Part shown: positions 1-33,851 of the stretch, piece after piece
Numbering within the stretch: the stretch's first letter is position 1
How the letters are laid out: each line of letters starts with the position of its first letter
Origin: Calditrichia bacterium
GTDB taxonomy: Bacteria; Calditrichota; Calditrichia; RBG-13-44-9
Assembly: GCA_027039625.1 (NCBI GenBank)
Contig: JALWDQ010000633.1
Coordinates: forward strand, 1-33,851
Reading direction: 5' to 3'
Length of the DNA: 33,851 nucleotides
The notes under the pieces: generated by a model
The model's input: the letters and a program-made list of their open reading frames with translations, nothing else
Databases searched by the model: none
What the model was told of the DNA's origin: nothing
Program-made: the position numbers and the translations under genes

Positions 1-868
1 GAAAGGACAGGAAATTGATGTGGTGGTGCTGGACATCAATAAAGATGAACGGCGCATTGCTCTGGGCCACAAGCAGGTGGAACCCAATCCCTGGGATACC
101 TTCGAAGAAGCCTACAAGGTGGGTACGGAAACCACCGGTAAAATCTCGCGCCTAATTGACAAAGGCGTGATTGTAACTCTACCGCTGGGCGTGGATGCCT
201 TTGTTCCTTTGAATCACCTGGGCAAACCCAACATTAAACGGGCTGCCGACCATTTTAAAGTGGGTGACGAACTGCCCCTAAAAGTGATTGAATTCGACAA
301 AGACAATAAACGCATCGTCCTTTCGGTAAGCGAATACCTGAAGGGCAAAGAACAGGAAGAAGTGGATCGCTATATGGCGGAACACAACTTCACGCCCACC
401 AAGTTAGGTGAACTGGTGGAAGAAGTTCCCGAAATTCTGGAAGACGTGCTGGAGGAAGAAGCCACGAAACTTCCGAAGAAGAAAGCACGTCCCCGAAAAT
501 CCACTAAAAAAGCAAAAGAAGTAAAAGAAGAAGCGAAAGCGGAAGAAAAAGAGCAGACGGCAGAAGCCGAGAAGAAAGAAGAAAAAACGGAACCCGAAGA
601 AGCGAAAGAGGCAGCACCACAGGCAGAGAGCGAGAAGAAAGAAGAAGCAACCGGTGAAGTGAAGGAAGAGGCTACAGCGGAAGCTCCCGTGGAGCCGAAA
701 CCAGAAGAAAAAGCTGAAGCGAGTGAAGCAGATTCCGGCGAAACGAAAGAAGAAGCGAAAGCGGAAACGAAAAAAGCGAAAAGCAGCAAGAAACAGTCCA
801 AATCCGAAAAATCCCAGAGCAAGGAAGCGAAGGAAGAAGAGGGTTCCAGCGAAAAGAACGAAGCGTAA
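1..868 (+). CDS. rpsA: 30S ribosomal protein S1, C-terminal part (5' end lies outside the window), with a roughly 140-aa Lys/Glu/Ala-rich tail
   Basis: The frame is open from nt 2 (KGQEIDVVVLDINKDERRIALGHKQ...). There are two S1/OB-type motifs (RIALGHKQ..NPW, GKISRLIDKGVIV, FKVGDELPLKVIEFDKDNKRIVLS). A hairpin plus T-run follows the stop codon. Confidence 0.85.
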   Translation, partial: KGQEIDVVVLDINKDERRIALGHKQVEPNPWDTFEEAYKVGTETTGKISRLIDKGVIVTLPLGVDAFVPLNHLGKPNIKRAADHFKVGDELPLKVIEFDKDNKRIVLSVSEYLKGKEQEEVDRYMAEHNFTPTKLGELVEEVPEILEDVLEEEATKLPKKKARPRKSTKKAKEVKEEAKAEEKEQTAEAEKKEEKTEPEEAKEAAPQAESEKKEEATGEVKEEATAEAPVEPKPEEKAEASEADSGETKEEAKAETKKAKSSKKQSKSEKSQSKEAKEEEGSSEKNEA

Positions 869-895
869 GTGTTCGCTTACCACGTTGCTTGATGG

Positions 896-929
896 AAAGA
901 CCGGGGCTTATTGCTCCGGTCTTTTGTTT
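896..929 (+). terminator. Rho-independent terminator after rpsA
   Basis: Stem aaagaccgg (896-904) pairs with ccggtcttt (916-924), followed by ttttgttt. Confidence 0.6.
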
Positions 930-1028
930 ATAGGCCATTGCCCCCACCCTACCTGCCAGTTTGCGCTTGCATTATTCAAAAAATTTGGATATTATTTTTT
1001 CAGATGAAATAATGATACAGGAAATAGG

Positions 1029-1895
1029 ATGAAAAATGTTCTGCGCATTTTCGCCATGTTTCTGCCCCTGCTAATTCTGGGATGCGAGAAAGACCAGGCA
1101 CCGCTGAAAGATAATTACCAGGGCTGGACTTACCCCATGAATGTTGGTGCCCACTGGGAATATCAGGGAGAAGCCGGATTTTTTAAACTGCCGGGAGACA
1201 TCAGCCTACCCGCAGACAGTATCGAGCATTTTTCCAGTTCTGTGGAGATTATTGAGAGAGATACTTTGCCCAACGGACAGCCCACAACGGTGTTTTTCTC
1301 CCGTTACGTTCAAACCGATTCCACAATCATCCAGAGCTACACTCATTACTTCCAGACCACGGAAGGTTTGTTTATGGCCGCTTATGCTGGCCCCAACCCT
1401 CGACCCAACATTCCCAGAATCACGCAGCGTCCCTATCTGAAATTTCTCAATCGACGTTTTGAGGATATGAATGAATTGCGTCAGTTTGCTCTGCGCTGGT
1501 TGCAGAGCTTCGGACACGCAGCAGTCAACGATTCCCTGATTCTGGAAGAAAAACCTGTTCCTTCGCTGGCATATCCCCTTTATGTGGGCAAAGAATGGAT
1601 TTTCCGGGAAGCCAATCATCCCTTTCTCATTCGCAAAAAAGTGGTAAAAAAGGAAACAGTATCCACCCCGGCGGGGAAATTCCTCTGCTACATCATTCAA
1701 TTCTATTACGATCTGGACAATGATGGAGTACTGGATGAAGATATTTCCGTGACGGATCACATGGCGACCATCGGATTAGTACAGCGGCAGGCTATTTTTC
1801 ACAATATCGGAATTTTCGATGAAAACGGAAATCCTGTTGGGCTAATGGATTCCTATTTCCTCTGGCAATTACAAAGCTACGATTTAGCGAATTGA
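1029..1895 (+). CDS. hypothetical lipoprotein
   Basis: ATG start. N-terminal signal peptide with a lipobox (LPLLILGC). 288-aa ORF with no recognisable catalytic motif. Confidence 0.6.
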   Translation: MKNVLRIFAMFLPLLILGCEKDQAPLKDNYQGWTYPMNVGAHWEYQGEAGFFKLPGDISLPADSIEHFSSSVEIIERDTLPNGQPTTVFFSRYVQTDSTIIQSYTHYFQTTEGLFMAAYAGPNPRPNIPRITQRPYLKFLNRRFEDMNELRQFALRWLQSFGHAAVNDSLILEEKPVPSLAYPLYVGKEWIFREANHPFLIRKKVVKKETVSTPAGKFLCYIIQFYYDLDNDGVLDEDISVTDHMATIGLVQRQAIFHNIGIFDENGNPVGLMDSYFLWQLQSYDLAN

Positions 1896-1901
1896 GCCGA
1901 T

Positions 1902-3323
1902 ATGAAGAACCCATTTCAGGAAATTGATAGAGAAATCCGAGAGGATACCCGTTTTAGCGGGGATGCTTCCCTGCGTCTGGATGTGCTAAATAAGCAACGC
2001 CTGAAAGCCCTGTACCAGGTCGGGCAGAAAATTAACCAGATTATTAATCCCGATTTGTTGTTTGAGGAGATTATTCGCCAGGTACGCGAATTGCTAAAAG
2101 CAGAGCATGTGGTCATCCTGATCCAGGAGAATCAGGAGTTGCGCATCCGCATTGCCCATAACATGGATGAACAATCCCGCCAGAACGCTTTAACTTTTAG
2201 CCGCTCCATTGTGAGCCAGGTGATGCACGGCTTCAAACCCATTTACAGCAAGAATGCCCTGCACGATCCCAATTTCTCCCAGTTGCAAACGGTGCAAAAG
2301 CTGGAGATTTTCTCCTTCATTTGCGTGCCCATTATGGTGGAAGGCAGGGTGATTGGCACCATTTATGTGGATAATCGCAAACTGCCCAATGTGTTCGATA
2401 AATCGGATGTGGATTTTCTGCAGGCATTTGCCAATTTGCTGGGCATTGCCATTCGTAATTCCCTGGCGTACCAGAAATTAGATGAGCTCAATCGTTCGCT
2501 GGAAGAGAAGGTTAAATCCCGCACCGCCCAGTTACAGAAGGCGCTGGAGGAGTTACAGGAGACCCAGGAACGGCTTATTCGCACGGAAAAGATGGCCAGC
2601 CTGGGACGTTTAATTGCCGGTTTTCTGCACGAGTTTAACAATCCCATCAATTTTGTGTACAGCAACCTGCCTCATCTGGAAGAGTACACCCGGATGATGC
2701 TTGCAGCGCTGGAGGATGCCCTCCGCAAATTGCCTCCGGAGGAAAGGCAGGAATTCATCGAAAAATACGATCTGGAATTTTTAAAGGAAGATTTTCAGAA
2801 GCTGCTTTCGGGCATTCGGGAGGGTACCGTGCGCACGCGGGAATTGGTCAACGAGCTGCGCCAGTTTTCCAGCCGCTCGGGGGAAGAGAAAGAGCTCATC
2901 CACTGGCAGGAGAATTTGCAGTTTGTTACCCGCATTTTTCGGGAACGGTTTCATCCCCGGGTGAAGATTGCTATCGAAGGGGGAGAATCGGTATTTGTCC
3001 GGGGTAACCGCAGCGAAATGAATCAGGTAATTTTGAATTTACTGCGCAACGCTGTGGATGCAGGAGCTACCGAGATTACTATCCGCAACGCCGTCCGGCA
3101 GGGGCAGCTTCGGTGCGAAATTCAGGACAATGGCAGCGGAATTGAACCGGAAAACCTCTCCCGCATTTTCGATCCGTTTTTCACCACGAAAGAGGTGGGC
3201 AAAGGGATGGGACTGGGACTGTCGATTGTGTACAACATTATTCAGAATCACCAGGGGAATATCACAGTACACAGCCAACCCGGCCAGGGAACTACATTTG
3301 TTATTACCCTTCCGGTGGAATAA
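1902..3323 (+). CDS. soluble GAF-domain sensor histidine kinase
   Basis: GAF-like N-terminal half, coiled-coil linker, H-box (FLHEFNNPINF), N box (LLRNAVDA), G1 (IQDNGSGI) and G2 (GKGMGLGLS). No transmembrane segment and no adjacent response regulator. Confidence 0.85.
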   Translation: MKNPFQEIDREIREDTRFSGDASLRLDVLNKQRLKALYQVGQKINQIINPDLLFEEIIRQVRELLKAEHVVILIQENQELRIRIAHNMDEQSRQNALTFSRSIVSQVMHGFKPIYSKNALHDPNFSQLQTVQKLEIFSFICVPIMVEGRVIGTIYVDNRKLPNVFDKSDVDFLQAFANLLGIAIRNSLAYQKLDELNRSLEEKVKSRTAQLQKALEELQETQERLIRTEKMASLGRLIAGFLHEFNNPINFVYSNLPHLEEYTRMMLAALEDALRKLPPEERQEFIEKYDLEFLKEDFQKLLSGIREGTVRTRELVNELRQFSSRSGEEKELIHWQENLQFVTRIFRERFHPRVKIAIEGGESVFVRGNRSEMNQVILNLLRNAVDAGATEITIRNAVRQGQLRCEIQDNGSGIEPENLSRIFDPFFTTKEVGKGMGLGLSIVYNIIQNHQGNITVHSQPGQGTTFVITLPVE

Positions 3324-3368
3324 CACGAAATCTGAAATAGTGAGGAAACGATAATCCGGGAAGTTGCC

Positions 3369-4466
3369 GTGAATACGGAAAGGCGACATATTTTTTATGC
3401 CGTGCTGAATATGGGGTTAGGGCACGCCACGCGCAGTTTACCAGTGATTCAGGCGCTGTTGCAGCAAGGCTATCGGGTGACGGTGGGGAGTTCCGGACGG
3501 GCGCTGATATTTTTGCGGCAGGAACTTCCGGAAGCGCATTTTCTGGAGCTTCCGGACTACAATTTGACTTACTCCGAAAAAGGGGTACAACCTGCGGCAC
3601 TGCTGCTGCGGCTTCCCGCTTTGATGAAGAAAATTCGGGAAGAACATCACGTTTTGCAGCAGTACCAGCGTCGGTTTCCTCTACATGGAGTTATTTCGGA
3701 CCATCGCTATGGCTGCTATCTCCCGGGATTACCTTCGTATTTTCTCATTCATCAGTTGCGGTTCATCGCTCCTGCTCCCTTTCGCCGTCTGGAAGGGGTG
3801 GGTGTGACGTTTAACCGCTTTTTTGGGAAGCGCTACGGGGCAGTGCTGGTACCGGACGAACGCAATTCGCCGCAGAGCGGTGGCATCCTGACGGGCAGAC
3901 TAACTCGGGTGAAAAAGAGTATCCCAATTTATTTTACCGGCATTCTCTCCAGTTTACCGGTGGAAACAACCGCAGGAGCACCCATTGATGTGCTTATTTC
4001 CATTTCCGGTCCCGAGCCACAACGCACGATTCTGGAAAAAATTGTGCGGAGGCAGCTTGGGGAGATTCCCGGTCGGAAAGTGGTTTTGCTGGGAAAACCG
4101 GAAGAAACCTCTCCGGAGCATTTACCCGATGGCACGGTGATTTATCCTCACCTCTCCCGTCACCGCATGGGCGAATTGTTCAACCGCAGCCAGCTAATTG
4201 TGAGCCGTTCCGGTTACAGCACGGTGATGGAGCTGGCGGAACTGGGAAAACGCGCTCTGTTTATCCCCACCCCGGGGCAAACGGAGCAGGAGTACCTGGC
4301 CTGGCGCTACCGCAAGCACGGCTGGTTCCATGCTGCCAGTCAGTTTGGATTGAAATTGGGCGAAGAAATTGCCCGGGCAAGGCAGTTTCCGGGCTTCCCC
4401 CGGCGGTTTTCCACCCGGCAGTCTGTTCAGCGAATTCTGTCGCTATTAGAAAAAGAACTTGAATGA
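3369..4466 (+). CDS. GT-B fold glycosyltransferase (GT1/GT28, MurG/MGT-like)
   Basis: GTG start. N-terminal LNMGLGHATRS motif typical of MGT/GT28-like enzymes. C-terminal SRSGYSTVMELAELGKRALFIP nucleotide-sugar binding motif. Confidence 0.7.
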   Translation: MNTERRHIFYAVLNMGLGHATRSLPVIQALLQQGYRVTVGSSGRALIFLRQELPEAHFLELPDYNLTYSEKGVQPAALLLRLPALMKKIREEHHVLQQYQRRFPLHGVISDHRYGCYLPGLPSYFLIHQLRFIAPAPFRRLEGVGVTFNRFFGKRYGAVLVPDERNSPQSGGILTGRLTRVKKSIPIYFTGILSSLPVETTAGAPIDVLISISGPEPQRTILEKIVRRQLGEIPGRKVVLLGKPEETSPEHLPDGTVIYPHLSRHRMGELFNRSQLIVSRSGYSTVMELAELGKRALFIPTPGQTEQEYLAWRYRKHGWFHAASQFGLKLGEEIARARQFPGFPRRFSTRQSVQRILSLLEKELE

Positions 4467-4467
4467 A

Positions 4468-4640
4468 AAATTCCAAATTACAAATCCCAAATAACAAAAG
4501 ACAAATTCCAAAATCCAAATTCCAAATGTCAAAAAAACCGAGGCGATCGCAACGAGCGCAGCGAAAGCTCAAATTCCGGATAACAAATTCCAAATCAAAA
4601 ACAACAAAAAAACGAACTCCACATCACAAATCCTAAATGG
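4468..4640 (+). repeat. degenerate heptanucleotide tandem array 1 (consensus AAATTCC)
   Basis: In-phase heptads aaattcc/aaattac/aaatccc/aaataac/aaaagac/aaattcc/aaaatcc/aaattcc/aaatgtc/aaaaaaa occupy 4468-4537. A 33-nt insert (4538-4570) interrupts the array, which resumes at 4571-4640. Confidence 0.85.
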
Positions 4641-4681
4641 TTTAACATATTCTTTTTTTCCTAATTCAATCATTATTTTCC

Positions 4682-4734
4682 ATTCGTCCTTATTCGTGTT
4701 ATTCGTGGTTAAGTGCTTTTTTGTGTGATTCGTG
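4682..4734 (+). repeat. ATTCGTG heptamer cluster 1 (iteron-like)
   Basis: attcgtc at 4682; attcgtg at 4692, 4701 and 4728. Spacing is 10, 9 and 27 nt. Confidence 0.85.
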
Positions 4735-4802
4735 GTTAATGATTACTGGGAGGCGGAGGAATTGAACAAGCCTTATTGCCTGGCTCTCTTGAGGTGAGCC
4801 AC

Positions 4803-4845
4803 ATTCTGTCATTCTGAGCGGAGCGTTAGCGGAGCGAAGAATCTC
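4803..4845 (+). repeat. short dispersed-repeat-like module (gtcattctgagcggagcg..ggagcgaagaatc)
   Basis: Internal direct repeat agcggagcg x2 (4817-4825 and 4829-4837). It resembles the 'cattctgagcgaagcgaagaatc' type of intergenic repeat that yields junk ORFs (..LRMTE..) in many environmental genomes. Confidence 0.5.
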
Positions 4846-4922
4846 TTCTACATTACATGGAATAATCTTTCTTCGTATCAAAATAATACAGCTTGAGATG
4901 GTACTCTAAAATTATCAATACG

Positions 4923-4978
4923 AAATTCTAAACTACAAATCCCAAATTTCCAATCCCAAACAACAAATTCCAAATTCC
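4923..4978 (+). repeat. degenerate heptanucleotide tandem array 2 (AAATTCC-like)
   Basis: Eight in-phase heptads: aaattct/aaactac/aaatccc/aaatttc/caatccc/aaacaac/aaattcc/aaattcc. Confidence 0.85.
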
Positions 4979-5025
4979 GATAATTTAATAGATTCTTTCC
5001 GAATCTAATATTTTCCTTATTATTA

Positions 5026-5092
5026 ATTCGTGCATATTCGTGTGATTCGTGGTTAATAATTCGTGGGTAAGTTTCCATCCGTACAATTCGTG
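5026..5092 (+). repeat. ATTCGTG heptamer cluster 2 (iteron-like)
   Basis: Exact attcgtg at 5026, 5036, 5045, 5059 and 5086. Spacing is 10, 9, 14 and 27 nt. Confidence 0.85.
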
Positions 5093-5165
5093 GTTTTATT
5101 GATTCCGGCGATCTCGATAATTTTAAAACCCAATTCAAAATTCTTAATTCAAATTTCAAAATTAT

Positions 5166-5248
5166 TTCTGTCGTCCTTACAGGACTTAAAATGATGGGTG
5201 GAATTCACCTTCCCATGGCTGAAGGCCATGGGCTAAATTCTGTCGTCC
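5166..5248 (+). repeat. hairpin-containing repeat module bounded by an 11-nt direct repeat
   Basis: ttctgtcgtcc occurs at 5166-5176 and 5238-5248. An 8-bp hairpin pairs cccatggc (5212-5219) with gccatggg (5225-5232). A small hairpin gtcct/aggac lies at 5173-5185. Confidence 0.6.
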
Positions 5249-5354
5249 ACTCCGTGAACTCATCCCCTGCCAGCCGATAGTTTTTAAATCCTAAGAATCT
5301 ATTCCGACCACCTGGAGTATCCGGTTAAAAAATATCTTTTCTAATTATTGAAAC

Positions 5355-5471
5355 AAATCCCAAACAACAAATCCCAAATCACAAACGAAATTCCAAACCC
5401 CAAATCCCAATTAACAAAAAACAAATTCCAAGTCTCAAATAACAAGCATCAAATTCCAAATTCCAAATGAT
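5355..5471 (+). repeat. degenerate heptanucleotide tandem array 3 (AAATTCC/AAATCCC)
   Basis: About 16 heptads, with one 5-nt irregular unit at 5383-5387. The array ends ...aaattcc/aaattcc/aaatgat. Confidence 0.85.
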
Positions 5472-5511
5472 TAAGAGAATTTTTACACAATCTAATCATT
5501 TCTTTTTTTTC

Positions 5512-5564
5512 ATTCGTGTTTATTCGTGTGATTCGTGGGCAAATATCAATTCTTTTAATTCGTG
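5512..5564 (+). repeat. ATTCGTG heptamer cluster 3 (iteron-like)
   Basis: Exact attcgtg at 5512, 5522, 5531 and 5558. Spacing is 10, 9 and 27 nt, identical to cluster 1. Confidence 0.85.
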
Positions 5565-5692
5565 GTTTGAATTTTTAGAAGCTTTTGTACTCGCAAAATC
5601 AGTAACCCTCCAGCATGGGGTTTCGGGAAGAAAGCACCAAAACCATATTGGTTTTTTTCGTATTGTTTTTAAAGGGTGAATTATTTATTTTT

Positions 5693-5729
5693 GCGTGGCA
5701 TCCGTAAAAGAATGCCGCTTTATTTTTTT
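5693..5729 (+). terminator. terminator-like hairpin plus T-run just upstream of gatC
   Basis: gcgtggcat (5693-5701) pairs with atgccgc (5712-5718) with one bulge, followed by tttattttttt. Confidence 0.4.
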
Positions 5730-5749
5730 CTGAAAAAATACTTAAGATC

Positions 5750-6036
5750 ATGAAAGTATCCTTGCAGGAAGTGGAGCATCTGGCGCACCTAGAGGCGCTG
5801 GAATTTACTCCGGAAGAGAAGCAAAAAATTGCCACTGAACTGGAACGCATTCTGGAATATGTGCGTCAGCTGGAAGAAGTGGATACCACCGGCGTTGAAC
5901 CGCTGGAGCATCCCGGTGGCCCGGTGCAGGCTATGCGCCCGGATGAACCTCAACCTTCTCTTCCAGTAGAAGAGGCATTACGCAATGCTCCCGATCGGCA
6001 AGGAGGTTTCTTTCGGGTTCCCAGGGTGATTCGTAA

Positions 6037-6040
<4 letters not shown>
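5750..6040 (+). CDS. gatC: Asp/Glu-tRNA amidotransferase subunit C
   Basis: 96 aa. Typical GatC sequence (VEHLAHLEALEFTPEEKQKIATELERILEYVRQLEEVDTTGVEP). Confidence 0.85.
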
Positions 6041-8407
<2,367 letters not shown>

Positions 8408-8420
8408 AAAGGGAATTGGT

Positions 8421-8795
8421 ATGGCAGTTTACCGGGTGAAAAATTTTGAGGAAATTGACTTTGTGGCAGTAAATCCCAGCGAAGATGTGTTCGAGCTGGA
8501 AAATGGTAAAAAATATCGATTTAGCGATCATATTTGCCATAATTGCTGGTCGGGGGGGACCGTACTGGAAACGGTGGAAGGGGAAACGGATTATTTTTGC
8601 CTGTTGTGCCAGAACCATTTAACCTGGCGAAAATTTGAAAACGATTTTCTTCCGCCCACCGGGGATATGCTGGATTTTCTGCTTCCGGTGGAATGGGGAG
8701 AAGAAGAATTAAATGAGTGGTGGAAAGAATACAAAATTAAACGTCTTGCCGAGGAAGAGGTGAAGAATCAAATCCTGGCTTCCGGCAAAGAATAG
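8421..8795 (+). CDS. hypothetical CxxC...CxxC zinc-ribbon protein
   Basis: ORF with CHNC-x20-CLLC. The ATG at 8421 is preceded by aaaggga. An alternative ATG at 8400 overlaps the pyrG stop codon. Confidence 0.5.
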   Translation: MAVYRVKNFEEIDFVAVNPSEDVFELENGKKYRFSDHICHNCWSGGTVLETVEGETDYFCLLCQNHLTWRKFENDFLPPTGDMLDFLLPVEWGEEELNEWWKEYKIKRLAEEEVKNQILASGKE

Positions 8796-8809
8796 CTTCT
8801 GAAAACAAT

Positions 8810-9640
8810 ATGGTCGAATTAAACGAAATCAAAATAGGGCCGCAGCAGCCCTTAACCATCATTGCGGGTCCCTGTGTGGTGGAGGGCGAGCAAATGATTC
8901 TGGAAACAGCCACCGCCCTCCGGGAAACCACCCACGATTTGCCTGTGCAGTTAATTTTTAAGTCATCTTATCGAAAGGCCAATCGCACTGCGTTAGACGG
9001 TTTCACCGGTCTGGATTTTGTGGAAGCGCTGGGAATTTTACAGAAAGTCAAAGAGCAGGTGGGTTTGCCGGTGCTAACGGATGTGCACAACGAACTGGAA
9101 GTGCCCGTGGTTGCCGAAGTGGCGGATGTTTTACAGATTCCTGCCTTTCTATCGCGCCAGACGGATTTGCTTCTGGCGGCAGGCCGCACCGGACGGGTGG
9201 TAAACATCAAAAAAGGGCAGTTCCTGGCACCGGAGGACATGGAAAAAGCCGCGGAAAAAGTCGCCAGCACCGGGAATCGTCGGATTCTGTTAACCGAACG
9301 CGGTACCACCTTCGGTTATCGTAATCTGGTGGTGGACATGCGCAGTTTGGTGATTCTGGCGAAAACCGGTTATCCGGTGGTGTACGATGCCACCCACAGT
9401 GTGCAACGACCCGGAGGGTTGGGCCATGCCAGCGGAGGCAACCCCGAATTCATCCTGCCACTGGCCCGGGCGGCTCTGGCTACCGGCGCAGTGAGCGCTA
9501 TCTTTATGGAAGTGCACCCCGAACCCTCCCGCGCCTTAAGCGACGCAGCTACCCAGTTACCACTTCGCTATTTTCGAGAGGTAGTGGAGCAACTGGTTGC
9601 ACTCTACCAATTCATTCAGGAACAACCTCCACTGAGCTGA
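8810..9640 (+). CDS. kdsA: 2-dehydro-3-deoxyphosphooctonate aldolase (Kdo-8-P synthase)
   Basis: IAGPCVVE, FKSSYRKANR, LTDVH, IPAFLSRQTDL and DATHSVQ motifs. Confidence 0.92.
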   Translation: MVELNEIKIGPQQPLTIIAGPCVVEGEQMILETATALRETTHDLPVQLIFKSSYRKANRTALDGFTGLDFVEALGILQKVKEQVGLPVLTDVHNELEVPVVAEVADVLQIPAFLSRQTDLLLAAGRTGRVVNIKKGQFLAPEDMEKAAEKVASTGNRRILLTERGTTFGYRNLVVDMRSLVILAKTGYPVVYDATHSVQRPGGLGHASGGNPEFILPLARAALATGAVSAIFMEVHPEPSRALSDAATQLPLRYFREVVEQLVALYQFIQEQPPLS

Positions 9641-9658
9641 TTGGGAAGGAAGATAAAT

Positions 9659-10222
9659 ATGATAAGAGAAGGTCAAATCAGTCAGGATGTGCTGGAGCGG
9701 GCTAACCGCGTCCGGGTAATTTTGATGGATGTGGATGGGGTGTTAACCGACGGTTCCATTGTGTACGATAGCAATGGTGTGGAGATTAAACACTTCAATG
9801 CCCAGGATGGGTTGGCATTTAAACTTGCCAGTGCGGTGGGGTTGCGTACGGGATTTATCTCGGCCCGGGAGAGCGGTGCCATTCACCGCCGGGCTCAGGA
9901 TCTGGGAGTGGATTTTATGCATCTGGGTTCTTATCGGAAATTGGCAGCCTATCAACAACTCAAAAATTCTTTGAAATTATCCGACGAGTATTTTTGTTAC
10001 ATTGGCGACGATTTGCCGGACATTCCGGTGTTACGACAGGTGGGGCTGGCTGTGGCGGTTCGCAATGCGACAGAGCTGGTGAAAGAAACGGCGCATTACA
10101 TTACCCAACGCTCTGGCGGAGAGGGAGCCGTGCGCGAGGTGGTGGAGCTCATCCTCAATGCCCAGAACTTGCTGGAAAAGGCAGTGAATTGTATTTTACA
10201 TCCTGATGAAGCGTGTGAATGA
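9659..10222 (+). CDS. kdsC: Kdo-8-phosphate phosphatase (HAD-IIIA)
   Basis: MDVDGVLTDG HAD motif I and GDDLPD motif. The ATG at 9659 is preceded by ggaagga. The ORF-track TTG at 9641 is less likely. Confidence 0.85.
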   Translation: MIREGQISQDVLERANRVRVILMDVDGVLTDGSIVYDSNGVEIKHFNAQDGLAFKLASAVGLRTGFISARESGAIHRRAQDLGVDFMHLGSYRKLAAYQQLKNSLKLSDEYFCYIGDDLPDIPVLRQVGLAVAVRNATELVKETAHYITQRSGGEGAVREVVELILNAQNLLEKAVNCILHPDEACE

Positions 10223-10445
10223 GAGCGATTCAGAGAAAAGGTTTTTCTTTAGAAAAGGAATAAGGTTCTTGGAAATATTGTGATTTTTCCGGAAGTGGAC
10301 AGGTTTCAATTTTAGGTGGGATAATTCGGTTATTTTTCTTAATTTAACAGAAGAAATAAACAGGATTTGCCCGGGGAGGAATTCGTAGGGTTTTTAGCGT
10401 TCTAAATTACAAAAACAGAGCTTTTGAGAGAGGCGGATTGGCACG

Positions 10446-11468
10446 GTGAAGGAGAATCAAAAAGAGATTTCCGAAGCTTTTGCGAAGGTGAAAGAACCTA
10501 ATTCCCGGGAGGATTCGCTTACCATAGCCCGCCGGGTAGTGGAGCAGGAAATTCACGCCTTGCATCAACTGCAGCAAATGCTGGATGAAAATTTTAATCG
10601 GGCGGTGGAACTGATCCTCTCCCGAAAAGGCCGGGTGATTGTAACGGGATTGGGGAAATCCGGTGCCATTGGCCGTAAGATTGCCGCCACACTGGCTTCC
10701 ACGGGAACCGCTTCCTACTTCTTGCATGCTTCCGAGGGGGTTCATGGCGATCTGGGAATTGTTCACAAAGATGATGTGGTGATTTGCCTTTCGAAAAGTG
10801 GTAATACGGATGAGTTGAATTTTCTCATCCCGGTATTCCGAAAACTGGGTGTTCCCATCATTTCCATCACCTCCAATCCGGAATCGGTACTGGCACGCCA
10901 CAGCGATGTGGTGCTTAATCTGGGGGTTAAAGAGGAAGCCTGTCCTCACGATCTGGCACCTACTTCCAGTACAACCGCTATGGTGGTGCTGGGAGATGCC
11001 CTGGCGATTGCGCTTCTGGAAAAGCGCCATTTCACCCAGGAAGATTTTGCCTTTTTGCACCCGGCTGGCTCCCTGGGGAAGCGCCTGATTACCCGGGTGG
11101 ACGACTTAATGGAAACCGGCGAGCGTGTTCCTTATGTGTCCCGGGATGCGACCATGAAGGAAGCCGTGCTGGAAATGGCTTCCAAAAGGGGTATTTGTAT
11201 GATTGTTGACGACCAGATGCACATTCTGGGTGTCATTACCACCGGGGATTTAAACCGATTGGTGGAACGTACCGAGCAGTTCTTCAACATTCCGGTTACC
11301 CGGGTCATGAATCCCAATCCCAAGATTATCCGCAACAACACGCTGGCCTATACGGCTTACAAAAAGATGGAAGAATATCGCATCATTGCCATGCCGGTGA
11401 TTGATGAACAGGAACGGCTAATTGGGGTGATTCACCTCCATGATATCATGCGGGCAGGTATTTTTTAA
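10446..11468 (+). CDS. kdsD: arabinose-5-phosphate isomerase (KpsF/GutQ family; SIS plus two CBS domains)
   Basis: GRVIVTGLGKSG SIS motif, SKSGNT, and a C-terminal CBS pair. GTG start. Confidence 0.9.
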   Translation: MKENQKEISEAFAKVKEPNSREDSLTIARRVVEQEIHALHQLQQMLDENFNRAVELILSRKGRVIVTGLGKSGAIGRKIAATLASTGTASYFLHASEGVHGDLGIVHKDDVVICLSKSGNTDELNFLIPVFRKLGVPIISITSNPESVLARHSDVVLNLGVKEEACPHDLAPTSSTTAMVVLGDALAIALLEKRHFTQEDFAFLHPAGSLGKRLITRVDDLMETGERVPYVSRDATMKEAVLEMASKRGICMIVDDQMHILGVITTGDLNRLVERTEQFFNIPVTRVMNPNPKIIRNNTLAYTAYKKMEEYRIIAMPVIDEQERLIGVIHLHDIMRAGIF

Positions 11469-11553
11469 ACATCCGGTGCGTTGCTATTCCTCTCCGGAAC
11501 TTTTTCTGTGGAATCGATTTACAAAGTAGTCCGAAATTTAGAGTGGGTAGAAA

Positions 11554-12132
11554 ATGAAATTTATGAACCACCGGGGTATTATCCGGATTCTTCTTTTTAT
11601 TGTAGGAATTGGTTTACTGTCCATCGGGTGTAGTAAACTTGAGGAAGATCAGGTCGCTTCCGAAGGGACGAAAACGGTATTTCCTGATCAGGAGAGCTGG
11701 AAATCCACCATAACCATCACCCGGGAGGGGAAGCGGATTGCGGAGGTGTGGGCGGGATACATTGCTGTGTACAACAATTCCCGTAAAGCGATTTTAAAGG
11801 ATAGTATTCACGTGGACTTTTACGATCGGGAGGGACGGCACAATTCCACGTTAACAGCCGATAGTGGGGTGGTGTACCGGAATACCAATAATCTGGTGGC
11901 AATGGGGCACGTGGTGGTAATTTCGGATAGCGGTGTGGTATTGCAGACGGAACAATTGCGCTGGGACAACAAGCGGCAGAAGATTATCAGCGAAGTACCT
12001 GTGCGATTCACCACTCGCCAGGATACGTTAATTGGCGATGCCTTTATCTCCGATCCGGATTTGAAAAACTACGAGATCACCAACGCCCGGGGGTACTCCC
12101 GGAGGAAAGTCCCTTTGAAAAAACTTCCCTGA
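11554..12132 (+). CDS. lptC: LPS export system protein LptC-like
   Basis: N-terminal membrane anchor or lipobox (LLSIGCS). Size, beta-rich sequence and its position between kdsD and the lptA-like gene fit LptC. Confidence 0.65.
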   Translation: MKFMNHRGIIRILLFIVGIGLLSIGCSKLEEDQVASEGTKTVFPDQESWKSTITITREGKRIAEVWAGYIAVYNNSRKAILKDSIHVDFYDREGRHNSTLTADSGVVYRNTNNLVAMGHVVVISDSGVVLQTEQLRWDNKRQKIISEVPVRFTTRQDTLIGDAFISDPDLKNYEITNARGYSRRKVPLKKLP

Positions 12133-12371
12133 AGCTCCTCCCCATAATCCCTTTACGACAGTTTTCATACTTCAACCCAAAAGTCCGGTTTTCACTTTTC
12201 CGATACAATTCAGGAAAGAATAATCCAATTTTTTTTCTCCGGTGGATGGTTTAAATTCCTGTGCTGAATGCTCGATACCCGGGTTGAAAGCGCTGAACCG
12301 ATGTTGAACCGGGCCAGTTGCTTTGCGGAGGTGGGAATGGGGTAAAATCAAAGGAAATGGGCGGCGAAAGA

Positions 12372-13559
12372 ATGAAGTTAATTTCGCTAAAAAATCAAAT
12401 CGTTTTCACTCATCAACGGAAAAATTCTTTTCTGAAAAAATTCTCCTTTTTGCGGAATTGGTCTTTCTTGTTAGTGATAATCCTTTCTTTCTGGGAGTTG
12501 CCGGGCGGGGGGTGGGCGCAAAGTGCTGGTTCCACACAGCATAGGGGGAGATTGGAGTTAATCCACGCGGATGTATCCCGGGGACAGGAGGTGAATGGTC
12601 AGATATTGCGCATTTTACAGGGGCATGTCCACATTCGGCAAGATTCGCTGGAACTGTTTTGCCAGCGAGCGGTGTACCACGAGCAGAGCCGTCAGGTGGT
12701 GCTAACCGGGGATGTGCAACTCATCCGGGGTAGCGATTCGTTGTTTGCCCGGCGCGTCACTTATTTCGAAGAAAGCCGCATAGCCATTGCCGAAGAGGAC
12801 GTCCGGGTGCGGCGACCTCACCAGCAAATGGATTGCCAGTATCTGGAATATCATTACCAGAACGACCAAATTCTGGCACGGCGGCATCTGTTATTGCGTG
12901 ATCTTTCCAACCAGGTATTCATTTCCGGAGAGCAGGGGGAATATCTTCCGGAAAAGGAATTTGCTTACATCCACCGGCACTCCCATCTCTGGAAGGTGGA
13001 CAGCACCGGTCGCGATACGCTTCACATCTATGCCCGAAAGCTGATTTATCGTTTTGGTGAGGAGAAAGAGGCACTTGCCCGGGATTCGGTTTACATTCGT
13101 CAGGGAGAATTAACGGCAACCTGCGATTCCGCTTTTTATCTGGTAAAAGAACATCGGGTCAAATTGCTGGGTAATCCCCATGCGCTTTATCGGAACAATG
13201 AAATGTTCGGCAAGACCATGGCGCTGGTACTGGATAGCCTGGAGGTGCGCGAAGTACAGATTCGGGGAAATGCCCTGGCGGTGTCGGTAGCCGATTCCCT
13301 GCGGAAAAAGGAAAATCGGTTGTCGGGAAAACAACTCGTCATGTATATTGAGCAGCGTCAATTGCGGGAGATTTGCGCTTTTACCGAGGCGCGCAGTCAA
13401 TATTATCTGGAAGAAGAAGGTGAAGCGCGCGGGGTTAATGTGGCTACGGCTGATACTATCAGAGTGTATTTTACCAATCAGGCGCTGGATAGTATTGCGG
13501 TGATTGGCGGAGCAGAAGGAACCTATTATCCCGAAAATTATCAGGGAGATATTCGCTGA
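12372..13559 (+). CDS. OstA/LptA-like periplasmic protein, elongated (about 395 aa)
   Basis: Repeated OstA_N-like beta-jellyroll sequence (GDV.L.RG.., A..V.Y....). Located between lptC and lptB. The start is ambiguous (ATG at 12357 or 12372, TTG at 12318). Confidence 0.6.
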
Positions 13560-13561
13560 AG

Positions 13562-14326
13562 ATGGCAGATTCCATGGAGCTGAAACAGATTCATTCGTCT
13601 TTGTTGCACACTAAAGACCTGGTGAAAATTTACGGAAAGCGCCGGGTGGTGGATCGGGTGAGTTTACGGGTACGCCAGGGCGAAATTGTGGGATTGCTGG
13701 GACCCAACGGGGCGGGAAAAACCACTTCCTTCTACATGATTACGGGAATGATCCGTCCCAACTCGGGGCAAATTTTTCTGGACGATCGCGATATCACCCG
13801 TTTGCCCATGTACAAACGGGCTCGGCTGGGAATTTCCTATCTGCCGCAGGAACCTTCTATTTTCCGCAAACTCACTGTGGAAGAGAACCTTCTGGCCATT
13901 CTGGAAGTGCTGGGATATTCCCGTGCCGAACGCCGCCGTCGCGCCGACGAATTGATGGAGGAATTGGGGATTATTCACATCGCAAAAAATAAAGGATACA
14001 ACCTTTCGGGAGGGGAGCGTCGCCGCACGGAAATTGCTCGTACTCTGGTAACCAATCCCAAATTCATTTTGCTGGACGAACCCTTTGCCGGAGTCGATCC
14101 CATTGCGGTGCAGGATATCCAGAACATCGTAAAGAAGTTGAAGGATAAAAACATCGGGGTGCTTATTACCGATCACAATGTACACGAAACCCTGTCCATT
14201 ACCGATCATGCCTATTTGCTGTTCGAAGGAAAAGTGCTCAAGGAAGGGGATAGTGAGTATCTTGCCAACGATCCCGAAGCCCGCAAATTGTATCTGGGCG
14301 ATAAATTTCGACTCATCCGTGAATAA
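13562..14326 (+). CDS. lptB: LPS export ABC transporter ATP-binding protein
   Basis: Walker [10 protein letters not shown], signature LSGGERRR, Walker [13 protein letters not shown]. Typical LptB C-terminus (..[10 protein letters not shown]). Confidence 0.92.
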
Positions 14327-14389
14327 GAATTCTTTTGTTGAAATATCCCCTTTTAACCGTTAACCATTGTACTATTAAAGGGTGCCAAG

Positions 14390-14902
14390 ATGAAAATCCT
14401 CAAATACTTTCTGGGTCTTTTATTGATGGTGTGGCTGGCATTCTTAACCTTTGGGTACATTTTACCCACGGCGGAATATCAAGCGGAGGTAAGGGTAGGT
14501 CGTCCCGTAGCAGATGTGTTTTCTTTTGTAAAAGAACCCCGGCATTGGCCGGAGTGGTTAGGTGGAGTGGTCAAAGTTCAGCCGTTACCCGAACGTGGAG
14601 TCCAGGCAGGTGATCAGTTTACCGTGGAAGTAGAAGATCGGGGAAACCGGATGACGCTGCGAGAGACCATTGTGGAGGTGCAACCCAATCGCCGATTTGT
14701 GTATCGGCTGGATGCGCCCAGAATTCAGGGGGAGGTGGAGATGTCTTTTTACCCGGAAGGGGATGCCACCCGGATTCTTATGAAGGGAAGCTTCCGGGGT
14801 AAGGGATTGGTATGGCGTTCGGTTGTCCCCTTCATGAAAAATCCACTGGAAAAACAAGCGAACAAGGACTTACAAAAGCTAAAAGAAATTCTTGAAAAAT
14901 AG
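14390..14902 (+). CDS. membrane-anchored SRPBCC (polyketide cyclase/START-like) family protein
   Basis: N-terminal transmembrane helix followed by an SRPBCC-like pattern (V...P..W.EW). 170 aa. Confidence 0.5.
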   Translation: MKILKYFLGLLLMVWLAFLTFGYILPTAEYQAEVRVGRPVADVFSFVKEPRHWPEWLGGVVKVQPLPERGVQAGDQFTVEVEDRGNRMTLRETIVEVQPNRRFVYRLDAPRIQGEVEMSFYPEGDATRILMKGSFRGKGLVWRSVVPFMKNPLEKQANKDLQKLKEILEK

Positions 14903-15192
14903 AAAGCTTAACCATAACGAAAAGTTCTCTTCTAACTGATAAATCAGGCTAAAAAGGATTTTTTTCTACAGAACGATAGAACCCTCAAAGATTTCTGTTG
15001 GGAAAGCTCCCCTAAACCTAAATTCTCCCCTTAAATATTCAAATCGGGAATCCACTTCATGTTCAACCGTTAAAGGAAATTTGTAGATCGTCGAATTATT
15101 AAAGTGAAAACGTTTTATTTGCAGGGAGCAGTCTTTGGAATTCAGACAATTAAAAATGAACCTGGCAACTTAAAATACAGGGGACTAAACCA

Positions 15193-16800
15193 ATGCATCA
15201 ATCTCATTTTCACAATATGATTTTATATTCTTATCTTGGAATTTCTGCCGTGTGGCTTGTTTTAATAATTGCTCACGCCCCCACGATTGTGATGATTATT
15301 GCAGCGATGGCTATGATTTTACCGGGAATCTATTTCAATCGGAATCTTAAAAATTATCTTTCTCGTCTTCACCAGCGAATAAGGGTATTGCGAGAGGGGA
15401 ATTTCGCTCTGGCCAGAAAAGGTGACACCGCAGGCAATGGACAATTAAATAAAATGGTAGATGATTTAACCACTTTCTACGAGAATGAAATGTTTCGAAT
15501 TATCGTGGAAGCCGAGAGAATCATTTCCATTTACAACGAAATGCAGGTAATTATTGACGATTTTTTACACAAGGCCGAAACGATGCAGCAAGTCTCTACC
15601 AGCGTGGCTTCTTCCACGGAGGAGATGAGTGTCAATACAGAAGCGGTATCGCAAACGATGGCGCAGGTGGCAGACAGTATGGAGAATGCTTCTTCCCGAA
15701 CCGGTGAGATGACCGAGACCATACAGGATATTTCCCGCAATGCTGACGAAACCCGGAAGATTGCTCGTAATGCGGTAGAGAGTGTCGGTGAAGCCACCAG
15801 TAAAATAATGGAGCTGGAAAACAAATCTTCGGAGATTAGCAAAATAATTGGTTTTATTGAGGATATCTCCGAGCAAACCAAGTTGCTGGCGTTTAATGCG
15901 ACGGTGGAAGCAGCTCGGGCGGGAGAGGCCGGTAAGGGATTTTCGGTAGTAGCAAACGAAGTTAAAGAACTGGCTAACCAAACAGCTCAGGCCACTGAAG
16001 ATATTAAGCGGAGTATTATCGAAGTTCAGCAGTTTTCCAACATTGCATCGAAAGAAATTTTGAAAATCAATGACATTATTCATCAGGTAGAGGAAAAGAT
16101 TTCTTCTATCGCGTTAGCTGTGGAACGCCAGGATATGACGACACGAGAAATTTCCCAGAGTATTGCCAACATCAATTCAGGGTTTAGTGAAGTGAAACAA
16201 AGCATTTTCGAGGTGGCAAATGCTGCTCGATTGATTGCCAGTGATATGGAAAAAATCAGTTTCGGTTCCAAACAGATGCTGGACGATAGTTTAAATATTG
16301 AGTCCGAAATTAAGGGGCTGGTAGATGTAGGGAAAAAGCTGGAAAGTTTTGCGAATAATTTCCATTTTTCAGAACGCTTCAAAAAGCAAATTGATGAAAT
16401 GGTACAGGTAGCCAAATTGCTTCAGGCCAGGGAGAAAGATCATTTAATATGGGTAAAGAAAGTGCAGAATGCCATTGTCGAAGGGGCGCAAACCATAGAT
16501 GTGCAAAAAGACCCCGCAATGTGCGCTTTTGGAAGATTCCTGAATAGCCCTGAGCGTAGAACATTGGAGAAAATCAATCCTGCTCTGCAGGAAATTTTTG
16601 CCCGGATGGAGGCGCCCCATAAGCGTTTGCATCATTCCGTCCATGAACTGGAACATATGTTGCAAAATCCCCACATTTCTTCCGCCGAAATCGAAAACTA
16701 TTACCAGACAGTCACTTTACAAATTCTTCGCGAACTTCTGAAGCTTTTCCATCAGGCGATTAACGAAAATTTCAAAGCCTCCCATCTGGTGCTAAATTGA
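15193..16800 (+). CDS. methyl-accepting chemotaxis protein with C-terminal CZB (chemoreceptor zinc-binding) domain
   Basis: Two N-terminal transmembrane helices without a periplasmic domain. MA signalling domain (EQTKLLAFNATVEAARAGEAGKGFSVVANEVKELA). CZB motif DHLIWV..x..CAFGRFL..x..HKRLHHSVH. Confidence 0.85.
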   Translation: MHQSHFHNMILYSYLGISAVWLVLIIAHAPTIVMIIAAMAMILPGIYFNRNLKNYLSRLHQRIRVLREGNFALARKGDTAGNGQLNKMVDDLTTFYENEMFRIIVEAERIISIYNEMQVIIDDFLHKAETMQQVSTSVASSTEEMSVNTEAVSQTMAQVADSMENASSRTGEMTETIQDISRNADETRKIARNAVESVGEATSKIMELENKSSEISKIIGFIEDISEQTKLLAFNATVEAARAGEAGKGFSVVANEVKELANQTAQATEDIKRSIIEVQQFSNIASKEILKINDIIHQVEEKISSIALAVERQDMTTREISQSIANINSGFSEVKQSIFEVANAARLIASDMEKISFGSKQMLDDSLNIESEIKGLVDVGKKLESFANNFHFSERFKKQIDEMVQVAKLLQAREKDHLIWVKKVQNAIVEGAQTIDVQKDPAMCAFGRFLNSPERRTLEKINPALQEIFARMEAPHKRLHHSVHELEHMLQNPHISSAEIENYYQTVTLQILRELLKLFHQAINENFKASHLVLN

Positions 16801-16873
16801 CATTGGGTGGGTAAAAAGTCCACTTGCAGAACACGATATCTCGGTAGGATTACTATTGTTTACTGGAAAAAGG

Positions 16874-16912
16874 AGCCTCTTCCGTTTCCAGGTATAGGAA
16901 ACAGAAGAGGCT
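16874..16912. terminator. bidirectional Rho-independent terminator between the convergent MCP and pfp genes
   Basis: A 16-bp stem pairs agcctcttccgtttcc (16874-16889) with ggaaacagaagaggct (16897-16912), with one G-U or mismatch position. T-rich runs flank it on both strands. Confidence 0.65.
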
Positions 16913-16916
16913 AATT

Positions 16917-18266
16917 TTATTTCGTCTCGTTTTCGTTGGACTCGGAGGGTGCAGCTTTTTTAGTGCTCTTTTTCTGGTACCGGGCGGGATTCAGATCCGG
17001 CATTTTCCAGATATCATTTTCTACAACGTGGTAGAAGCGTTCTTTGAATTCCTGCAAACTAATTCCGGCAGTAGCGGCATATTTAGCCAGCTCGTGGGGA
17101 TCCTCAAAATCCTCCTTGGTGAGGCGAAGCATGTACCGGCGGGCAATCTGGTAGTACTCCGAGTGGATATCCACCATCCGAACTTTGGTTCGCTTGGTTT
17201 TAGGATCAATGATTTCCTTGAAGAACATGGGAACAAAATGCCCTTCCTGAATAGAAACCATAGCCGCGTTCCCTCCCTGGAGTAAGAACTGAGCGGCACA
17301 ATATCCCAGATCCCGGGTGTATTCCATGTCGTAAGGAATGGGGTCAGCGCAGCGCAGCTCGTAGCCAATATTTTTAGCCACGATGGTGGTTTTAATACCA
17401 AACTTCTTCAATTCATCCTGAACATGGAATTTTAAGATTTCTCCAAAATTAACCTCTGCCAAACGGATGTTGTCGTGTTCATCCCGTTCGATGTTAAGAA
17501 GCACTTTGAGATCTTGCGGATCCAGTCGCTCCACCAGCCCTTCGGCTAGAATCGCTACCCCATCGGGACGCCCATAGCTTAACCGCTTGATGATGGCACC
17601 TACCAGAATATCAACAATCTTTTTCAATCGAATCTTTTGTTCGGGAAATTCTTCCGGAATCACGGTCAGGGTTGCACCCGCCGCTTTTCCAATTCCCAGA
17701 GCCAGATGCCCTGCTTTTCTCCCCATGGATACCACAAAATACCAGCGCGAGGTGGTCTGGGCATCCACCATTAAACTTTTTACAATCTCCACACCCAGAT
17801 GCCGTGCGGTCTGAAATCCAAATGTACAGATGCCGTAAGGCAAATCCAGGTCGTTATCGATGGTCTTGGGAACGTGCACCACCCGGATGCGGCCAGCAGC
17901 TTCCTCTTCCACTCGCATGGCACTGTAGGCAGTATCATCTCCACCGATAGTAATGAGCTTATCCACGTTCAGGCGAAGCAGAGAAGTAACCACATTTTCC
18001 AGATGTTTTTTATTTTTTGTGGGGTTTTCTCGGGAAATGCCAATGTATGAACCACCCCGGAAGTGAATCCGGCTTACCTGTTCGATGGTGAGATGTTTTA
18101 TGTGAGAAATATCGCCTCGCATAATCCATTTGAAGCCGTCCTTAATGCCAATCACTTCCACTCCTTCCAGAATACTTCGGATGGTAGCAGCACTGATGAC
18201 GCTGTTAATTCCAGGTGCCGGACCCCCGCCTACCAGAATAGCCAGATTTTTCGGTGCAATCGTCAT
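16917..18266 (-). CDS. pfp: pyrophosphate-dependent (or ATP-dependent) 6-phosphofructokinase, long PFK-A family form
   Basis: ILVGGGPAPGINSVI, IGGDDT, PKTIDNDL and MGRKAGHLAL motifs. Strong SD (aaggagg) upstream of the ATG. Confidence 0.88.
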   Translation of the reverse strand: MTIAPKNLAILVGGGPAPGINSVISAATIRSILEGVEVIGIKDGFKWIMRGDISHIKHLTIEQVSRIHFRGGSYIGISRENPTKNKKHLENVVTSLLRLNVDKLITIGGDDTAYSAMRVEEEAAGRIRVVHVPKTIDNDLDLPYGICTFGFQTARHLGVEIVKSLMVDAQTTSRWYFVVSMGRKAGHLALGIGKAAGATLTVIPEEFPEQKIRLKKIVDILVGAIIKRLSYGRPDGVAILAEGLVERLDPQDLKVLLNIERDEHDNIRLAEVNFGEILKFHVQDELKKFGIKTTIVAKNIGYELRCADPIPYDMEYTRDLGYCAAQFLLQGGNAAMVSIQEGHFVPMFFKEIIDPKTKRTKVRMVDIHSEYYQIARRYMLRLTKEDFEDPHELAKYAATAGISLQEFKERFYHVVENDIWKMPDLNPARYQKKSTKKAAPSESNENETK

Positions 18267-18773
18267 CGTGTACCTCCTTTCGTTAAAAACTCGCTAAATC
18301 TACCATCATTTCCTGCGAAATTCAAGGTGAAAACGTTTACCGGGTTGGGAAAAAGAGATAAAATAAGAGTGTATGGATATGGAAATGTGTAACTATAATA
18401 GAGAGTCTAAGGCTATCATGTTAGTTTTGTGTGAAATGTAACTTTTAATCCGTAACTTTACATTTCGGTGGTAGTGAATTAACGTTTGGAGGAAGATAAA
18501 AAAATTAAATAATAATTGATTTAGTTTAATATGCAATTATGTAAAATGAATGCACTTGATTTATATTAATTTTAAGATTATTATTTTAGAAAAGGTAACA
18601 AGAATTTATTTTAAATTGAAATTTAAAAAAGGTCTTGAATAATATAAATAAAATTAAAAACACTAAATAATTAACCTTTCCTTTCTAATAAAATATTTGA
18701 TTTGTTAATTTTAGCTTTAAACTTTTAAAAGGCAAATAATGGGAATTATCAAAACAAATAGAGAAAACTGCTC

Positions 18774-19520
18774 ATGAAAGAGAGAAAATATCGTAGACCA
18801 CCTATTGTGGAAGTAGTGTGTGAATTCCGATTTAAACATTCTTCCCCATGGGATGCTACAATTCCTGGACTTATCTATCATGAAGTAAAGAAAAAATTTA
18901 CCAGACGTCGTACTTTACGCAATGTGGGTATGCATGTTCAGGTTGAACATAAAGGTGTATTATTTCAGCCCCGGATGGAAGAAGGGACTCAATTTTTACA
19001 GGATGACGAACGGGCTTTTTTACAGTTACAACCGCGCCGTATTTCTGTTCATCATCTGGCACCCTATCCGCACTGGGAAGGATTTAAACCGTTGATCCAG
19101 TTAGCATATAAAGCATACTTAAAAGTTGTCCCTGATGCCACTATACAGCGGATTGGACTTCGTTATATTAATAAAATTAATTTCGATACACCAGAAGTTG
19201 ATTTATCAGCTTTTTTTAATTTTTATCCCTACGTGGGTAGAAAACTACCACAACGTTATACAGGATTTAATCTTCAATTGTTATTTCCCCATGAAGAAGG
19301 AAGAGACGCTCTTCAGATGCGTTTGAGCAACGCACCCCCAGAAAAAGAAAATGCAGCTTCCATTCTGTTAGACATTGATTATTTTCTAATAGATTCAAAG
19401 AATCTTTCTTCAGAAAGGGGATTGGAATGGGTGGAGAAAGCGCATGAAAACATATTGGCGGCATTCGAAGGGGCTATAACCGATAAATTACGACATCAAT
19501 TTGAGGAGGAGAAAGTATGA
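18774..19520 (+). CDS. TIGR04255-like uncharacterised protein
   Basis: The N-terminal signature YRRPPIVEVVCEFRF and the roughly 250-aa length match my recollection of the sporadically distributed TIGR04255 family. Low G+C. Confidence 0.55.
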   Translation: MKERKYRRPPIVEVVCEFRFKHSSPWDATIPGLIYHEVKKKFTRRRTLRNVGMHVQVEHKGVLFQPRMEEGTQFLQDDERAFLQLQPRRISVHHLAPYPHWEGFKPLIQLAYKAYLKVVPDATIQRIGLRYINKINFDTPEVDLSAFFNFYPYVGRKLPQRYTGFNLQLLFPHEEGRDALQMRLSNAPPEKENAASILLDIDYFLIDSKNLSSERGLEWVEKAHENILAAFEGAITDKLRHQFEEEKV

Positions 19521-19963
19521 CATTTGCCATACCTTCATCATTGGGTATTAAAAATATAGATCTAACATCTGGTTCTGGTAATCCACTCTGGGTTGATGAA
19601 GAAATAAATCAGTGGCAAAATAAAACAACTTCACAATTTGAACGTATTAGCATTTTGCCACAATTTTACAAAATTAATCAGCCAGGGGAAGTCTTTAGAT
19701 TTCTATATGACCATCCTGGTTTAATTGAAGTTGTGTTGGAAGCAGTGGAGATTTTACGAAATGTATTCGGACCGGATGCATCTCTGGAACTGGAATTGGT
19801 AACGGATCCAGAAGCGGATGAATCCGAGTTATTTGCCCTGGTAGAAGTCGATATGACTCCTGAAGTAGCCTTGCAAAAACTGGAGGAATTCGATCAAAAT
19901 TGGCTTCTGGATCGAGAAGAAATTACTAAGGGACTTTTTAATGTAGATGTGACGTTTCGATGA
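19517..19963 (+). CDS. hypothetical small protein with acidic C-terminal half (possible antitoxin or adaptor)
   Basis: ATGA overlap with the upstream stop codon. The acidic C-terminal half (LELELVTDPEADESELFALVEVDMTPEVALQKLEEFDQNW) looks like a small antitoxin-like protein. Confidence 0.5.
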   Translation: MTFAIPSSLGIKNIDLTSGSGNPLWVDEEINQWQNKTTSQFERISILPQFYKINQPGEVFRFLYDHPGLIEVVLEAVEILRNVFGPDASLELELVTDPEADESELFALVEVDMTPEVALQKLEEFDQNWLLDREEITKGLFNVDVTFR

Positions 19964-20334
19964 GATTTCAATGGGAAACATTCATTAATCTTGCTGAAAG
20001 GCTACATCAGGAAAGTGAATCCTTTGTGGAAACAGAAGCCTATCAGCGCTCGGCAATTAGCAGAGCCTATTACGGTGCATTTGGATTGGCACGCGAAATT
20101 GCAGTACGTGAAGGTCTTTCTTTAACTTTTACGGGGGAAGACCATAAAAATGTGGAACAGCATTTCCGGGGAAATTCACAAAAATTTCGTAAACAGATAG
20201 GAATAGAGCTGAATCGTTTAAGACGACTTCGGAATAAAGCAGATTCTGCGGAATCAATCTCGGGTTTGCCGAAGGAAACGCGAAAGGCTTTGGTGCAAGC
20301 ACGAAATATTGAATCTAATTTAAAAAAGTTGTAA
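19960..20334 (+). CDS. HEPN-like four-helix protein
   Basis: ATGA overlap with the upstream stop codon. RSAISRAYYGAFGLAREIA resembles classical HEPN helix 1. LRRLRNKADS resembles the HEPN R-x(4-6)-H region, but the His is missing. Confidence 0.5.
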   Translation: MRFQWETFINLAERLHQESESFVETEAYQRSAISRAYYGAFGLAREIAVREGLSLTFTGEDHKNVEQHFRGNSQKFRKQIGIELNRLRRLRNKADSAESISGLPKETRKALVQARNIESNLKKL

Positions 20335-20415
20335 ACAAAATTATTAGGAATGAATATATTTAGCACTGTGAGGTATTAAAATTTTAATTTTTTTAGAAAA
20401 TAGACAGGTAACGTA

Positions 20416-21543
20416 ATGCCAGAATATTTTATGTTAGAGCGGATTTTACTGCAAGGGTATAAATCAATTCATGAAGCAGATATTGAGCTTCGCCCTATTA
20501 ATGTGCTGATTGGAGCAAATGGTTCTGGCAAATCCAATTTTATTAGTTTATTTAAGTTTATGAACCGTTTAGTCAATCAGGATTTGCAGAAATATGTATT
20601 ACAATCGGGTGGAGCTGACCAGTTCCTTCACTATGGACGAAAGAAAACTGAGCGACTTCATATTGAACTCTGGTTTAGTAAAAATAATAAATTGGCAAAT
20701 GGTTATGAATGTTCATTAATACCTACGTCAAAAGATTTATTAGCATTCGAAAAGGAAGTAATTTATATTCACAACCGTGAAAAATATAAAAAACCTTACA
20801 TTATTGAAAAAACATTTCGTGTTCATGAAGAAACAATTATACCTAAATGGAAACAAAAACGTGTCCGTGTGTCGAAATATATCATGAAGGCTCTTCAATC
20901 GTGTAAATTGTATCATTTCCACGATACCAGTGATTCAGCCAGAGTTAAACAAACAGGCGATATTCACGACAATCTTTTCCTAAGACCAGATGCCTCGAAT
21001 CTTGCCGCATATTTATTTCTGCTTAAAAAAACGAAACCAGACTATTATCACAATATTGTAGAAACCATTCGTCTGGCTGCACCTTTCTTTGGGGATTTTA
21101 TTCTTCGTCCCTCACCTTTTAATCCTGATAAAATACGTCTGGAATGGAAAGAGAAAGGTTCAGATGTTCTTTTTGGCCCCAATTCACTTTCGGATGGAAC
21201 GCTTCGTTTTATCTGCCTCACCACTCTTTTTATGCAACCACCCGAAAAGTTGCCATCAACTATTGTACTGGATGAGCCTGAACTTGGGTTACATCCCTAT
21301 GCCATAGCTCTTCTGGCAGATATGGTTCGGAGTGTTGCCAAACATACGCAGGTTATCCTGGCAACCCAGTCGGTAACTCTTGTAAATCAATTCCTCCCGG
21401 AAGACATTCTGGTTGTTGACCGAATTGAGGGGAAAACCATCTTCCGACGTTTAACAGAAAAAGAGATGGCTTCCTGGCTTGAAGACTATGGTCTGGGAGA
21501 TTTATGGGAGAAAAATTTGCTGGGGGGACGTCCTGCGTTATGA
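20416..21543 (+). CDS. ABC/SMC-type ATPase (AAA_21/AAA_15-like, OLD/AbiL/PARIS-type ATPase)
   Basis: Walker A GANGSGKSN, ABC signature LSDGTLRF, Walker B IVLDEPELGLHP, switch region ILATQS. An alternative ATG lies at 20431. Confidence 0.85.
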   Translation: MPEYFMLERILLQGYKSIHEADIELRPINVLIGANGSGKSNFISLFKFMNRLVNQDLQKYVLQSGGADQFLHYGRKKTERLHIELWFSKNNKLANGYECSLIPTSKDLLAFEKEVIYIHNREKYKKPYIIEKTFRVHEETIIPKWKQKRVRVSKYIMKALQSCKLYHFHDTSDSARVKQTGDIHDNLFLRPDASNLAAYLFLLKKTKPDYYHNIVETIRLAAPFFGDFILRPSPFNPDKIRLEWKEKGSDVLFGPNSLSDGTLRFICLTTLFMQPPEKLPSTIVLDEPELGLHPYAIALLADMVRSVAKHTQVILATQSVTLVNQFLPEDILVVDRIEGKTIFRRLTEKEMASWLEDYGLGDLWEKNLLGGRPAL

Positions 21544-22208
21544 CAAAAGTGCTTATTTATGTAGAGGGACAAACGGAAGAAACTTTTGTTCGTGATTTAT
21601 TAGCGCCGTATTTCAAACAAAAATGCAGTATTTATTTAATCCCTTCGTTAGCAAGAACAAAACGAACCAGAGCCGGACGAGCGTTTAAAGGTGGGATTGT
21701 TTCATACGGTAAAGTTAAAAAAGATATTTTGAAGTTATTGGGTGACAGGAGTGCTGCATTAGTTACCACTATGTTAGATTTTTATGGTCTCCCCAATGAT
21801 TTCCCTGGAAAGAAATCCCTCTCCTCAGGTTCCCCAACTGATCGTGTTCAACATTTAGAAAAGGCATTTGGGGAGGACATAGCCAGTACTCGTTTTCTCC
21901 CTTTCCTTGTTTTGCATGAATTTGAAACATTTATCTTTGTGCAGCCTGAAAAACTCGCCGAAGCATTGCCCGGATATCTGACGGAAGTTCAAAATTTAAT
22001 TAAAAATGTTGGTCACTTAACTCCTGAAGAAATCAATGAAGGCAGGGACACCCATCCATCAGCACGAATTCTGAAACTATTTCCTACTTATCAAAAAAGA
22101 TTGCACGGACCGCTTATTATCAAAAAAATTGGTCTGAATTTGGTCAGGAGCAAATGCCCTCATTTTAATAACTGGTTCTCTAATTTAGAAAAATTATGCC
22201 CTGGTTAA
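21541..22208 (+). CDS. DUF4276 family protein (TOPRIM-like)
   Basis: The ATG at 21541 overlaps the ATPase stop codon (ATGA). N-terminal IYVEGQTEETF, central LHEFETFIF and C-terminal HPSARIL...CPHFNNW match my recollection of DUF4276. Confidence 0.65.
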
Positions 22209-22221
22209 TACGGAATGATTT

Positions 22222-22251
22222 CTTGAACCGTTCTTTCTTCAAGTGTTTTTT
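22222..22251 (+). terminator. weak terminator-like hairpin after the DUF4276 gene
   Basis: cttgaa (22222-22227) pairs with ttcaag (22238-22243), followed by tgtttttta. Confidence 0.3.
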
Positions 22252-22328
22252 ATTCAAAATAATTTTTGCGAGGCTTGTATGCTGTTTTTTCGCACATTAC
22301 CTTCCGGAAGGGAATAATGTTCCACCCA

Positions 22329-23084
22329 TCACCCCCCAAACTGTTCCAGAGCAATCTCCCGTTTTTTAATGCGAGAATTTACCTGATGGTACAGATCGCC
22401 GGTACCCAGATCGACCCATTCTCCTCGGTGGACATACACACTCAAAGGTTGTTCCTCGGCCAGTGCGGGTAAATAGAAGTCAGTGATAATGGAAGAGAAC
22501 TCCGGTCGCAGATATTTTCGAGCTTGGGGAGTAAGAATCTGATAGCCCATAAAAATCCCTGTCTGCATTTTTTCGCCAGGAGGATTTCCCTTTCCCAGAA
22601 AACCCCGATGGTGGAATGCTTTATCAAAAATCACCAGGTTGTAATCCTGGTAGTTACGGGAAGGGAACACTGCCATGGTTGCTAAAGCAGGATGCTGGCG
22701 GTAATGGTGAATGAATTGAGGAAGAGAAATATCCGAAAGGATATCGGAATTCACGGTGAGAATCGTTTCTCCTGCGAAAAAATGTTCGGCGAAAGCAATA
22801 CCTCCACCGGTACCCAGGATTTCAGGTTCCATGCTGTAAAGAATTTCCAGCTCCCCCTGGTAATGGGTGTTTAAATGCTGGATAATTTTCTCTCCCTGGT
22901 GGTGCAGGTTAATCACGACCCGCTGGAAACCGGCTTTTTCTATTTTCTGAAGAATTAAATCCAATAATGTGGAGTGCCCCACGGGGAGCAAGCACTTGGG
23001 CAGCTCGCGCGAAAGTTCCCCCATCCGTGTGCCGAATCCCGCAGCTAAAACCATTGCGGTACGTATTTCAGTGCTTTCCTTCAT
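22329..23084 (-). CDS. sugar-1-phosphate nucleotidyltransferase (NTP_transferase family)
   Basis: MVLAAGFGTRMGELSRELPKCLLPV N-terminal motif. 251 aa. Substrate is not assignable. Confidence 0.8.
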   Translation of the reverse strand: MKESTEIRTAMVLAAGFGTRMGELSRELPKCLLPVGHSTLLDLILQKIEKAGFQRVVINLHHQGEKIIQHLNTHYQGELEILYSMEPEILGTGGGIAFAEHFFAGETILTVNSDILSDISLPQFIHHYRQHPALATMAVFPSRNYQDYNLVIFDKAFHHRGFLGKGNPPGEKMQTGIFMGYQILTPQARKYLRPEFSSIITDFYLPALAEEQPLSVYVHRGEWVDLGTGDLYHQVNSRIKKREIALEQFGG

Positions 23085-23190
23085 CGTGTTGTCTTAGATC
23101 CTTCTGCTAAACAAATTACAATCCATTTGATTTAAATTTAACCCAAATATATATTCAATCAAAATGTGAAAGCAAAAAAGGACTCTACGC

Positions 23191-24147
23191 ATGAAACGAA
23201 TTCTGGTAACGGGCGGCGCCGGTTTTCTGGGCTCTCATCTGGTGGAACGCCTTTTGAACGAAGGAAATGACGTTCTGTGTCTGGATAATTTTTTCACCGG
23301 TTCCAAACGCAATATTCTGCATTTAATGGACAATCACCGTTTTGAGCTTATTCGCCACGATATTACCCAGCCCATTTTGCTGGAAGTGGACGAAATTTAT
23401 CATTTTGCCTGTCCCGCTTCACCTGTCCATTATCAGTACAATCCCGTAAAAACAATTAAAACCAATGTGATGGGTACCATACATATGCTGGGACTGGCCA
23501 AGCGGGTGAAAGCACGGATTTTACTGGCATCTACTTCCGAGGTGTACGGTGATCCCCAGGTCCATCCCCAACGGGAGGATTACTGGGGACATGTGAATCC
23601 CATTGGTATTCGCAGTTGTTATGATGAAGGCAAACGGGTGGCCGAAACGTTAATGATGGATTACCATCGGCAGAACAATGTGGATATTCGCATCATCCGG
23701 ATTTTCAATACCTATGGTCCTCGCATGGCTGCCAACGATGGGCGGGTGGTAAGCAATTTTATTATTCAGGCGTTAAGAGGAGAGGATATCACAGTTTACG
23801 GCGATGGAAGCCAGACTCGCTCTTTTTGCTATGTGGATGATTTGATTGAAGGTGCTGTGAGGATGATGAATCAGGATGGTTTTATCGGACCCGTCAATCT
23901 GGGAAATCCCAATGAATTCACCATTCTGGAACTGGCTGAGAAAGTGATTCAGTTAACCGGTTCCCGGTCGAAGATTGTATTTAAACCGTTGCCCCAGGAT
24001 GATCCCACCCAGAGGCGACCGGATATCTCTCTGGCTCGCCAGAAATTAAACTGGGAACCCACGGTGCAACTGGAAGAAGGGTTGAAGCGTACTATCCATT
24101 ACTTCGATCGGTTGCTACGGGGTGAACCATTAATGCCCGGGCAGTGA
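23191..24147 (+). CDS. UDP-glucuronate decarboxylase (UDP-xylose synthase), SDR family
   Basis: [40 protein letters not shown] and [10 protein letters not shown] are characteristic of the UXS/ArnA-decarboxylase clade. Confidence 0.88.
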
Positions 24148-24177
24148 GAAAGAAGTCAAATAAAATTAAAGGCTTTT

Positions 24178-25857
24178 ATGAAAAAACGTGTGTTAATTAT
24201 TCTGTTAATGGTTGCTCTGTCCTTCCCCCTCCTGGCGGGAGAAAGTATCCCTCCTTACCACTGGGTGTGGAATTATTTGAACTATTTGAAGGTAGCCGGG
24301 TATCTTCCGGAACTGGATATGACCAATGGACCGACGGACCGGGAAGTAATAGCTGGCTATTTGTTACATATTGACCCAGAAAAAATTCCAGAAGGTTCCC
24401 GGGAGTGGAAGATGGTGCGCATATTGTTTCGTGAATTTGCCGAAGAGATAAAAGAAATTGGGAATTCGGGGGGCGATCGCTCCCGGGAATGGTTACAGAA
24501 AATCCTGGAGCGTTTGCAAATGGCTGTGCTTCCGGAAACGGTGCGTTCACGGGTACGCTTCGGAGCGTTTGGAATGGTAACCCCTCGTTACAAAAACGAG
24601 GATGTGACCACGGATTTTCAGTTTCACACCCGATTGGGATTGCAATTTGGAAAACGGTTTACCCTGTATAATAATATGAAAGTGTTTAATCATCTACCAA
24701 AGGGCTATATTGGTAAAACTACTCGTAAGCTGTATGCCTACACCGAACAAGCGTATTTGCAAATAAACGGGGGAATTTTTCGTTTCAAAATCGGTCGGGA
24801 TTACCTGGAGGTAGGACCCGGGCGTACCGGGAAGCTTTTGATGAGTGCGAACAGCCGTCCCTTCGATATGTATCACGCTCAGTTTGGTAAACGCTATTTT
24901 CATTTTTCGTTCTGGGGAATTATGCTGGATCCCCGTCCCATTGTGCAGGAGGAATTGAAACAGTACGCTCCGATTGCCCGACGTTACCTGAATGGCCATC
25001 GCCTTTCGGTGAATATTAAAAACCGTTATTTTGTAGGGGCTTCGGAAGTGATGGTATATGGCGGGCCCAATGCGAACTGGGATCTGGCATTTATGAATCC
25101 GTTTACTATTTATTACGGGCACCAGGCGAATGGACCGTATGCGCCTGGAAACGTGCTTTATTCTCTGGACTGGGATTTGTATTTACCGCACCAGGTAGAA
25201 CTTTATGGAGAGTTTTTGGTAGATGATTTTCAGGTGGATAAAAAGGTTCCGGGTGATCTGGAACCCAATGAACTGGGACTGCTGGTTGGGGTTAATTGGG
25301 CGAATCCTCTCCGGTGGGCCACTTCCATGCTGGGAACAGAATATGTTCAAATTCGCAATCGCACCTACAATGCCCCGGTGAATGATTGGGAAAAGTATCT
25401 TCACCGCAATCAGGTAATTGGATACTACCTGGGAAATGATTTTAAACGCTGGAGTATTCAACTGGAGAAGTGGGTGCACCCCGATCTCTCGGTTAAAGGA
25501 TTTGCTCATCTCATTCGCAAAGGGGAAGGAACGGTGGAAGGGGAGTTTAATACGGATTACATGAATTACACTGTAGAAGAAGGATATCACGAACCCTTCC
25601 CCTGGGGAATTGTGGAACGCCACTGGCAGTGGGGTGTGGCGCTATTTTATCGTCCCCATCCTCTGGCAAATATTACCTTGAATATTGCTTACAACGATTT
25701 CCATAATTACCAGCACGTAACCGGTGCTACGCATTCGGAAATAAGCGCTTCGGTAAACCTGTGGTTACAATGGGATACAGTATTCCGTACTTCCCGGCTG
25801 GAAATCGATCGCTGGCAACTGGAGTTCGATAATCCGGATTCGGAGGAGGAAAAGTGA
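24178..25857 (+). CDS. secreted/outer-membrane protein, possibly Wzi-like capsule assembly beta-barrel
   Basis: Signal peptide and a beta-rich, aromatic-rich 559-aa ORF. The N-terminal ...YLNYLKVAGYLPEL... resembles Wzi-family N-terminal regions. The family call is weak. Confidence 0.45.
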   Translation: MKKRVLIILLMVALSFPLLAGESIPPYHWVWNYLNYLKVAGYLPELDMTNGPTDREVIAGYLLHIDPEKIPEGSREWKMVRILFREFAEEIKEIGNSGGDRSREWLQKILERLQMAVLPETVRSRVRFGAFGMVTPRYKNEDVTTDFQFHTRLGLQFGKRFTLYNNMKVFNHLPKGYIGKTTRKLYAYTEQAYLQINGGIFRFKIGRDYLEVGPGRTGKLLMSANSRPFDMYHAQFGKRYFHFSFWGIMLDPRPIVQEELKQYAPIARRYLNGHRLSVNIKNRYFVGASEVMVYGGPNANWDLAFMNPFTIYYGHQANGPYAPGNVLYSLDWDLYLPHQVELYGEFLVDDFQVDKKVPGDLEPNELGLLVGVNWANPLRWATSMLGTEYVQIRNRTYNAPVNDWEKYLHRNQVIGYYLGNDFKRWSIQLEKWVHPDLSVKGFAHLIRKGEGTVEGEFNTDYMNYTVEEGYHEPFPWGIVERHWQWGVALFYRPHPLANITLNIAYNDFHNYQHVTGATHSEISASVNLWLQWDTVFRTSRLEIDRWQLEFDNPDSEEEK

Positions 25858-26738
25858 AGGGATTCCTCATCGGTCATTATACGGATGCTGCGGGAGGAAC
25901 CGGGTGCACGGTGGTATTGTGCCCCGAAGGAACCATTGGCTCCGGAATGGTCCGGGGTGCGGCTCCCGGTACCCGCGAGTACGCCCTGCTGGATCCCCAT
26001 CGTAAAGTGGAGGAAATCCATGCTGTATTTCTTACCGGCGGAAGCGCTTTTGGGCTGGATGCTGCCGCGGGTGTGATGCGCTTTCTGAAAGAACGGGATG
26101 TGGGATTTCCCACTATTTTCGGAAAAGTTCCCATTGTGCCTGCTGCGGTGGTGTACGATTTGTATTCGGGACAATCTGAATCTTTTCCCACCGCCGAAAA
26201 TGCCTATGAAGCTTGCCAGAGGGCAGAAGAAGGAGAACCCCCTCAAGGGCGGGTAGGAGCTGGAACCGGTGTGACTGTGGGGAAATGGGCCGGATTGGAA
26301 TATATGATGCCCGCCGGAATTGGCTGGGCGCAGGTCGTCTGGAAGAATGTTCAGGTGGAAGCATTGTCGGTAGTGAATCCCGTGGGAGATGTGGTGGACG
26401 GACAGGGAAACATTATTGCCGGTGCACAAAAAGACGGGCGTTTTCTGGCTCAGGGGAATCCCACCCTGCGCTGGGAACCACCGGATGTGGGATTGGGGCA
26501 GAACACCATCCTTACCGTGCTGATGACCAATGCCCGATTAACTAAATTGCAGCTTCATTTAATGGCAGATCGAGCGCATCTGGGAATTGCCCGGGCCGTG
26601 GTACCTTCGCACACTGCTTACGATGGGGATATCGTGTTTACCCTTTCCCGGGGTGAAGTACCGGTTAATTCCGAGACGGTTTTCGAAATGGGCATCGAAG
26701 CCGTGCGTCAATCGATTCTTAACGCTGTTTCCTACTAA
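25854..26738 (+). CDS. DmpA/S58 (P1) family aminopeptidase
   Basis: GFLIGHYTDAAGGTGCTVVL, RGAAPGTRE and FLTGGSAFGLDAA motifs. The GTG start overlaps the upstream stop codon (GTGA). Confidence 0.85.
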   Translation: MKGFLIGHYTDAAGGTGCTVVLCPEGTIGSGMVRGAAPGTREYALLDPHRKVEEIHAVFLTGGSAFGLDAAAGVMRFLKERDVGFPTIFGKVPIVPAAVVYDLYSGQSESFPTAENAYEACQRAEEGEPPQGRVGAGTGVTVGKWAGLEYMMPAGIGWAQVVWKNVQVEALSVVNPVGDVVDGQGNIIAGAQKDGRFLAQGNPTLRWEPPDVGLGQNTILTVLMTNARLTKLQLHLMADRAHLGIARAVVPSHTAYDGDIVFTLSRGEVPVNSETVFEMGIEAVRQSILNAVSY

Positions 26739-26755
26739 AGAAGACTTCTGTTTAA

Positions 26756-27739
26756 ATGCAAGTACATACCCAAAAATTTCGATTTGGATTGTTTTTAATC
26801 ATCTCTTCGCTTTCCCTGCTGGTGTTACTTGCTGTGGTTACCAGCCGCCATTTATTCAAGAAAACAGATAAATATTACATTGCTTACGAGAATGTGTCCG
26901 TGAGCGGCCTGGAAGTGGGGAGTCCGGTTAAATATCTGGGAATTACAGTGGGAAGCATTACGGATATTCGAATCGATCCCAAAAATGTGAATCGCATCAT
27001 TGTGGAAGTTTCGCTGGATAAAGGGACGCCCATAAAACAGGATGCGCGTGCGGATATTGCCAGCATTGGGATTACCGGCTTAAAAATGATTGAAATCCAT
27101 GGAGGCAGTAATCAGGCACCGCTCTTGAAGCCGGGGCAGTTCATCCGGGCAGGAACCTCTATGACCATGCAAATTACCGGCAAGGCAGAGGTTATTTCCG
27201 AAAAACTGGAACGATTGTTAAACAACCTGAATCAGGTAACTCAACCGGAAAAGATGGAAAAAATTTACCAGCTGGTGGAAAACGCCACCGCAACTTTTTC
27301 CCGGTTGAATCGCATCCTCTCCGAGAACAGCCAGTACCTGGCGGTAACTTTGAGACGGAGTGCTCATATTACCGCCCAACTGGATAGTATGACCGCTGCG
27401 ATGAAACAATCCGCAGAAGAGATTAATCGCTTAATCGTAAGTGATACGTTAAAAGATATTATTGTGAATGCCCGGGCTATTTCTGAAGAAATTAAAAAGG
27501 CGCGATTGGTAGATCTGGTGAAGCAGCTGGCTCTGGTGGTAGAGCGCACCAACAATATTCTTATTCAGGTGGAACACGATCTGGGGCAGGGCAGCCAGAC
27601 CTTCAACGAAAGTATGAAGGAATTGCGCAGCAGCCTGGAATACCTGAACCAGGTGAGTCAAATGTTAAGTGAAGATCCGTCAATTTTAATTCGCGGAACC
27701 AAACCTGGAGATATCCCGGATAAGAAACTGGAGAAATAA
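26756..27739 (+). CDS. mlaD: MlaD/MCE-domain protein with long helical C-terminal extension
   Basis: N-terminal transmembrane helix, MCE core (VSGLEVGSPVKYLGITVGSITDI), then about 200 aa of helical sequence. Confidence 0.8.
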   Translation: MQVHTQKFRFGLFLIISSLSLLVLLAVVTSRHLFKKTDKYYIAYENVSVSGLEVGSPVKYLGITVGSITDIRIDPKNVNRIIVEVSLDKGTPIKQDARADIASIGITGLKMIEIHGGSNQAPLLKPGQFIRAGTSMTMQITGKAEVISEKLERLLNNLNQVTQPEKMEKIYQLVENATATFSRLNRILSENSQYLAVTLRRSAHITAQLDSMTAAMKQSAEEINRLIVSDTLKDIIVNARAISEEIKKARLVDLVKQLALVVERTNNILIQVEHDLGQGSQTFNESMKELRSSLEYLNQVSQMLSEDPSILIRGTKPGDIPDKKLEK

Positions 27740-28360
27740 ATGCGCTGGCGAACCATTTTTGCAGGAATAAGTGTTGTTCTTTTGTTGCTGGGATGCAGCC
27801 GGAAAACCATCGAACACAAATATTATCTTATTGAACCACCGGAGATTCTCCCAAAGAGTACAGAGCCCATTCCGGAGAGGTTCAGGGACAAATTTTGCGT
27901 GATTCTCCCGGCGCGGATTTCTCCGCAGTACAACAAGCACAAAATTGCCCTGCGAACGGGAGAGAAAGAACTCTCGTACTATGTCTATCACCAGTGGGCG
28001 GTGTCTCCCCGGGAAGCGTTTACCCGTTTTGTGGAAATGGAAATTCAGAACGCACATCTTTTCCGTCGGGCAGGTACCGAGGTCTGGAAATACAATCCCG
28101 AATACCAAATATCCACCGATGTTAGTTATCTGGAAGTGCAGTTGGATGGAGAAAAGGCCATCGCGCACCTGGCAGCCCGGCTGGATTTAATCCGTCAGTA
28201 CGATCAGAAGTCCGTGGTAACCCATCAATTCGACCGCTTTCAACCGCTGCCCCGAAGAAATTTAGATCTGTTTGCTGTAACCATTTCCCGGATATTTCAT
28301 GAAGAACTCAACCAGTTCATTACCCGAATTCGGAAATGGGCGGAGGAATCGGAAAAATAA
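27740..28360 (+). CDS. ABC-type transport auxiliary lipoprotein (DUF330/PqiC-like)
   Basis: Lipobox LLLLGCS and a YYLIEP motif. The ATG immediately follows the mlaD stop codon. Confidence 0.65.
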   Translation: MRWRTIFAGISVVLLLLGCSRKTIEHKYYLIEPPEILPKSTEPIPERFRDKFCVILPARISPQYNKHKIALRTGEKELSYYVYHQWAVSPREAFTRFVEMEIQNAHLFRRAGTEVWKYNPEYQISTDVSYLEVQLDGEKAIAHLAARLDLIRQYDQKSVVTHQFDRFQPLPRRNLDLFAVTISRIFHEELNQFITRIRKWAEESEK

Positions 28361-28613
28361 ACCCTGAAATTCTCCCTGGCAAACCGGAGTCTCCAGAAAC
28401 GTAAAAACGAGGCTTTTACCGCATTTCAGTTATTTAATCCGAATGATTGGGAATTAAAAAGGAATGTTCTGAATACCCGAAGCGCAAGTGCAAAAAGCAT
28501 CAGTTACCCGGTATTAGTTGAAAAATAGGCAATTGGGCTATGTTACAAATCGGTAATTTCGCGGTGGGGTTTCGGTTTTTTGAGTAAAATCTATTTTGGG
28601 GAATAGATTGAGG

Positions 28614-29738
28614 ATGACTGCATTGGAAAATGAAAATAATCGTGCTCCACTGGAATGGCATTGGGAAGGCAATGTGCTATTCTTGAAAGGAAAACTTACT
28701 TTACCGGCGATAGAAACATACCAGAAAACATTATTTCGGGAACTGCTGGATGTTCCTGTCAATTCGATTGAAATCTCGCTGAGCCAGGTAGAACGAATAG
28801 ACAGCACGGGAGTTGCCGTGCTGGAAGAAATGCGGCGGCAATTGCAACGGAAAGGAAAGACGCTTCAATTGGTTCAGGTGCCAGACCATTTGCATGCGGC
28901 TTTAAAGATGTTTGCATTACCATCCGAAGGTGAGGAGCCTGCCGCCCCCCGGGAATCCTGGATCGAGCGGCTGGGTGAAGCGGTTTATCAGTTCTGGACG
29001 GTGGATTTTGTTCAATTTCTTTATTTGATGGCGGATATTTTTTACTGGTCTCTTGCCGAGCTGTTGGGCAAAAGGCAGCGCCGAAAAGGGGAATTCGTAA
29101 ATCAAGTGGTGTTAATGGGTGCCAATGCTGTACCCATTGTGGGCACCATTGCACTGCTCATCGGACTGGTTGTGGCATTGCAATCGGCTGCCCAATTGCG
29201 TCAGTTCGGTGCGAATGTTTACGTGGCAGACCTCATCGCCATTAGCATGGTGCAGGAGATGGGTCCTTTACTCACGGCAATTGTTGTTGCCGGTCGCAGC
29301 GGCTCGGCAATCGCTTCGGAAGTGGGAACCATGGTCATCACCGAAGAAGTGGATGCGCTGAAAACCATGGCCATTTCCCCGGTACGATACCTGATCATCC
29401 CCAAAATTCATGCCTTGCTTCTCTCGCTGCCTTTGTTAACTATGCTGGCTAATTTCCTGGGAATCCTGGGCGGAACAATTGTCGGTTATTTTTATCTGGA
29501 TATTTCTCCCTATGTCTTTTACCATCGCATGGTTCAGGTTCTGGAATTTCGTGATTTGTTTACGGGATTTGTGAAAAGTCTGGTCTTTGCAGGGCTAATT
29601 GTGATTACCGGCAGTTTTTACGGATTTCGGGTACAGGGAGGCCCGGAAGGAGTGGGACGGGTAACCACAGCTTCGGTGGTAACGGCGATTTTTCTGGTGA
29701 TTCTGGCAGACAGCTTTTTGGGGTTGCTGTTTTATTAA
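28614..29738 (+). CDS. mlaE: MlaE-family ABC permease with N-terminal STAS (MlaB-like) domain
   Basis: The N-terminal roughly 100 aa resembles STAS/anti-sigma-antagonist (IDSTGVAVLEEMRRQLQRKGKTLQLV). The C-terminal part is an MlaE permease (EMGPLLTAIVVAGRSGSAIASEVGTM). ATG at 28614; the ORF-track TTG at 28596 is less likely. Confidence 0.85.
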   Translation: MTALENENNRAPLEWHWEGNVLFLKGKLTLPAIETYQKTLFRELLDVPVNSIEISLSQVERIDSTGVAVLEEMRRQLQRKGKTLQLVQVPDHLHAALKMFALPSEGEEPAAPRESWIERLGEAVYQFWTVDFVQFLYLMADIFYWSLAELLGKRQRRKGEFVNQVVLMGANAVPIVGTIALLIGLVVALQSAAQLRQFGANVYVADLIAISMVQEMGPLLTAIVVAGRSGSAIASEVGTMVITEEVDALKTMAISPVRYLIIPKIHALLLSLPLLTMLANFLGILGGTIVGYFYLDISPYVFYHRMVQVLEFRDLFTGFVKSLVFAGLIVITGSFYGFRVQGGPEGVGRVTTASVVTAIFLVILADSFLGLLFY

Positions 29739-29793
29739 TGAATTGAGGCAGGAAAGCATTGGAACAGGAAAATAAGAGGGTTCTGGAAATAGA

Positions 29794-30549
29794 ATGGAGA
29801 AGTCTGCACCCATTATTCGGGTAGAAAATTTGTTTGCCCGCTTCCAAAAACGGGTAATCTTAAAGAATGTAACCTTCCAGGTATATCCCAACGAAATTGC
29901 CGTAATTCTGGGAACCAGCGGGTGCGGAAAAACCACCGTACTCAAACACCTGATGGGATTGTATCCGGTGCAGCGAGGCGATGTCTGGTTAATGGAACAC
30001 CATCTGAACGATATTTCCGATTACGAATACCAGAAACTGGTGCGTCAGGTGGGTGTGTTGTTCCAGAATGGTGCACTGTTAAATTCCCTGACGGTGGCAG
30101 AAAATGTGGCCATTCCGCTGGAACAACACACCCGGTTATCCGAATCGGTCATCGATTATCTGGTGAGGGTGAAATTACGATTAGTAGAATTGAGTGAAGC
30201 ATACTATCTGTATCCGGCACAGCTTTCGGGAGGTATGCGTAAGCGGGCAGCTCTGGCTCGTGCACTGGCTCTGGATCCGCCCCTACTTTTTTGTGATGAA
30301 CCTTCGGCGGGATTGGATCCCATTACCCTCCGTGCGCTGGACGATCTTTTCCTGATGTTGAAAAATCAATTAGGAATTACCATCGTTATGGTAACCCACG
30401 AAATTCCCAGTATTTTGCGCCTGGCGGACCGCGTTATTTTTCTCCATCAGGGAGAGGTCATCTTCAACGGTTCCCTGCAGGATGCCCTTTCCCGATCTCC
30501 TCAACCCGTTCAACACTTTTTCCAGGAAGGGCTTCCCAATCCAGAATAA
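29794..30549 (+). CDS. mlaF: MlaF-type ABC transporter ATP-binding protein
   Basis: Walker A GTSGCGKTT, signature LSGGMRKR, Walker B LLFCDEPSAGLDP. Confidence 0.9.
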   Translation: MEKSAPIIRVENLFARFQKRVILKNVTFQVYPNEIAVILGTSGCGKTTVLKHLMGLYPVQRGDVWLMEHHLNDISDYEYQKLVRQVGVLFQNGALLNSLTVAENVAIPLEQHTRLSESVIDYLVRVKLRLVELSEAYYLYPAQLSGGMRKRAALARALALDPPLLFCDEPSAGLDPITLRALDDLFLMLKNQLGITIVMVTHEIPSILRLADRVIFLHQGEVIFNGSLQDALSRSPQPVQHFFQEGLPNPE

Positions 30550-30581
30550 ACTTTACTTATCCCAGCTTTTCAAAGAAGCGA

Positions 30582-32105
30582 TTACGATTCAATCTCCCGA
30601 AGTTCCTGCTCAATTCGTTTAACCACTTCTGCTTTGCGAAACAGGGAAATAAATTCATCGGGTGTTTCTGCCATCAACAATTTGCTGCGAATTTCTCCAT
30701 CCCGCAGAATACTGGCGATATTCGCCAGGGTTTGCAGGTGGCAGAGCCGCCGATTGGGAGAACTCACCACAGCAAAAATTAAATTTACCGGTTGGCCATC
30801 CGGGGAGTTAAACAATACCGGCACTTGTGGACGGTAAGCGATCACCCGCATCCGATTAATTATAGGAGAGATGACGTGCGGTACGGCAATCCCCGAACCG
30901 ATCCCGGTACTCAATGTGTTCTCCCTCCGGAAAAATTCGTGCACCAGCTGGGCATAGTTGGTGGTAATATTTAAATCCGCGAGCAGTTGACTGATTTCCT
31001 GCAAAATAGTTTCTTTACTGCGTGCTTTTCCATCCAGCACGATGAGAGAAGGCTCCATGAACTGACTCACCGAAACGAAGCGCACTCGCCGTTGTTTGCG
31101 GATTTCTTCCAGCAAAATTAAGTCTTCCTCACCCAGATTCCGTTTTTTCTGGTAGGCGGGCAGTAATATAATGGGAGCACGTTCGATTTCGTTGATTTCG
31201 GTTATTTCAATATCGTAGTATCCCAGTTCGTGGCGCACTGTGGTCATTAACTGGTTTCGAAGCGTATCCAGCAGGAAGAGCTTTCCCTGTTGTTCTGCCC
31301 GGATGAACATCACTCGCAAAATACCAAACGCCATTTTACGTAGAGCATCCAGTTGCTGATTGCGATGAATGCGGCATTTTAAATCCACCTGTGCCATGCA
31401 GGAGAGCCCAAATCGACTTTCGATGTCGATAAGCATTCCGGTTTCCACCCCGTATCCTGTAAAGAAGGGGATACGTTCCAGCAGTTCCCGGCGTCCGGCG
31501 TATTCACCAGAAAGGGGTTGATTGAACAGAGCCAGTTGCGGAAAGAGCAGGTTGAAGAGGGGTTTGGCCAGTATTTCAGTAACCCGTCCTCCACCCGTAG
31601 GAGCAAGCTTCATCCCCACCTTTATGGGACGCCGATAAAATCCTTTCACAAAAGAAATCTCGTGATGATAGAGTAGGGGACCGACCAATCCGGTAACGAA
31701 ATGCACATCCATATTGCGGATATCGCTGTCCAGCCAAACAATAATATCACCTCGTGTTACATACAAACTTTTCCAGAGGTTTTCCCCTTTTCCCCGATAA
31801 TCCCCTGTTTCCGGGAGTATCTCCGAGCTTAAATAAACGGTTGCTCCGGCTTTTCGGGCAATTTCCCGCGTACCATCGATGGAACCGCTATCCACAACCA
31901 CAATTTCGTCCAGCAGAGGGTAGCGGTCCATAAGCTGTTTTTTTAGTTTCTTAACAATCTTACCAATCGTAGCAGATTCGTTGAGGGTGGGTAAGCATAA
32001 ACTAATGCTTAGCTTTTGTTTCTCCTTCCGTCTAATAAGTTCGGGAATATTGTTGAATTGTGTGTATGAAAACGTACGTGTTTTAACCCAGGTATTTAAG
32101 TCCAT
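30582..32105 (-). CDS. glucosyl-3-phosphoglycerate synthase-like GT81/GT2 glycosyltransferase fused to a C-terminal PTS EIIA (fructose/nitrogen type, PtsN-like) domain
   Basis: GpgS-like motifs: LPTLNESATIG, VVVDSGSIDGT, GKGENLWKS, LDSDI, GGGRVTEILAKPL and QPLSGEYAGRRELLE. EIIA-2 motifs: GIGSGIAVPH and LIFAVVSS. The ATG at 32105 has a perfect SD (aaggag) 7 nt upstream, so the ORF-track TTG at 32129 is unlikely. Confidence 0.8.
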   Translation of the reverse strand: MDLNTWVKTRTFSYTQFNNIPELIRRKEKQKLSISLCLPTLNESATIGKIVKKLKKQLMDRYPLLDEIVVVDSGSIDGTREIARKAGATVYLSSEILPETGDYRGKGENLWKSLYVTRGDIIVWLDSDIRNMDVHFVTGLVGPLLYHHEISFVKGFYRRPIKVGMKLAPTGGGRVTEILAKPLFNLLFPQLALFNQPLSGEYAGRRELLERIPFFTGYGVETGMLIDIESRFGLSCMAQVDLKCRIHRNQQLDALRKMAFGILRVMFIRAEQQGKLFLLDTLRNQLMTTVRHELGYYDIEITEINEIERAPIILLPAYQKKRNLGEEDLILLEEIRKQRRVRFVSVSQFMEPSLIVLDGKARSKETILQEISQLLADLNITTNYAQLVHEFFRRENTLSTGIGSGIAVPHVISPIINRMRVIAYRPQVPVLFNSPDGQPVNLIFAVVSSPNRRLCHLQTLANIASILRDGEIRSKLLMAETPDEFISLFRKAEVVKRIEQELREIES

Positions 32106-32719
32106 TGCACACTCCTTCTTTTTGGGCAATTGGACATCCCTGTGATTAAATATCCCTTTTGCGCGAGGACCGTGAATTTCTTTTTGCGACGCGTCGTAAT
32201 CTCTATTGAATAAAACTTTCCGCGTGAGGTAGAGTTCCCGTATTAGAGAAAACGAAGTGATGAACCAATGACAAATTTTGAAAATAAAAATTTTGTTCTA
32301 AATCATATTCGGAAGAAAATTGGAAAACTAAATTAAAATGTGATGAAAATTTAGTCAGTTGCAGCGCAAATTTCGACAATCAGAAAAATTAGCATAAAAA
32401 GCCATAATTTTGTAACATCTTGTTTTTAATGAATATATGCTTTAATAGAAATTTTCAGGAATTGGGAAATTAAATGGCATGAAAGTTGTACAATATAATA
32501 GCAGAAGATGAATGGAGTGTAAAGATGTTAACGTCGAGAGATCAGATTAAGAAGATTTTTGAATTTCAGAAACGAAAGTCTCAAGAGTTAAAACGTCAGG
32601 TAACACATTCGTAGGCTCTGGCGCTCTGGTTAACGCAGAAATTGGTGGGGGAGCGTGGTAAAAAGAAAATGGAAAAATCATCTACCGAATTGTTCATTTA
32701 TTAGTAAAGGAGCAAGGAA

Positions 32720-32902
32720 ATGAATCAGAATAGCGATTTTCAAAGACGCCAACTGGATGCCATACAGAATTACTATTTAATGATGAAACATCGGATGAAA
32801 AAGAATATATCCCTGACGGATGCCATTATTTCCTGGTTTACGGAAGGGTATGCAGAGAAATTTCGGGAAGAGTATTTCCGTCAAAATACATTTGCCTCAT
32901 AG
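32720..32902 (+). CDS. hypothetical 60-aa protein
   Basis: ATG preceded by SD aaggag at about -8. A strong terminator lies about 60 nt downstream. No recognisable domain. Confidence 0.4.
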   Translation: MNQNSDFQRRQLDAIQNYYLMMKHRMKKNISLTDAIISWFTEGYAEKFREEYFRQNTFAS

Positions 32903-32962
32903 AGAGAGTTTCATAGGGCCTCCTTACCTTCAGGGATGAAATAGTTCTCCTCCTATCGACCG

Positions 32963-32995
32963 GGCCGGCACTGAAAAGTGCTGGCCTTATTTTTT
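32963..32995 (+). terminator. Rho-independent terminator
   Basis: A 10-bp stem pairs ggccggcact (32963-32972) with agtgctggcc (32977-32986), with one G-U pair. Loop gaaa, then ttatttttt. It overlaps the yjbQ stop codon on the opposite strand. Confidence 0.6.
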
Positions 32996-33409
32996 ACCAA
33001 TGAATTGAACTATTAACCGTCGGTGGCGGCTGCGGTTATCGAAGTCCAGAAAAATAATCTGTTGCCAGGTTCCCAACAACAAACGTCCTTTACGAAATGG
33101 AACGGTAAGTGAGGGTTTAAGAAGAGCAGCACGCAAATGGGCGTATCCATTACCGTCGTGCCAGGTGTTATCGTGATGGTAGGACTTTCGCATGGGGATG
33201 ATTTGTTCCAGAAATTCCGGTAAATCCCGGAGTAATCCCGGCTCGTATTCGATGGTTGTTAAAGCACCGGTACTTCCGGGAACGAAAATGGTAACCTGTC
33301 CTTCCTGAAACTGATGTTTCTGTAATAAATCACTCACCTGAGGGGTGATATCAATAATGTCGGTAAATCCTCTGGTTTGTAATTCAAGCTCTTCTGTAAG
33401 GATTTCCAT
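32987..33409 (-). CDS. yjbQ: YjbQ/UPF0047 family protein (secondary thiamine-phosphate synthase-like)
   Basis: Typical family sequence (ITPQV...G.V.IFVPGSTGALTT.EYEPGL..D......P....Y.H..TW.DGNG.AH....LL.PS...P...G.L.LGTWQ.I...). Confidence 0.85.
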   Translation of the reverse strand: MEILTEELELQTRGFTDIIDITPQVSDLLQKHQFQEGQVTIFVPGSTGALTTIEYEPGLLRDLPEFLEQIIPMRKSYHHDNTWHDGNGYAHLRAALLKPSLTVPFRKGRLLLGTWQQIIFLDFDNRSRHRRLIVQFIGKK

Positions 33410-33851
33410 TACTCATCTTTCTCCAGAATTTTATTCAAATCATAAGCAGTTCCGTTAGGTAAGTCCTGTGCGGTAAAATGAATTCCCCGGGACATCAGTT
33501 CTCGAAACTGTTGGACTTCTTCCCGGGAGAGGAACACGTAGGGAAGATATTGATGCCGATTCTCTTTAAAATGTATTCCACCTATATTCACTTCCTGAAT
33601 AGGCACCTGCTGTTCTACCAATTGAATTAAGGTATCCACTGAACGTAATAAGATTAGAGTTAAGTGTTCTTCCTGCATCCAGGATCTGGATTTTTCAGCA
33701 CATTCGGATACGGAAAGAATTTCAACGGGAATATCTGAAGGCGCTGCAATCAAAAGCAGGTTCTTTTCCCACTCATTTTGTGCAATTTCATCATCGCATA
33801 CCACCAGACGTTTAATGGGGAGTTGACTGCACCAACCAACAATCACCTGTC
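33409..33851 (-). CDS. PTS mannose/sorbose-type EIIB domain protein (N-terminus lies outside the window)
   Basis: The frame is open to the window edge (..GQVIVGWCSQLPIKRLVVCDDEIAQN...VNIGGIHFKE..). Its TAA stop codon shares one nt with the yjbQ ATG. Confidence 0.7.
   Translation of the reverse strand, partial: QVIVGWCSQLPIKRLVVCDDEIAQNEWEKNLLLIAAPSDIPVEILSVSECAEKSRSWMQEEHLTLILLRSVDTLIQLVEQQVPIQEVNIGGIHFKENRHQYLPYVFLSREEVQQFRELMSRGIHFTAQDLPNGTAYDLNKILEKDE

Follow-up and report, generated by a model that had tools for sequence, protein, structure and literature searches.

REP sequences, REPIN-RAYT systems, and BIMEs of Proteobacteria are short intergenic repeats found both as singlets and as inverted hairpin doublets; the enzyme gene is flanked by inverted repeats, and several repeat types are mixed in mosaic spacers (PMC3116915, PMC3337134). 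We describe a family of repeat arms that shares these features. The arms occur as singlets and hairpin doublets, they flank the gene of cassettes encoding a GxxExxY protein, and they lie in a mosaic spacer within the window, by which we mean the whole 33.8-kb stretch of a Calditrichia bacterium contig analyzed here. The family as a whole has dispersed doublets and singlets flanking an enzyme gene, as REPIN-RAYT systems do, and the window has singlets only. In contrast to the Y1 (IS200/IS605-like) transposase of REPIN-RAYT, the arm-bracketed genes encode a ∼125-aa PDDEXK_3 / TIGR04256 (PF13366) nuclease, and the arm consists of three tandem 9- to 10-nt units instead of a GTAG-headed palindrome. 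The GxxExxY gene, unlike the RAYT gene, can be multicopy, with two ORFs within each of the single loci L116 and L387, and the arm family is found across many phyla, with indications that it has passed from one to another. REPIN-RAYT is the closest analogue, with a different enzyme.

Other described elements share parts of this organization. MITEs are likewise gene-less, ∼100 to 215 nt long, and bounded by terminal inverted repeats, with several diverged copies per genome, as seen for arm doublets in a Calditrichota metagenome-assembled genome (MAG). Unlike MITEs, the arm doublets examined showed no consistent target-site duplication and no clear insertion boundary, no DDE transposase partner is known for them, and the copies in the window are one-armed, without inverted repeats. 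In ORF-bearing intervening sequences of 23S rRNA, flanking inverted repeats pair into a long stem whose loop contains a small ORF, all within the host transcription unit, an arrangement similar to that of the cassettes. The cassettes, however, adjoin protein genes (one lies between nuoK and nuoL), and processing by RNase III is a guess on our part. The module between units 2 and 3 of the spacer matches the full 46-nt model of Acido-Lenti-1 (RF01687), including both hairpins, but at 31.7 bits (E = 3e-5; cmscan, 5212-5260) it falls under the gathering score of 37, and it adjoins the triplicated unit without being part of it; a partial copy at 5162-5185 scored 17.3 bits. Cyanobacterial STRR heptamers and TAACTGA repeats are also degenerate tandem 7-nt intergenic arrays that are mixed with other heptamers and break assemblies, like the arrays in the window (PMC4679880, summarizing Mrazek et al. 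2007). They differ in that the unit here is CAAATYC, the host is Calditrichota-like, and the arrays occupy a fixed position 5′ of the arm. For GxxExxY (PF13366 / TIGR04256) itself, the only survey found gives the function as “Unknown” (PMC3424549). Passages on GxxExxY or PF13366 in the literature searched are silent on flanking repeats, no description of the link between arms and GxxExxY was found there, and the 16-mers searched for occurred in none of its papers.

The spacer is a gap of 1.28 kb (4467-5749) between a glycosyltransferase ORF (3369-4466, + strand; Glyco_trans_1_3 / Glyco_tran_28_C) and gatC (5750-6040, + strand). The first-pass annotation described it as three same-strand copies of one order of parts, namely, a heptamer array, a T-rich linker, and an ATTCGTG cluster, and this was confirmed by TRF, motif counts, and alignment of the units. 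The ATTCGTG heptamer occurs 14 times in the window, whereas 100 shuffles gave 4.8 on average and never more than 10; 12 of the 14 occurrences, every one on the + strand, lie inside the gap (4692-4734, 5026-5092, and 5512-5564). The view of a modular, nonrandom region is supported. The core common to the aligned units runs from a T-rich stretch through ATTCGTG nnn ATTCGTG nn ATTCGTGG and ∼20 nt to ATTCGTGGTT, which is the last homologous part of the three segments; similarity ends directly after it. By direct reading of the sequence, the 27-nt arms share 24 of 27 positions in each pairwise comparison, and the linkers are 43 to 53% identical. ORFs called across the gap are, as already recognized, low-complexity translations. 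In the only relative found with the same glycosyltransferase, an ordinary 290-nt spacer follows and the neighbors differ. The spacer is a mosaic of short interspersed noncoding repeats (Table 1). Within it, the ends of the module at 4803-4845 resemble those of a module at 5229-5304, and the first four bases of linker 3 overlap the end of heptamer array 3.

Table 1. Parts of the 1.28-kb gap upstream of gatC.
Feature	Position	Strand	Basis or remark
Heptamer array 1, CAAATYC-type, degenerate	4468..4640	+	TRF period 7/21 at 4468-4536; repeat families D1-D3
Break in heptamer array 1	4537-4566		Unrelated sequence containing GCGATCGC
Linker 1, T-run ttcttttttt at 4650-4659	4641..4681	+	Sequence; T-rich inner flank typical of the family
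Arm 1: ATTCGTC ctt ATTCGTG tt ATTCGTGG TT, three units, no inverted partner	4682..4710	+	nhmmer E 2e-3 (profile from other genomes)
Second, degenerate two-unit block of unit 1: TTTTGTG tg ATTCGTGG TT	4719..4737	+	Repeat family D5; nhmmer E 5e-3
Separate repeat module ATTCTGTCATTCTGAGCGGAGCG..GCGAAGAATCTC	4803..4845	+	Repeat families D6, D10; sequence
Heptamer array 2	4923..4978	+	TRF period 7/14
Linker 2: small hairpin AGATTC-tttcc-GAATCT, then T-rich stretch	4979..5025	+	Sequence; centroid fold
Arm 2: ATTCGTG cat ATTCGTG tg ATTCGTGG; extra unit ATTCGTGG 5059-5066; no partner	5026..5066	+	nhmmer E 8e-8; pattern matches
Second, degenerate block of unit 2: ATCCGTA ca ATTCGTGG TT	5077..5095	+	Repeat family D5; nhmmer E 0.08
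Acido-Lenti-1-like module: near-threshold full copy 5212-5260, half copy 5162-5185	5162..5260	+	cmscan RF01687
Heptamer array 3	5351..5468	+	TRF periods 7/14/21/28/33
Linker 3: 9-bp A/T stem AAATGATTA 5465-5473 / TAATCATTT 5493-5501, then T8 5503-5510	5465..5511	+	Sequence; stem in minus-strand fold
Arm 3: ATTCGTG ttt ATTCGTG tg ATTCGTGG, no partner	5512..5538	+	nhmmer E 1.3e-7; also present in contig L121, 100% identical
Second, degenerate block of unit 3: ATTCTTT ta ATTCGTGG TT	5549..5567	+	Repeat family D5; nhmmer E 0.5

Searches of other genomes placed the ATTCGTG clusters in a widespread family. The 17-mer ATTCGTGTGATTCGTGG matched at least 120 stretches, almost all of them from Planctomycetota, Verrucomicrobiota, Bacteroidota, Calditrichota, Acidobacteriota, Chloroflexota, Desulfobacterota, and Hydrogenedentota, and the triple motif was found in 80 stretches of viral contigs. 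The arm comprises three tandem 9- to 10-nt units (ATTCGTG plus 2 to 3 nt), a GG end, and a T-rich inner flank; a profile of 137 instances recovered the third unit without its being forced, together with a T-rich stretch on the 5′ side and TT behind the GG. Using a partner score of ≥14, an inverted partner was present within 700 nt on the 5′ side of 63 of 105 arms (60%) and on the 3′ side of 3 of 105, and neighboring arms on opposite strands were arranged (−,+) in 16 cases and (+,−) in 4. Paired arms enclose either a short loop, giving a gene-less hairpin doublet, or a ∼125-aa GxxExxY gene, and ∼40% of arms elsewhere are solo. In the Calditrichota MAG, at least eight copies of a ∼190- to 215-nt element with ATTCGTG arms, 75 to 88% identical, are spread over 4 contigs. 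Mismatches in the arm stems, compared for an RNA-level versus a DNA-level stem, were of the G.U type in 97 cases and of the A.C type in 74 (p = 0.09).

Solo arms showed no orientation bias relative to neighboring genes, with 60 downstream same-strand starts versus 49 upstream opposite-strand starts and 59 upstream same-strand ends versus 66 downstream opposite-strand ends. This absence of bias fits selfish DNA, although it proves nothing. Strand polarity of the Chi or KOPS kind was rejected, as adjacent solo arms in genome loci were on the same strand in 6 cases and on opposite strands in 13; co-orientation was seen only on viral contigs (20 versus 7). A likeness to the tRNA T-arm was also set aside: the junction GGTTCAAATCC of a Desulfobacterota MAG can form two base pairs only.

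An inverted pair of arms flanks a small GxxExxY nuclease gene in at least ten bacterial phyla. All five ∼126-aa ORFs located between arm pairs were PF13366 / TIGR04256 (E, 1e-32 to 1e-41), and 14 of the 16 GxxExxY ORFs in loci selected by the motif were bracketed by arms. Reciprocally, when GxxExxY genes were fetched by protein similarity, matched flanking inverted arms were present at 63 of 80, versus 10 of 80 for a mismatched control. The unit type varies among cassettes (TTTCGTG, TTCCGTG, ATTCGCG, TTTAGCG, and TTCTGTG), and within one cassette both arms match, spacers included. Arm-flanked GxxExxY genes include RefSeq-annotated examples. The protein family is large, one search having returned 6,248 sequence clusters. 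GxxExxY is a PDDEXK_3 protein, a PD-(D/E)XK nuclease of Cas4/RecB-like fold; its fold was predicted with a pLDDT of 94 and has Cas4 SSO0001 as its best PDB structure match, and a sequence search of the PDB found nothing.

Three tandem 9- to 10-nt units with a WTYYGYG core are present in the window at 4682-4708, 5026-5052, and 5512-5538. The profile built from other genomes matched the window solely at the three ATTCGTG clusters (best E values, 8e-8, 1e-7, and 2e-3). The arm ends GTGGTT, GTGGTT, and GTGGGC and the T-runs at 4650-4659 and 5503-5510 follow the family pattern, in which GG is mostly followed by TT or GC. The window arms thus fit the family profile, and a partner arm and a GxxExxY gene are absent from the window: no partner lay within 700 nt on the inner side of any of the three (best reverse-complement score, 6 to 7), and no GxxExxY gene or remnant was detected in the 33.8 kb by hmmsearch of the window ORFs, tblastn, or a six-frame search of 4400-5800. 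On these grounds we regard the three clusters as orphan arms, whose only tie to the nuclease is therefore membership in the family. The first-pass annotation had suggested a propagating, nonautonomous element. This idea fits the T-run/ATTCGTG module, which belongs to a dispersed multicopy family linked to a nuclease gene, as the copies in the Calditrichota MAG illustrate; spread of the whole composite of heptamers, T-run, and ATTCGTG as one unit is not supported, no additional copy having turned up when metagenomes were scanned stringently. The three matches from that scan were all ordinary doublets of other organisms, and a comparable composite was seen in one Desulfobacterota MAG only.

The heptamer arrays are microsatellite-like. 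TRF resolved arrays of period 7, 14, or 21 at 4468-4536, 4923-4978, and 5351-5468, with the consensus AAATTCC or CAAATCC; at period 7, all three are tandem intergenic arrays of 8.0 to 8.6 copies, as in STRR-type repeats. Elsewhere, heptamer arrays lay near 6.2% of arms compared with 3.3% of random positions, and they are therefore not convincing as a general part of the arm family. That they represent decayed left arms is no more than a guess; they gave no minus-strand profile match and no complementarity. The arm family leaves the heptamer arrays unexplained.

Several other readings of the spacer were weighed. It could act on transcription between two same-direction operons, the arrays loading Rho and the weak hairpin with a T-run in each linker pausing or stopping RNA polymerase, so that the three units together would insulate gatC-kdsB-pyrG from read-through. 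The composition fits a rut site, a stretch of ∼80 nt of unstructured RNA rich in C and poor in G, with a GC skew of −0.17 to −0.27 across 4501-5500 and + strand arrays that are C-rich and G-poor, and folds are no more stable than those of shuffles, so the spacer RNA would be unstructured. Unit 3 moreover has a 9-bp stem followed by T8, and the GC-rich hairpin between the arms of Gemmataceae doublets, with its A- and T-runs, resembles a terminator working in both directions. We nevertheless consider this role quite unlikely: the terminator scan gave no match in 4467-5749 and only chance-level matches overall, the stems before the T-runs are weak and A/T-rich rather than the G+C-rich stems of intrinsic terminators, arms across the family have no preferred orientation to gene ends or starts, and the bracketing of nuclease genes would go unexplained. 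Small RNA genes or a structured gatC leader are very unlikely, even with a long spacer upstream of an operon and the subthreshold Acido-Lenti-1 match at 5212-5260. That match lies between the units, not within them, and promoter-like matches were at chance level. No Rfam family reached the gathering and E-value thresholds in the window or in 14 doublet loci, and fold z-scores were −0.15 to +1.05 for the three units on both strands; a structured RNA is not supported.

It is unlikely, too, that the ATTCGTG units are sites for a putative host DNA- or RNA-binding protein, one helical turn apart like MraZ or response-regulator boxes, with GxxExxY inserting into or sitting beside them. The 9- to 10-nt period with exactly three units, the conservation of the arms far above that of their surroundings, and the solo state of ∼40% of arms would suit such sites, but units that differ among cassettes and match within one point to arms specific to each element rather than to a single conserved host factor, and the arms occur in every intergenic context as well as on viral contigs. 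To our knowledge, DnaA boxes, ECF promoters, and MraZ boxes have no sequence match to the arms, whose copies are far too numerous for one regulon. Least credible of all is plain low-complexity slippage DNA without family relationship, or an assembly artifact. The heptamer arrays are indeed degenerate (63 to 77% matches), and all four matching contigs from other assemblies terminate within the repeat region. However, a profile made from other genomes alone finds the three clusters with E values down to 8e-8, and contigs of two other assemblies are 100% identical over 4300-5193, 4300-4730, 5416 onward, and 5536 onward, which shows that the gap is no assembly artifact outside 5194-5415, the stretch without independent cover.

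We think it reasonably probable that the spacer is a mosaic whose three modules are orphan arms of a multiphylum repeat family that elsewhere pairs around a loop or a GxxExxY gene. Under the orphan-arm reading, copying of the cassette and its gene-less derivatives would proceed through the arms, perhaps with nuclease-dependent homing or transposition, perhaps with arm-to-arm recombination. Such movement, and its manner, are inferred. The three units in the window may be nonautonomous leftovers that were duplicated locally, with recognition in trans or gene conversion maintaining the likeness of the arms while the linkers drift. The heptamer arrays would be slippage-prone, microsatellite-type DNA that in this lineage became joined to the arm on its inner side, and the units in place probably have no dedicated function for gatC. 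More tentatively, GxxExxY and its two triple-unit arms may constitute a previously undescribed class of very small (∼470-bp) selfish cassettes, with REPIN-like gene-less derivatives, across ten or more bacterial phyla and the viruses that infect them. In this bolder and rather doubtful scheme, the Cas4/RecB-like nuclease would drive copying by recognizing the arms or cutting at them, perhaps when these form a long stem upon extrusion or transcription; the window units would be nonautonomous derivatives, and the heptamer arrays would be scars left by repeated breakage and slippage along the arm's inner edge.

For annotation, the 1.28-kb gap should be marked as repeat DNA, neither genes nor regulatory RNA. 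The matched arms that regularly surround GxxExxY, the gene-less doublets, and the orphans together provide this protein family with a role open to testing, that of the enzyme in a repeat system. Such a role would also account for short sequences, often miscalled as tiny low-complexity ORFs, that are scattered through intergenic DNA and disrupt assemblies in Planctomycetota, Verrucomicrobiota, Bacteroidota, Acidobacteriota, Calditrichota, and other phyla.

The first-pass annotation had described three same-strand copies of a heptamer array, a T-run, and an ATTCGTG cluster between a glycosyltransferase gene and gatC (followed by kdsB and pyrG), and unit alignment, tandem repeat calls, and cluster counts bear this out. 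The 1283-nt spacer has a G+C content of ∼35%, versus ∼50% in its surroundings, and a strongly negative GC skew. Across the 33.8-kb window there are 14 copies of ATTCGTG (chance mean, 4.8), of which 12 fall in the three clusters, all on the + strand. Units 1 to 3 can be aligned; their shared sequence starts within the heptamer array, continues through a linker of ∼45 nt with a T-rich run at its end and the cluster itself (ATTCGTG n3 ATTCGTG n2 ATTCGTGG), and stops abruptly after ATTCGTGGTT, which closes a degenerate second block ∼10 to 20 nt beyond the cluster. The 27-nt clusters, here called arms, share 24/27 positions in each of the three pairs, and the linkers are 43 to 53% identical.

Window positions 4300-5193, 4300-4730, 5416 onward, and 5536 onward are matched at 100% identity by contigs of two further assemblies; given these independent contigs and the aligned units, we conclude that the triplicated pattern is real, and the matches over 4300-5193 and 5416 onward speak against an assembly artifact. 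All four independent contigs of the locus (L392, L393, L121, and L122) break off within the repeats, at window positions 4730, 5193, 5416, and 5536, which hints at short sequences repeated across the sampled community. Two of the four end exactly inside ATTCGTG clusters. The ORFs called in the spacer, already described as low-complexity, are translated repeats.

Features of the window and their coordinates
Feature	Position	Strand	Evidence or remark
Glycosyltransferase gene	3369-4466	+	left of spacer
CAAATYC array 1	4468-4536		degenerate, period 7/14/21 (Tandem Repeats Finder)
CAAATYC array 2	4923-4978		as array 1
CAAATYC array 3	5351-5468		as array 1
GCGATCGC	4543-4550		in break of heptamer array 1
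Foreign-arm profile match	4677-4713	+	E 2e-3
Foreign-arm profile match	5022-5058	+	E 8e-8
Foreign-arm profile match	5509-5545	+	E 1e-7
Module ATTCTGTCATTCTGAGCGGAGCGTTAGCGGAGCGAAGAATCTC	4803-4845 and 5229-5304		
Half copy of Acido-Lenti-1-like motif	5162-5185		begins with TTCTGTCGTCC
Acido-Lenti-1-like motif (RF01687)	5212-5260		31.7 bits, gathering score 37; begins with TTCTGTCGTCC
gatC	5750-6040	+	right of spacer
Low-GC island	18300-22300		27-40% G+C
Weak HEPN-like ORF	19960-20334		in low-GC island
HEC-01A, AAA_21/AAA_15 ATPase	20416-21543		E 2e-149
HEC-01B, DUF4276	21504-22208		E 5e-77

The arms belong to a repeat family that spans phyla. A search of a species-representative genome collection for the 17-mer ATTCGTGTGATTCGTGG gave matches in at least 120 stretches. 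Some 70 would be expected by chance for a collection of that size, but almost all of the matches were in Planctomycetota, Verrucomicrobiota, Bacteroidota, Calditrichota, Acidobacteriota, Chloroflexota, Desulfobacterota, and Hydrogenedentota. When 137 instances from other genomes were aligned on this 17-mer, a third ATTCGTG unit emerged upstream unforced (58 to 89% per position), a fourth was absent, and a T-rich stretch lay 5′ of the first unit, with TT behind the final GG. These features are exactly those of the window's T-run followed by its ATTCGTG cluster. The resulting profile, run against the whole window, recovered the three clusters and, more weakly, the second blocks of the units (all on the + strand), with nothing significant elsewhere in the window.

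An inverted partner within 700 nt was present on the 5′ side of 63/105 arms and on the 3′ side of only 3/105, and neighboring arms on opposite strands were ordered (-,+) 16 times versus (+,-) 4 times. The usual layout is therefore CCACGAAT x3 ... ATTCGTG x3 GG; arm orientation showed no bias relative to neighboring genes. Five of 13 examined wider pairs (spacing, ∼420 to 620 nt) contain an ORF of ∼126 aa, and all five ORFs, at least two from Planctomycetota and two from Bacteroidota, are PF13366 PDDEXK_3/TIGR04256 “GxxExxY protein” (E 1e-32 to 1e-41), which has a PD-(D/E)XK nuclease fold. Among motif-selected loci, arms lay on both sides of 14/16 GxxExxY ORFs. For the reverse test, 80 loci were chosen by protein similarity alone, with the motif unused; a flank-to-flank inverted repeat with a score of at least 16 was found for 63/80 GxxExxY genes with complete flanks, versus 10/80 when flanks were paired across different loci.

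In these protein-selected cassettes (the gene plus its two inverted arms), the arms again comprise three 9- to 10-nt units, mostly 0 to 40 nt from the start and stop codons. Unit types vary by cassette (TTTCGTG, TTCCGTG, ATTCGCG, TTTAGCG, and TTCTGTG), left and right arms match within one cassette, spacers included, and arm type tends to be common to clustered GxxExxY proteins across host phyla. The innermost left unit often merges into an AGGA/GGAG tract right before the start codon, and on its inner side the right arm has a T-rich flank that would be the complement of this tract. The same pattern holds in RefSeq-annotated cases, including a Bacteroides finegoldii plasmid with arms CCACAGAGGACGCAGAGGACACGGAG / CTCTGTGACCTCTGTGTCCTCTGTGG. 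The B. finegoldii cassette L391 has arms at 1420-1445 and 1853-1880, with CACAGAGGA/CTCTGTG-type units. Cassettes also lie within operons: in a Chthoniobacterales MAG, one separates nuoK from nuoL (L328, 2139-4752), and in an Opitutia MAG, one comes directly after the gene of an ABC-transporter ATPase (L321, 1603-3940). By their flanking sequences, cassettes apparently occupy the same positions in other Opitutia and Chthoniobacterales loci. Across many genomes, repeats like those of the L391 arms are often miscalled as tiny ORFs of low complexity, and the arm family described here may be one source of such ORFs. The protein retains its E...D...ExK residues, and its predicted structure (pLDDT 94) best matched Cas4 SSO0001, with lambda exonuclease and RecE next; a search of solved structures by sequence gave no match.

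Arms also pair without a gene, in hairpin doublets with loops of 30 to 150 nt; in Gemmataceae, such loops often consist of a G+C-rich hairpin with an A-run on one side and a T-run on the other. Four loci (L339, L350, L361, and L325) carry a GxxExxY gene with a whole doublet on either side. The Calditrichota MAG JAADJD01 has at least eight doublet-type copies across four contigs (∼190 to 215 nt, 75 to 88% identity), in which the inverted repeat reaches ∼20 nt past the arms; no target duplication is clearly recognizable, and the window units are 65 to 78% identical to these copies across 55 to 110 nt. On viral contigs, the triple motif was found in 80 stretches versus ∼0.03 by chance (the collection size being our own rough estimate), adjacent arms were on the same strand in 20 pairs versus opposite strands in 7, and no GxxExxY gene was found in the stretches fetched (L236, L288/L277, L290, and L260/L298/L308). 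These contigs carry three to five arms apiece, on one contig strand throughout, and arm orientation relative to genes varies from contig to contig.

The three window arms have no inverted partner (top reverse-complement score, 6 to 7), and neither a GxxExxY gene nor a remnant is present in the window or spacer; they belong to the ∼40% of arms that stand alone. For 6.2% of arms, versus 3.3% of random positions, a heptamer array lies no more than 200 nt away; such arrays are not a general feature of the family. The unit order of the window does recur at several loci of the Deltaproteobacteria (Desulfobacterota) MAG CSMAG_2661, as (CAAATCC)n, AAAAGGGAA, T-run, TTCGTG x3, and GGTT, with head-to-tail 71-nt copies of (CAAATCC)n-AAAAGGGAA-T-run-TTCGTGTAATTCGTGAAATTCGTGGTT in L202 (reverse-complement coordinates 3036-3260) and also in L133, L145, L188, and L194. 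Spacers of this MAG are also rich in other heptamers (AATCTAC and TTTGCAA) and G+C-rich hairpins. CAAATYC repeats adjoin arms at a few Verrucomicrobiota and Bacteroidota loci as well. The window arrays fit the known class of 7-nt long simple-sequence repeats, which are thought to originate by polymerase slippage and are known to gather in mosaic spacers and to disrupt assemblies (PMC4679880).

Of the structured region that the first-pass annotation offered as its other reading, an RNA structure is not supported for units 1 to 3: folding of both strands was no better than for shuffles (z, -0.15 to +1.05), and an Rfam search of the window returned no family at its threshold. The only near match, the Acido-Lenti-1-like motif, has both hairpins and sits between units 2 and 3. 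Module ends ATTCTGTC ... AAGAATCT reappear around it, and one additional repeat type may thus be present, in variant forms, in both inter-unit stretches. Promoter-like and terminator-like matches in the window did not exceed chance level. Mismatches in the long stem of paired arms were of the G.U type in 97 cases versus the A.C type in 74 (p = 0.09), and this stem may act as RNA or as DNA. The single GCGATCGC in the break of heptamer array 1 equals the cyanobacterial HIP1 palindrome, which may be chance. Farther along the window, the low-GC island, behind an A/T-rich divergent spacer, encodes a candidate defense pair (HEC-01A and HEC-01B) and two ORFs without a family.

The nearest working model is REPIN-RAYT, in which inverted repeats flank one enzyme gene and doublets and singlets populate intergenic DNA (PMC3116915, PMC3337134). 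The enzyme here is a PD-(D/E)XK nuclease instead of a Y1 transposase, and the arm family therefore falls outside the REPIN-RAYT family. The arms would be the sites used for copying the cassette and those derivatives of it that lack the gene; the window units may be non-autonomous leftovers, duplicated locally. Of the earlier proposal of a propagating non-autonomous element, the presence of a multicopy family in another Calditrichota genome stands, and copying of the window units themselves is something we only infer. The literature searched, with most subscription journals outside its scope, does not mention the arm 16-mers, and no link of GxxExxY to flanking repeats was found in it. One survey gives the function of GxxExxY as “Unknown” and reports multiple transfers of it between divisions (PMC3424549). 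We regard the window feature as a new form of an already known type, in which palindromic repeats dispersed through a genome are associated with an enzyme gene; its interest centers on the family-level tie of the arms to the GxxExxY gene.

Follow-up and report, generated by a model that had tools for sequence, protein, structure and literature searches.

Upstream of gatC in a Calditrichota genome, the heptamer ATTCGTG is repeated in three clusters, and the question raised by this locus is whether the clusters form a control site for the neighbouring genes or belong to something spread over the whole genome. The original prediction took them for cooperative protein-binding sites, such as iterons, operator arrays or partition sites, lying upstream of the gatC-kds-lpt gene string. 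The source genome (G000) is a 4.16-Mb MAG of 1026 contigs with 8.6% contamination; the window is the whole stretch of 33,851 nt that was analysed, and all features located below are on its plus strand. In our view the three clusters probably belong to a selfish, non-coding repeat that is dispersed over the genome, and do not form a regulatory site of gatC.

Structure of the arrays and their surroundings

Through sequence reading and pattern search, we confirmed that 12 exact ATTCGTG copies (at 4692, 4701, 4728, 5026, 5036, 5045, 5059, 5086, 5512, 5522, 5531 and 5558) and one ATTCGTC variant (at 4682) are present on the plus strand within 4682-5564. The predicted spacing of 10 and 9 nt between the first three heptamers of every cluster was correct, as were the 27-nt steps (4701 to 4728, 5059 to 5086 and 5531 to 5558) and the number of seven heptamer copies that extend to ATTCGTGG. 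Each copy reached by a 27-nt step belongs to a degenerate doublet, of which it is the second unit (ATTCTTTtaATTCGTGG and TTTTGTGtgATTCGTGG are examples). ATTCGTG occurs 14 times in the whole 33.8-kb window versus 4.76 +/- 2.1 in 100 dinucleotide shuffles, none of which reached 14, and 12 of the 14 copies are located within 883 nt on a single strand. The ORFs flanking the arrays encode a glycosyltransferase and GatC, and the spacer upstream of gatC is 1.28 kb in G000 versus 93-580 nt in relatives.

Unit 1 starts with two CAAATYC-type tandem heptamer runs of period 7 (4468..4640), which are broken at 4538-4570 and were defined by TRF rows 4468-4527 and 4474-4536 and by the direct-repeat families D1-D3. 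Its linker (4641..4681) ends in a T-run, according to an anchored consensus of 111 copies with tTaTTTTT at positions -8..-1. Array 1 (4682..4740; direct repeats D4 and D5) reads ATTCGTC-N3-ATTCGTG-N2-ATTCGTGGTTAA and is followed by the degenerate doublet TTTTGTGtgATTCGTGGTTAA. An unrelated repeat module (…gtcattctgagcggagcg…agcgaagaatc…) separates units 1 and 2 at 4741..4920, and it also follows arrays on contigs C13, C352 and C726. Unit 2 (4921..5025) is composed of a heptamer tract (4921-4980; TRF rows 4923-4978, D1 and D2) and a linker, and leads into array 2 (5026..5097), in which the strict triple module is followed by ATTCGTGGGTAAG and the degenerate doublet ATCCGTAcaATTCGTGG.

The region 5098..5350 is occupied by REP-like hairpin modules (tgtcgtccttacaggac; cccatggctgaaggccatggg; gtcgtccactccgtgaac), which form a separate repeat family; module types of this region also flank RAYT-like Y1 transposase genes on contigs C747, C504 and C442. 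A weak Rfam match to Acido-Lenti-1 at 5212-5260 scored 31.7 bits, under the 37-bit cut-off. Unit 3 (5351..5511) contains a heptamer tract (5351-5470; TRF rows 5351-5468), a linker and a T-run, and it shows 70-84% identity over positions -330..+54 with units on contigs C154, C471 and C995. Array 3 (5512..5567) has the strict triple module and GGCAAATA, then the degenerate doublet ATTCTTTtaATTCGTGG, and as a whole it forms the right end of the repeat unit; between copies, the right boundary of similarity is sharp, at +25..+35. Outside the repeat, BLASTN against the same-genus genome G001 revealed a conserved gatC leader at 5652..5749.

Genome-wide copies and the gatC question

In the whole G000 genome we found 111 strict modules and 138 arrays, many of them at contig ends. 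A mosaic unit present at about 140 intergenic sites ends sharply, on its right, with ATTCGTG-N3-ATTCGTG-N2-ATTCGTGG. This unit is composed of a T-run and a linker, often after a CAAATYC heptamer tract and sometimes with REP-like hairpins; for 41 of the 138 arrays a CAAATYC-type tract lies upstream on the array's own strand and ends no more than 120 nt away. A local site had been expected to lose its basis if the module was absent elsewhere, and the search spoke against it from the opposite side: the module is everywhere in the genome, and it is therefore a dispersed repeat, not a gatC operator.

Further evidence agrees on this point. The roughly 140 arrays are evenly spread over co-directional, convergent and divergent intergenic regions, with neither a link to a gene class nor an orientation bias towards genes. 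In G001 the spacer upstream of gatC is 190 nt and holds no array; homology to the G000 gatC region starts at about 5652 of the window (BLASTN query position 2284), downstream of the last array, and the arrays lie outside the common leader of about 100 nt. The gatC spacers of the other relatives are unrelated to that of G000, and a local gatC operator array was rejected as not conserved in the orthologous promoter region. Neither a rep or par gene nor a regulator gene was linked to the arrays, and in a consensus scan promoter-like and terminator-like sites were not overrepresented in this region of the window, by which a local promoter or terminator role was also rejected. Iterons of a replication origin, expected as one or a few clusters per replicon beside a rep gene with an AT-rich unwinding element or DnaA boxes, do not fit 138 arrays on many contigs, here flanked by ORFs other than rep, and by its unit the repeat differs from iterons too, being a 7-mer with 2-3-nt spacers versus a Rep-bound repeat of about 17-22 bp. 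That the clusters form a local cooperative region (iterons, operator or partition site) controlling replication, partition or the gatC-kdsB-pyrG-kds-lpt string is thus hardly credible, although three clusters in direct orientation within 900 nt are located directly 5' of the operon; this reading is already largely refuted.

From the proposed cooperative-site geometry, the look of phased recognition sites stood and dedicated control of gatC did not. When sites were anchored on ATTCGTGG only, which avoids circular selection in this comparison, the heptamer columns were far better conserved than the spacers. The G000 arrays contain two to four identical CRCRRAK-type heptamers with a 9-10-bp period and an outer CCAC/GTGG end. 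Detection of units by the linker only, meant to cut ascertainment bias, mostly recovered the seed copies.

The three-unit tandem order might also be explained by mis-joining of repeat-ended contigs in a fragmented MAG. The join at 5193-5416 is present in this assembly only; from the same population, one ENA scaffold and one Logan contig match the window at 100% up to 5193 and again from 5416. Other assemblies break within the spacer, and Logan contigs terminate within arrays 1 and 3. However, one ENA scaffold holds the glycosyltransferase gene together with units 1 and 2 in one piece, and a second one holds unit 3 with gatC, both 100% identical to the window. Every array therefore exists independently of the 5193-5416 join, and an artefact is very improbable as an explanation. 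An exact-protein look-up for same-species variants yielded same-population assemblies only.

Relatives, other phyla and the GxxExxY cassettes

Among 61 relatives the module showed a patchy distribution, and the reversed control pattern gave 0. The number of doublets was 337 in G019, 99 in G041, 22 in G040 and 0 in G001, and neither arrays nor module were found in G001 or in many complete relatives. The exact 27-nt module is also carried by Flavobacterium, Planctomycetota, Acidobacteriota, Chloroflexota and further phyla, in most cases as an inverted pair, and small palindromic elements of many phyla have it as their arms. Of 93 cross-phylum copies, 64 had a second, inverted arm at most 250 nt away, versus 9 of 91 controls; in G000 such an arm was found for one of 90 modules, and within 600 nt for none of the 138 arrays. 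Despite being one-armed, 114 G000 arrays keep three perfect heptamers. Considering the missing second arm, the G000 copies are a variant and not a typical member of the heptamer-array palindromic elements, and classical two-end transposition cannot explain their spread.

Terminal inverted repeats were found in G019, G040 and G041 and are absent from the G000 copies. In G040 the module sits in an element of about 125 nt that has sharp boundaries, terminal inverted repeats and about 36 copies, with possible 4-5-nt duplications that are not consistent; in G019 a MITE of about 200 nt has long terminal inverted repeats, and the module is located within them. The arrays of both genomes are internal to other terminal repeats and could therefore be passengers. 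An apparent 1.46-kb element at locus L132 was resolved into two elements around an aminotransferase gene. At 80 cross-phylum loci there was no recurrent neighbour protein beyond three small ORFs.

No known transposase was linked to the arrays or recurred beside them, no multi-copy ORF family of G000 was tied to them, and in G040 we saw no autonomous IS sharing the terminal repeats of its MITE and no long terminal-repeat pair. A link to RAYT and REP was rejected: contigs with intact Y1_Tnp genes (C747, C504 and C316) carry no ATTCGTG, and these genes are flanked by CCCA...TGGG hairpin modules. Comparison with G001 and other relatives caught no insertion event: each site examined, including all three compared with G001 (the window, C664 and C715), was a synteny breakpoint and therefore offered no empty site and no target-site duplication to read.

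The sole gene with ends matching the G000 arrays is a GxxExxY gene on contig C877 (PF13366, E=1.9e-41; TIGR04256, E=1e-42), which is not a known transposase. It bears an array on the 5' side only (taaCCACGAATtaCACGAATgaCACGAAT), reading CCACGAAT-CACGAAT-CACGAAT. In relatives, about 25 of 30 GxxExxY loci are bracketed by inverted arrays, and such bracketing arrays, in Calditrichia relatives and in other phyla, are of CCAC type at the 5' side and of GTGG type at the 3' side with a 9-10-bp period. CACGAAT/ATTCGTG arms were found at GxxExxY genes of G013, G032, G054 and G041, and near-matching arms in G019, so that each of the three array-richest genomes (G000, G019 and G041) has a GxxExxY gene with matching or near-matching arms. 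The association is not complete: G040 contains 22 arrays, yet its sole GxxExxY gene has CAGGATT-type arms; G001 has two GxxExxY genes and no arrays; and G003, G017 and G028 have arrays and no GxxExxY gene. The closest GxxExxY homologues (about 65% identity) carry other heptamers.

The heptamer varies between cassettes, and the two arms of one cassette co-vary: own pairs scored 14 and cross pairs 8, and the cross 95th percentile was exceeded by 17 of 29 own pairs. The GxxExxY protein could be a candidate reader of the arrays, but it is a bare 125-aa Cas4/lambda-exo-like core of the PD-(D/E)XK type with no DNA-reading domain, and this, like the incomplete association above, weakens its case. Analogous co-varying arms surround genes of the PF05635 four-helix bundle, which are unrelated to GxxExxY; what the arms provide may thus be a vehicle or landing site of general use rather than a site recognised by the nuclease. 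In the literature searched, PF13366 is listed only as 'function unknown, multiple transfers', and GxxExxY, PF13366 and TIGR04256 are otherwise mentioned only incidentally.

Spread of the arrays and comparison with known systems

For the dispersed repeat, we propose the following mechanism. The heptamers would be putative docking sites, phased on one helix face, for a multimeric element-specific factor acting in trans, and the arrays may spread as cis-acting ends of non-autonomous derivatives of GxxExxY-type cassettes. Given that the G000 arrays are one-armed, this factor would need neither an inverted partner nor a hairpin. The three tandem units 5' of gatC would then be repeats that piled up where the sequence was rearranged, with no more than an incidental effect on gatC, if any. 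A wider proposal is possible but tentative: mobile cassettes of a so far undescribed cross-phylum class may have the phased arrays as their cis-acting ends. Their inverted short-repeat arms would carry the Cas4-like GxxExxY nuclease or the four-helix-bundle protein, and they would move by a mechanism unlike that of known transposase families. On this proposal, the roughly 140 one-armed copies of G000 would mean that a single array end suffices for amplification, which would point to one-ended, replicative or recombination-templated spread.

Pairing between arms could make a protein reader dispensable. The arrays would then matter as the stem of an ssDNA hairpin, a cruciform or an mRNA, built of three 7-bp helices with small internal loops between them. 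Such a stem would serve processing, stabilisation or recombination, and the copies in the window would be halves of once two-armed, now decayed elements. The two-armed state of the 64 cross-phylum copies speaks for it, and pairing would account for the co-variation of GxxExxY and PF05635 arms whatever the unit sequence, with no sequence-specific reader needed; two-armed copies also score as long hairpins in Rfam noise matches. However, the G000 copies have almost no inverted partner and still keep perfect triples in 114 arrays, and shuffled sequence folds as well as the G000 unit, as RNA or DNA (z = +0.55 and -0.15), for which reason folding of this unit was rejected. Identical heptamers within an arm beside drifting spacers are left unexplained by pairing alone, and in two-armed copies outside G000 the spacers of one arm do not complement those of the other. 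No Rfam family reached the gathering score over the window arrays or the canonical two-armed copies, where only sub-threshold or noise matches occurred. We regard this explanation as unlikely.

A conserved host protein with a 10-bp binding period, nucleoid-associated or MraZ-like, might instead organise or regulate many loci through the arrays. There is a resemblance to MraZ boxes, TGGGN-N5 in E. coli and AAAGTGK-N3 in Mollicutes, in the 10/9-bp phasing and in the GTGK core; the exact heptamer is kept across phyla, and on contig C44 a composite unit is located about 480 nt upstream of mraZ. Against such a binder, the arrays are missing from G001 and many complete relatives, and they show no bias to promoter-bearing intergenic regions. 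Several heptamer flavours coexist in the G000 arrays (CACGAAT 114, CACAGAA 9, CGCAAAG 5 and ACAGGAT 4), and this speaks against one host reader for all of them. The proximal mraZ promoter contains no ATTCGTG repeats and only the distant composite unit lies upstream, so the idea of an MraZ operator was rejected with a low standing, and a host binder in general seems quite unlikely.

If the dispersed cassette-derived repeat is real, it would be a very common one that lacks a published description in the literature searched; our searches with the exact array sequences found none. It would also connect a defined DNA architecture with two very large small-protein families, GxxExxY/TIGR04256 and the 23S-IVS four-helix bundle, by which their function becomes testable. 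The G000 variant constrains any mechanism, with its amplification to about 140 copies that have no second arm. For annotation, such repeats break MAG assemblies, inflate intergenic regions and sit at synteny breakpoints (three of three places checked), and they should not be taken as operators of neighbouring genes.

Compared with known systems, the repeat is similar to MITEs (Correia/NEMIS, Nezha and Chunjie) in being small, non-coding, multi-copy, intergenic, patchy between close relatives and assembly-breaking. The G000 copies are indeed short, non-coding and numerous at unrelated loci, and arrays of relatives lie within terminal inverted repeats, as in the G019 and G040 elements. Unlike MITEs, the G000 copies lack a second arm, no target-site duplication or transposase partner was found, the arms are built of identical heptamers phased by 10 bp, and the heptamer recurs across phyla where all else differs. 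REP/BIME sequences and REPINs with their RAYT (Y1/HUH) share the high copy number in intergenic mosaics with other modules, and also a single-copy gene flanked by repeats that occur gene-less elsewhere; but they are short hairpins with a GTAG-type head versus the phased direct heptamers here, and the gene associated here encodes the PD-(D/E)XK protein GxxExxY and not a Y1 transposase.

Iterons and phased operators (OmpR/PhoB-type sites and MraZ boxes) likewise have direct repeats about one turn apart on one helix face, with conservation at the heptamer level and free spacers, but the present arrays are dispersed over about 140 loci with no adjacent rep or regulator gene, are unconserved at orthologous promoters and, compared with iterons, have units of 7 bp versus 17-22 bp. 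Subterminal arrays of transposon ends (TnsB sites of Tn7, Mu, IS21 and plant Ac/En-Spm) are also short direct motifs inside a terminus, inverted at the two ends; they differ in that no cognate transposase is known here, the motif is 7 bp, and some relatives' arrays are inside other terminal inverted repeats. The cyanobacterial STRR sequences compare with the neighbouring tract and not with the ATTCGTG arrays, which have 2-3-nt spacers, and the host here is Calditrichota, not cyanobacteria. Like STRR, the CAAATYC tracts before about a third of the G000 arrays are contiguous intergenic tandem heptamers, and the arms of the PF05635 cassettes in relatives are likewise contiguous tandem heptamers.

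Heptamer clusters as copies of a dispersed repeat

By sequence reading and pattern search, the window was confirmed to contain 12 exact ATTCGTG copies and one ATTCGTC at 4682-5564, all on the + strand. The original prediction had also correctly described the 10- then 9-nt spacing of the first three copies in every cluster, the extra copy 27 nt past a preceding copy, and the extension to ATTCGTGG in seven copies. Each "+27" copy is the second member of a degenerate doublet. Over the whole window ATTCGTG occurs 14 times versus 4.8 ± 2.1 in shuffles, and 14 was reached by 0 of 100 shuffles.

The clusters are located in a 1283-nt intergenic gap between a glycosyltransferase-like ORF (3369-4466) and gatC (5750-6040). 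This gap is composed of three composite units with other repeat modules in between. Within a unit, a tandem CAAATYC heptamer tract is followed by a roughly 40-nt linker with a T-run at its end, and then by the ATTCGTG array. The tracts (period 7, STRR-like) lie at 4468-4640, 4921-4980 and 5351-5470. Sequences from the same population, an ENA scaffold and a Logan contig, match the window at 100% identity as far as 5193 and again from 5416; the 5193-5416 join was found only in the present assembly. Folding of unit 3 (5346-5575) was no more stable than for shuffled sequence on either strand (z = +0.55 and -0.15), and no Rfam family matched the arrays.

The window's own MAG (4.16 Mb, 1026 contigs, here numbered with C) encodes a PyrG about 80% identical to that of Calditrichaceae/Caldithrix MAGs. 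The strict module, ATTCGTG-N3-ATTCGTG-N2-ATTCGTG, occurs there in about 110 copies (111 by genome-wide count), together with 138 arrays of at least two heptamers, many at contig ends, so the module is not local to the gatC region; the window's clusters represent copies of a repeat dispersed over the genome. Similarity between copies stops abruptly on the right, at +25 to +35, directly past ATTCGTGG(TTAA), and fades gradually on the left, anywhere from -10 to -450, taking in the linker and heptamer tract and, in some copies, REP-like hairpin modules. The repeat is thus a mosaic with the array as its right terminus.

Among 131 phased CAAATYC tracts in the genome, 45 are followed within 120 nt by an ATTCGTG array, in constant relative orientation. 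With a strict detector, 41 of the 138 arrays had a same-strand phased CAAAT tract at most 120 nt upstream, compared with just 2 that had an inverted one downstream. The reverse complement of CAAATYC (ATTTGGR/ATTTGTG) shares 4-6 of 7 positions with ATTCGTG. All 23 neighbouring array pairs are co-oriented, and under a relaxed criterion an inverted arm within 250 nt was found for 1 of 90 modules (control, 1 of 95). Amplification of one-armed, co-oriented arrays in association with CAAATYC tracts sets this genome apart and speaks against the need for a hairpin. A short perfect palindrome, cccacgaattcattcgtggg, composed of one CACGAAT and one ATTCGTG, was seen at C442:~480-500, downstream of a truncated RAYT-like gene and amid REP-like hairpins.

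When sites in this genome were anchored on ATTCGTGG alone (305 sites, where about 126 were expected), both upstream heptamer positions retained 0.35-0.73 bits per column versus 0.2-0.26 for the spacers. The heptamers may be phased docking sites for a putative element-specific trans-acting factor, and the arrays would spread as non-autonomous ends. Several heptamer flavours of CRCRRAK type exist together in the genome (CACGAAT 114, CACAGAA 9, CGCAAAG 5 and ACAGGAT 4), which argues against one host protein reading all of them.

The gatC locus and its neighbouring repeats

The clusters are not conserved at gatC. The gatC-kdsB-pyrG string is kept in relatives, and its upstream genes differ, with spacers of 93-580 nt; one such relative (locus L005) has its own two-armed CACGAAT element upstream of gatC. 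In the same-genus relative G001, a 190-nt spacer separates gatC from a preceding Fur-like gene, and nucleotide homology with the window starts only at about 5652, 85 nt past the last array. A gatC-specific control site is not supported. Across the genome, by crude ORF calls, the arrays fell evenly into the four gene-orientation classes, with 10-13 in each, and 6 of 111 lay inside ORFs, so nothing here pointed to a promoter or terminator role. A consensus scan of 4300-5850 revealed no excess of promoter- or terminator-like sites.

Two further array sites, on contigs C664 (4440-5725) and C715 (~24300-24800), are also synteny breakpoints against G001. All three sites compared thus have a repeat-filled spacer at a rearrangement junction, and for this reason no empty site or target duplication was shown at them. 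This suggests that the repeat pile-ups mark rearrangements, or promote them. A repeat of about 40-50 nt at C664:5437-5489 has at least 15 matches in G001 at 80-96% identity, so some repeat modules are common to the two genomes, unlike the ATTCGTG arrays.

Hairpin modules of CCCA...TGGG and GTCC...GGAC type were found at 5098-5350, and the same types flank RAYT-like Y1 (PF01797) transposase genes. Three such genes are intact in the genome, with hairpin modules around them (contigs C747, C504, C316 and C442 are listed) and no ATTCGTG arrays in their flanks. The hairpin modules and Y1 genes look like a separate REP/RAYT-type system within the same intergenic pile-ups. An Acido-Lenti-1 match at 5212-5260 was below threshold (31.7 bits versus the 37-bit cut-off). 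The only clearly multi-copy protein family of the genome has six copies of at least 70% identity (C188, C391, C42, C61, C786 and C828); we take it to resemble an Rpn/PDDEXK_2 "putative transposase" with a repetitive GIQKG tail, and no link to the arrays was found.

In the gatC leader (5626-5749), which is conserved with G001, a hairpin, gcgtggcatccgtaaaagaatgccgc, and then a T-run lie about 40 nt ahead of the start codon. The leader gave a weak L20_leader-like Rfam match (23.7 bits versus 58.7); it could act as an attenuator, or be a terminator for whatever lay upstream.

Related arrays in the class and in other phyla

The strict module was found in 19 of 61 relatives, from several families of the class, and the reversed control pattern gave 0 throughout. 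The distribution is patchy: G001 (92% complete, 120 contigs) lacks both the strict module and the ATTCGTG-NN-ATTCGTGG doublet, and three other relatives contain 337 (G019), 99 (G041) and 22 (G040) doublets. In G040, a single contig of 4,978,541 bp, all copies lie inside a sharply bounded MITE-like element of about 125 nt (about 36 copies; loci L087-L106). Its ends are 20-nt terminal inverted repeats, ATGAGTyCAsTmTAAAAAss; the ATTCGTG triple adjoins one end, a degenerate inverted copy of the array is in the opposite arm, and 4-5-nt target duplications are possible in some copies. Neither a long autonomous version nor an autonomous partner of this element was seen in G040. The G019 doublets lie subterminally in the long inverted ends of a MITE of about 200 nt, and short gene-less two-armed copies are common in G041.

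A scan of one genome per species returned at least 120 stretches with the exact 27-mer. Among the matches listed were many Flavobacterium isolates, Chitinophagaceae, Saprospiraceae, Prevotellaceae, Planctomycetota, Acidobacteriota, Chloroflexota, Verrucomicrobiota, Lentisphaerae, Sulfuricella, Geobacteraceae and others. The matches usually occur as inverted pairs in which GCCACGAAT-nn-CACGAAT-nnn-CACGAAT is separated by a 1-150-nt loop from ATTCGTG-nnn-ATTCGTG-nn-ATTCGTGGC; by the relaxed criterion, 64 of 93 listed modules had an inverted arm within 250 nt versus 9 of 91 in the wrong-side control. The loops are unrelated from copy to copy and the spacers of the two arms are non-complementary; the conserved part is the heptamer. 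In the literature searched, no paper contained the array sequences. The terminal module of the repeat is an arm of this cross-phylum family of heptamer-array elements, which also brackets GxxExxY genes.

Genes bracketed by heptamer arms

GxxExxY proteins (TIGR04256/PF13366, small and nuclease-like) are encoded in 54 of 61 relatives, with 1-33 copies each. In the literature searched, PF13366 is described only as "unknown, multiple transfers" (PMC3424549). The family gave at least 8000 matches at E < 1e-10. The window's genome contains one intact gene, C877:190-534 on the minus strand (E = 1.9e-41 and 1e-42), whose nearest homologues, about 66% identical, are from Verrucomicrobiota, Kiritimatiellae and Planctomycetota. 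taaCCACGAATtaCACGAATgaCACGAAT lies directly after the upstream ORF's stop codon and just before the start of the GxxExxY gene, and no 3' arm is left. A second copy, on C467, is contig-truncated and preceded by ACAGGAT x3.

The AlphaFold model (pLDDT 93) is a minimal PD-(D/E)XK core with no separate DNA-reading domain, and the top PDB matches were Cas4 SSO0001 (E = 5e-4, TM 0.59), lambda exonuclease and RecE. Residues E30, D70, E80-x-K82 and Q94-xxx-Y98 are invariant and correspond to RecB/Cas4 motifs I-IV. Core and residues point to a protein that is probably an active nuclease.

Inverted phased arrays bracket about 25 of the 30 GxxExxY loci examined. The heptamer varies between cassettes (CACGGAG, CACAGAG, ACAGGAT, CACGGAT, CGCAAAG, CACGAAA and CACGAAT), and both arms of a cassette match. 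CACGAAT/ATTCGTG arms were found in G013, G032, G054 and G041, with a near variant in G019; the 3' arm in G054, ATTCGTGtcATTCGTGtaATTCGTGgttaa, is essentially the window's module. Comparing each 5' flank with the reverse complement of the 3' flank of its own or other cassettes confirmed the co-variation: the median score was 14 for own pairs versus 8 for cross pairs, 17 of 29 own pairs exceeded the cross-pair 95th percentile, and the own partner ranked first in 13 of 29.

Other results limit the idea that the nuclease reads its arms. The closest homologues carry other heptamers, namely CACGAAA, CGCTAAA, CGCGAAT/CGCTAAT, and CGCAGAT with reversed arm orientation. One CACGAAA/TTTCGTG cassette (L310/L311; Logan contigs SRR11928830 and SRR35531994) is inside a BREX operon, between brxC and a pglX-like methyltransferase, beginning right at the end of the brxC stop codon. 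Genes and arrays are also mismatched: the sole GxxExxY gene of the array-bearing G040 has CAGGATT-type arms, G001 has two such genes and zero ATTCGTG arrays, and G003, G017 and G028 have arrays and no GxxExxY gene.

Genes for the PF05635 four-helix-bundle "23S rRNA IVS protein", unrelated to GxxExxY, are present in 57 of 61 relatives and are bracketed by co-varying inverted arrays (loci L313-L342; 14 versus 8, with 19 of 29 above the cross-pair 95th percentile). Their arms are mostly contiguous tandem 6-8-mers (GCTGAAA, CTGTAGG, CCAATAG, GGCAGT and others), so the two kinds of cassette have parallel architecture but unrelated cargo. Together with the differing heptamers and the mismatch between genes and arrays, this suggests that the arms serve at least two cargo families, either as a general vehicle or as a preferred landing site. 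The PF05635 gene of the window's genome (C957:4546-4860, minus strand) has TATAGGGTT upstream and ACCCTATAT/CCCCTATTT downstream, and its TATAGGGTT/ACCCTATAT arrays are the second commonest phased flavour in that genome.

Follow-up and report, generated by a model that had tools for sequence, protein, structure and literature searches.

The HEPN toxins of HEPN-MNT (type VII) pairs are neutralised by AMPylation of a tyrosine, and PrrC is kept latent through its restriction-modification (R-M) enzyme, to be freed once a phage inhibits restriction. In a published embedding survey, PrrC was found almost exclusively within type I R-M systems; the scope of the 'guilt-by-embedding' survey comprised Hma, BREX, DISARM and type I R-M, with type III left out. 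HEPN proteins of the AF0298/AbiV type have lost the His of the Rx4-6H motif while keeping its Arg, and carry a second conserved His in an N-terminal position; the RNase activity of the AF0298-type site is a prediction (PMC3710099). In RnlA, where TBP-like domains and HEPN are fused, both RNA binding and activity depend on the TBP1 domain, and it is to HEPN that RnlB binds (PMC8266594). DUF4276 has been assigned to the TOPRIM superfamily (PMC12065111), and the PARIS paper places it among the nuclease partners of the AriA-type ATPase clade. HEC-01 (Hma-embedded candidate 01), in which the gene for an ABC ATPase overlaps that for a downstream DUF4276/TOPRIM protein, protected E. coli from none of the phages in the published test (Payne et al., bioRxiv 10.1101/2024.01.29.577857), so that the name denotes a candidate and not a proven system.

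The locus described here comes from a Calditrichia bacterium (contig JALWDQ010000633.1, analysed as a window of 33,851 nucleotides). A preliminary description had read the locus as a horizontally acquired islet of five co-directional genes carrying 'one or two' immunity or toxin-antitoxin modules. The five genes, designated A to E, lie on the plus strand as described (Table 1) and form two modules, A-B-C and D-E, not one system.

Table 1. Features of the islet (positions in the window)
Feature	Position	Strand	Evidence
Inserted islet, 3.98 kb	18345..22328	.	No counterpart in closest relative found, L085
AT-rich leader with promoter-like sites	18345..18773	+	Composition, consensus matching
A: TIGR04255 protein, 248 aa, pI 9.0	18774..19520	+	NCBIfam E=1.4e-40
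B: acidic protein, 148 aa, pI 4.1, no known family	19517..19963	+	Starts in ATGA overlap with stop of A
C: basic HEPN-fold protein, 124 aa, pI 9.9, AF0298/AbiV-type	19960..20334	+	Family profile matches
Ser96 codon TCT of C, for near-invariant Tyr of R-N-x-x-D-Y	20245..20247	+	Contig comparison
C-D intergenic spacer, module boundary, 81 nt	20335..20415	+	Divergence jump vs L002
D: ABC-type ATPase, HEC-01A, 375 aa	20416..21543	+	PADLOC HEC-01A E=2.3e-149
E: DUF4276 TOPRIM-superfamily protein, HEC-01B, 222 aa	21540..22208	+	Pfam DUF4276 E=1.4e-49
Non-coding tail of insertion	22209..22328	.	Ends at stop codon of nucleotidyltransferase gene

Two housekeeping genes flank the islet, which is horizontally acquired, inserted DNA. 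In L085, the closest relative found, whose pfp product is 93% identical, the site is empty: the genes run Wzi-UXS-nucleotidyltransferase-pfp, and 193 nt separate the nucleotidyltransferase gene from pfp. The reverse complement of this contig aligns to the window on both sides in blastn (1140-2514 to 16971-18344; 2626-8574 to 22329-28287) and has just 112 nt in place of the islet. Composition agrees with the earlier claim of a sharp deviation. The G+C content is 36.5% in the islet and 47.2% in the remaining window; the five islet ORFs, all intact, have 38.0-40.5% G+C and a GC3 of 27.5-31.5%, compared with means of 48.5 +/- 3.4% and 52.0 +/- 4.9% for the 27 other ORFs of the window, against which their GC3 z-scores range from -4.2 to -5.0. 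The tetranucleotide distance from the remaining window peaks at 0.350 (positions 18001-22000) over a baseline of 0.13-0.17. The leader has 22% G+C, falling to 16% within 18481-18720, where the preliminary count of 39 G+C in 240 nt (16.3%) was exact; the 55-57% given for the flanking genes was too high, a recount yielding 48.2% for pfp and 47.5% for the UXS-like gene. The top sigma-70-like site of the leader (18616-18643) agrees with the consensus in 10/12 positions, as a consensus match only, and an Rfam search of the leader gave no match. A search for tRNA genes, integrases and flanking direct or inverted repeats found none. Further low-G+C patches of the window (4501-5500 and 32001-32500) are not coding islets; low G+C by itself therefore does not set the islet apart.

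A-B-C (18774-20334) is a unit of its own: its gene order is kept, with gaps of -4, -1 or 0 nt, in 77/80 genome loci, which span more than 20 bacterial and archaeal phyla, and the cassette is also found on plasmids. The pairwise-identity matrices of the three proteins correlate (r=0.72), B being the fastest-evolving (mean pairwise identity 24%, compared with 37% for C and 45% for A). In the window, the ATGA overlaps A/B (19517-19520) and B/C (19960-19963) couple the genes translationally; both had been noted before, as had a third between D and E, which lies at 21540-21543 rather than 21541. Effectors can be exchanged: in five fully readable sister loci, and two more cut by contig ends, a 119-aa protein and a PIN domain replace B and HEPN, while distant A-like genes on viral contigs are followed by a protein of ~173 aa and then an HNH-like protein. 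No published description of the A-B-C cassette was found in the literature searched.

The neighbours of A-B-C elsewhere bear out the suggested association with defence. In 11 loci A-B-C is preceded by a type III mod gene of one and the same family, and wherever the downstream side of these is readable (8/8) it is followed by a type III res gene, again of a single family; mod, A-B-C and res are co-directional, and the stop of C abuts the start of res. This repeated nesting suggests, from gene order, that A-B-C is functionally integrated with a defence system. Other neighbours include BrxL, type I and IIG R-M genes, mad2, Aga_SIR2, DruE, Mrr and NACHT. On the Thermus brockianus plasmid pTB1, the cassette is flanked on one side by a pAgo-type argonaute gene, a DNA methylase and VapBC, and on the other by cas6. 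Immediate neighbours are mostly ordinary housekeeping genes, recognisable defence genes making up about a quarter, and most copies, including that of the window, are not embedded in an R-M operon. The mod-res-nested copies would be nuclease cassettes inside R-M operons, as PrrC/RloC-type effectors are; they differ in the host system (type III in place of type I) and in consisting of three small proteins without an ATPase.

The assignment of A to TIGR04255 is firm (139.7 bits against a cut-off of 30 in NCBIfam), and the protein has no match in Pfam, PADLOC or PHROGs. No mention of TIGR04255 was found in the literature searched. The superfamily comprises 11,875 cluster representatives at E<=1e-3. 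In the AlphaFold model (pLDDT 93.9), A contains two beta-alpha-beta4-alpha repeats and is predicted with confidence to be a TBP-like pseudo-dimer: Foldseek probabilities against TBPs reach 0.99 with TM-scores of 0.3-0.4, a modelled likeness at the level of topology only. There are 26 invariant residues (among them E13, E17, R126, R130, D200, D202, and H224); such conservation, the highest of the three proteins and with many acidic and basic positions, is easier to reconcile with an enzyme than with a passive binder or phage sensor.

B is a proposed antitoxin or adaptor. It has no match in Pfam, NCBIfam, PADLOC, PHROGs or PDB sequences, and a search for structural neighbours at E<1e-3 found none. 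In its model, residues 1-34 are disordered and precede three helices and a beta-beta-alpha-beta unit with pLDDT above 90; conservation across loci covers the C-terminal ~100 aa, the N-terminus being of variable length.

C is proposed to be an RNase toxin. Its earlier assignment to HEPN stands with a purpose-built family profile, whereas the window's C alone falls below Pfam thresholds. The profile matches PDB 9xbd_A ('HEPN domain-containing protein', E=1.1e-9) and, weakly, 2hsb (AF0298, E=0.09); Pfam HEPN PF05168 is found in 29/50 family members, and C itself matches PADLOC HEPN_IX (E=4.5e-5) and phrog_5176 of PHROGs (E=2.2e-12). The canonical Rx4-6H motif is absent from C, and the family carries R-N-x-x-D-Y together with a near-invariant upstream H62, sharing with AF0298-like HEPN-T and AbiV the kept Arg, the missing His of Rx4-6H and the conserved N-terminal His. 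The motif Tyr is moreover mutated here. Nucleotide 20246 is C in the window and A (codon TAT) in the sibling contigs L001-L004; the resulting Y96S change is the sole islet difference from L001 and L004. The Ser allele occurs in a single contig and Tyr alleles in several, and among 68 other aligned HEPN-type members the position is Tyr in 67 and Cys in one. In the PDB, a related HEPN protein is present in a Tyr and a Phe version of this motif position (9xbd, 9xbc), so its depositors apparently studied this residue.

Comparison with RNase LS (RnlA-RnlB/LsoA-LsoB) shows the same ingredients, i.e., two TBP-like domains, HEPN and a small cognate antitoxin, in a different arrangement. RNase LS joins the domains in one protein, RnlA, with the antitoxin encoded after it, whereas here the TBP-like, small acidic and HEPN proteins are separate and in that order; RnlA has R255, E258, R318, and H323 with a canonical Rx4-6H, and C has R-N-x-x-D-Y. 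No sequence similarity of A, B or C to RnlA or RnlB was detectable, and RnlA is not in the top 50 structural matches of A. HEPN-MNT pairs differ in that their MNT nucleotidyltransferase has no counterpart in A-B-C (B has no Pfam match and no nucleotidyltransferase among its structural neighbours) and that the larger third protein, A, is always there.

The preliminary description, which had recognised D as an ABC-type ATPase and E as a DUF4276 protein, could match the combination to no named system; this holds for A-B-C, whereas D and E (20416-22208) correspond by profile matching, almost end to end, to the PADLOC candidate HEC-01. D covers profile positions 5-362 of 363 of HEC-01A and E positions 9-226 of 230 of HEC-01B (E=4.6e-77). 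The ATPase also matches AAA_21 (1.2e-27), AAA_15 and SMC_N in Pfam and has Walker A (GANGSGKS), signature (LSDGT) and Walker B (VLDEPE) motifs. The start of E is an ATG at 21540, internal to an ORF beginning at 21504, that forms an ATGA overlap with the stop of D. D-E is not embedded in Hma but lies beside A-B-C between housekeeping genes. PARIS (AriA ABC ATPase and AriB DUF4435 TOPRIM) and OLD/Gabija follow the same ATPase-TOPRIM nuclease logic. D does match AriA profiles (E=3.6e-27, PADLOC), but HEC-01A scores far better than AriA, Old or GajA, and E is DUF4276, not DUF4435, with no match to AriB or OLD-TOPRIM profiles in Pfam or PADLOC. Similarly, D matches mad3 of MADS (PADLOC E=5e-25; NCBIfam MAD3 E=6.4e-30) and DUF4276 is the Mad4 family; however, the MAD3 score of 104.6 bits is far under the 420-bit cut-off, and the islet has no other mad genes and no methyltransferase.

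The reading that we favour, and hold to be somewhat probable, is that of a horizontally acquired 4-kb islet with two independent defence-type cassettes, A-B-C being toxin-antitoxin-like and D-E being HEC-01; the biochemical activities, the roles of A, B and C and the anti-phage function of both modules are what we infer. A-B-C might be a tripartite, abortive-infection cassette. C would be a HEPN ribonuclease with an alternative active site composed of the Arg of R-N-x-x-D-Y and the upstream His, kept inactive by B with its acidic character and disordered N-terminal tail. A may be the constant component that binds nucleic acid or a small ligand and thereby senses infection or presents the substrate, in parallel to the two TBP-like domains fused to HEPN in RnlA. 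Upon a trigger (possibly the loss of function of the flanking restriction enzyme, where the cassette nests between mod and res), B would be displaced or degraded, and C would cut RNA and arrest the cell. The case for C as a nuclease effector draws on its HEPN matches, on the Arg with an alternative His as in the AF0298/AbiV class, and on the PIN and HNH-like proteins that accompany A or A-like genes in other loci. The contrast in pI between B and C, the translational coupling, the fast evolution of B and the single-nucleotide change on the Tyr of C are counted for this toxin-antitoxin-like character. In D-E, by analogy to PARIS/OLD, the ATPase might sense a trigger and license the TOPRIM nuclease E.

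Many of the same features would suit a plain addiction module that stabilises mobile DNA or an R-M operon and has no anti-phage role, with A as transcriptional autoregulator, comparable to omega in omega-epsilon-zeta or PaaR in paaR-paaA-parE. B is acidic, C is basic and their genes overlap; B has no recognisable DNA-binding domain, which makes a separate regulator plausible, and TBP-like saddles bind DNA. The occurrence on plasmids and the many loci among housekeeping genes without a defence neighbour point the same way. We consider this explanation unlikely, since repressors are typically much less conserved than A, whose invariant residues are for the most part acidic or aromatic instead of Arg/Lys-rich, and the repeated mod-res nesting with translational coupling to res suggests integration with defence; the two roles are also compatible, RnlAB being a toxin-antitoxin pair that also serves as an anti-phage system. 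A might instead be an enzyme that modifies the Tyr of C, in the manner of MNT in type VII pairs, or makes or breaks a signal, with B as adaptor. Six of its invariants (E13, E17, R126, R130, D200, and D202) occupy alternating beta-strand positions and thus probably one sheet face, and there are weak Foldseek matches to triphosphate-tunnel proteins, namely viral mRNA 5'-phosphatases (E about 5e-4) and, at low probability, Pct1 and YgiF. The near-invariance of the motif Tyr, the Tyr/Phe pair 9xbd/9xbc and the precedent of AMPylation in HEPN-MNT pairs are in line with such modification. Nevertheless, A resembles neither nucleotidyltransferases nor any known enzyme family, and it persists beside PIN and HNH-like effectors that have no equivalent Tyr motif, which argues against a HEPN-specific modifying role; the enzyme explanation appears quite improbable.

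Co-direction, the single internal gap (81 nt, as stated before) and the recurrence of A-B-C with D-E in L006 and L007, behind different upstream neighbours, might speak for one five-component system. This is very unlikely, as D and E are missing from 74/77 A-B-C loci (within flanks of at most 10 kb per side, shorter where contigs end) and adjoin the cassette elsewhere only in L006 and L007, the nearest relatives. Even there, E is 39-54% identical to that of the window, compared with 72-80% for the three A-B-C proteins, and C and D of L006 have a second A'-B'-C' copy between them; besides, HEC-01 was defined independently of A-B-C. Between sibling strains, a recombination breakpoint lies exactly at the C/D junction: divergence from L002 is 0% in pfp, the leader, A and B, reaches 23% in the window at the spacer and returns to 0% in the non-coding tail, D being the most diverged gene (8.4% nt). 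Promoter-like matches lie in or near the spacer (20332-20360 and 20401-20430). Of the modules foreseen by the preliminary description, the number is hence two. A locus unrelated to defence, either a degraded mobile-element remnant or accessory genes of RNA metabolism or housekeeping, has hardly any likelihood. The lack of a detected integrase, tRNA or repeats, the mutated residue of C and the negative published test of HEC-01 would be compatible with it; however, the five ORFs are intact, their products give no match to metabolic or housekeeping families (0/5), and A-B-C is spread sporadically over the phyla with its operon structure kept and is repeatedly found inside R-M operons.

For the family, the favoured reading of two independent defence-type cassettes comes with the proposal that A is the conserved 'hub' of A-B-C. 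For the strain represented by the window, the replacement of a near-invariant Tyr by Ser implies that the effector C may be disabled or deregulated.

The islet is set apart by a sharp break in composition, which the preliminary description had noticed and which both the sliding-window and the per-gene analysis bear out. Its five ORFs have 38.0-40.5% G+C and 27.5-31.5% GC3, against means of 48.5 ± 3.4% G+C and 52.0 ± 4.9% GC3 for the remaining 27 ORFs of the window (GC3 z-scores of the islet genes, -4.2 to -5.0), and the tetranucleotide distance to the rest of the window peaks at 0.350 at 18001-22000, over a baseline of 0.13-0.17. The earlier hand count of 39 G+C in the 240 nt at 18481-18720 is exact; the 55-57% G+C read for the flanks is not, as about 48% was measured there. 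The five co-directional ORFs (18774-22208) and the 81-nt gap between genes C and D lie where they had been described, as do the ATGA junctions at 19517 and 19960, while the third, put at 21541, is found at 21540-21543.

Four nearly identical contigs from metagenomes and MAGs (L001-L004) have the islet at the same position. Searching metagenome contigs with pfp as protein query yielded one close relative (L085, pfp 93% identical), in which the gene order is Wzi, UXS, nucleotidyltransferase, pfp. The preliminary description had proposed to ask whether pfp and the nucleotidyltransferase gene adjoin each other where the islet is absent, and in this relative they are 193 nt apart; in blastn, 112 nt stand opposite the islet, so that about 3.98 kb present in the window's lineage is absent from L085. 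The empty site, together with the deviant composition, favours gain rather than loss, in agreement with the horizontal acquisition proposed earlier; on the whole, both the first observation and its interpretation were largely right. The window contains no tRNA, no convincing direct or inverted repeats flank the islet, none of its five ORFs matches integrase or transposase families, and Rfam gives no match within it at E ≤ 1. The best matches of the islet proteins are in Calditrichaeota MAGs, which for horizontally acquired DNA says nothing about the host.

Elsewhere in the window lies an intergenic region of about 850 nt without any ORF of at least 70 aa. Another region, of about 35% G+C and with no long ORF, is located between a glycosyltransferase-like and a gatC-like ORF (both labels given by eye from translations). 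It contains three copies of a composite repeat, about 455-465 nt apart, in which runs of CAAATYC units (7-nt period) are followed by clustered ATTCGTG(T/G)GATTCGTGGTT motifs. No Rfam family matches the repeat, or anything else in the window, at gathering scores.

Coordinates of the islet, its genes and other features discussed in the text
Feature	Sequence	Coordinates	Description
Islet	window	18345-22328	low-G+C insertion between pfp and the nucleotidyltransferase gene
A	window	18774-19520	TIGR04255 protein, module 1
B	window	19517-19963	acidic protein, module 1
C	window	19960-20334	HEPN-like protein, module 1
D	window	20416-21543	ABC ATPase, module 2
E	window	21540-22208	DUF4276/TOPRIM protein, module 2
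Codon 96 of C	window	20245-20247	Ser in the window
Divergent tract	window	20335-21543	spacer C-D and gene D
Intergenic region	window	32130-32986	33% G+C at 32001-32500
Low-G+C region with composite repeat	window	4450-5570	three copies
Region with second cassette	L006 (Calditrichaeota MAG J042)	7219-10453	A', B', C'
C-family ORF	L172 (plasmid pTB1, NZ_CP016313.1)	8297-8689	intact HEPN ORF
A-like gene and adjoining ORFs	L165 (viral contig)	99-3818	
Split A	L048 (Chloroflexus islandicus isl-2)	9986-10738	two ORFs

The best-supported reading is that the islet consists of two independent cassettes, A-B-C and D-E, as the earlier suggestion of one or two modules had allowed. Against its sibling contig L002, the window shows no divergence (0%) over the tract that runs from the chemoreceptor (MCP) gene, upstream of pfp, to B inclusive, and C differs by 0.5%; beyond C, divergence is 23% in the spacer between C and D, 8.4% in D, 2.5% in E and 0% in the tail. 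Given this jump after C, a recombination breakpoint separates the two modules, and the divergence pattern of the spacer and D suggests either allelic exchange or fast diversification with the ATPase gene at its centre. D and E adjoin A-B-C only in the closest relatives, L006 and L007. A single five-gene system is rejected on the basis of the lack of D and E in 74 of the 77 A-B-C loci, together with the breakpoint at the C-D junction. In L006, a tandem second cassette lies between C and D, with an A' of 216 aa (shorter at its N-terminus), a B' of 148 aa and a C' of 102 aa.

Module 2 could be assigned to a known candidate system. D (375 aa) matches HEC-01A of PADLOC-DB (PDLC04175, E = 2.3e-149; residues 6-373 on profile positions 5-362 of 363) as well as Pfam AAA_21, AAA_15 and SMC_N, and its sequence shows the Walker A, signature and Walker B motifs; E matches HEC-01B nearly end to end (PDLC04188, E = 4.6e-77) and Pfam DUF4276 (E = 1.4e-49). 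HEC-01 was described as an ABC ATPase and TOPRIM pair embedded in Hma systems, and its representative protected E. coli against none of the phages tested (Payne et al., bioRxiv 10.1101/2024.01.29.577857). No Hma system surrounds D-E, which is flanked by pfp and the nucleotidyltransferase gene with A-B-C upstream; Hma embedding is the context in which HEC-01 was discovered and is not required by the PADLOC model. DUF4276 is the Mad4 family, a member of the TOPRIM superfamily (PMC12065111), and work on PARIS names it as one of the nucleases that partner AAA_15/21 ATPases (PMC11464382). D-E is not PARIS, because the AriB/DUF4435 TOPRIM is absent and E matches DUF4276 and HEC-01B only. Assignment to MADS fails likewise: the score with the NCBIfam MAD3 profile (NF047739) is 104.6 bits, the cut-off being 420, and the islet contains neither a methyltransferase nor other mad genes. 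Judged by these profile matches, D-E is a further instance of the HEC-01 candidate and would work like other ABC-ATPase and TOPRIM pairs; that candidate has tested negative, and D-E is of modest interest and adds little. The earlier statement that the gene combination matches no named system thus fails for D-E, already catalogued, and stands for A-B-C, which seems to be a hitherto undescribed representative of a known type of system, built on two uncharacterised protein families. In the searched literature, no paper that brings HEPN together with tripartite, embedded or type III restriction systems describes such a cassette in its title or abstract, no paper mentions TIGR04255, and none treats HEPN together with UPF0332.

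A search with A as query gave 466 homologues, and a profile scan with one genome per species gave 80 loci, in Chloroflexota, Acidobacteriota, Nitrospirota, Thermodesulfobacteriota, WOR-3, Zixibacteria, Tectomicrobia, Bipolaricaulia, Spirochaetota, Verrucomicrobiota, Clostridia, Actinomycetota, Caldisericota, Armatimonadota, Methanothrix and others. In 77 of them, A heads a same-strand series in which a second ORF of about 120-280 aa and, where the contig is long enough, a third of about 120-140 aa come next, mostly with junctions of -4, -1 or 0 nt; the B and/or C of the window were recognised by tblastn in most of the 77. Among 68 loci, the pairwise-identity matrices of A, B and C correlate with r = 0.72, so the three genes travel together, with mean identities falling from A (45%) over C (37%) to B (24%). 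By its gene order and distribution, A-B-C is an autonomous, widespread three-gene operon that spreads horizontally among bacteria and archaea. The parent family is much larger: a profile search of 1.84 billion cluster representatives (50% identity) found 11,875 TIGR04255-like proteins with E ≤ 1e-3, of which 1,205 reach E ≤ 1e-30.

L005 (binned as Heimdallarchaeota) and L007 (binned as Cyclobacteriaceae), both from sample series S146, contain cassettes about 80% identical to that of the window and to the Calditrichaeota copy, which reflects either recent transfer or mis-binning. In the cultured Chloroflexus islandicus isl-2, A is split into two ORFs and is a probable pseudogene, with B and C remaining. 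A 170-aa protein from candidate division KSB1 (P0149), annotated as TIGR04255, combines the first ~60 residues of A with the C-terminal domain of B and seems to have arisen from the cassette by an in-frame deletion. Two long B homologues (P0153 and P0154) are not B-C fusions and carry N-terminal extensions instead.

Protein A matches TIGR04255 over its full profile (139.7 bits against a cut-off of 30; residues 5-244 on positions 1-252 of 252), with no match in Pfam, PADLOC or PHROGs and none by sequence to solved structures. Its AlphaFold model (pLDDT 93.9, pTM 0.88) consists of two tandem beta-alpha-beta4-alpha repeats. In Foldseek against the PDB, the RepD replication initiator ranks first (E = 3.5e-4) and TATA-box-binding proteins reach a probability of 0.99, with TM-scores of just 0.24-0.41; among viral models an unnamed protein comes first (TM-scores 0.48/0.57), and the TBP/TFIID-like proteins and mRNA 5'-phosphatases ranked after it have poor TM-scores. 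The model is read as a TBP-like pseudo-dimer without a close structural relative. Function could not be transferred from TBP, RepD or triphosphate-tunnel enzymes, as these matches hold at the level of topology only (PDB TM-scores at most about 0.4). A is basic (pI 9.0) and has 26 invariant residues, including E13, E17, R126, R130, D200, D202, H224 and E232; with so many invariant charged residues, A may, as a less likely rival to the hub reading, be an enzyme.

Protein B has no family match in any library searched. As a single-sequence query it found 8 close relatives only, and a profile from locus-derived homologues was needed to reach 45. Its C-terminal ~100 aa are conserved across loci and its N-terminal part varies greatly in length; in the structural model, residues 1-34 are disordered and the C-terminal domain, helical plus beta-beta-alpha-beta, is well predicted, with weak OsmC/KH-like alpha/beta units as fold neighbours, none of them significant. 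Together with C it forms an acidic/basic pair (pI 4.1 and 9.9), which, with the small adjacent genes and their translational coupling through 4-nt overlaps, gives A-B-C the layout of a type II-like toxin-antitoxin module.

Profile similarity places C in the HEPN superfamily. The profile of 55 C-family members matches PDB entries 9xbd and 9xbc, "HEPN domain-containing protein" (E = 1.1e-9), and weakly AF0298 (2hsb) and a retron HEPN; Pfam HEPN (PF05168) matches 29 of 50 non-variant members, and the window's own C is sub-threshold in Pfam and matches PADLOC HEPN_IX with E = 4.5e-5. The canonical Rx4-6H motif is absent from the family, which has instead the motifs SRAYYAAF and R-N-x-x-D-Y and a near-invariant His (H62); R91 and H62 are nearly invariant in the alignment. 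In AF0298-like HEPN-T and AbiV proteins, the motif His is lost and the Arg kept, and an alternative upstream His was proposed to complete the active site (Anantharaman et al., PMC3710099). C resembles this type in retaining the motif Arg and a conserved His N-terminal to the motif.

In the window, the last motif of C reads RNKADS; the other aligned HEPN-type members have Tyr at this position in 67 of 68 cases and Cys in one. The substitution (Y96S) results from C in the window and A in L001-L004 at nt 20246, the sole islet difference from L001 and L004; the Ser allele is confined to the window's contig, and the Tyr alleles are on several contigs. Y96S may abolish or deregulate the function of a putative toxic effector, or it may be a consensus error. 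That the only islet SNP replaces a near-invariant Tyr of C is an indirect hint at putative toxicity within A-B-C, and the allele offers a ready-made loss-of-motif variant as a natural control for the Tyr allele.

The genes following A are exchangeable. In seven loci, the A genes form a subgroup of their own, sharing at least 61% identity, and the next gene encodes an unrelated 119-aa protein; in the five that are fully readable, a PIN-domain protein of 133 aa comes after it (Pfam PIN, E = 3e-12 to 4e-14). Neither replacement is detected by the B and C HMMs. Viral contigs contain distant A-like genes (21-27% identity), in three cases with an ORF of ~173 aa and a protein of ~225 aa downstream; the latter has an HNH-type motif (E = 4e-4, just under the Pfam HNH threshold). 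A constant hub with interchangeable nucleases is an architecture typical of defence systems, and this pattern marks the third gene as the putative effector. On one viral contig (L165), the neighbours of the A-like gene are a P-loop ORF that resembles Zot and an ORF that resembles serine recombinases (both assigned by eye from N-terminal sequences), which hints that filamentous-phage-like elements carry A-like genes.

The nearest genes of at least 150 aa were scanned upstream of the cassette in 66 loci and downstream in 58. Upstream neighbours match Pfam N6_N4_Mtase (9) and the PADLOC type III methyltransferase (10), and downstream ones Pfam ResIII (10) and the PADLOC type III restriction enzyme (6). 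Clustering groups the upstream mod genes of 11 loci into one family, and the downstream res genes of 8 of these loci likewise; in the remaining three, the contig ends after C. These loci, distributed over at least six phyla, have all their genes in one direction, with res starting directly at, or overlapping, the stop of C. Among the other neighbours are BrxL, type I and IIG R-M genes, mad2, Aga_SIR2, DruE, Mrr_N, NACHT and AAA_21, and an Eco57I/MmeI-type methylase lies upstream of the cassette in L007; most of the rest are ordinary housekeeping genes, which is to be expected around a small mobile cassette. A complete cassette is present on plasmid pTB1 of the cultured Thermus brockianus GE-1 (L172, 6995-8689), where cas6 flanks it on one side and VapBC, a DNA methylase and a pAgo-type argonaute gene lie on the other. 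Its C-family ORF, intact and preceded by TIGR04255 and B-like genes, is not in the PLSDB gene table examined, a table incomplete by design. Hma, BREX, DISARM and type I R-M systems were the subject of a published "guilt-by-embedding" survey, type III systems were not, and the absence of A and B from PADLOC-DB fits this coverage.

On these grounds, module 1 would be a toxin-antitoxin-like system in which C acts as a putative HEPN RNase, B as a putative acidic neutraliser and A as a conserved TBP-like hub. The closest analogy is RnlAB/LsoAB, where RnlA unites two TBP-like domains and a HEPN domain in one chain, RNA binding and activity depend on TBP1, and RnlB, the antitoxin, binds the HEPN domain (PMC8266594). 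The analogy is one of parts only, between these domains and two predicted TBP-like repeats in A and the HEPN protein C; A and C are separate proteins, and homology of A, B or C to E. coli K-12 RnlA or RnlB is rejected by hhalign probabilities of at most 0.3%. The HEPN-MNT (type VII) arrangement, in which B would be the nucleotidyltransferase, is also rejected: B has no such match in Pfam, NCBIfam or PDB sequences, and neither A nor B resembles a nucleotidyltransferase by sequence or fold. In the mod/res-nested loci, nesting of the toxin-antitoxin-like cassette between the two genes suggests, by analogy, a PrrC-like back-up role.

We consider it plausible, though somewhat short of probable, that TIGR04255 proteins are the conserved hub in a large and so far unrecognised class of immune cassettes with three genes (~1,200 close-subfamily and ~12,000 superfamily cluster representatives), in which they are combined with a rapidly evolving middle protein and with an exchangeable nuclease of HEPN, PIN or HNH-like type, and that the cassette, where it lies between type III mod and res, serves as a back-up firing if restriction fails, a type III counterpart of PrrC in type I R-M. 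The present results give the uncharacterised TIGR04255 family a concrete setting, with a small partner and a nuclease downstream and recurrent type III R-M operons around it, and the cassette is worth experimental follow-up, for which Thermus brockianus GE-1 is a cultured source. Should A-B-C prove to be an immune module, the defence systems with swappable effectors would gain a new hub protein fold, "guilt by embedding" would be extended to type III R-M systems, and the cassette would represent a split version of the TBP-like and HEPN arrangement of RnlA, bearing on the role of TBP-like domains for HEPN RNases.

Follow-up and report, generated by a model that had tools for sequence, protein, structure and literature searches.

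A translationally coupled TIGR04255, acidic protein and HEPN gene trio in a Calditrichia bacterium as a candidate tripartite toxin-antitoxin-like module

The window analyzed here is a stretch of 33,851 nucleotides from a Calditrichia bacterium (contig JALWDQ010000633.1). Three overlapping open reading frames lie near its middle, preceded by an AT-rich region and followed by two further genes:

18267-18773, + strand: AT-rich intergenic stretch ahead of the operon, the probable location of its promoter
18774-19520, + strand: ORF1, 248 aa, TIGR04255 family protein
19503-19509, + strand: GGAGGAG, Shine-Dalgarno-like, inside the 3' end of ORF1, 7 nt ahead of the ORF2 start
19517-19520, + strand: ATGA overlap of the ORF2 start with the ORF1 stop (gtATGAca, read from the sequence)
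19517-19963, + strand: ORF2, 148 aa, acidic, antitoxin-like partner of the HEPN protein
19960-19963, + strand: ATGA overlap of the ORF3 start with the ORF2 stop (cgATGAga, read from the sequence)
19960-20334, + strand: ORF3, 124 aa, basic PF05168/UPF0332-class HEPN protein
20416-21543, + strand: ABC/AAA_21 ATPase (PADLOC HEC-01A, E 2.3e-149; Pfam AAA_21)
21504-22208, + strand: DUF4276/TOPRIM-like protein (PADLOC HEC-01B, E 4.6e-77; Pfam DUF4276)

The first-pass annotation described the three ORFs as chained by 4-nt ATGA overlaps, and both overlaps were found again in the ORF list and in the sequence. No Shine-Dalgarno-like run precedes the ORF3 start in the window sequence. The GC content of the AT-rich region was 0.26-0.27, compared with 0.45-0.51 in the flanking housekeeping genes, and promoter-like hexamers, as consensus matches only, were found at 18616-18645 and 18556-18584. 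The setting of the trio is thus a low-GC island amid housekeeping genes. A search at the locus for marks of an island boundary (flanking direct or inverted repeats, a tRNA, Rfam elements) found none. Among 70 distinct related loci, 61 had the start of the middle gene within -4 to +5 nt of the TIGR04255 stop, and most of the other junctions are over-extended start calls. Therefore, the arrangement of the three genes is far beyond chance. The commonest junction of the ORF2/ORF3 type in related loci was -4, as in the window.

ORF1 had been placed in TIGR04255 on the strength of an N-terminal signature, PPIVEVVCEFRF, which is present in the protein. This assignment held over the full length: ORF1 matched the NCBIfam model at positions 1-252 of 252, with an E of 1.4e-40 and 139.7 bits against a curated cutoff of 30 bits. 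A total of 466 homologues were found, many of them labelled TIGR04255 by their sources. A Pfam search gave no match for ORF1. Known bacterial DNA-binding motifs such as HTH or RHH were absent from the Pfam and NCBIfam results, and SecB was found neither by Pfam nor among the structural matches. In the AF2 model (pLDDT 94.3), the secondary-structure order E-H-E-E-E-E-H occurs twice, giving a double beta-alpha-beta4-alpha arrangement as in TBP. TBPs were also at the top of the Foldseek matches, with a probability of 0.99, but with a TM of only 0.30-0.41, an rmsd of about 10 Å and an E of 3e-3; the best BFVD match had a TM of 0.5-0.6. No internal sequence repeat was detected by hhalign (probability 0.4), and the ORF1 profile found nothing meaningful among PDB chain sequences. 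A TBP-like double repeat is weakly suggested by the model. Among the approximately 20 invariant residues of this 248-aa family, the polar residues E13, E17, R130, N133, D200, H224, E232 and R240 lie on beta-strands, and R126 and D202 are near-invariant. Within the trio, conservation was highest in TIGR04255 (mean distance 0.54, compared with 0.62 and 0.71 for the other two proteins), and the median pI of the TIGR04255 family was 5.4.

ORF2 has a pI of 4.12, and the acidic character previously noted in its C-terminal half was borne out, with 23 D+E versus 7 K+R in residues 51-148. In the AF2 model (pLDDT 88 overall), confidence is low in the N-terminal tail (residues 1 to about 40, with W33-QNKTTSQF), and the C-terminal part (about 50-148) is a conserved alpha/beta domain of about 100 aa with a pLDDT above 96. 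This domain has 2073 representative relatives. ORF2 had no match in Pfam, NCBIfam or PADLOC, its model had no significant neighbor among PDB structures, and its profile found nothing meaningful among PDB chain sequences. A degenerate MNT was considered for ORF2 and rejected: NTP_transf_2 or other NTase matches were absent from ORF2 and 40 relatives, the GSX10DXD motif is absent from the ORF2 sequence, and Foldseek yielded weak OsmC, KH-II and CzrB-like matches and no NTase. One family member carries a fused XRE-type HTH, a trait of classical antitoxins. The N-terminal tail was kept in 54/54 TIGR04255-linked homologues (total length at least 134 aa). A tail motif defined post hoc, after inspection of the data, [FWY]x3[GT]xSx[VIF], was found in 16 of these 54 and in 0/26 homologues without TIGR04255 (shuffle mean, 0.24). 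Unrelated PIN-type middle proteins contain a comparable FxxxGSTVV. ORF2 homologues of free pairs were no different in overall length from those linked to TIGR04255 (P = 0.62), and the length of the N-terminal extension was accordingly discarded as a marker of TIGR04255 linkage.

ORF3 is basic (pI 9.9). It had been called HEPN-like from its first helix, SAISRAYYGAFGLAR, and an RNKAD segment; both are present, and profile searches upheld the call. By itself, ORF3 reached only an E of 0.058 in Pfam, below the cutoff, with HEPN_AbiV as the best model, and its PADLOC match was the generic HEPN_IX (E 4.5e-5). The family profile found the solved HEPN proteins 9xbd/9xbc (E 1.2e-8 and 1.1e-7) and, at an E of 0.025, AF0298 (2hsb, UPF0332). 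PF05168 was matched by 18/31 homologues at an E of 0.01 or less, and a Thermus homologue scored 27.2 against the Pfam PF05168 cutoff of 22. R30, R35, H62, R91 and D95 are invariant in the family, H62 in 77/77 trios, and the family motif reads R88-x2-R91-N-x-A-D95-Y96. The canonical Rx4-6H motif is not matched, Asp standing in place of His. Such a replacement, with a conserved His elsewhere, has been reported for many PF05168 members (PMC3710099). In the ORF3 family, the conserved His elsewhere is H62. Since ORF3 falls below the Pfam HEPN threshold and has Asp for the canonical His, RNase activity is an assumption. The window's own ORF3 has Ser96 where 75/77 trios have Tyr, and this copy may be attenuated because that Tyr is near-invariant.

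The neighborhoods of TIGR04255 homologues, whose survey the first-pass annotation had proposed, were read in 71 loci, each from a different GTDB species and with 1 kb or more of downstream sequence, taken from the best 80 of at least 482 matches in GTDB species representatives. In 64 of these 71 loci, spread over many bacterial and archaeal phyla, TIGR04255, an ORF2-like gene and a HEPN gene followed one another in this order on one strand. Two of the other seven loci had a HEPN gene, five had a gene for a 119-aa protein followed by a PIN gene, and within this best-80 sample none of the 71 lacked both HEPN and PIN. Across 77 unique trios, divergence was correlated among the three proteins (Mantel r 0.72-0.75, P = 0.001), and the family median pI was 4.5 for the ORF2-like proteins versus 9.3 for the HEPN proteins. 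The trio is a real evolutionary unit. Within it, the ORF2-HEPN pair is the core and TIGR04255 an add-on, because a HEPN gene followed the ORF2-like gene in 51/54 loci, whereas TIGR04255 stood ahead of the pair in 8 of 28 loci and was missing from 20. The metagenome scan for ORF2-like loci used a narrower ORF2 alignment. The first gene of the trio at locus L012 (217 aa) showed no homology to TIGR04255.

TIGR04255 was also found ahead of other cassettes. In the five PIN-type loci (of 71, from the best 80 of at least 482), the next genes, with overlapping junctions, are those of a small protein and then a PIN/VapC-like toxin. The small protein matched no known VapB family and is not homologous to ORF2. 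More distant TIGR04255 relatives on prophage contigs precede other pairs, some made up of a protein of about 173 aa and a second protein with a weak HNH-like match. These swapped cassettes fit a conserved TIGR04255 module that plugs into varied nuclease pairs. In the Methylocystis and Ralstonia-phage cassettes, the third gene was considered as a HEPN candidate but matched neither HEPN nor any other family.

The first-pass annotation took ORF2 and ORF3 for a type II- or type VII-like toxin-antitoxin (TA) pair. The type II part stands: as in generic type II pairs, which are conserved units, a small acidic gene overlaps a downstream basic toxin gene (pI 4.1/9.9). The type VII part does not, ORF2 having neither a nucleotidyltransferase fold nor its motif. 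The closest comparison is with HEPN/MNT pairs (HepT/MntA, class II, PF05168 plus PF01909), in which a small PF05168-class HEPN gene is likewise located downstream of an overlapping partner gene and the HEPN protein has an R..RNxADY-type motif with the conserved Tyr and Asp for the canonical His. In those pairs, however, the upstream partner is an MNT nucleotidyltransferase, whereas ORF2 has no NTase motif, Pfam match or fold, and the third gene, TIGR04255, is extra in the trio. Neutralization by adenylylation is not expected from the sequence and model of ORF2, because it is not a nucleotidyltransferase. VapBC resembles the 5/71 PIN-type TIGR04255 loci (best 80 of at least 482) and not the trio of the window.

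Separate regulators occur in known three-gene TA systems (omega-epsilon-zeta, paaR-paaA-parE). In these and in TAC (toxin-antitoxin-chaperone), a third protein controls a TA pair; the trio is known from sequence alone. The third protein of TAC is described as binding an unstructured extension of the antitoxin (PMC9098466). The extension is C-terminal in TAC, whereas that of ORF2 is N-terminal, and the gene order also differs. TAC has a SecB-like chaperone as its third protein; ORF1 resembles neither SecB nor an HTH/RHH regulator. PADLOC v2.0.0 models gave no match for ORF1 or ORF2 and only the generic HEPN_IX for ORF3. Literature searches found no paper naming TIGR04255 and nothing relevant on three-gene HEPN systems. 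The view that such a coupling had not been described agreed with our search, since the trio was not found in the papers and defense catalogues searched.

Taken together, we consider it somewhat likely that the trio is a translationally coupled, horizontally mobile, tripartite TA or abortive-infection-like module, with ORF3 as the effector, ORF2 as the inhibitor and ORF1 as the sensor or regulator. ORF3 would most likely act as an RNase through the R30/R35/H62/R91/D95 cluster. ORF2 would be a dedicated, non-enzymatic acidic inhibitor of ORF3, type II-like and stoichiometric, filling the place that the MNT nucleotidyltransferase has in HEPN-MNT pairs. ORF1 would be an add-on third subunit, made first and in a fixed ratio, which most likely binds to ORF2 at its flexible N-terminal tail and forms the sensing or regulatory part deciding when the inhibitor releases the nuclease. 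Toxicity, neutralization, RNase activity, the contact between ORF1 and ORF2 and any role in phage defense are features that we infer.

A broader reading, which we put forward tentatively and think rather doubtful, is that TIGR04255 is the sensor or enzyme of widespread, previously unrecognized modular three-gene immune systems. These would combine a TBP-like "front end," lineage-specific adaptors or inhibitors and interchangeable nucleases (HEPN, PIN, possibly HNH-like and others) on plasmids, in prophages and inside restriction-modification or BREX-like loci. TIGR04255, whose name says just "sporadically distributed, function unknown," gains a context as the first gene of a small-protein and nuclease cassette. 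PF05168 HEPN proteins gain a second, widespread, non-MNT partner family with more than 2000 representative clusters and no Pfam entry; the picture that such a HEPN protein needs an MNT is therefore incomplete. If TIGR04255 is a trigger sensor, one conserved sensor would serve swapped nuclease effectors, possibly a new control of TA nucleases, and the antiphage repertoire would gain a compact three-gene system. All parts of the trio are small and thus amenable to cloning, toxicity and rescue assays and structure determination.

Among the alternatives, the one that survives best, although we regard it as unlikely, is a split RnlA-like nuclease, in which ORF1 binds RNA or RNA-DNA hybrids and presents them to the HEPN (or PIN) protein and ORF2 plays the part of RnlB. 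RnlA is organized as TBP1-TBP2-HEPN, its substrate binding requires TBP1, and RnlB binds only its HEPN dimer (PMC8266594); TBP-like-HEPN fusions were also recorded earlier (PMC3710099). The antiphage systems RnlA-RnlB and LsoA-LsoB bring together a pair of TBP-like domains, a HEPN RNase and an inhibitor, a small protein that binds the HEPN domain. Similar parts are predicted for the trio; for ORF1, the prediction comes from the doubled beta-alpha-beta4-alpha order and the top-ranking TBP matches (probability 0.99). A substrate-binding subunit could also serve HEPN and PIN RNases alike. However, the TM to TBP was only 0.30-0.41, RnlA and LsoA were absent from the top 50 Foldseek matches of ORF1, and the search of PDB sequences with the ORF1 profile returned neither of them and was otherwise empty. 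In RnlA/LsoA, the TBP-like domains are fused to a HEPN of a different subclass and the antitoxin gene is downstream, whereas in the trio the TBP-like, inhibitor and HEPN genes are separate and follow one another in that order. A median pI of 5.4 is unlike that of a general nucleic-acid binder, most ORF2-HEPN pairs (20/28) do without TIGR04255, and the weak HNH-like partners, if real, probably act on DNA.

Quite improbable, in our estimate, is that TIGR04255 is an enzyme that covalently modifies ORF2 or the HEPN protein, in a type VII-like manner without MNT, or that makes or destroys a small nucleotide signal controlling the nuclease. The invariant polar residues on its beta-strands are unusually many, its conservation is the highest of the three (0.54 versus 0.62 and 0.71), and the ORF2 tail bears a Ser/Thr-rich motif. 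In HEPN/MNT pairs, adenylylation presumably takes place at a Tyr that PF05168-class HEPN proteins retain (PMC7641770). Yet Tyr96 is equally conserved in pairs without TIGR04255 (10/11 HEPN proteins), and TIGR04255 is also coupled to PIN and weak HNH-like partners that have no such site. The weak structural matches to ORF1 repeatedly include triphosphate-tunnel enzymes (RNA 5'-triphosphatases, YgiF), but with probabilities of 0.1-0.9 and a TM below 0.2, and no known catalytic motif was found in TIGR04255.

A mere transcriptional autoregulator, like omega or PaaR, binding DNA via a TBP-like saddle, is very improbable. Its place as first gene of the operon, the TBP-like topology of the model and the precedent of three-gene TA systems with a separate regulator would suit such a role. 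Against it stand the lack of HTH, RHH or other known bacterial DNA-binding motifs, the acidic median pI and the co-divergence with the partner proteins. In addition, conservation across phyla (about 20 invariant residues in 248 aa) goes far beyond what the presumed operators could show, and no conserved palindrome was seen upstream of the trio in the window.

Defense-island enrichment of the trio was seen in part: a methylase or ResIII gene was among the four nearest genes in about 13% of 38 trio loci. Because the neighbors are mostly ordinary genes, a defense role as opposed to a plain addiction module is not established. The trio adjoins HEC-01 in the window; elsewhere, MmeI-like or PglX-like methylases, VapBC, Cas6 or AbiJ were found beside it. 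The ATPase and DUF4276 genes at 20416-22208 match the models of PADLOC HEC-01, a two-gene candidate that gave no protection in published tests (bioRxiv 10.1101/2024.01.29.577857). They form a separate module, a neighbor and not a part of the trio, because they are absent beside the trio in most other loci. That all five genes make up one system is hardly credible: although the same block recurs in the window and in loci L001-L004, L005 and L013, and no terminator was predicted in the 81-nt gap between the trio and the ATPase gene, every locus that shares it is closely related (at least 67% identity), HEC-01 is by definition a stand-alone two-gene candidate, promoter-like sites lie within the gap, the trio is found without the two genes in L010/L011 and most other loci, and AAA_21 was found in only 4 of 122 nearest neighbors.

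The first-pass annotation described three ORFs chained by ATGA overlaps, and the ORF list and raw sequence bore this out. The operon, the spacer preceding it and the two genes directly 3' of it are as follows.

18267-18773, + strand: AT-rich intergenic spacer, about 500 bp, GC 0.26, preceding the operon, with several promoter-like hexamer pairs
18774-19520, + strand: ORF1, 248 aa (ORF list and raw sequence)
19517-19520, + strand: ATGA start/stop overlap of ORF1 and ORF2 (raw sequence)
19517-19963, + strand: ORF2, 148 aa (ORF list and raw sequence)
19960-19963, + strand: ATGA start/stop overlap of ORF2 and ORF3 (raw sequence)
19960-20334, + strand: ORF3, 124 aa (ORF list and raw sequence)
20416-21543, + strand: AAA_21/AAA_15/SMC_N ATPase gene (PADLOC HEC-01, E 2e-149)
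21504-22208, + strand: DUF4276 (TOPRIM-like) gene (PADLOC HEC-01, E 5e-77)

A GGAGGAG run was found in the raw sequence at 19503-19509, shortly 5' of the ORF2 start. Since no site of this type was present in the raw sequence 5' of the ORF3 start, translation of ORF3 probably relies on coupling. No terminator was predicted within the trio.

The proposed assignment of ORF1 to TIGR04255 was confirmed by an NCBIfam match over model positions 1-252, the full length, with 139.7 bits (cutoff, 30) and E 1.4e-40. ORF1 had no Pfam or PADLOC match and no meaningful PHROG match. An AlphaFold2 model based on 57 homologues (pLDDT 94.3, pTM 0.89) contained a strand-helix-four strands-helix order twice, and the two halves had no similarity at the sequence level. 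We describe the predicted fold as a double TBP-like repeat with no close relative among solved structures, because TATA-box-binding proteins (TBPs) were the top Foldseek matches in the PDB (prob 0.99), the superposition was poor (TM 0.30-0.41, E about 3e-3), and a profile search against all PDB chains gave no matches. In the viral library, the best structural match was an unnamed 202-aa protein (E 2.6e-7, TM 0.5-0.6), followed by giant-virus TBPs and RNA 5'-triphosphatases with low TM. About 20 residues are invariant in the family, many of them charged and located on strands (E13, E17, R130, N133, D200, H224, E232 and R240 among the latter).

ORF3, proposed to be HEPN-like, scored below Pfam's HEPN threshold as a single sequence. 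Its family profile matched the solved HEPN proteins 9xbd/9xbc (E 1e-8) and AF0298 (UPF0332; E 0.025), PF05168 was matched by 18 of 31 aligned family members, and homologues with 36-43% identity are annotated as Pfam PF05168 or "UPF0332." ORF3 also matched PADLOC HEPN_IX (E 4.5e-5) and phrog_5176 (2e-12). At the family level, ORF3 is thus predicted to be a HEPN protein. In place of the canonical Rx4-6H, the family has the motif R88-x2-R91-N-x-A-D95-Y96, with H62 invariant. The same pattern characterizes the PF05168 class of Anantharaman et al., in which Asp takes the place of His and another position holds a conserved His (PMC3710099); Yao et al., who note a conserved Tyr in the PF05168-type group, named it "class II" HEPN (PMC7641770). 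In the 77 distinct trios compared, the residues R30, R35, H62, R91 and D95 were invariant, and Y96 was kept in 75, the sole Ser being the window copy. There, codons 96-97 (20245-20250) encode Ser-Ala, against Tyr-Asp in the family, and the Tyr-to-Ser replacement is a single-base change (TAT to TCT). This change may have attenuated the window HEPN copy, or freed it from whatever acts on Tyr96.

Searches of Pfam, NCBIfam, PADLOC and PHROGs assigned ORF2 to no family. An exhaustive profile search with its C-terminal domain (about 100 residues) gave 2073 representative clusters (E<=1e-3), and no Pfam domain covered this domain in any of 40 diverse members. One of the 40 was fused at its C-terminus to an XRE-type HTH, which is typical of antitoxins. 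In the AlphaFold2 model (pLDDT 88), the N-terminal tail was of low confidence and the C-terminal domain was a very confident alpha-beta-beta-alpha-alpha-beta. A PDB structure search with this model found no significant resemblance, the best matches being OsmC/Ohr, KH-type domains and the CzrB C-terminal domain (all E>=6.6e-3). Because of this result, together with the family searches, ORF2 was ruled out as a minimal nucleotidyltransferase (MNT), the usual partner of PF05168 HEPN proteins, and the type VII-like option of the first-pass annotation is not supported. The middle protein is acidic, as had been noted, and ORF3 basic, with pI values of 4.1 and 9.9 (family medians, 4.5 and 9.3), which gives the predicted pair the classical charge contrast of antitoxin and toxin.

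The distribution of the trio was examined by an alignment scan for TIGR04255 in one genome per species (GTDB), which gave at least 482 relatives. The best 80 of the 482 loci, 37-81% identical to ORF1, came from Chloroflexota, Nitrospirota, Acidobacteriota, Bipolaricaulota, Verrucomicrobiota, Planctomycetota, Spirochaetota and Thermodesulfobacteriota, and from Methanothrix and other archaea. HMMs from our own three alignments were applied to the 71 of these loci with at least 1 kb of downstream DNA. Co-location of the three genes recurred elsewhere: TIGR04255 was followed by an ORF2-like gene and then HEPN, in the same strand and order, at 64 of the 71 loci. At 2 loci HEPN followed with the middle gene divergent or lost, at 5 an unrelated protein of about 119 aa and then a PIN/VapC-like protein followed, and none had neither arrangement. 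Of 70 distinct loci, 61 had gene junctions between -4 and +5 nt. The pairwise distances of the three proteins were correlated across the 77 distinct trios (Mantel r 0.72-0.75, p 0.001), with TIGR04255 the most conserved member. Judged from these sequences, the trio has been conserved as a unit. In close relatives, at 67-80% identity, the same trio was followed by the same ATPase-DUF4276 pair; in more distant ones (HEPN 45% identical), the trio had 4-nt overlaps, lacked the ATPase pair and sat between an MmeI-like methylase and other genes. In a cultured organism, Thermus brockianus plasmid pTB1 carries TIGR04255, a divergent 148-aa protein and a HEPN gene missing from the plasmid's gene table, adjoining VapBC, a DNA methylase and cas6. 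A Calditrichaeota MAG contig (L005/L014, RFHE01000273.1; L005 5518-8752) has two tandem trios and then the HEC-01 pair; in the first, the middle gene was called truncated (90 aa) and the HEPN ORF was uncalled, and in the second, TIGR04255 is shortened to 216 aa and HEPN to 102 aa.

When metagenome contigs were scanned with the ORF2 domain, HEPN followed the ORF2-like gene in 51 of 54 cases and TIGR04255 lay 5' of it in only 8 of the 28 with sufficient upstream DNA, which argues that the ORF2-HEPN pair is a free-standing two-gene module and TIGR04255 an add-on. TIGR04255 of the trio subfamily was never seen without a downstream pair. In L007-L009 (GCA_054032715.1 and relatives; L007 1233-1975), the middle protein of a TIGR04255-less pair starts with MQERKYRNPPIVKV, the TIGR04255 N-terminus, joined directly to the ORF2 domain. 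This pair derives from a trio by an in-frame deletion, in which nearly all of TIGR04255 and the middle-protein tail were lost and the pair was kept. Metagenome contigs L135, L136 and L141 (e.g., L135 3185-4626) carry ORF2-like-HEPN pairs in tandem arrays without TIGR04255, some HEPN copies being truncated. At L012 6800-8387, a different trio with 4-nt overlaps adjoins genes for SocA/Panacea, a resolvase and an MmeI-family enzyme; its 217-aa first gene has no similarity to TIGR04255 (hhalign prob 0.1), and a 184-aa ORF2-like gene and HEPN follow.

The PIN-type cassettes (L046, L057, L067, L076 and L092; e.g., L046 5980-7495) have overlapping junctions, and their middle protein of about 119 aa matched no known family; the L076 PIN gene appears disrupted. 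TIGR04255 proteins at a greater distance (21-29% identity) are followed by other cassettes. On a Methylocystis plasmid, proteins of 70 and 192 aa follow, beside an AbiJ-like gene. In the P2-like Ralstonia phage YO139_2 (L095, ON170239.1, a record without annotation; 194-2061), TIGR04255 is followed by a gene of 165 aa, with an ATGA overlap between them, and then by one of 146 aa; neither of these two products matches a known family. In IMG/VR prophage contigs L182, L183 and L185 (e.g., L183 4896-6944, adjoining an integrase at the contig end), proteins of about 173 and 225 aa follow, the latter with a CxxC...DH motif and a weak match to Pfam HNH (20.8 bits; cutoff, 21.4).

Beyond the observed identities, order, coupling, conservation, co-divergence and modularity of the trio, we favor a mechanism in which HEPN would be an RNase toxin, ORF2 its stoichiometric inhibitor, occupying the place of MNT in HEPN-MNT pairs, and TIGR04255 a regulatory or sensing subunit that would contact the N-terminal tail of the middle protein. 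This tail (residues 1 to about 40 in ORF2) was kept in 54 of 54 TIGR04255-linked ORF2 homologues (at least 134 aa in total). The motif [FWY]x3[GT]xSx[VIF], defined post hoc from the same data and covering about one-third of the TIGR04255-linked sequences, occurred in 16 of these 54 and in 0 of 26 TIGR04255-less homologues (shuffle mean, 0.24). Its window form is WQNKTTSQF, and a similar FxxxGSTVV is found in the PIN-type middle proteins, which are unrelated to ORF2. Total length did not differ between linked and TIGR04255-less homologues (p 0.62). Tail retention and motif distribution are only suggestive of the contact.

Among systems in the literature, RnlA-RnlB is mechanistically the closest analogue. 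There, a HEPN RNase carries two fused TBP-like domains, of which TBP1 is needed to bind the substrate, and the HEPN dimer is blocked by RnlB (PMC8266594). By analogy, this architecture supports the main alternative, that TIGR04255 could be a substrate-binding subunit; the acidic pI of the family (median, 5.4) and the weakness of the structural match argue against it. A second alternative is an enzymatic role: the many invariant charged residues and weak triphosphatase-like structural matches favor it, and the conservation of Tyr96, which is equal in HEPN proteins with and without TIGR04255, speaks against it.

Systems of this kind are already known: toxin-antitoxin (TA) or abortive-infection modules whose effector is a HEPN or PIN protein. 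As far as is searchable, the composition of this one is undescribed: TIGR04255 as the front gene, a new family of non-MNT partners for PF05168 HEPN and effector swapping behind TIGR04255. "TIGR04255" was not mentioned in the searchable literature, and PADLOC v2 and Pfam had no model for ORF1 or ORF2.

In the window, GC is 0.33-0.43 around the operon, against 0.45-0.51 in the flanking PPi-phosphofructokinase and nucleotidyl-transferase genes, and it is below that of these housekeeping flanks over the whole of 18.3-22.3 kb. The region looks like a horizontally acquired islet; no flanking repeats, tRNA or integrase were found at its borders. No tRNA or Rfam match occurred anywhere in the window, and about 1.4 kb at 4594-6036 has no ORF of at least 110 aa on either strand. 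The ATPase and DUF4276 genes overlap by 40 nt, and the ATPase also weakly matched MADS Mad3. HEC-01, a candidate ABC ATPase-TOPRIM pair, gave no protection in a published test (bioRxiv 10.1101/2024.01.29.577857), and it adjoined the trio only in close relatives. Among 122 nearest neighbors at 38 other loci, the commonest were N6_N4 methylase (5), ResIII (5) and AAA_21 (4), and the remaining families were ordinary and diverse; with such neighbors, the trio behaves like a mobile TA-type cassette that resides within defense loci in some cases but not in all. In two lineages (L001 3-2552 and 6079-10160; L010 3452-6769 and 8592-12783), the trio is flanked on one side by a large MmeI/PglX-like methyltransferase and on the other by a conserved block that encodes proteins of about 370 and about 570 aa and an N6_N4 methylase of about 425 aa; it is apparently nested within a larger methylase-based system.

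Follow-up and report, generated by a model that had tools for sequence, protein, structure and literature searches.

A HEC-01-type ABC ATPase and DUF4276 gene pair in a five-gene cassette of a Calditrichia bacterium

A contig of a Calditrichia bacterium (assembly GCA_027039625.1, JALWDQ010000633.1; "the window" is the whole analysed stretch of 33,851 nucleotides) carries the gene of an ABC-type ATPase whose stop codon runs into the start codon of a small second gene. A preliminary description of this DNA regarded the two genes as a split relative of OLD, PARIS and AbiL. The locus raises the question of whether the pair is a new defence system, what its second protein may do, and whether the pair acts alone or with the genes directly upstream.

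Identity of the gene pair

The pair consists of the following elements.

20416 to 21543, + strand: HEC-01A (ORF A), a 375-aa ABC-type ATPase (AAA_21/AAA_15/SMC_N)
21540 to 22208, + strand: HEC-01B (ORF B), a 222-aa DUF4276 protein, a Toprim-like predicted metal-dependent nuclease, N-terminus MTKVLIYVEGQTEETF
21540 to 21543, + strand: ATGA overlap of the A stop (TGA, 21541-21543) with the B start (ATG, 21540-21542)

The stop codon of A was correctly described as overlapping the ATG of the 222-aa ORF, and judged from the sequence the two genes are translationally coupled through this ATGA. The same 4-nt overlap is found in 47 of 77 related loci, and the A-B junction lies within -4 to +3 nt in 70 of them. 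Public gene callers place the B start at ATG 21504, giving 234 aa. The start at 21540 is better supported, because Met1 is an invariant column among 62 homologues and because of the recurrent 4-nt overlap. An apparent A-B fusion at one locus (L035), where the A frame extends 383 nt beyond the B start, was rejected; since B lies in another frame there, loss of the A stop codon in this GC-rich genome is the preferred explanation.

HEC-01 is Hma-embedded candidate 01 of PADLOC-DB, described as an ABC ATPase with a TOPRIM-like protein that has a conserved metal site (Payne et al., 2024, bioRxiv 10.1101/2024.01.29.577857). By profile matches and gene order, the pair in the window is a HEC-01-type two-gene module, an already catalogued candidate anti-phage system. 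HEC-01A matches the PADLOC HEC-01A profile (PDLC04175) at 2.3e-149, its residues 6-373 covering positions 5-362 of the 363 in the profile. HEC-01B matches the HEC-01B profile (PDLC04188) at 3.2e-76, its residues 1-219 covering positions 12-226 of 230, and the two genes are adjacent on the + strand with a 4-nt overlap. With the pairing already catalogued, this copy adds one more ordinary member to a known family. It shares the families, gene order and strand of HEC-01, but differs in having no Hma around it, in lying in a low-GC islet and in being joined to three further genes, U1-U3. Its neighbours are PFK and NTP_transferase genes, and the helicase, methylase and ATPase trio of an Hma system is absent from the flanks. 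Hma embedding is not required for HEC-01, because the HEC candidates were picked for also occurring commonly outside Hma (Payne et al., 2024, 10.1101/2024.01.29.577857).

The two published phage tests of HEC-01 disagree. Payne et al. found that a representative in E. coli K-12 gave no protection against any phage tried (Payne et al., 2024, 10.1101/2024.01.29.577857), whereas in a 2026 study a representative was reported to protect E. coli B from one or more of the phages T7, T5 and T4 (PMC12881386). The main text of the latter states neither the magnitude of protection nor the phage that was blocked. The preliminary description had offered the pair as new unless it proved to be a named, characterised system. 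It does bear a name, HEC-01, and has two phage tests in E. coli behind it, one negative and one positive, so the novelty claim fails by that description's own measure, though characterisation is still shallow. The remark that the DUF4276 version is annotated only generically holds for the RefSeq names of the pair's proteins, but not for PADLOC, which lists HEC-01, nor for a Toprim assignment of 2025 and a grouping of Mad3-Mad4 in 2024. The finding is mainly a correct rediscovery, and such pairs were already classed with OLD, PARIS, AbiL and MADS.

The two proteins

The conserved elements of HEC-01A are listed below.

20512 to 20538, + strand: Walker A (P-loop) GANGSGKSN, residues 33-41 with catalytic K39; G33, N35, G36, G38 and K39 invariant in 52 homologues
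21187 to 21210, + strand: ABC signature LSDGTLRF, residues 258-265; S259-D260-G261-T262-L263-R264 invariant in 52 homologues
21262 to 21297, + strand: Walker B and D-loop region IVLDEPELGLHP, residues 283-294 with D286 and E287; D286, E287, P288, E289 and H293 invariant
21355 to 21372, + strand: H-loop position ILATQS; T317, Q318 and S319 invariant, with Gln318 where OLD has His
21487 to 21540, + strand: near-invariant C-terminal tail YGLGDLWEKNLLGGRPAL; G361, L363, W364, E365, K366, N367, G370, G371 and P373 invariant

All the ATPase motifs quoted in the preliminary description are present in the 375-aa protein, and both Pfam families named there are matched: AAA_21 at 1.2e-27 (98.2 bits against a cut-off of 27) and AAA_15 at 5.6e-15, together with SMC_N at 4.9e-13. 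The AF2 model of HEC-01A has a pLDDT of 89, and its best Foldseek matches are the SMC head, Rad50, PtuA and Thermus OLD, with E values of 1e-13 to 1e-15. The closest PDB relative by sequence is Thermus OLD 6p74 (4.4e-11). With a Walker A, a signature, a Walker B that includes the catalytic Glu and the ABC head fold, HEC-01A is a compact SMC/Rad50/OLD/PtuA-like ABC ATPase. The H-loop histidine is absent; in a profile alignment, HEC-01A reads "qvilatqs" against "QIIYSTHS" of Thermus OLD 6p74. W354, just upstream of the C-terminal tail, is also invariant, and tail residues 360-375 have a pLDDT below 50 and are predicted to be disordered. The tail is a candidate partner-docking peptide.

The corresponding elements of HEC-01B are as follows.

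21549 to 21587, + strand: beta1 and E9-G10-Q-T-E13-E14; G10 and E13 invariant and E9 at least 90% conserved in 62 sequences; strand 2-8, helix 11-29
21765 to 21809, + strand: beta3 end TTMLD80-F-Y82-G; T77, D80 and Y82 invariant and T76 and G83 at least 90% conserved in 62 sequences; strand 72-80
21906 to 21932, + strand: beta4 end H126-E127-F128-E129; E127, F128 and E129 invariant
22089 to 22109, + strand: K186 region in the C-terminal helical part, with R176 upstream; K186 invariant

The second ORF had been taken for a DUF4276 protein, and it matches PF14103 over the whole profile (positions 1-192 of 192) at 1.2e-49, with 169.6 bits against a gathering threshold of 30.2. Its AF2 model is of high confidence (pLDDT 91.2) and has the order beta1(2-8)-alpha(11-29)-beta2(31-37)-alpha(56-67)-beta3(72-80)-alpha(99-114)-beta4(about 119-123). 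The top three Foldseek matches in the PDB are all Toprim-containing C-terminal regions of OLD (probability 0.87-0.96). The best of them, the C-terminal region of Xanthomonas OLD, is a weak match, with an E value of 2e-3, a probability of 0.96 and a TM of about 0.4. A viral structure library gave weak matches to a topoisomerase and to an RloB-like phage protein, the latter with a probability of 0.93. Searched with the B profile at a cut-off as loose as E 10, the PDB sequences gave no match; it is the predicted fold and the pattern of residues that carry the Toprim assignment. The model supports a DUF4276 protein with a Toprim-like fold, by a weak match, and one 2025 paper placed DUF4276 and RloB together in the Toprim superfamily.

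Among the marks of the Toprim superfamily are a four-stranded parallel sheet between helices, a conserved Glu that ends beta1, a conserved Gly following beta2 and a DxD motif closing beta3. The residue pattern can be compared with that of BpOLD, where E400/E404/D455/T506-E508 form the metal site with ligands at the ends of beta1, beta3 and beta4, and K562 has a catalytic role (PMC6755086). The hydrophobic strand followed by EGxxE, proposed earlier as the first TOPRIM motif, is borne out in the model, where beta1 ends in the conserved E9-G-x-x-E13. E9 comes directly after strand 2-8, and the spacing of four residues to the second Glu is that of E400/E404 in BpOLD. The Toprim DxD at the beta3 end is incomplete: in D80-F-Y82 the first Asp is kept and the second is an invariant Tyr. 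E127/E129 are a candidate second metal site by analogy with BpOLD T506-x-E508, and K186 may likewise be the counterpart of the OLD catalytic lysine. The conserved acidic residues of HEC-01B thus sit at the ends of beta1, beta3 and beta4 of the model, where Toprim metal ligands sit. E9, E13, D80, E127, E129, R176 and K186 do not vary even among members with as little as 32-35% identity; in an eight-sequence set that includes such members, G10, T76, T77, Y82 and G83 are invariant as well. The invariant G46 and K50-G51-G52 come after beta2 and a hairpin.

The earlier proposal of an ABC ATPase with a TOPRIM-like partner therefore stands for the ATPase and for an OLD Toprim region as best fold match of the partner, but that match is weak and the DxD incomplete. 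To our knowledge, no nuclease activity, complex, trigger, target or solved structure has been demonstrated for any DUF4276 protein. Three invariant features offer handles for work on the mechanism: the D-x-Y that replaces DxD, the Gln in the H-loop of the ATPase, and the tail of HEC-01A, which is predicted to be disordered.

Distribution and the five-gene cassette

A homologue of A lies directly upstream of B at all 77 loci that have upstream DNA, in 77 genomes from many phyla, and no third gene is conserved across these loci. A scan of 185,579 species genomes gave at least 563 confirmed relatives, and the named relatives nearest to A and B among the matches listed come from Calditrichaeota and Kapaibacterium MAGs. 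The pair is carried by 13 of 72,556 plasmids. Two Aeromonas plasmids have it between SNF2 and methylase genes, and in Acinetobacter a copy on an 11-kb mobilisable plasmid adjoins VapBC. No relatives of B were found in 50,697 phage genomes or in a pattern scan of IMG/VR.

Among the 70 immediate neighbours at 35 diverse loci are six N6_N4 methylases and five to seven SNF2/DEAD helicases (DrmD and HmaA models). At about 15-20% of the sampled loci the pair is flanked by an SNF2/DEAD helicase on one side and a methylase on the other. Housekeeping genes, such as RecA (2 of the 35), KaiC, PFK and DNA polymerase A, are the immediate neighbours at most of the 35 loci. Matches to defence models are far fewer for genes more than 6 kb away, a semi-quantitative comparison of per-family counts that have no per-protein totals. 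Across phyla the pair shows strict pairing and coupling with patchy horizontal spread, and it is frequently found beside or inside restriction-like systems. Shared PFK synteny with one locus (L006, where PFK is also upstream) was considered as a sign of vertical descent and rejected, because DNA similarity to that locus is confined to gene A and the PFK lengths differ (345 aa vs 449 aa).

In the window, the pair forms the end of a longer block.

18738 to 22199, + strand: five-gene cassette U1-U2-U3-A-B, a single homology block in this lineage
18774 to 19520, + strand: U1, 248 aa, TIGR04255 family (NCBIfam 1.4e-40); dN/dS 0.06-0.08
19517 to 19963, + strand: U2, a 148-aa orphan with ATGA overlaps with U1 and U3; dN/dS 0.20-0.25
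19960 to 20334, + strand: U3, 124 aa, HEPN-like; dN/dS about 0.2

A contig of GCA_026991005.1 matches the window at 97.7% identity. The cassette aligns by blastn to positions 2552-6026 of locus L087, with 78.2% identity over 3478 nt, and homology stops sharply at both cassette edges. It is also present at L085, L086, L088, L090 and L091. Four genomic contexts were identified: a PFK/NTP-transferase setting (the window and L085), a position after a Type IIG RM gene (L087 and L088), a SpoIIE/kinase neighbourhood (L090), and that of L091. In the closest relative, the cassette is immediately preceded by a Type IIG restriction-methylase gene and followed by genes for a HerA-like ATPase and a methylase. 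The cassette is a low-GC islet (GC content 0.33-0.41, flanks 0.45-0.53). Purifying selection acts on all five genes, whose dN/dS values are 0.05-0.25 (A 0.05-0.07, B 0.15-0.18) at dS 0.7-1.6. That the cassette travels as one block in this lineage is a new observation.

Among the upstream genes, U1 has no match in Pfam, PADLOC or PHROG, and no mention of TIGR04255 was found in the literature. Eight homologues of U2 were found, and the seven that could be placed are all in such cassettes; the eighth (P0246, on a 737-nt contig) was left out. U3 matches PADLOC HEPN_IX at 4.5e-5, a PDB entry named "HEPN domain-containing protein" (9xbd, E 0.036) and phrog_5176 at 2.2e-12. A metagenome scan with the U1 alignment returned no contig beyond one already found, and a viral scan with U3 gave no match. 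Neither tblastn nor profile HMMs, the latter run on 886 neighbour proteins with a cut-off of E 1, detected the U1-U3 trio at any of the 80 other genome loci. The gap between U3 and A is 81 nt and AT-rich.

Promoter-like sites in 18200-22500 are near the shuffle expectation (18 against a mean of 13, sd 2.7) and do not resolve the operon edges; terminator-like sites in the same region are fewer than expected from shuffling. Direct and inverted repeats flanking the islet are short, chance-level matches at most. No tRNA genes or Rfam families were found within the window, and the annotated flanks (15193-18266 and 22329-27739) have no methylase, restriction or helicase domain.

Mode of action and comparison with known systems

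The reading favoured here, to which we give a probability of roughly 60%, is that the HEC-01 module acts in defence as an ATPase sensor or regulator controlling a Toprim-like nuclease. Through the ATGA overlap, HEC-01A and HEC-01B would be made in coupled amounts, and a complex of the two is therefore probable. A HEC-01A dimer would, by analogy with PARIS, AbiL, OLD and Mad3-Mad4, serve as an ATP-dependent sensor and regulator that restrains or targets HEC-01B. A phage or other foreign-DNA cue may then cause HEC-01A to license nucleic acid cleavage by HEC-01B. This cleavage would depend on two metal ions bound by E9, E13, D80, E127 and E129, with K186 assisting, and either the invader would be restricted or the infected cell would be arrested. 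Complex formation, trigger, substrate (DNA or tRNA) and outcome are all inferred.

It is possible, if a good deal less probable, that the functional unit in this lineage is the whole five-gene cassette, with U1-U3 supplying a sensor, a regulator or a second effector to HEC-01. The block is one sharp-edged unit of 78% nucleotide identity over 3478 nt, it recurs in four different genomic contexts, every placed U2 homologue (7 of the 8 found) sits in such a cassette, and U1/U2 and U2/U3 are joined by ATGA overlaps. The low dN/dS of all five genes (0.05-0.25) at dS 0.7-1.6 means that the linkage outlasted near-saturation of silent sites. However, the absence of the trio from all 80 other loci means that HEC-01 does not need U1-U3 in general. 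The 81-nt AT-rich gap before A implies that trio and pair may have separate promoters, adjacent independent defence modules often co-travel, and only a handful of cassettes are known, all in related uncultivated bacteria. The cassette could explain why the activity of HEC-01 depends on host or partner, or it could be two defence modules travelling together. A true five-gene system, in which U1-U3 might serve for example as trigger sensor, regulator or second RNase effector, would add a new, multi-component form to the ABC-ATPase/Toprim defence theme and would give the uncharacterised TIGR04255 family its first functional context. In an unlikely reading, methylation-linked helicase/methylase systems (Hma, DISARM-like, MADS) would use HEC-01 as an accessory effector, and the stand-alone copy in the window would be an orphaned remnant, inert or repurposed. 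This would fit the discovery of HEC-01 embedded in Hma, the need for Mad3 and Mad4 in MADS and their link to methylase-dependent toxicity, the negative first stand-alone test in E. coli, and the placement between SNF2/DEAD helicase and methylase at about 15-20% of sampled loci and on two Aeromonas plasmids. Yet most loci are stand-alone with intact genes and invariant catalytic residues, the stand-alone cassette lineage is under strong purifying selection, Payne et al. picked HECs that commonly occur outside Hma, and a cloned HEC-01 representative was reported to be protective (PMC12881386).

Far less probable is a selfish, toxin-antitoxin-like addiction module, in which B would be a nuclease toxin and A its neutralising ATPase, stabilising islands or plasmids with no dedicated anti-phage role. 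The patchy horizontal spread with plasmid copies (one on the 11-kb mobilisable plasmid beside VapBC), the tight stoichiometric coupling, the Pfam label of AAA_21 ("putative AbiEii toxin, Type IV TA system") and one PDB depositor's name for AriA ("AriA antitoxin") could be cited for it, but only 13 of 72,556 plasmids carry the pair, phage protection was reported (PMC12881386), and addiction alone does not explain the recurrent embedding in restriction-like systems. A housekeeping pair for DNA repair or recombination, like RecF (ABC ATPase) and RecR (Toprim), is the least credible reading and very improbable. HEC-01A does weakly match RecF, Rad50 and SMC models, RecR is counted as a Toprim-family protein (PMC6755086), and RecA is an immediate neighbour in 2 of the 35 loci; against this stand the count of relatives (at least 563 confirmed among 185,579 species genomes), the atypical GC of the locus, a neighbourhood that is not conserved, and the cataloguing of the pair with defence candidates, with one positive phage assay. 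An ATPase-controlled Toprim-like nuclease remains the preferred reading, and it can be set against four known systems.

In MADS, as in HEC-01, an AAA_15/21-type ABC ATPase adjoins a DUF4276 protein. Mad4 was called a DUF4276 homologue, and Mad3-Mad4 are needed for full MADS defence in Pseudomonas aeruginosa (10.1101/2023.03.30.534895; PMC11464382; PMC12065111). Deletion of mad3 or mad4 weakens MADS defence, mad5 can be deleted only when mad2 or mad3 is also deleted, and the model of its authors holds mad6-8 to be mandatory. A 2024 publication placed Mad3-Mad4, a homologous pair, with PARIS and AbiL. The window pair differs from MADS in that HEC-01A scores 104.6 bits against a cut-off of 420 for NCBIfam MAD3, HEC-01B matches no PADLOC mad4 model at E up to 0.1, and the window flanks have no candidates for mad1, mad2 or mad5-8.

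PARIS, made of the ABC ATPase AriA and the DUF4435 Toprim tRNA nuclease AriB, is the best-understood case of an ATPase that first restrains a Toprim nuclease and later sets it free. It likewise has a split ABC ATPase and Toprim-type effector in adjacent genes, and HEC-01A matches the AriA model at 3.6e-27, a match that on sequence grounds reflects the shared ATPase core alone. HEC-01B, in contrast, is a DUF4276 and not a DUF4435 protein and has no AriB match at E up to 0.1. HEC-01A has 375 aa against 464 aa for the AriA chains in the PDB, and Gln at the position aligned to the Thermus OLD H-loop His. PARIS is also often viral-encoded according to its authors, whereas relatives of B were not found in the phage collections searched. 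AbiL is a two-gene system of an ATPase and a small Toprim-like partner too. HEC-01A matches AbiLi at 1.3e-21, far below its HEC-01A score, and the structures that match HEC-01B best include an RloB-like phage protein (probability 0.93), but HEC-01B, of Pfam family PF14103, has no sequence match to models of AbiLii/RloB, which belong to a different family, PF13707.

In OLD-family nucleases and GajA of Gabija, the ATPase and Toprim parts are fused, while HEC-01 has them on two polypeptides and has Tyr for the second Asp of DxD. No UvrD-like helicase (GajB or the class 2 OLD partner) adjoins the pair, the PADLOC Old and GajA models match HEC-01A weakly (1.7e-15 and 8.9e-14), and OLD is carried by phage P2 whereas no phage relative of B was found. 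The nearest PDB relatives of both proteins are nevertheless OLD proteins, Thermus OLD 6p74 for A and Xanthomonas OLD for B. The E/E+4 pair, the Asp, the acidic pair after beta4 and the Lys of HEC-01B parallel E400/E404, D455, T506-E508 and K562 of BpOLD.

The gene pair and its assignment to HEC-01

In the preliminary description, the genes at 20416-22208 were read as an ABC-type ATPase (A) coupled to a DUF4276 protein (B), forming a split OLD/PARIS/AbiL-like architecture. The gene pair, its motifs and its stop/start overlap are all present:

20416..21543, + strand: A, ORF of 375 aa
21355-21372: H-loop position of A (residues 314-319), where an invariant Gln replaces the His of OLD
21487-21540: C-terminal tail of A (residues 358-375), near-invariant and predicted to be disordered
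21540..22208, + strand: B, 222 aa, beginning MTKVLIYVEGQTEETF

Pfam searches placed A in AAA_21 (1.2e-27) and AAA_15 (5.6e-15), with SMC_N also matched, and B in DUF4276 (PF14103, 1.2e-49), with the entire profile covered. Against PADLOC-DB, both proteins matched end to end, A to HEC-01A (PDLC04175, 2.3e-149) and B to HEC-01B (PDLC04188, 3.2e-76), and by these profile matches the pair is classed as HEC-01. The proposed architecture of an ABC ATPase with a TOPRIM-like partner is thus correct but not new, since the pair matches a PADLOC system and has been described in print. The supposition that the DUF4276 version was only annotated generically did not hold, as HEC-01 is catalogued in PADLOC, treated in the literature and already phage-tested. 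In Payne et al. (bioRxiv 2024), HEC-01 is an ABC ATPase paired with a TOPRIM protein, found embedded in Hma systems and sharing a metal site with BpOLD. Phage assays have given one negative and one positive result. A representative in E. coli K-12 gave no protection against the phages tried (Payne et al. 2024), and a cold-seep representative cloned into E. coli B was one of four candidates protecting against at least one of T7, T5 and T4, in a text that gives no magnitude (2026 Nature Communications, PMC12881386).

Protein A carries GANGSGKSN (residues 33-41), LSDGTLRF (258-265) and IVLDEPELGLHP (283-294), and across 52 homologues the residues of Walker A, the signature and Walker B do not vary. 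Its AlphaFold2 model (pLDDT 89.2) matched SMC heads, Rad50, PtuA of Septu and retron systems and Thermus OLD in Foldseek (E 1e-13 to 1e-15), and the nearest solved relative by sequence is the class 1 OLD nuclease 6p74 (profile, 4.4e-11). An invariant Gln ('ATQS') aligns with the H-loop His of OLD ('STHS'). The last ~20 residues (YGLGDLWEKNLLGGRP) are almost invariant in the same 52 homologues yet disordered in the prediction, and this tail is likely a docking peptide. Neither the Gln nor the tail is mentioned in the passages of the HEC-01 papers that were consulted.

The TGA of A (21541-21543) overlaps the ATG of B (21540-21542). Public gene calls start B at the ATG at 21504, giving 234 aa and a 40-nt overlap with A. 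This start was rejected in favor of 21540 because Met1 of the 222-aa protein is an invariant column among 62 homologues and relatives share the 4-nt overlap (47 of 77 junctions, with 70 of 77 lying between -4 and +3 nt). In database entries, B is probably 12 residues too long at its N-terminus.

Distribution and genomic neighbors

The B profile matched 4,967 cluster representatives among 1.84 billion at E up to 1e-3, and 1,567 at 1e-30; the best 150 of the 4,967 each consist of one domain and span 177-247 aa. One-genome-per-species contigs yielded at least 563 relatives, and the matches listed include Chloroflexota, Acidobacteriota, Verrucomicrobiota, Planctomycetota, Myxococcota, Nitrospirota, Bacteroidota, Gammaproteobacteria (e.g. 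Xenorhabdus), Bacillota and Patescibacteria, among others. Pairing is obligate and coupled, with an A homologue directly upstream of B at all 77 loci with upstream DNA. No third gene is conserved across loci; the largest neighbor cluster, of 7 loci, reflects Xenorhabdus synteny.

The pair has spread horizontally and is recurrently sited in or beside restriction-like systems. The 70 immediate neighbors at 35 diverse loci gave 7 DEAD, 5 SNF2 and 3 ResIII helicase matches and 6 N6_N4 methylases, PADLOC models matched among them included Type III methylase, DrmD, BrxH and HmaA, and the remainder were mostly housekeeping genes. Genes more than 6 kb away (n = 115) matched 19 PADLOC families, several through generic ABC transporters on the mad3 model, against 203 for the near set, which supports, semi-quantitatively, local embedding in helicase/methylase systems at roughly 15-20% of loci. 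Relatives of B occur on 13 of 72,556 plasmids, including Aeromonas plasmids with the orders WYL-SNF2-A-B-methylase and methylase-A-B-DEAD helicase, and an 11-kb Acinetobacter plasmid where a stand-alone pair adjoins VapBC. On Aeromonas veronii plasmid pHX3 (L094, 782-9725), the pair is flanked by a DNA methylase on one side and a DEAD/DEAH helicase on the other, with an annotated OLD-type 'ATP-dependent endonuclease' just upstream, so that two ABC-ATPase/Toprim-type modules stand side by side. No relative of B was found in 50,697 phage genomes or in a pattern scan of IMG/VR, and B had no match in PHROG.

The islet and the five-gene cassette

A low-GC islet (0.33-0.41 vs 0.45-0.53) contains the pair, and three translationally coupled ORFs, U1-U3, stand shortly upstream of it:

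16917-18266, - strand: phosphofructokinase (PFK) gene, one flank of the islet
18738-22199, + strand: cassette of U1, U2, U3, A and B
18774-19520, + strand: U1, TIGR04255 family (1.4e-40)
19517-19963, + strand: U2, no family match
19960-20334, + strand: U3, HEPN-like
22329-23084, - strand: NTP-transferase gene, other flank of the islet

The rest of the window is housekeeping: KdsB, CTP synthase, a KdsD-like protein, Lpt proteins, a chemoreceptor, PFK, nucleotide-sugar enzymes, Wzi and Mla. A separate 1.1-kb low-GC segment (~0.35) at 4459-5570, in which no ORF reaches 100 aa, contains three copies of a composite repeat ~455-486 nt apart, each with runs of 7-nt CAAATNC-like units and then ATTCGTGTGATTCGTGGTT-type motifs; no Rfam or tRNA match was found. 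In a distant Candidatus Kapaibacterium MAG (L006, 4700-7837), a PFK gene also lies directly upstream of the pair on the opposite strand, as in the window. This may be coincidence or a common insertion hotspot, because only gene A shows DNA similarity and the two PFK proteins are not of equal length.

Aligned to contig L087 (GCA_027005515.1), the window is similar at the DNA level across exactly 18738-22199 (78% identity), and the similarity breaks off at both edges. On that contig a Type IIG restriction-methylase (E = 0) stands before the five genes, and after them come a gene without known function, a HerA-like ATPase and a Type II methylase. A JGI metagenome contig and a Calditrichaeota MAG carry the cassette as well, making four different genomic contexts with sharp homology edges. 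In the MAG (L090, RFHE01000273.1, 7219-10453), a full U1, a 90-aa U2 fragment and a truncated second U1 (216 aa) are followed by a full U2, a shortened U3 (102 aa), A and B; this partial tandem U1/U2 duplication suggests recent rearrangement of the trio.

The HEPN-like label of U3 comes from PADLOC HEPN_IX (4.5e-5) and a PDB HEPN protein (E 0.036); U3 also matches phage family phrog_5176 over its full length (2.2e-12). Conserved among its relatives is the segment R-L-R-N-K-A-D-Y, which is similar to a HEPN-type Arg motif; in the window (20230-20260, residues ~91-100) this reads RNKADSAESI, with Ser for Tyr and a divergent next segment. Purifying selection acts on each of the five genes (dN/dS 0.05-0.25; dS 0.7-1.6), and every placed U2 homologue, 7 of the 8 found, lies inside such a cassette. 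The trio is not in PADLOC, and a metagenome scan gave no further copies. Because it is absent from the other 80 HEC-01 genome loci, profile search included, it is not a general component of HEC-01, and is either a lineage-specific accessory or a second co-travelling module.

Proposed mechanism and comparison with known systems

In the mechanism proposed for the pair, A would dimerize on ATP and control B, an invader cue would activate or release B, and B would then cut DNA or tRNA by a two-metal reaction. In A, the H-loop Gln tentatively suggests slow hydrolysis, with ATP binding acting as a switch.

Other readings were weighed beside this one. Shared purifying selection and sharp common edges speak for the five-gene cassette as the functional unit, and the 80 loci lacking the trio speak against it; functional integration of trio and pair is doubtful, and so is the larger unit. 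An orphaned accessory of helicase/methylase systems, suggested by the helicases and methylases beside some loci, is quite improbable; most loci are stand-alone, with intact genes. An addiction module, suggested by the small plasmid with VapBC, is very improbable given the restriction-like siting elsewhere, and RecF/RecR-like repair, to which the SMC and Rad50 folds might point, is barely credible beside the positive phage assay.

Several named systems were compared with the pair. PARIS and AbiL were ruled out, as B has no AriB and no AbiLii/RloB match, and OLD and Gabija were ruled out, as the ATPase and Toprim-like proteins are split and no UvrD-like neighbor is present. MADS was also ruled out: A scored 104.6 bits against a MAD3 cut-off of 420, B had no mad4 match, and no other mad genes lie near the pair. 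An ordinary ABC_tran transporter ATPase at 13562-14326, downstream of OstA/LptA-like genes, matches the mad3 (2.5e-27) and mad8 (5e-11) models, and the control set's 'mad3' matches are likewise generic ABC ATPases; single mad3 matches call for caution before being read as defense genes. The Menshen study placed DUF4276 and RloB in the Toprim superfamily, with Mad4 as a DUF4276 homologue, and the PARIS Nature paper extended the set of ABC ATPase plus Toprim systems to AbiL and MADS3-4. In MADS, genetics shows a requirement for the homologous Mad3 and Mad4: mad3 and mad4 deletions lower defense, and mad5 is deletable only when mad2 or mad3 is deleted too.

The confident model of B (pLDDT 91.2, pTM 0.88) is closest to the Toprim-containing C-terminal regions of Xanthomonas OLD, its best three PDB fold matches (6njv, 6njw, 6njx; E 2e-3 to 8e-3, probability 0.87-0.96, TM ~0.4). 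A PDB sequence search gave no sequence-level match, and weak top matches in a viral structure library include a topoisomerase and an RloB-like protein. Catalytic-type residues are conserved: invariant down to 32-35% identity are E9, G10, E13, G46, K50-G51-G52, T76, T77, D80, Y82, G83, E127-F128-E129, R176, K186, C206 and W212. In the model, E9 follows beta1, D80 ends beta3 and E127/E129 follow beta4. The hallmarks that define Toprim domains are a Glu following beta1, a Gly following beta2 and a DxD following beta3, and the two metal sites of Burkholderia OLD comprise E400, E404, D455, D457, T506 and E508, plus K562 (Schiltz et al., PMC6755086). By putative residue equivalence with Burkholderia OLD, B has the E/E+4 spacing and the first Asp, together with an acidic x-E pair following beta4 and, in its helical tail, a conserved Lys. 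Because this OLD-like pattern is kept but an invariant Tyr takes the place of the second Asp of DxD, B is predicted to be Toprim-like with a modified metal site.

Follow-up and report, generated by a model that had tools for sequence, protein, structure and literature searches.

A GpgS-type glycosyltransferase fused to a PTS EIIA-2 domain in Calditrichia, Eisenbacteria and Spirochaetota

The locus and the fusion gene

The window (the whole stretch of DNA that was analysed, which is an entire contig of 33,851 bp) carries a gene for a predicted GpgS-type glycosyltransferase that continues into a domain of the phosphotransferase system (PTS). The features are as follows.

30582..32105, minus strand: complete GpgS-EIIA fusion gene, a single ORF of 507 aa (stop codon at 30582-30584)
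32112..32117, minus strand: Shine-Dalgarno-like AAGGAG, read from the sequence, upstream of the start codon (ATG, 32105) with a spacing of 6 nt
31146..32105, minus strand: GT81 (GT-A fold) glucosyl/mannosyl-3-phosphoglycerate synthase domain, residues 1-320 (NF010496, PDB matches, Foldseek)
31722..31730, minus strand: DxD metal/nucleotide-sugar motif D126-S127-D128, aligning to the DSD of mycobacterial GpgS structures
31062..31145, minus strand: structured helical connector, residues 321-348 (AF2 helices 326-329 and 333-339)
30633..31061, minus strand: PTS EIIA-2 (Ntr/Fru/Mtl-type) domain, residues 349-491 (Pfam PF00359, Foldseek)
30876..30878, minus strand: His410 codon (CAC); this residue is the predicted phospho-acceptor and lies in the motif STGIGSGIAVPH (conservation among homologues)
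30585..30632, minus strand: family-specific C-terminal helix past the Pfam EIIA domain, residues 492-507 (AF2 helix 482-506)
33409..33851, minus strand: orphan sorbose/mannose-type EIIB gene, context only (PF03830, 5e-31), cut by the contig end

According to the ORF listing, the reading frame is uninterrupted over 30582..32129 on the minus strand. The AAGGAG at 32112-32117 favours translation from the ATG at 32105 over a start at the TTG (32129); the ATG yields the 507-residue product, whose length and N-terminus are those of its homologues. On its downstream side the gene faces a convergent mlaF, and on the other side two small opposite-strand ORFs and a hairpin (32962-32987) separate it from the upstream yjbQ operon; the fusion gene is therefore probably monocistronic. 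A sigma-54 promoter of the -24/-12 type was not found upstream of any of 11 fused genes, a scan for sigma-70 promoters and terminators gave background level, and Rfam had no match at the locus (E<=1) nor in the whole window at gathering thresholds.

The glycosyltransferase half

The first-pass annotation had described the N-terminal half as GpgS/GT81-like on the basis of a few motifs, all of which are indeed present: GKGENLWKS (residues 105-113), LDSDI (125-129), GGGRVTEILAKPL (171-183) and QPLSGEYAGRRELLE (196-210). The NCBIfam GpgS equivalog NF010496 matches residues 3-313 over profile positions 5-303 of 307 (373.6 bits; cutoff, 262), and Pfam Glycos_transf_2 matches residues 35-141 (1e-14). 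The best sequence matches in the PDB are the Rubrobacter MpgS (3f1y, 6.9e-71) and mycobacterial GpgS (~1e-60), and Foldseek superposes this half on GpgS/MpgS structures, 3kia, 7pdo and 4dec among them, with a TM-score (target) of 0.86-0.94. An alignment of 104 sequences shows no variation at K106, D126, D128, R174, T176, R245, H247 or N249, residues that also line up with the GpgS structures. The GT81 half thus has all the features by which a functional glucosyl-3-phosphoglycerate synthase would be recognised, and this is the activity we predict for it. GpgS transfers glucose from an NDP-glucose to 3-phosphoglycerate; this reaction, which gives glucosyl-3-phosphoglycerate, is the committed step towards glucosylglycerate or larger glycosyl-glycerate solutes.

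The sequence does not distinguish between glucose and mannose as the donor sugar, and the top PDB match is annotated as an MpgS. A product other than glucosyl-3-phosphoglycerate, either mannosyl-3-phosphoglycerate or a precursor on the way to a di-glycosylated glycerate, would fit any of the regulatory models discussed below. It is suggested by the best match in both sequence and fold, a Rubrobacter enzyme deposited as MpgS, and by potential partner enzymes: a second glycosyltransferase lies downstream in Eisenbacteria (the two are fused in protein P0121) and an MggS-like GT4 is found nearby in spirochaetes. Nevertheless, the cutoff of the GpgS equivalog is exceeded by more than 100 bits and matches to Osmo_MPGsynth are merely marginal in the relatives, so that we regard another product as unlikely.

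The EIIA-2 half

Pfam PF00359 (PTS_EIIA_2) covers residues 349-491 almost completely (profile positions 2-143 of 144; 6.5e-29, 101.2 bits against a cutoff of 27). The domain resembles IIA-Ntr in sequence (2a0j, 3e-15) and in predicted fold (TM 0.92 and rmsd 1.4 A to 2a0j; TM 0.84-0.88 to 1a6j, 3urr and 4gqx). The attribution to an EIIA of the Ntr/Fru type, as initially proposed, holds insofar as a full-length EIIA-2 domain with the phospho-acceptor histidine is present, but the narrower assignment does not: the PtsN equivalogs were missed (TIGR01419, 63.4 against 138.7 bits; NF008145, 51.5 against 221 bits), and the best-scoring EIIA subfamily model, the fruA subfamily domain TIGR00848, also remained below its threshold (82.7 against 103.5 bits). 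Since both the PtsN and the FruA cutoffs were missed, "EIIA-2 superfamily" is the defensible label. Pfam detected no EIIB, EIIC or PRD domain in the fusion protein, which is thus not a PTS sugar permease (EIIABC).

The motif GIGSGIAVPH corresponds to residues 401-410 of the fusion protein, and alignment bears out the conservation of its histidine: of 99 fused homologues, 98 have His410, and so do all 90 members of the main clade. Within that clade R394 (88/90), E395 (89/90) and P409 (90/90) are nearly as constant, and T400, G405 and A407 are conserved as well. Judging by the alignment, the EIIA active site is under strong purifying selection across proteins that are 45-65% identical and come from three phyla. 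Position 456, the second histidine of many EIIA-2 proteins, is a tyrosine in 94 of the 99 family members. A divergent spirochaete clade of nine members has lost Arg394, Glu395 and Pro409, through the exchanges R394S, E395G and P409F, and has G405 replaced, while the histidine is kept in 8/9; because of these nine proteins, phosphotransfer may not be universal across the fused family.

These patterns bear on the possibility that the EIIA-2 domain is not phosphorylated and serves for structure, oligomerisation or ligand binding, modulating or stabilising GpgS outside any PTS phosphorelay. The degenerate active site of the divergent clade, in which R394, E395, G405 and P409 are replaced, would agree with such a role, as would the missed PtsN and FruA cutoffs, and the reuse of EIIA-like folds outside the PTS may be put forward as a likeness. 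However, unless phosphotransfer takes place, it is difficult to account for the near-invariance of the histidine, the Arg/Glu pair and the G-x-G-x-A-x-P-H motif in the main clade, and even the divergent clade retains its histidine in all but one case. We therefore consider a non-phosphorylated module improbable; two further points that touch on it are given below, with the protein model and with the phosphorelay partners.

Connector and model of the whole protein

HMM matches (Pfam, NCBIfam) and structure prediction confirmed both domains and the segment between them. AlphaFold yields one compact model (pLDDT 93.5, pTM 0.90) with no disordered linker; the connector is modelled with block pLDDT values of 82-95, and every segment stays at 50 or above. 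Past the EIIA domain, the fused family shows partial conservation of the C-terminal pattern K..E....I..EL. In the model the glycosyltransferase and EIIA domains are rigidly connected, and this arrangement would fit domains that are coupled allosterically rather than loosely tethered, although packing this tight and rigid would also suit a structural module.

Distribution and reality of the fusion

When other genomes were searched for the same fusion, two-domain homologues of ~505 aa with 40-99% identity were recovered in about 100 database clusters. Their hosts are Calditrichia, the lineage of the window, Eisenbacteria and Spirochaetota, including the cultured Salinispira pacifica; the homologue P0001, which stood in for the protein of the window, is 99% identical to it. 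A GTDB genome scan was dominated by unfused GpgS, with at least 3 fused cases among the 80 loci listed. The chance that assembly or sequencing joined two separate genes, for instance by a frameshift, is negligible: the ~100 independent full-length homologues stem from NCBI, ENA, JGI and Logan assemblies, span three phyla and include an isolate genome, near-identical copies of the gene occur on four different contigs, and the connector is conserved and structured. The covalent fusion proposed at the outset is thus genuine.

In a neighbour-joining tree the fused proteins form one large monophyletic clade, a separate divergent clade and the single protein P0091, a topology that is compatible with one ancient fusion as well as with two or three origins. 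Literature searches retrieved no description of a GpgS-EIIA architecture. Other GpgS fusions do exist, namely tandem-Usp-GpgS (in Chloroflexota), GpgS-cpYpsA, GpgS-GpgP with a phosphatase of the HAD or the His-phosphatase type, and fusions of GpgS to a second glycosyltransferase. Because GpgS has repeatedly been joined to Usp, cpYpsA and both phosphatase types, it appears to be a regulated node, marked by recurrent fusion to regulatory domains and pathway partners.

Gene neighbourhoods

An EIIB(Man) gene had been pointed out near the fusion gene, and it is found 1.3 kb from the start of the latter; it gives no specific support for a functional partnership, however, and was set aside as evidence of one. 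The gene is of the Man type, lacks IIC/IID partners and lies within a histidine kinase-YjbQ operon; a full-length copy in the Calditrichia locus L001 retains the RIDDRLIHGQ phospho-His motif. The ECH-HK-[HAD]-EIIB-YjbQ block is syntenic in Calditrichia, where it accompanies the fusion gene in L001, L003 and L088 but also occurs without it in L091, and the HK-EIIB-YjbQ block is missing beside the fusion gene in L008 and L089. Moreover, an EIIB of the Man type pairs with EIIA(Man) and not with EIIA-2, and is therefore non-cognate. Neither the window nor the +/-10 kb around related loci yielded a recognisable GpgP; the sole candidate, a HAD-IB gene of the upstream operon, found no support, being MtnX-like and missing in L088.

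In Eisenbacteria the fusion gene is followed by the second glycosyltransferase, which shares 46% identity with the C-terminal half of a protein in which GpgS and a GT are naturally fused, and by an Msc-like protein. In the divergent spirochaete clade it adjoins genes for a GH13_18 phosphorylase and the MggS-like GT4; glucosylglycerate phosphorylase genes often adjoin gpgS (PMC7178133). At one Calditrichia locus trkA-trkH lies 1.3 kb downstream. These contexts outside the window fit a link of the fused gene to osmolyte and potassium physiology.

The proximity of trkA-trkH, together with the action of free PtsN on TrkA in E. coli, could also be taken to mean that information flows in the reverse direction: the glycosyltransferase domain would sense its occupancy by 3-PGA and NDP-sugar, alter the phosphate exchange of the EIIA domain and so feed into the regulatory PTS, with the protein acting as a phosphate sink or partnering further targets, Trk for example. 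Both 3-PGA and NDP-glucose are central carbon indicators. Yet the invariant catalytic residues argue for a working enzyme and not a sensor, the gene contexts are those of solute biosynthesis and turnover, and there is no precedent, which makes this a distinctly remote reading, less probable than a non-phosphorylated EIIA module.

Partners for a phosphorelay

The EI, HPr and NPr of E. coli and the HPr of B. subtilis served as tblastn queries; they turned up no EI in the window or the 95 loci fetched, and no HPr/NPr near any fusion locus in the same set; a lone HPr is encoded beside HprK in a Spirochaetaceae MAG that is free of the fusion. This lack of EI and HPr at the fusion loci would suit an EIIA module that is not phosphorylated, whereas the occurrence of HprK and other PTS regulatory proteins in Calditrichia and Spirochaetaceae speaks against it. 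One Calditrichia MAG contains an hpf-HprK-EIIA(Man)-EIIB cluster, and C. abyssi has PTS permeases (PMC5317091). On the strength of the HprK-EIIA(Man)-EIIB genes in that MAG, a regulatory PTS would appear to exist in the lineage. With neither EI nor HPr/NPr found near any fusion locus, the phosphodonor of the EIIA domain in the window's organism is a putative one.

Comparison with known systems

The fusion protein shares its fold, the DxD motif and the substrate-binding residues with the GpgS enzymes of M. tuberculosis (Rv1208) and M. hassiacum and with the MpgS/GpgS of Rubrobacter xylanophilus, at 37-41% identity in Foldseek alignments. The characterised GpgS/MpgS enzymes, however, are single-domain proteins of about 300-390 aa without a PTS domain, whereas the fusion has two domains in 507 aa. 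To our knowledge, no post-translational control by the PTS has been described for them. Other GpgS fusions possess the same GT81 core (54-59% identity for those aligned) but differ in their partner domains: the Usp domains of Usp-GpgS are N-terminal, and the phosphatase and glycosyltransferase fusions are catalytic rather than regulatory.

With PtsN (EIIA-Ntr) the fusion has in common the EIIA-2 fold, the GxGxAxPH phospho-His motif and the upstream Arg-Glu. PtsN is a free protein of ~160 aa that acts in trans and regulates potassium/osmotic and metabolic targets (TrkA, KdpD, GlmS) by protein-protein contact, whereas the EIIA-2 domain of the fusion belongs to the same polypeptide as its presumed target. 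Unlike ptsN, the fusion gene lies outside any rpoN-hpf-ptsN cluster, and the second histidine (456) is usually replaced by tyrosine in the fused family. A precedent for EIIA-2 as a phosphorylation-controlled module in cis of a non-transport protein is offered by the PRD-containing activators; in those of the MtlR/LicR/ManR type, which carry PRD and EIIB-like domains, the output is DNA binding and transcription, whereas here it would be a biosynthetic glycosyltransferase. Finally, the MngA protein of E. coli (EIIABC, uptake of 2-O-alpha-mannosyl-D-glycerate) is likewise a PTS protein linked to a glycosyl-glycerate, and its EIIA-2 domain produces a weak match to the model NF007293 (1.3e-12, 47 bits against a cutoff of 763). 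MngA, however, resides in the membrane, contains EIIB and EIIC, and as a transporter imports and phosphorylates its solute, whereas the fusion is a soluble synthase without either.

Proposed function

We propose that the protein combines a working GT81 synthase with an EIIA-2 domain that is phosphorylated at His410 and whose phosphorylation state sets the activity of the synthase allosterically, a reading to which we assign a probability of roughly 0.55. An HPr/NPr-type carrier of the regulatory PTS would reversibly phosphorylate His410, the phosphorylation state would act allosterically on the attached enzyme, and the fusion would thus be the cis-acting counterpart of the control that free PtsN exerts in trans on TrkA, KdpD and GlmS. 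Compatible-solute synthesis would thereby track the carbon, nitrogen and energy status of the cell. The idea that the first step of glucosylglycerate synthesis is controlled by PTS phosphorylation, as the first-pass annotation had suggested, is plausible on these grounds. The wider proposal, in which a regulatory PTS phosphorelay acts on the biosynthetic enzyme's own EIIA domain and so directly gates the production of a compatible solute, is more tentative, and we would put it somewhat short of even odds. More speculatively, the phosphorylated form could be the active one, which would match the accumulation of glucosylglycerate under nitrogen limitation. Several bacteria build up glucosylglycerate when nitrogen is scarce and when they are under salt stress; PMC5381378 describes the accumulation under nitrogen deprivation and terms its regulation 'elusive'.

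Significance

PtsN-type EIIA proteins connect the nitrogen and carbon status of the cell with potassium and osmotic homeostasis, and their targets have been found singly by interaction screens. The conserved fusion of an EIIA domain to the committed enzyme of glucosylglycerate synthesis would offer a direct, testable hypothesis for the control of this solute, and a single-polypeptide system for EIIA-to-target allostery; as Salinispira pacifica is cultured, experiments on the fusion are feasible. Should the domain not be phosphorylated, the finding shrinks to an unannotated domain architecture. If the proposal is true, this would be, as far as our searches show, the first EIIA-2 domain that serves as a cis-regulatory switch of a glycosyltransferase, and the fusion would be a 'Rosetta stone' that ties PtsN-type signalling of nitrogen/carbon status and potassium homeostasis to the accumulation of glucosylglycerate.

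Domain architecture and fold

The gene is a single ORF:

30582-32105, minus strand: GpgS-EIIA fusion gene, 507 aa from the ATG at 32105

The mechanical ORF call takes a TTG (32129) as its start. Just before the ATG at 32105 lies AAGGAG (32112-32117), and this start yields a product that agrees with its homologues in N-terminus and length. The first-pass annotation had attributed GpgS/GT81 hallmarks to the N-terminal part and an EIIA-2 domain with a phospho-accepting His motif to the C-terminal part, and both attributions hold, far beyond chance. All five motifs it quoted were located (residues 105-113, 125-129, 171-183, 196-210 and, for GIGSGIAVPH, 401-410). The N-terminal half, with a Pfam Glycos_transf_2 match at residues 35-141 (1e-14), scores 373.6 bits against the NCBIfam GpgS equivalog NF010496 (cutoff 262), and residues 5-278 match the PDB sequences of two GT81 enzymes, Rubrobacter MpgS (6.9e-71) and mycobacterial GpgS (~1e-60). 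The C-terminal half carries a full-length PTS_EIIA_2 domain (Pfam, residues 349-491, 6.5e-29), and residues 348-490 match IIA-Ntr proteins in the PDB (3e-15 to 4e-12).

Structure prediction agrees with these profile matches. The AlphaFold2 model, built using the family alignment, has a mean pLDDT of 93.5, a pTM of 0.90 and no segment below 50, and contains a short helical connector (residues 321-348) and an additional C-terminal helix (residues 482-506). Foldseek aligned its N-terminal part with GpgS/MpgS structures (TM 0.86-0.94) and its C-terminal part with IIA-Ntr 2a0j (TM 0.92, rmsd 1.4 A); none of the matched PDB entries combined both parts. The curated cutoff, the motifs and the fold all make the N-terminal half a GT81 GpgS member, and the C-terminal half belongs to the EIIA-2 superfamily. 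The latter scores below the PtsN and the FruA subfamily cutoffs and should therefore not be called PtsN; since no EIIB or EIIC is attached, the protein is not a PTS permease. In the model, an apparently catalytically competent synthase is rigidly joined to its EIIA-2 domain. With the mannosyl-type MpgS among the PDB matches on the one side and the GpgS cutoff passed on the other, we regard it as unlikely that the enzyme half makes a different sugar product.

Conservation and distribution of the fusion

The GT residues K106, D126, D128 (DxD), R174, T176, R245, H247 and N249 are invariant in an alignment of 104 sequences and line up with equivalent motifs in crystallised GpgS enzymes. Within the main clade of 90 fused sequences, the EIIA half retains H410 (the predicted phospho-acceptor), G405, A407 and P409 in every member, E395 in 89, and R394 and T400 in 88 each. 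To judge from the sequences, this pattern marks an active phosphotransfer site under strong purifying selection. In the nine proteins of a divergent spirochaete clade R394, E395, G405 and P409 are all replaced, and the His is kept in eight; set beside the main-clade pattern, a non-phosphorylated structural or ligand-binding role of the EIIA-2 domain seems improbable. Position 456 is a His in the window protein, as in many EIIA-2 proteins, and a Tyr in 94 of the 99 family members.

The database search returned about 100 clusters containing both Pfam domains, at 40-99% identity and 470-576 aa in length (mostly 502-538). The same fusion, which the first-pass annotation had proposed to seek in other genomes, is present, among the records that carry a name, in MAGs of Calditrichia/Calditrichaeota, Candidatus Eisenbacteria and Spirochaetota (one labelled Sediminispirochaeta sp.), and one record is named Salinispira pacifica, a cultured species. 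These clusters, together with near-identical copies of the window protein on four contigs from different assemblies, rule out an assembly artefact or a frameshift joining separate genes; the window is a complete contig of 33,851 bp. Its organism belongs to Calditrichia, to judge by the closest homologues with a name and by synteny with Caldithrix sp. RBG_13_44_9. Clustering at 50% identity reduces the fused family to three representatives (P0007, P0111 and P0091). A NJ tree of the GT half places Calditrichia, Eisenbacteria and Spirochaetia in one large fused clade, from which the divergent spirochaete clade and P0091 fall apart. Public annotation names the fused proteins only 'glucosyl-3-phosphoglycerate synthase' or 'PTS IIA component', and a literature search found no published description of the GpgS-EIIA architecture. 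Enzyme and regulatory domain are each of a known kind; their conserved combination is undescribed.

Gene neighbourhood in Calditrichia

The fusion gene is convergent with an mla operon (mlaD, auxiliary lipoprotein, STAS-mlaE, mlaF). The 3' end of a same-strand upstream operon lies ~880 bp away, the gap holding a hairpin (32962-32987) and, on the opposite strand, two small ORFs:

32525-32704 and 32720-32902, plus strand: paralogous small ORFs, ~60 aa, between yjbQ and the fusion gene
32987-33851, minus strand (6482-9119 in the 99%-identical locus L001): conserved Calditrichia histidine kinase-EIIB-YjbQ operon

In L001 the operon encodes an enoyl-CoA hydratase, a ~360-aa histidine kinase, a HAD-IB (MtnX-like) phosphatase, an orphan sorbose/mannose-type EIIB with its phospho-His motif kept, and YjbQ. 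Block and fusion also occur together in L003 (56% identity) and, with the HAD gene missing, in L088 (63%). The first-pass annotation had pointed to a nearby EIIB(Man) gene; the gene is there, and a specific link to the fusion is not upheld. Because the block occupies the equivalent chromosomal position in Caldithrix sp. RBG_13_44_9 with no fusion gene, and the fusion lacks the adjoining block in L008 and L089, the adjacency is inherited synteny. The partner of a Man-type EIIB is EIIA(Man), not EIIA-2.

The conserved operon (a ~355-aa kinase, an optional HAD-IB phosphatase, the orphan sorbose-type EIIB and YjbQ) lacks EIIA(Man), EIIC/EIID and a response regulator, and it is unusual for a two-component kinase to be paired with a PTS EIIB. 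The small ORFs have no Pfam match; common to both is the motif (T/S)xx(E/D)AxxxW(L/F)T. They are kept beside yjbQ in L003 and L088, and the fusion-less Calditrichia locus L091 has a 61-aa ORF there. The first has an in-frame stop at codon 30 in the window, which is missing from L001.

Osmolyte-related contexts and other GpgS fusions

Outside the window, the contexts of the fusion point to compatible-solute metabolism. On an Eisenbacteria chromosome the genes after it encode a distant GT81 paralogue of 419 aa and a small Msc-like protein. Since this paralogue shares 46% identity with the C-terminal half of the natural GpgS-GT fusion P0121, the two transferases probably act in one pathway, possibly towards a di-glycosyl glycerate. 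Neighbours in the divergent spirochaete clade include a GH13_18 sucrose-phosphorylase-family enzyme, an MggS-like GT4 (6.4e-68) and HAD hydrolases; glucosylglycerate phosphorylases of the same GH13 subfamily, among them an enzyme from Spirochaeta thermophila, often adjoin gpgS or gpgP (PMC7178133). At one Calditrichia locus trkA-trkH lies directly downstream of the fusion.

GpgS is a recurrent point of regulatory and pathway fusion. Other partners, in the proteins P0095, P0114, P0168, P0129, P0231, P0121 and P0214, are an N-terminal tandem Usp (many Chloroflexota, with many ~600-650-aa representatives, of which the named ones are Thermoflexus/Anaerolineae), a C-terminal cpYpsA SLOG domain, a HAD Hydrolase_3 or His_Phos_1 phosphatase (both known types), a second GT81-like GT and a GT4. 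In the Treponema sp. MAG locus L039, a stretch (2986-3390) with 31% identity to the EIIA region (fusion residues 341-475) lies ~7 kb upstream of an unfused GpgS, the sole case among ~80 unfused loci listed.

Other features of the window

6037-14326: standard Gram-negative envelope cluster (kdsB, pyrG, kdsA, kdsC, kdsD, lptC, lptA, lptB)
20416-22208: candidate anti-phage pair HEC-01A / HEC-01B (PADLOC), in a low-GC island

In Proteobacteria the envelope cluster is followed by rpoN-hpf-ptsN, whereas the window has an SRPBCC protein and an MCP with a CZB domain instead. The island has 34-41% GC, against ~48% elsewhere; its HEC pair consists of an AAA_21 ATPase (2.3e-149) and a DUF4276 protein (4.6e-77) and is preceded by three ORFs (18774-20334) lacking Pfam matches, one with a weak HEPN_IX match. 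Between a GT28-like gene and gatC/kdsB, ~1.1 kb (4450-5570) holds no convincing ORF and no Rfam or tRNA match; it comprises three ~450-bp repeat units, each a 7-nt periodic CCAAATn/CAAATTC run followed by repeated ATTCGTGTGATTCGTGGTT motifs.

Phosphodonor and proposed control

By tblastn, the window and 95 fetched loci contained no EI or HPr/NPr homologue except one HPr, which adjoins HprK in a Spirochaetaceae MAG without the fusion. A regulatory PTS does exist in the Calditrichia lineage, since the MAG MFD03804.bin.1.47 has an hpf-HprK-EIIA(Man)-EIIB(sorbose-type) cluster (L092/L093, 8182-10480) and two PTS permease clusters are listed for Caldithrix abyssi (PMC5317091). We infer that the window's organism has one as well, able to phosphorylate His410.

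HPr/NPr~P would then phosphorylate His410, and the phosphorylation state would allosterically tune synthase activity. PtsN regulates TrkA, KdpD and GlmS in trans; control within the fusion would be the cis version. Speculatively, the phospho-form may be the active one, raising solute synthesis when the PTS is charged, e.g. under nitrogen limitation. This direction would match the reported accumulation of glucosylglycerate under N deprivation, the regulation of which is called elusive (PMC5381378). A reversed flow of signal through the fusion is, in our judgement, very unlikely. With PTS control of the synthase as the step that we infer, the fusion would connect PTS signalling with osmolyte synthesis in a concrete way that can be tested in a culturable organism.
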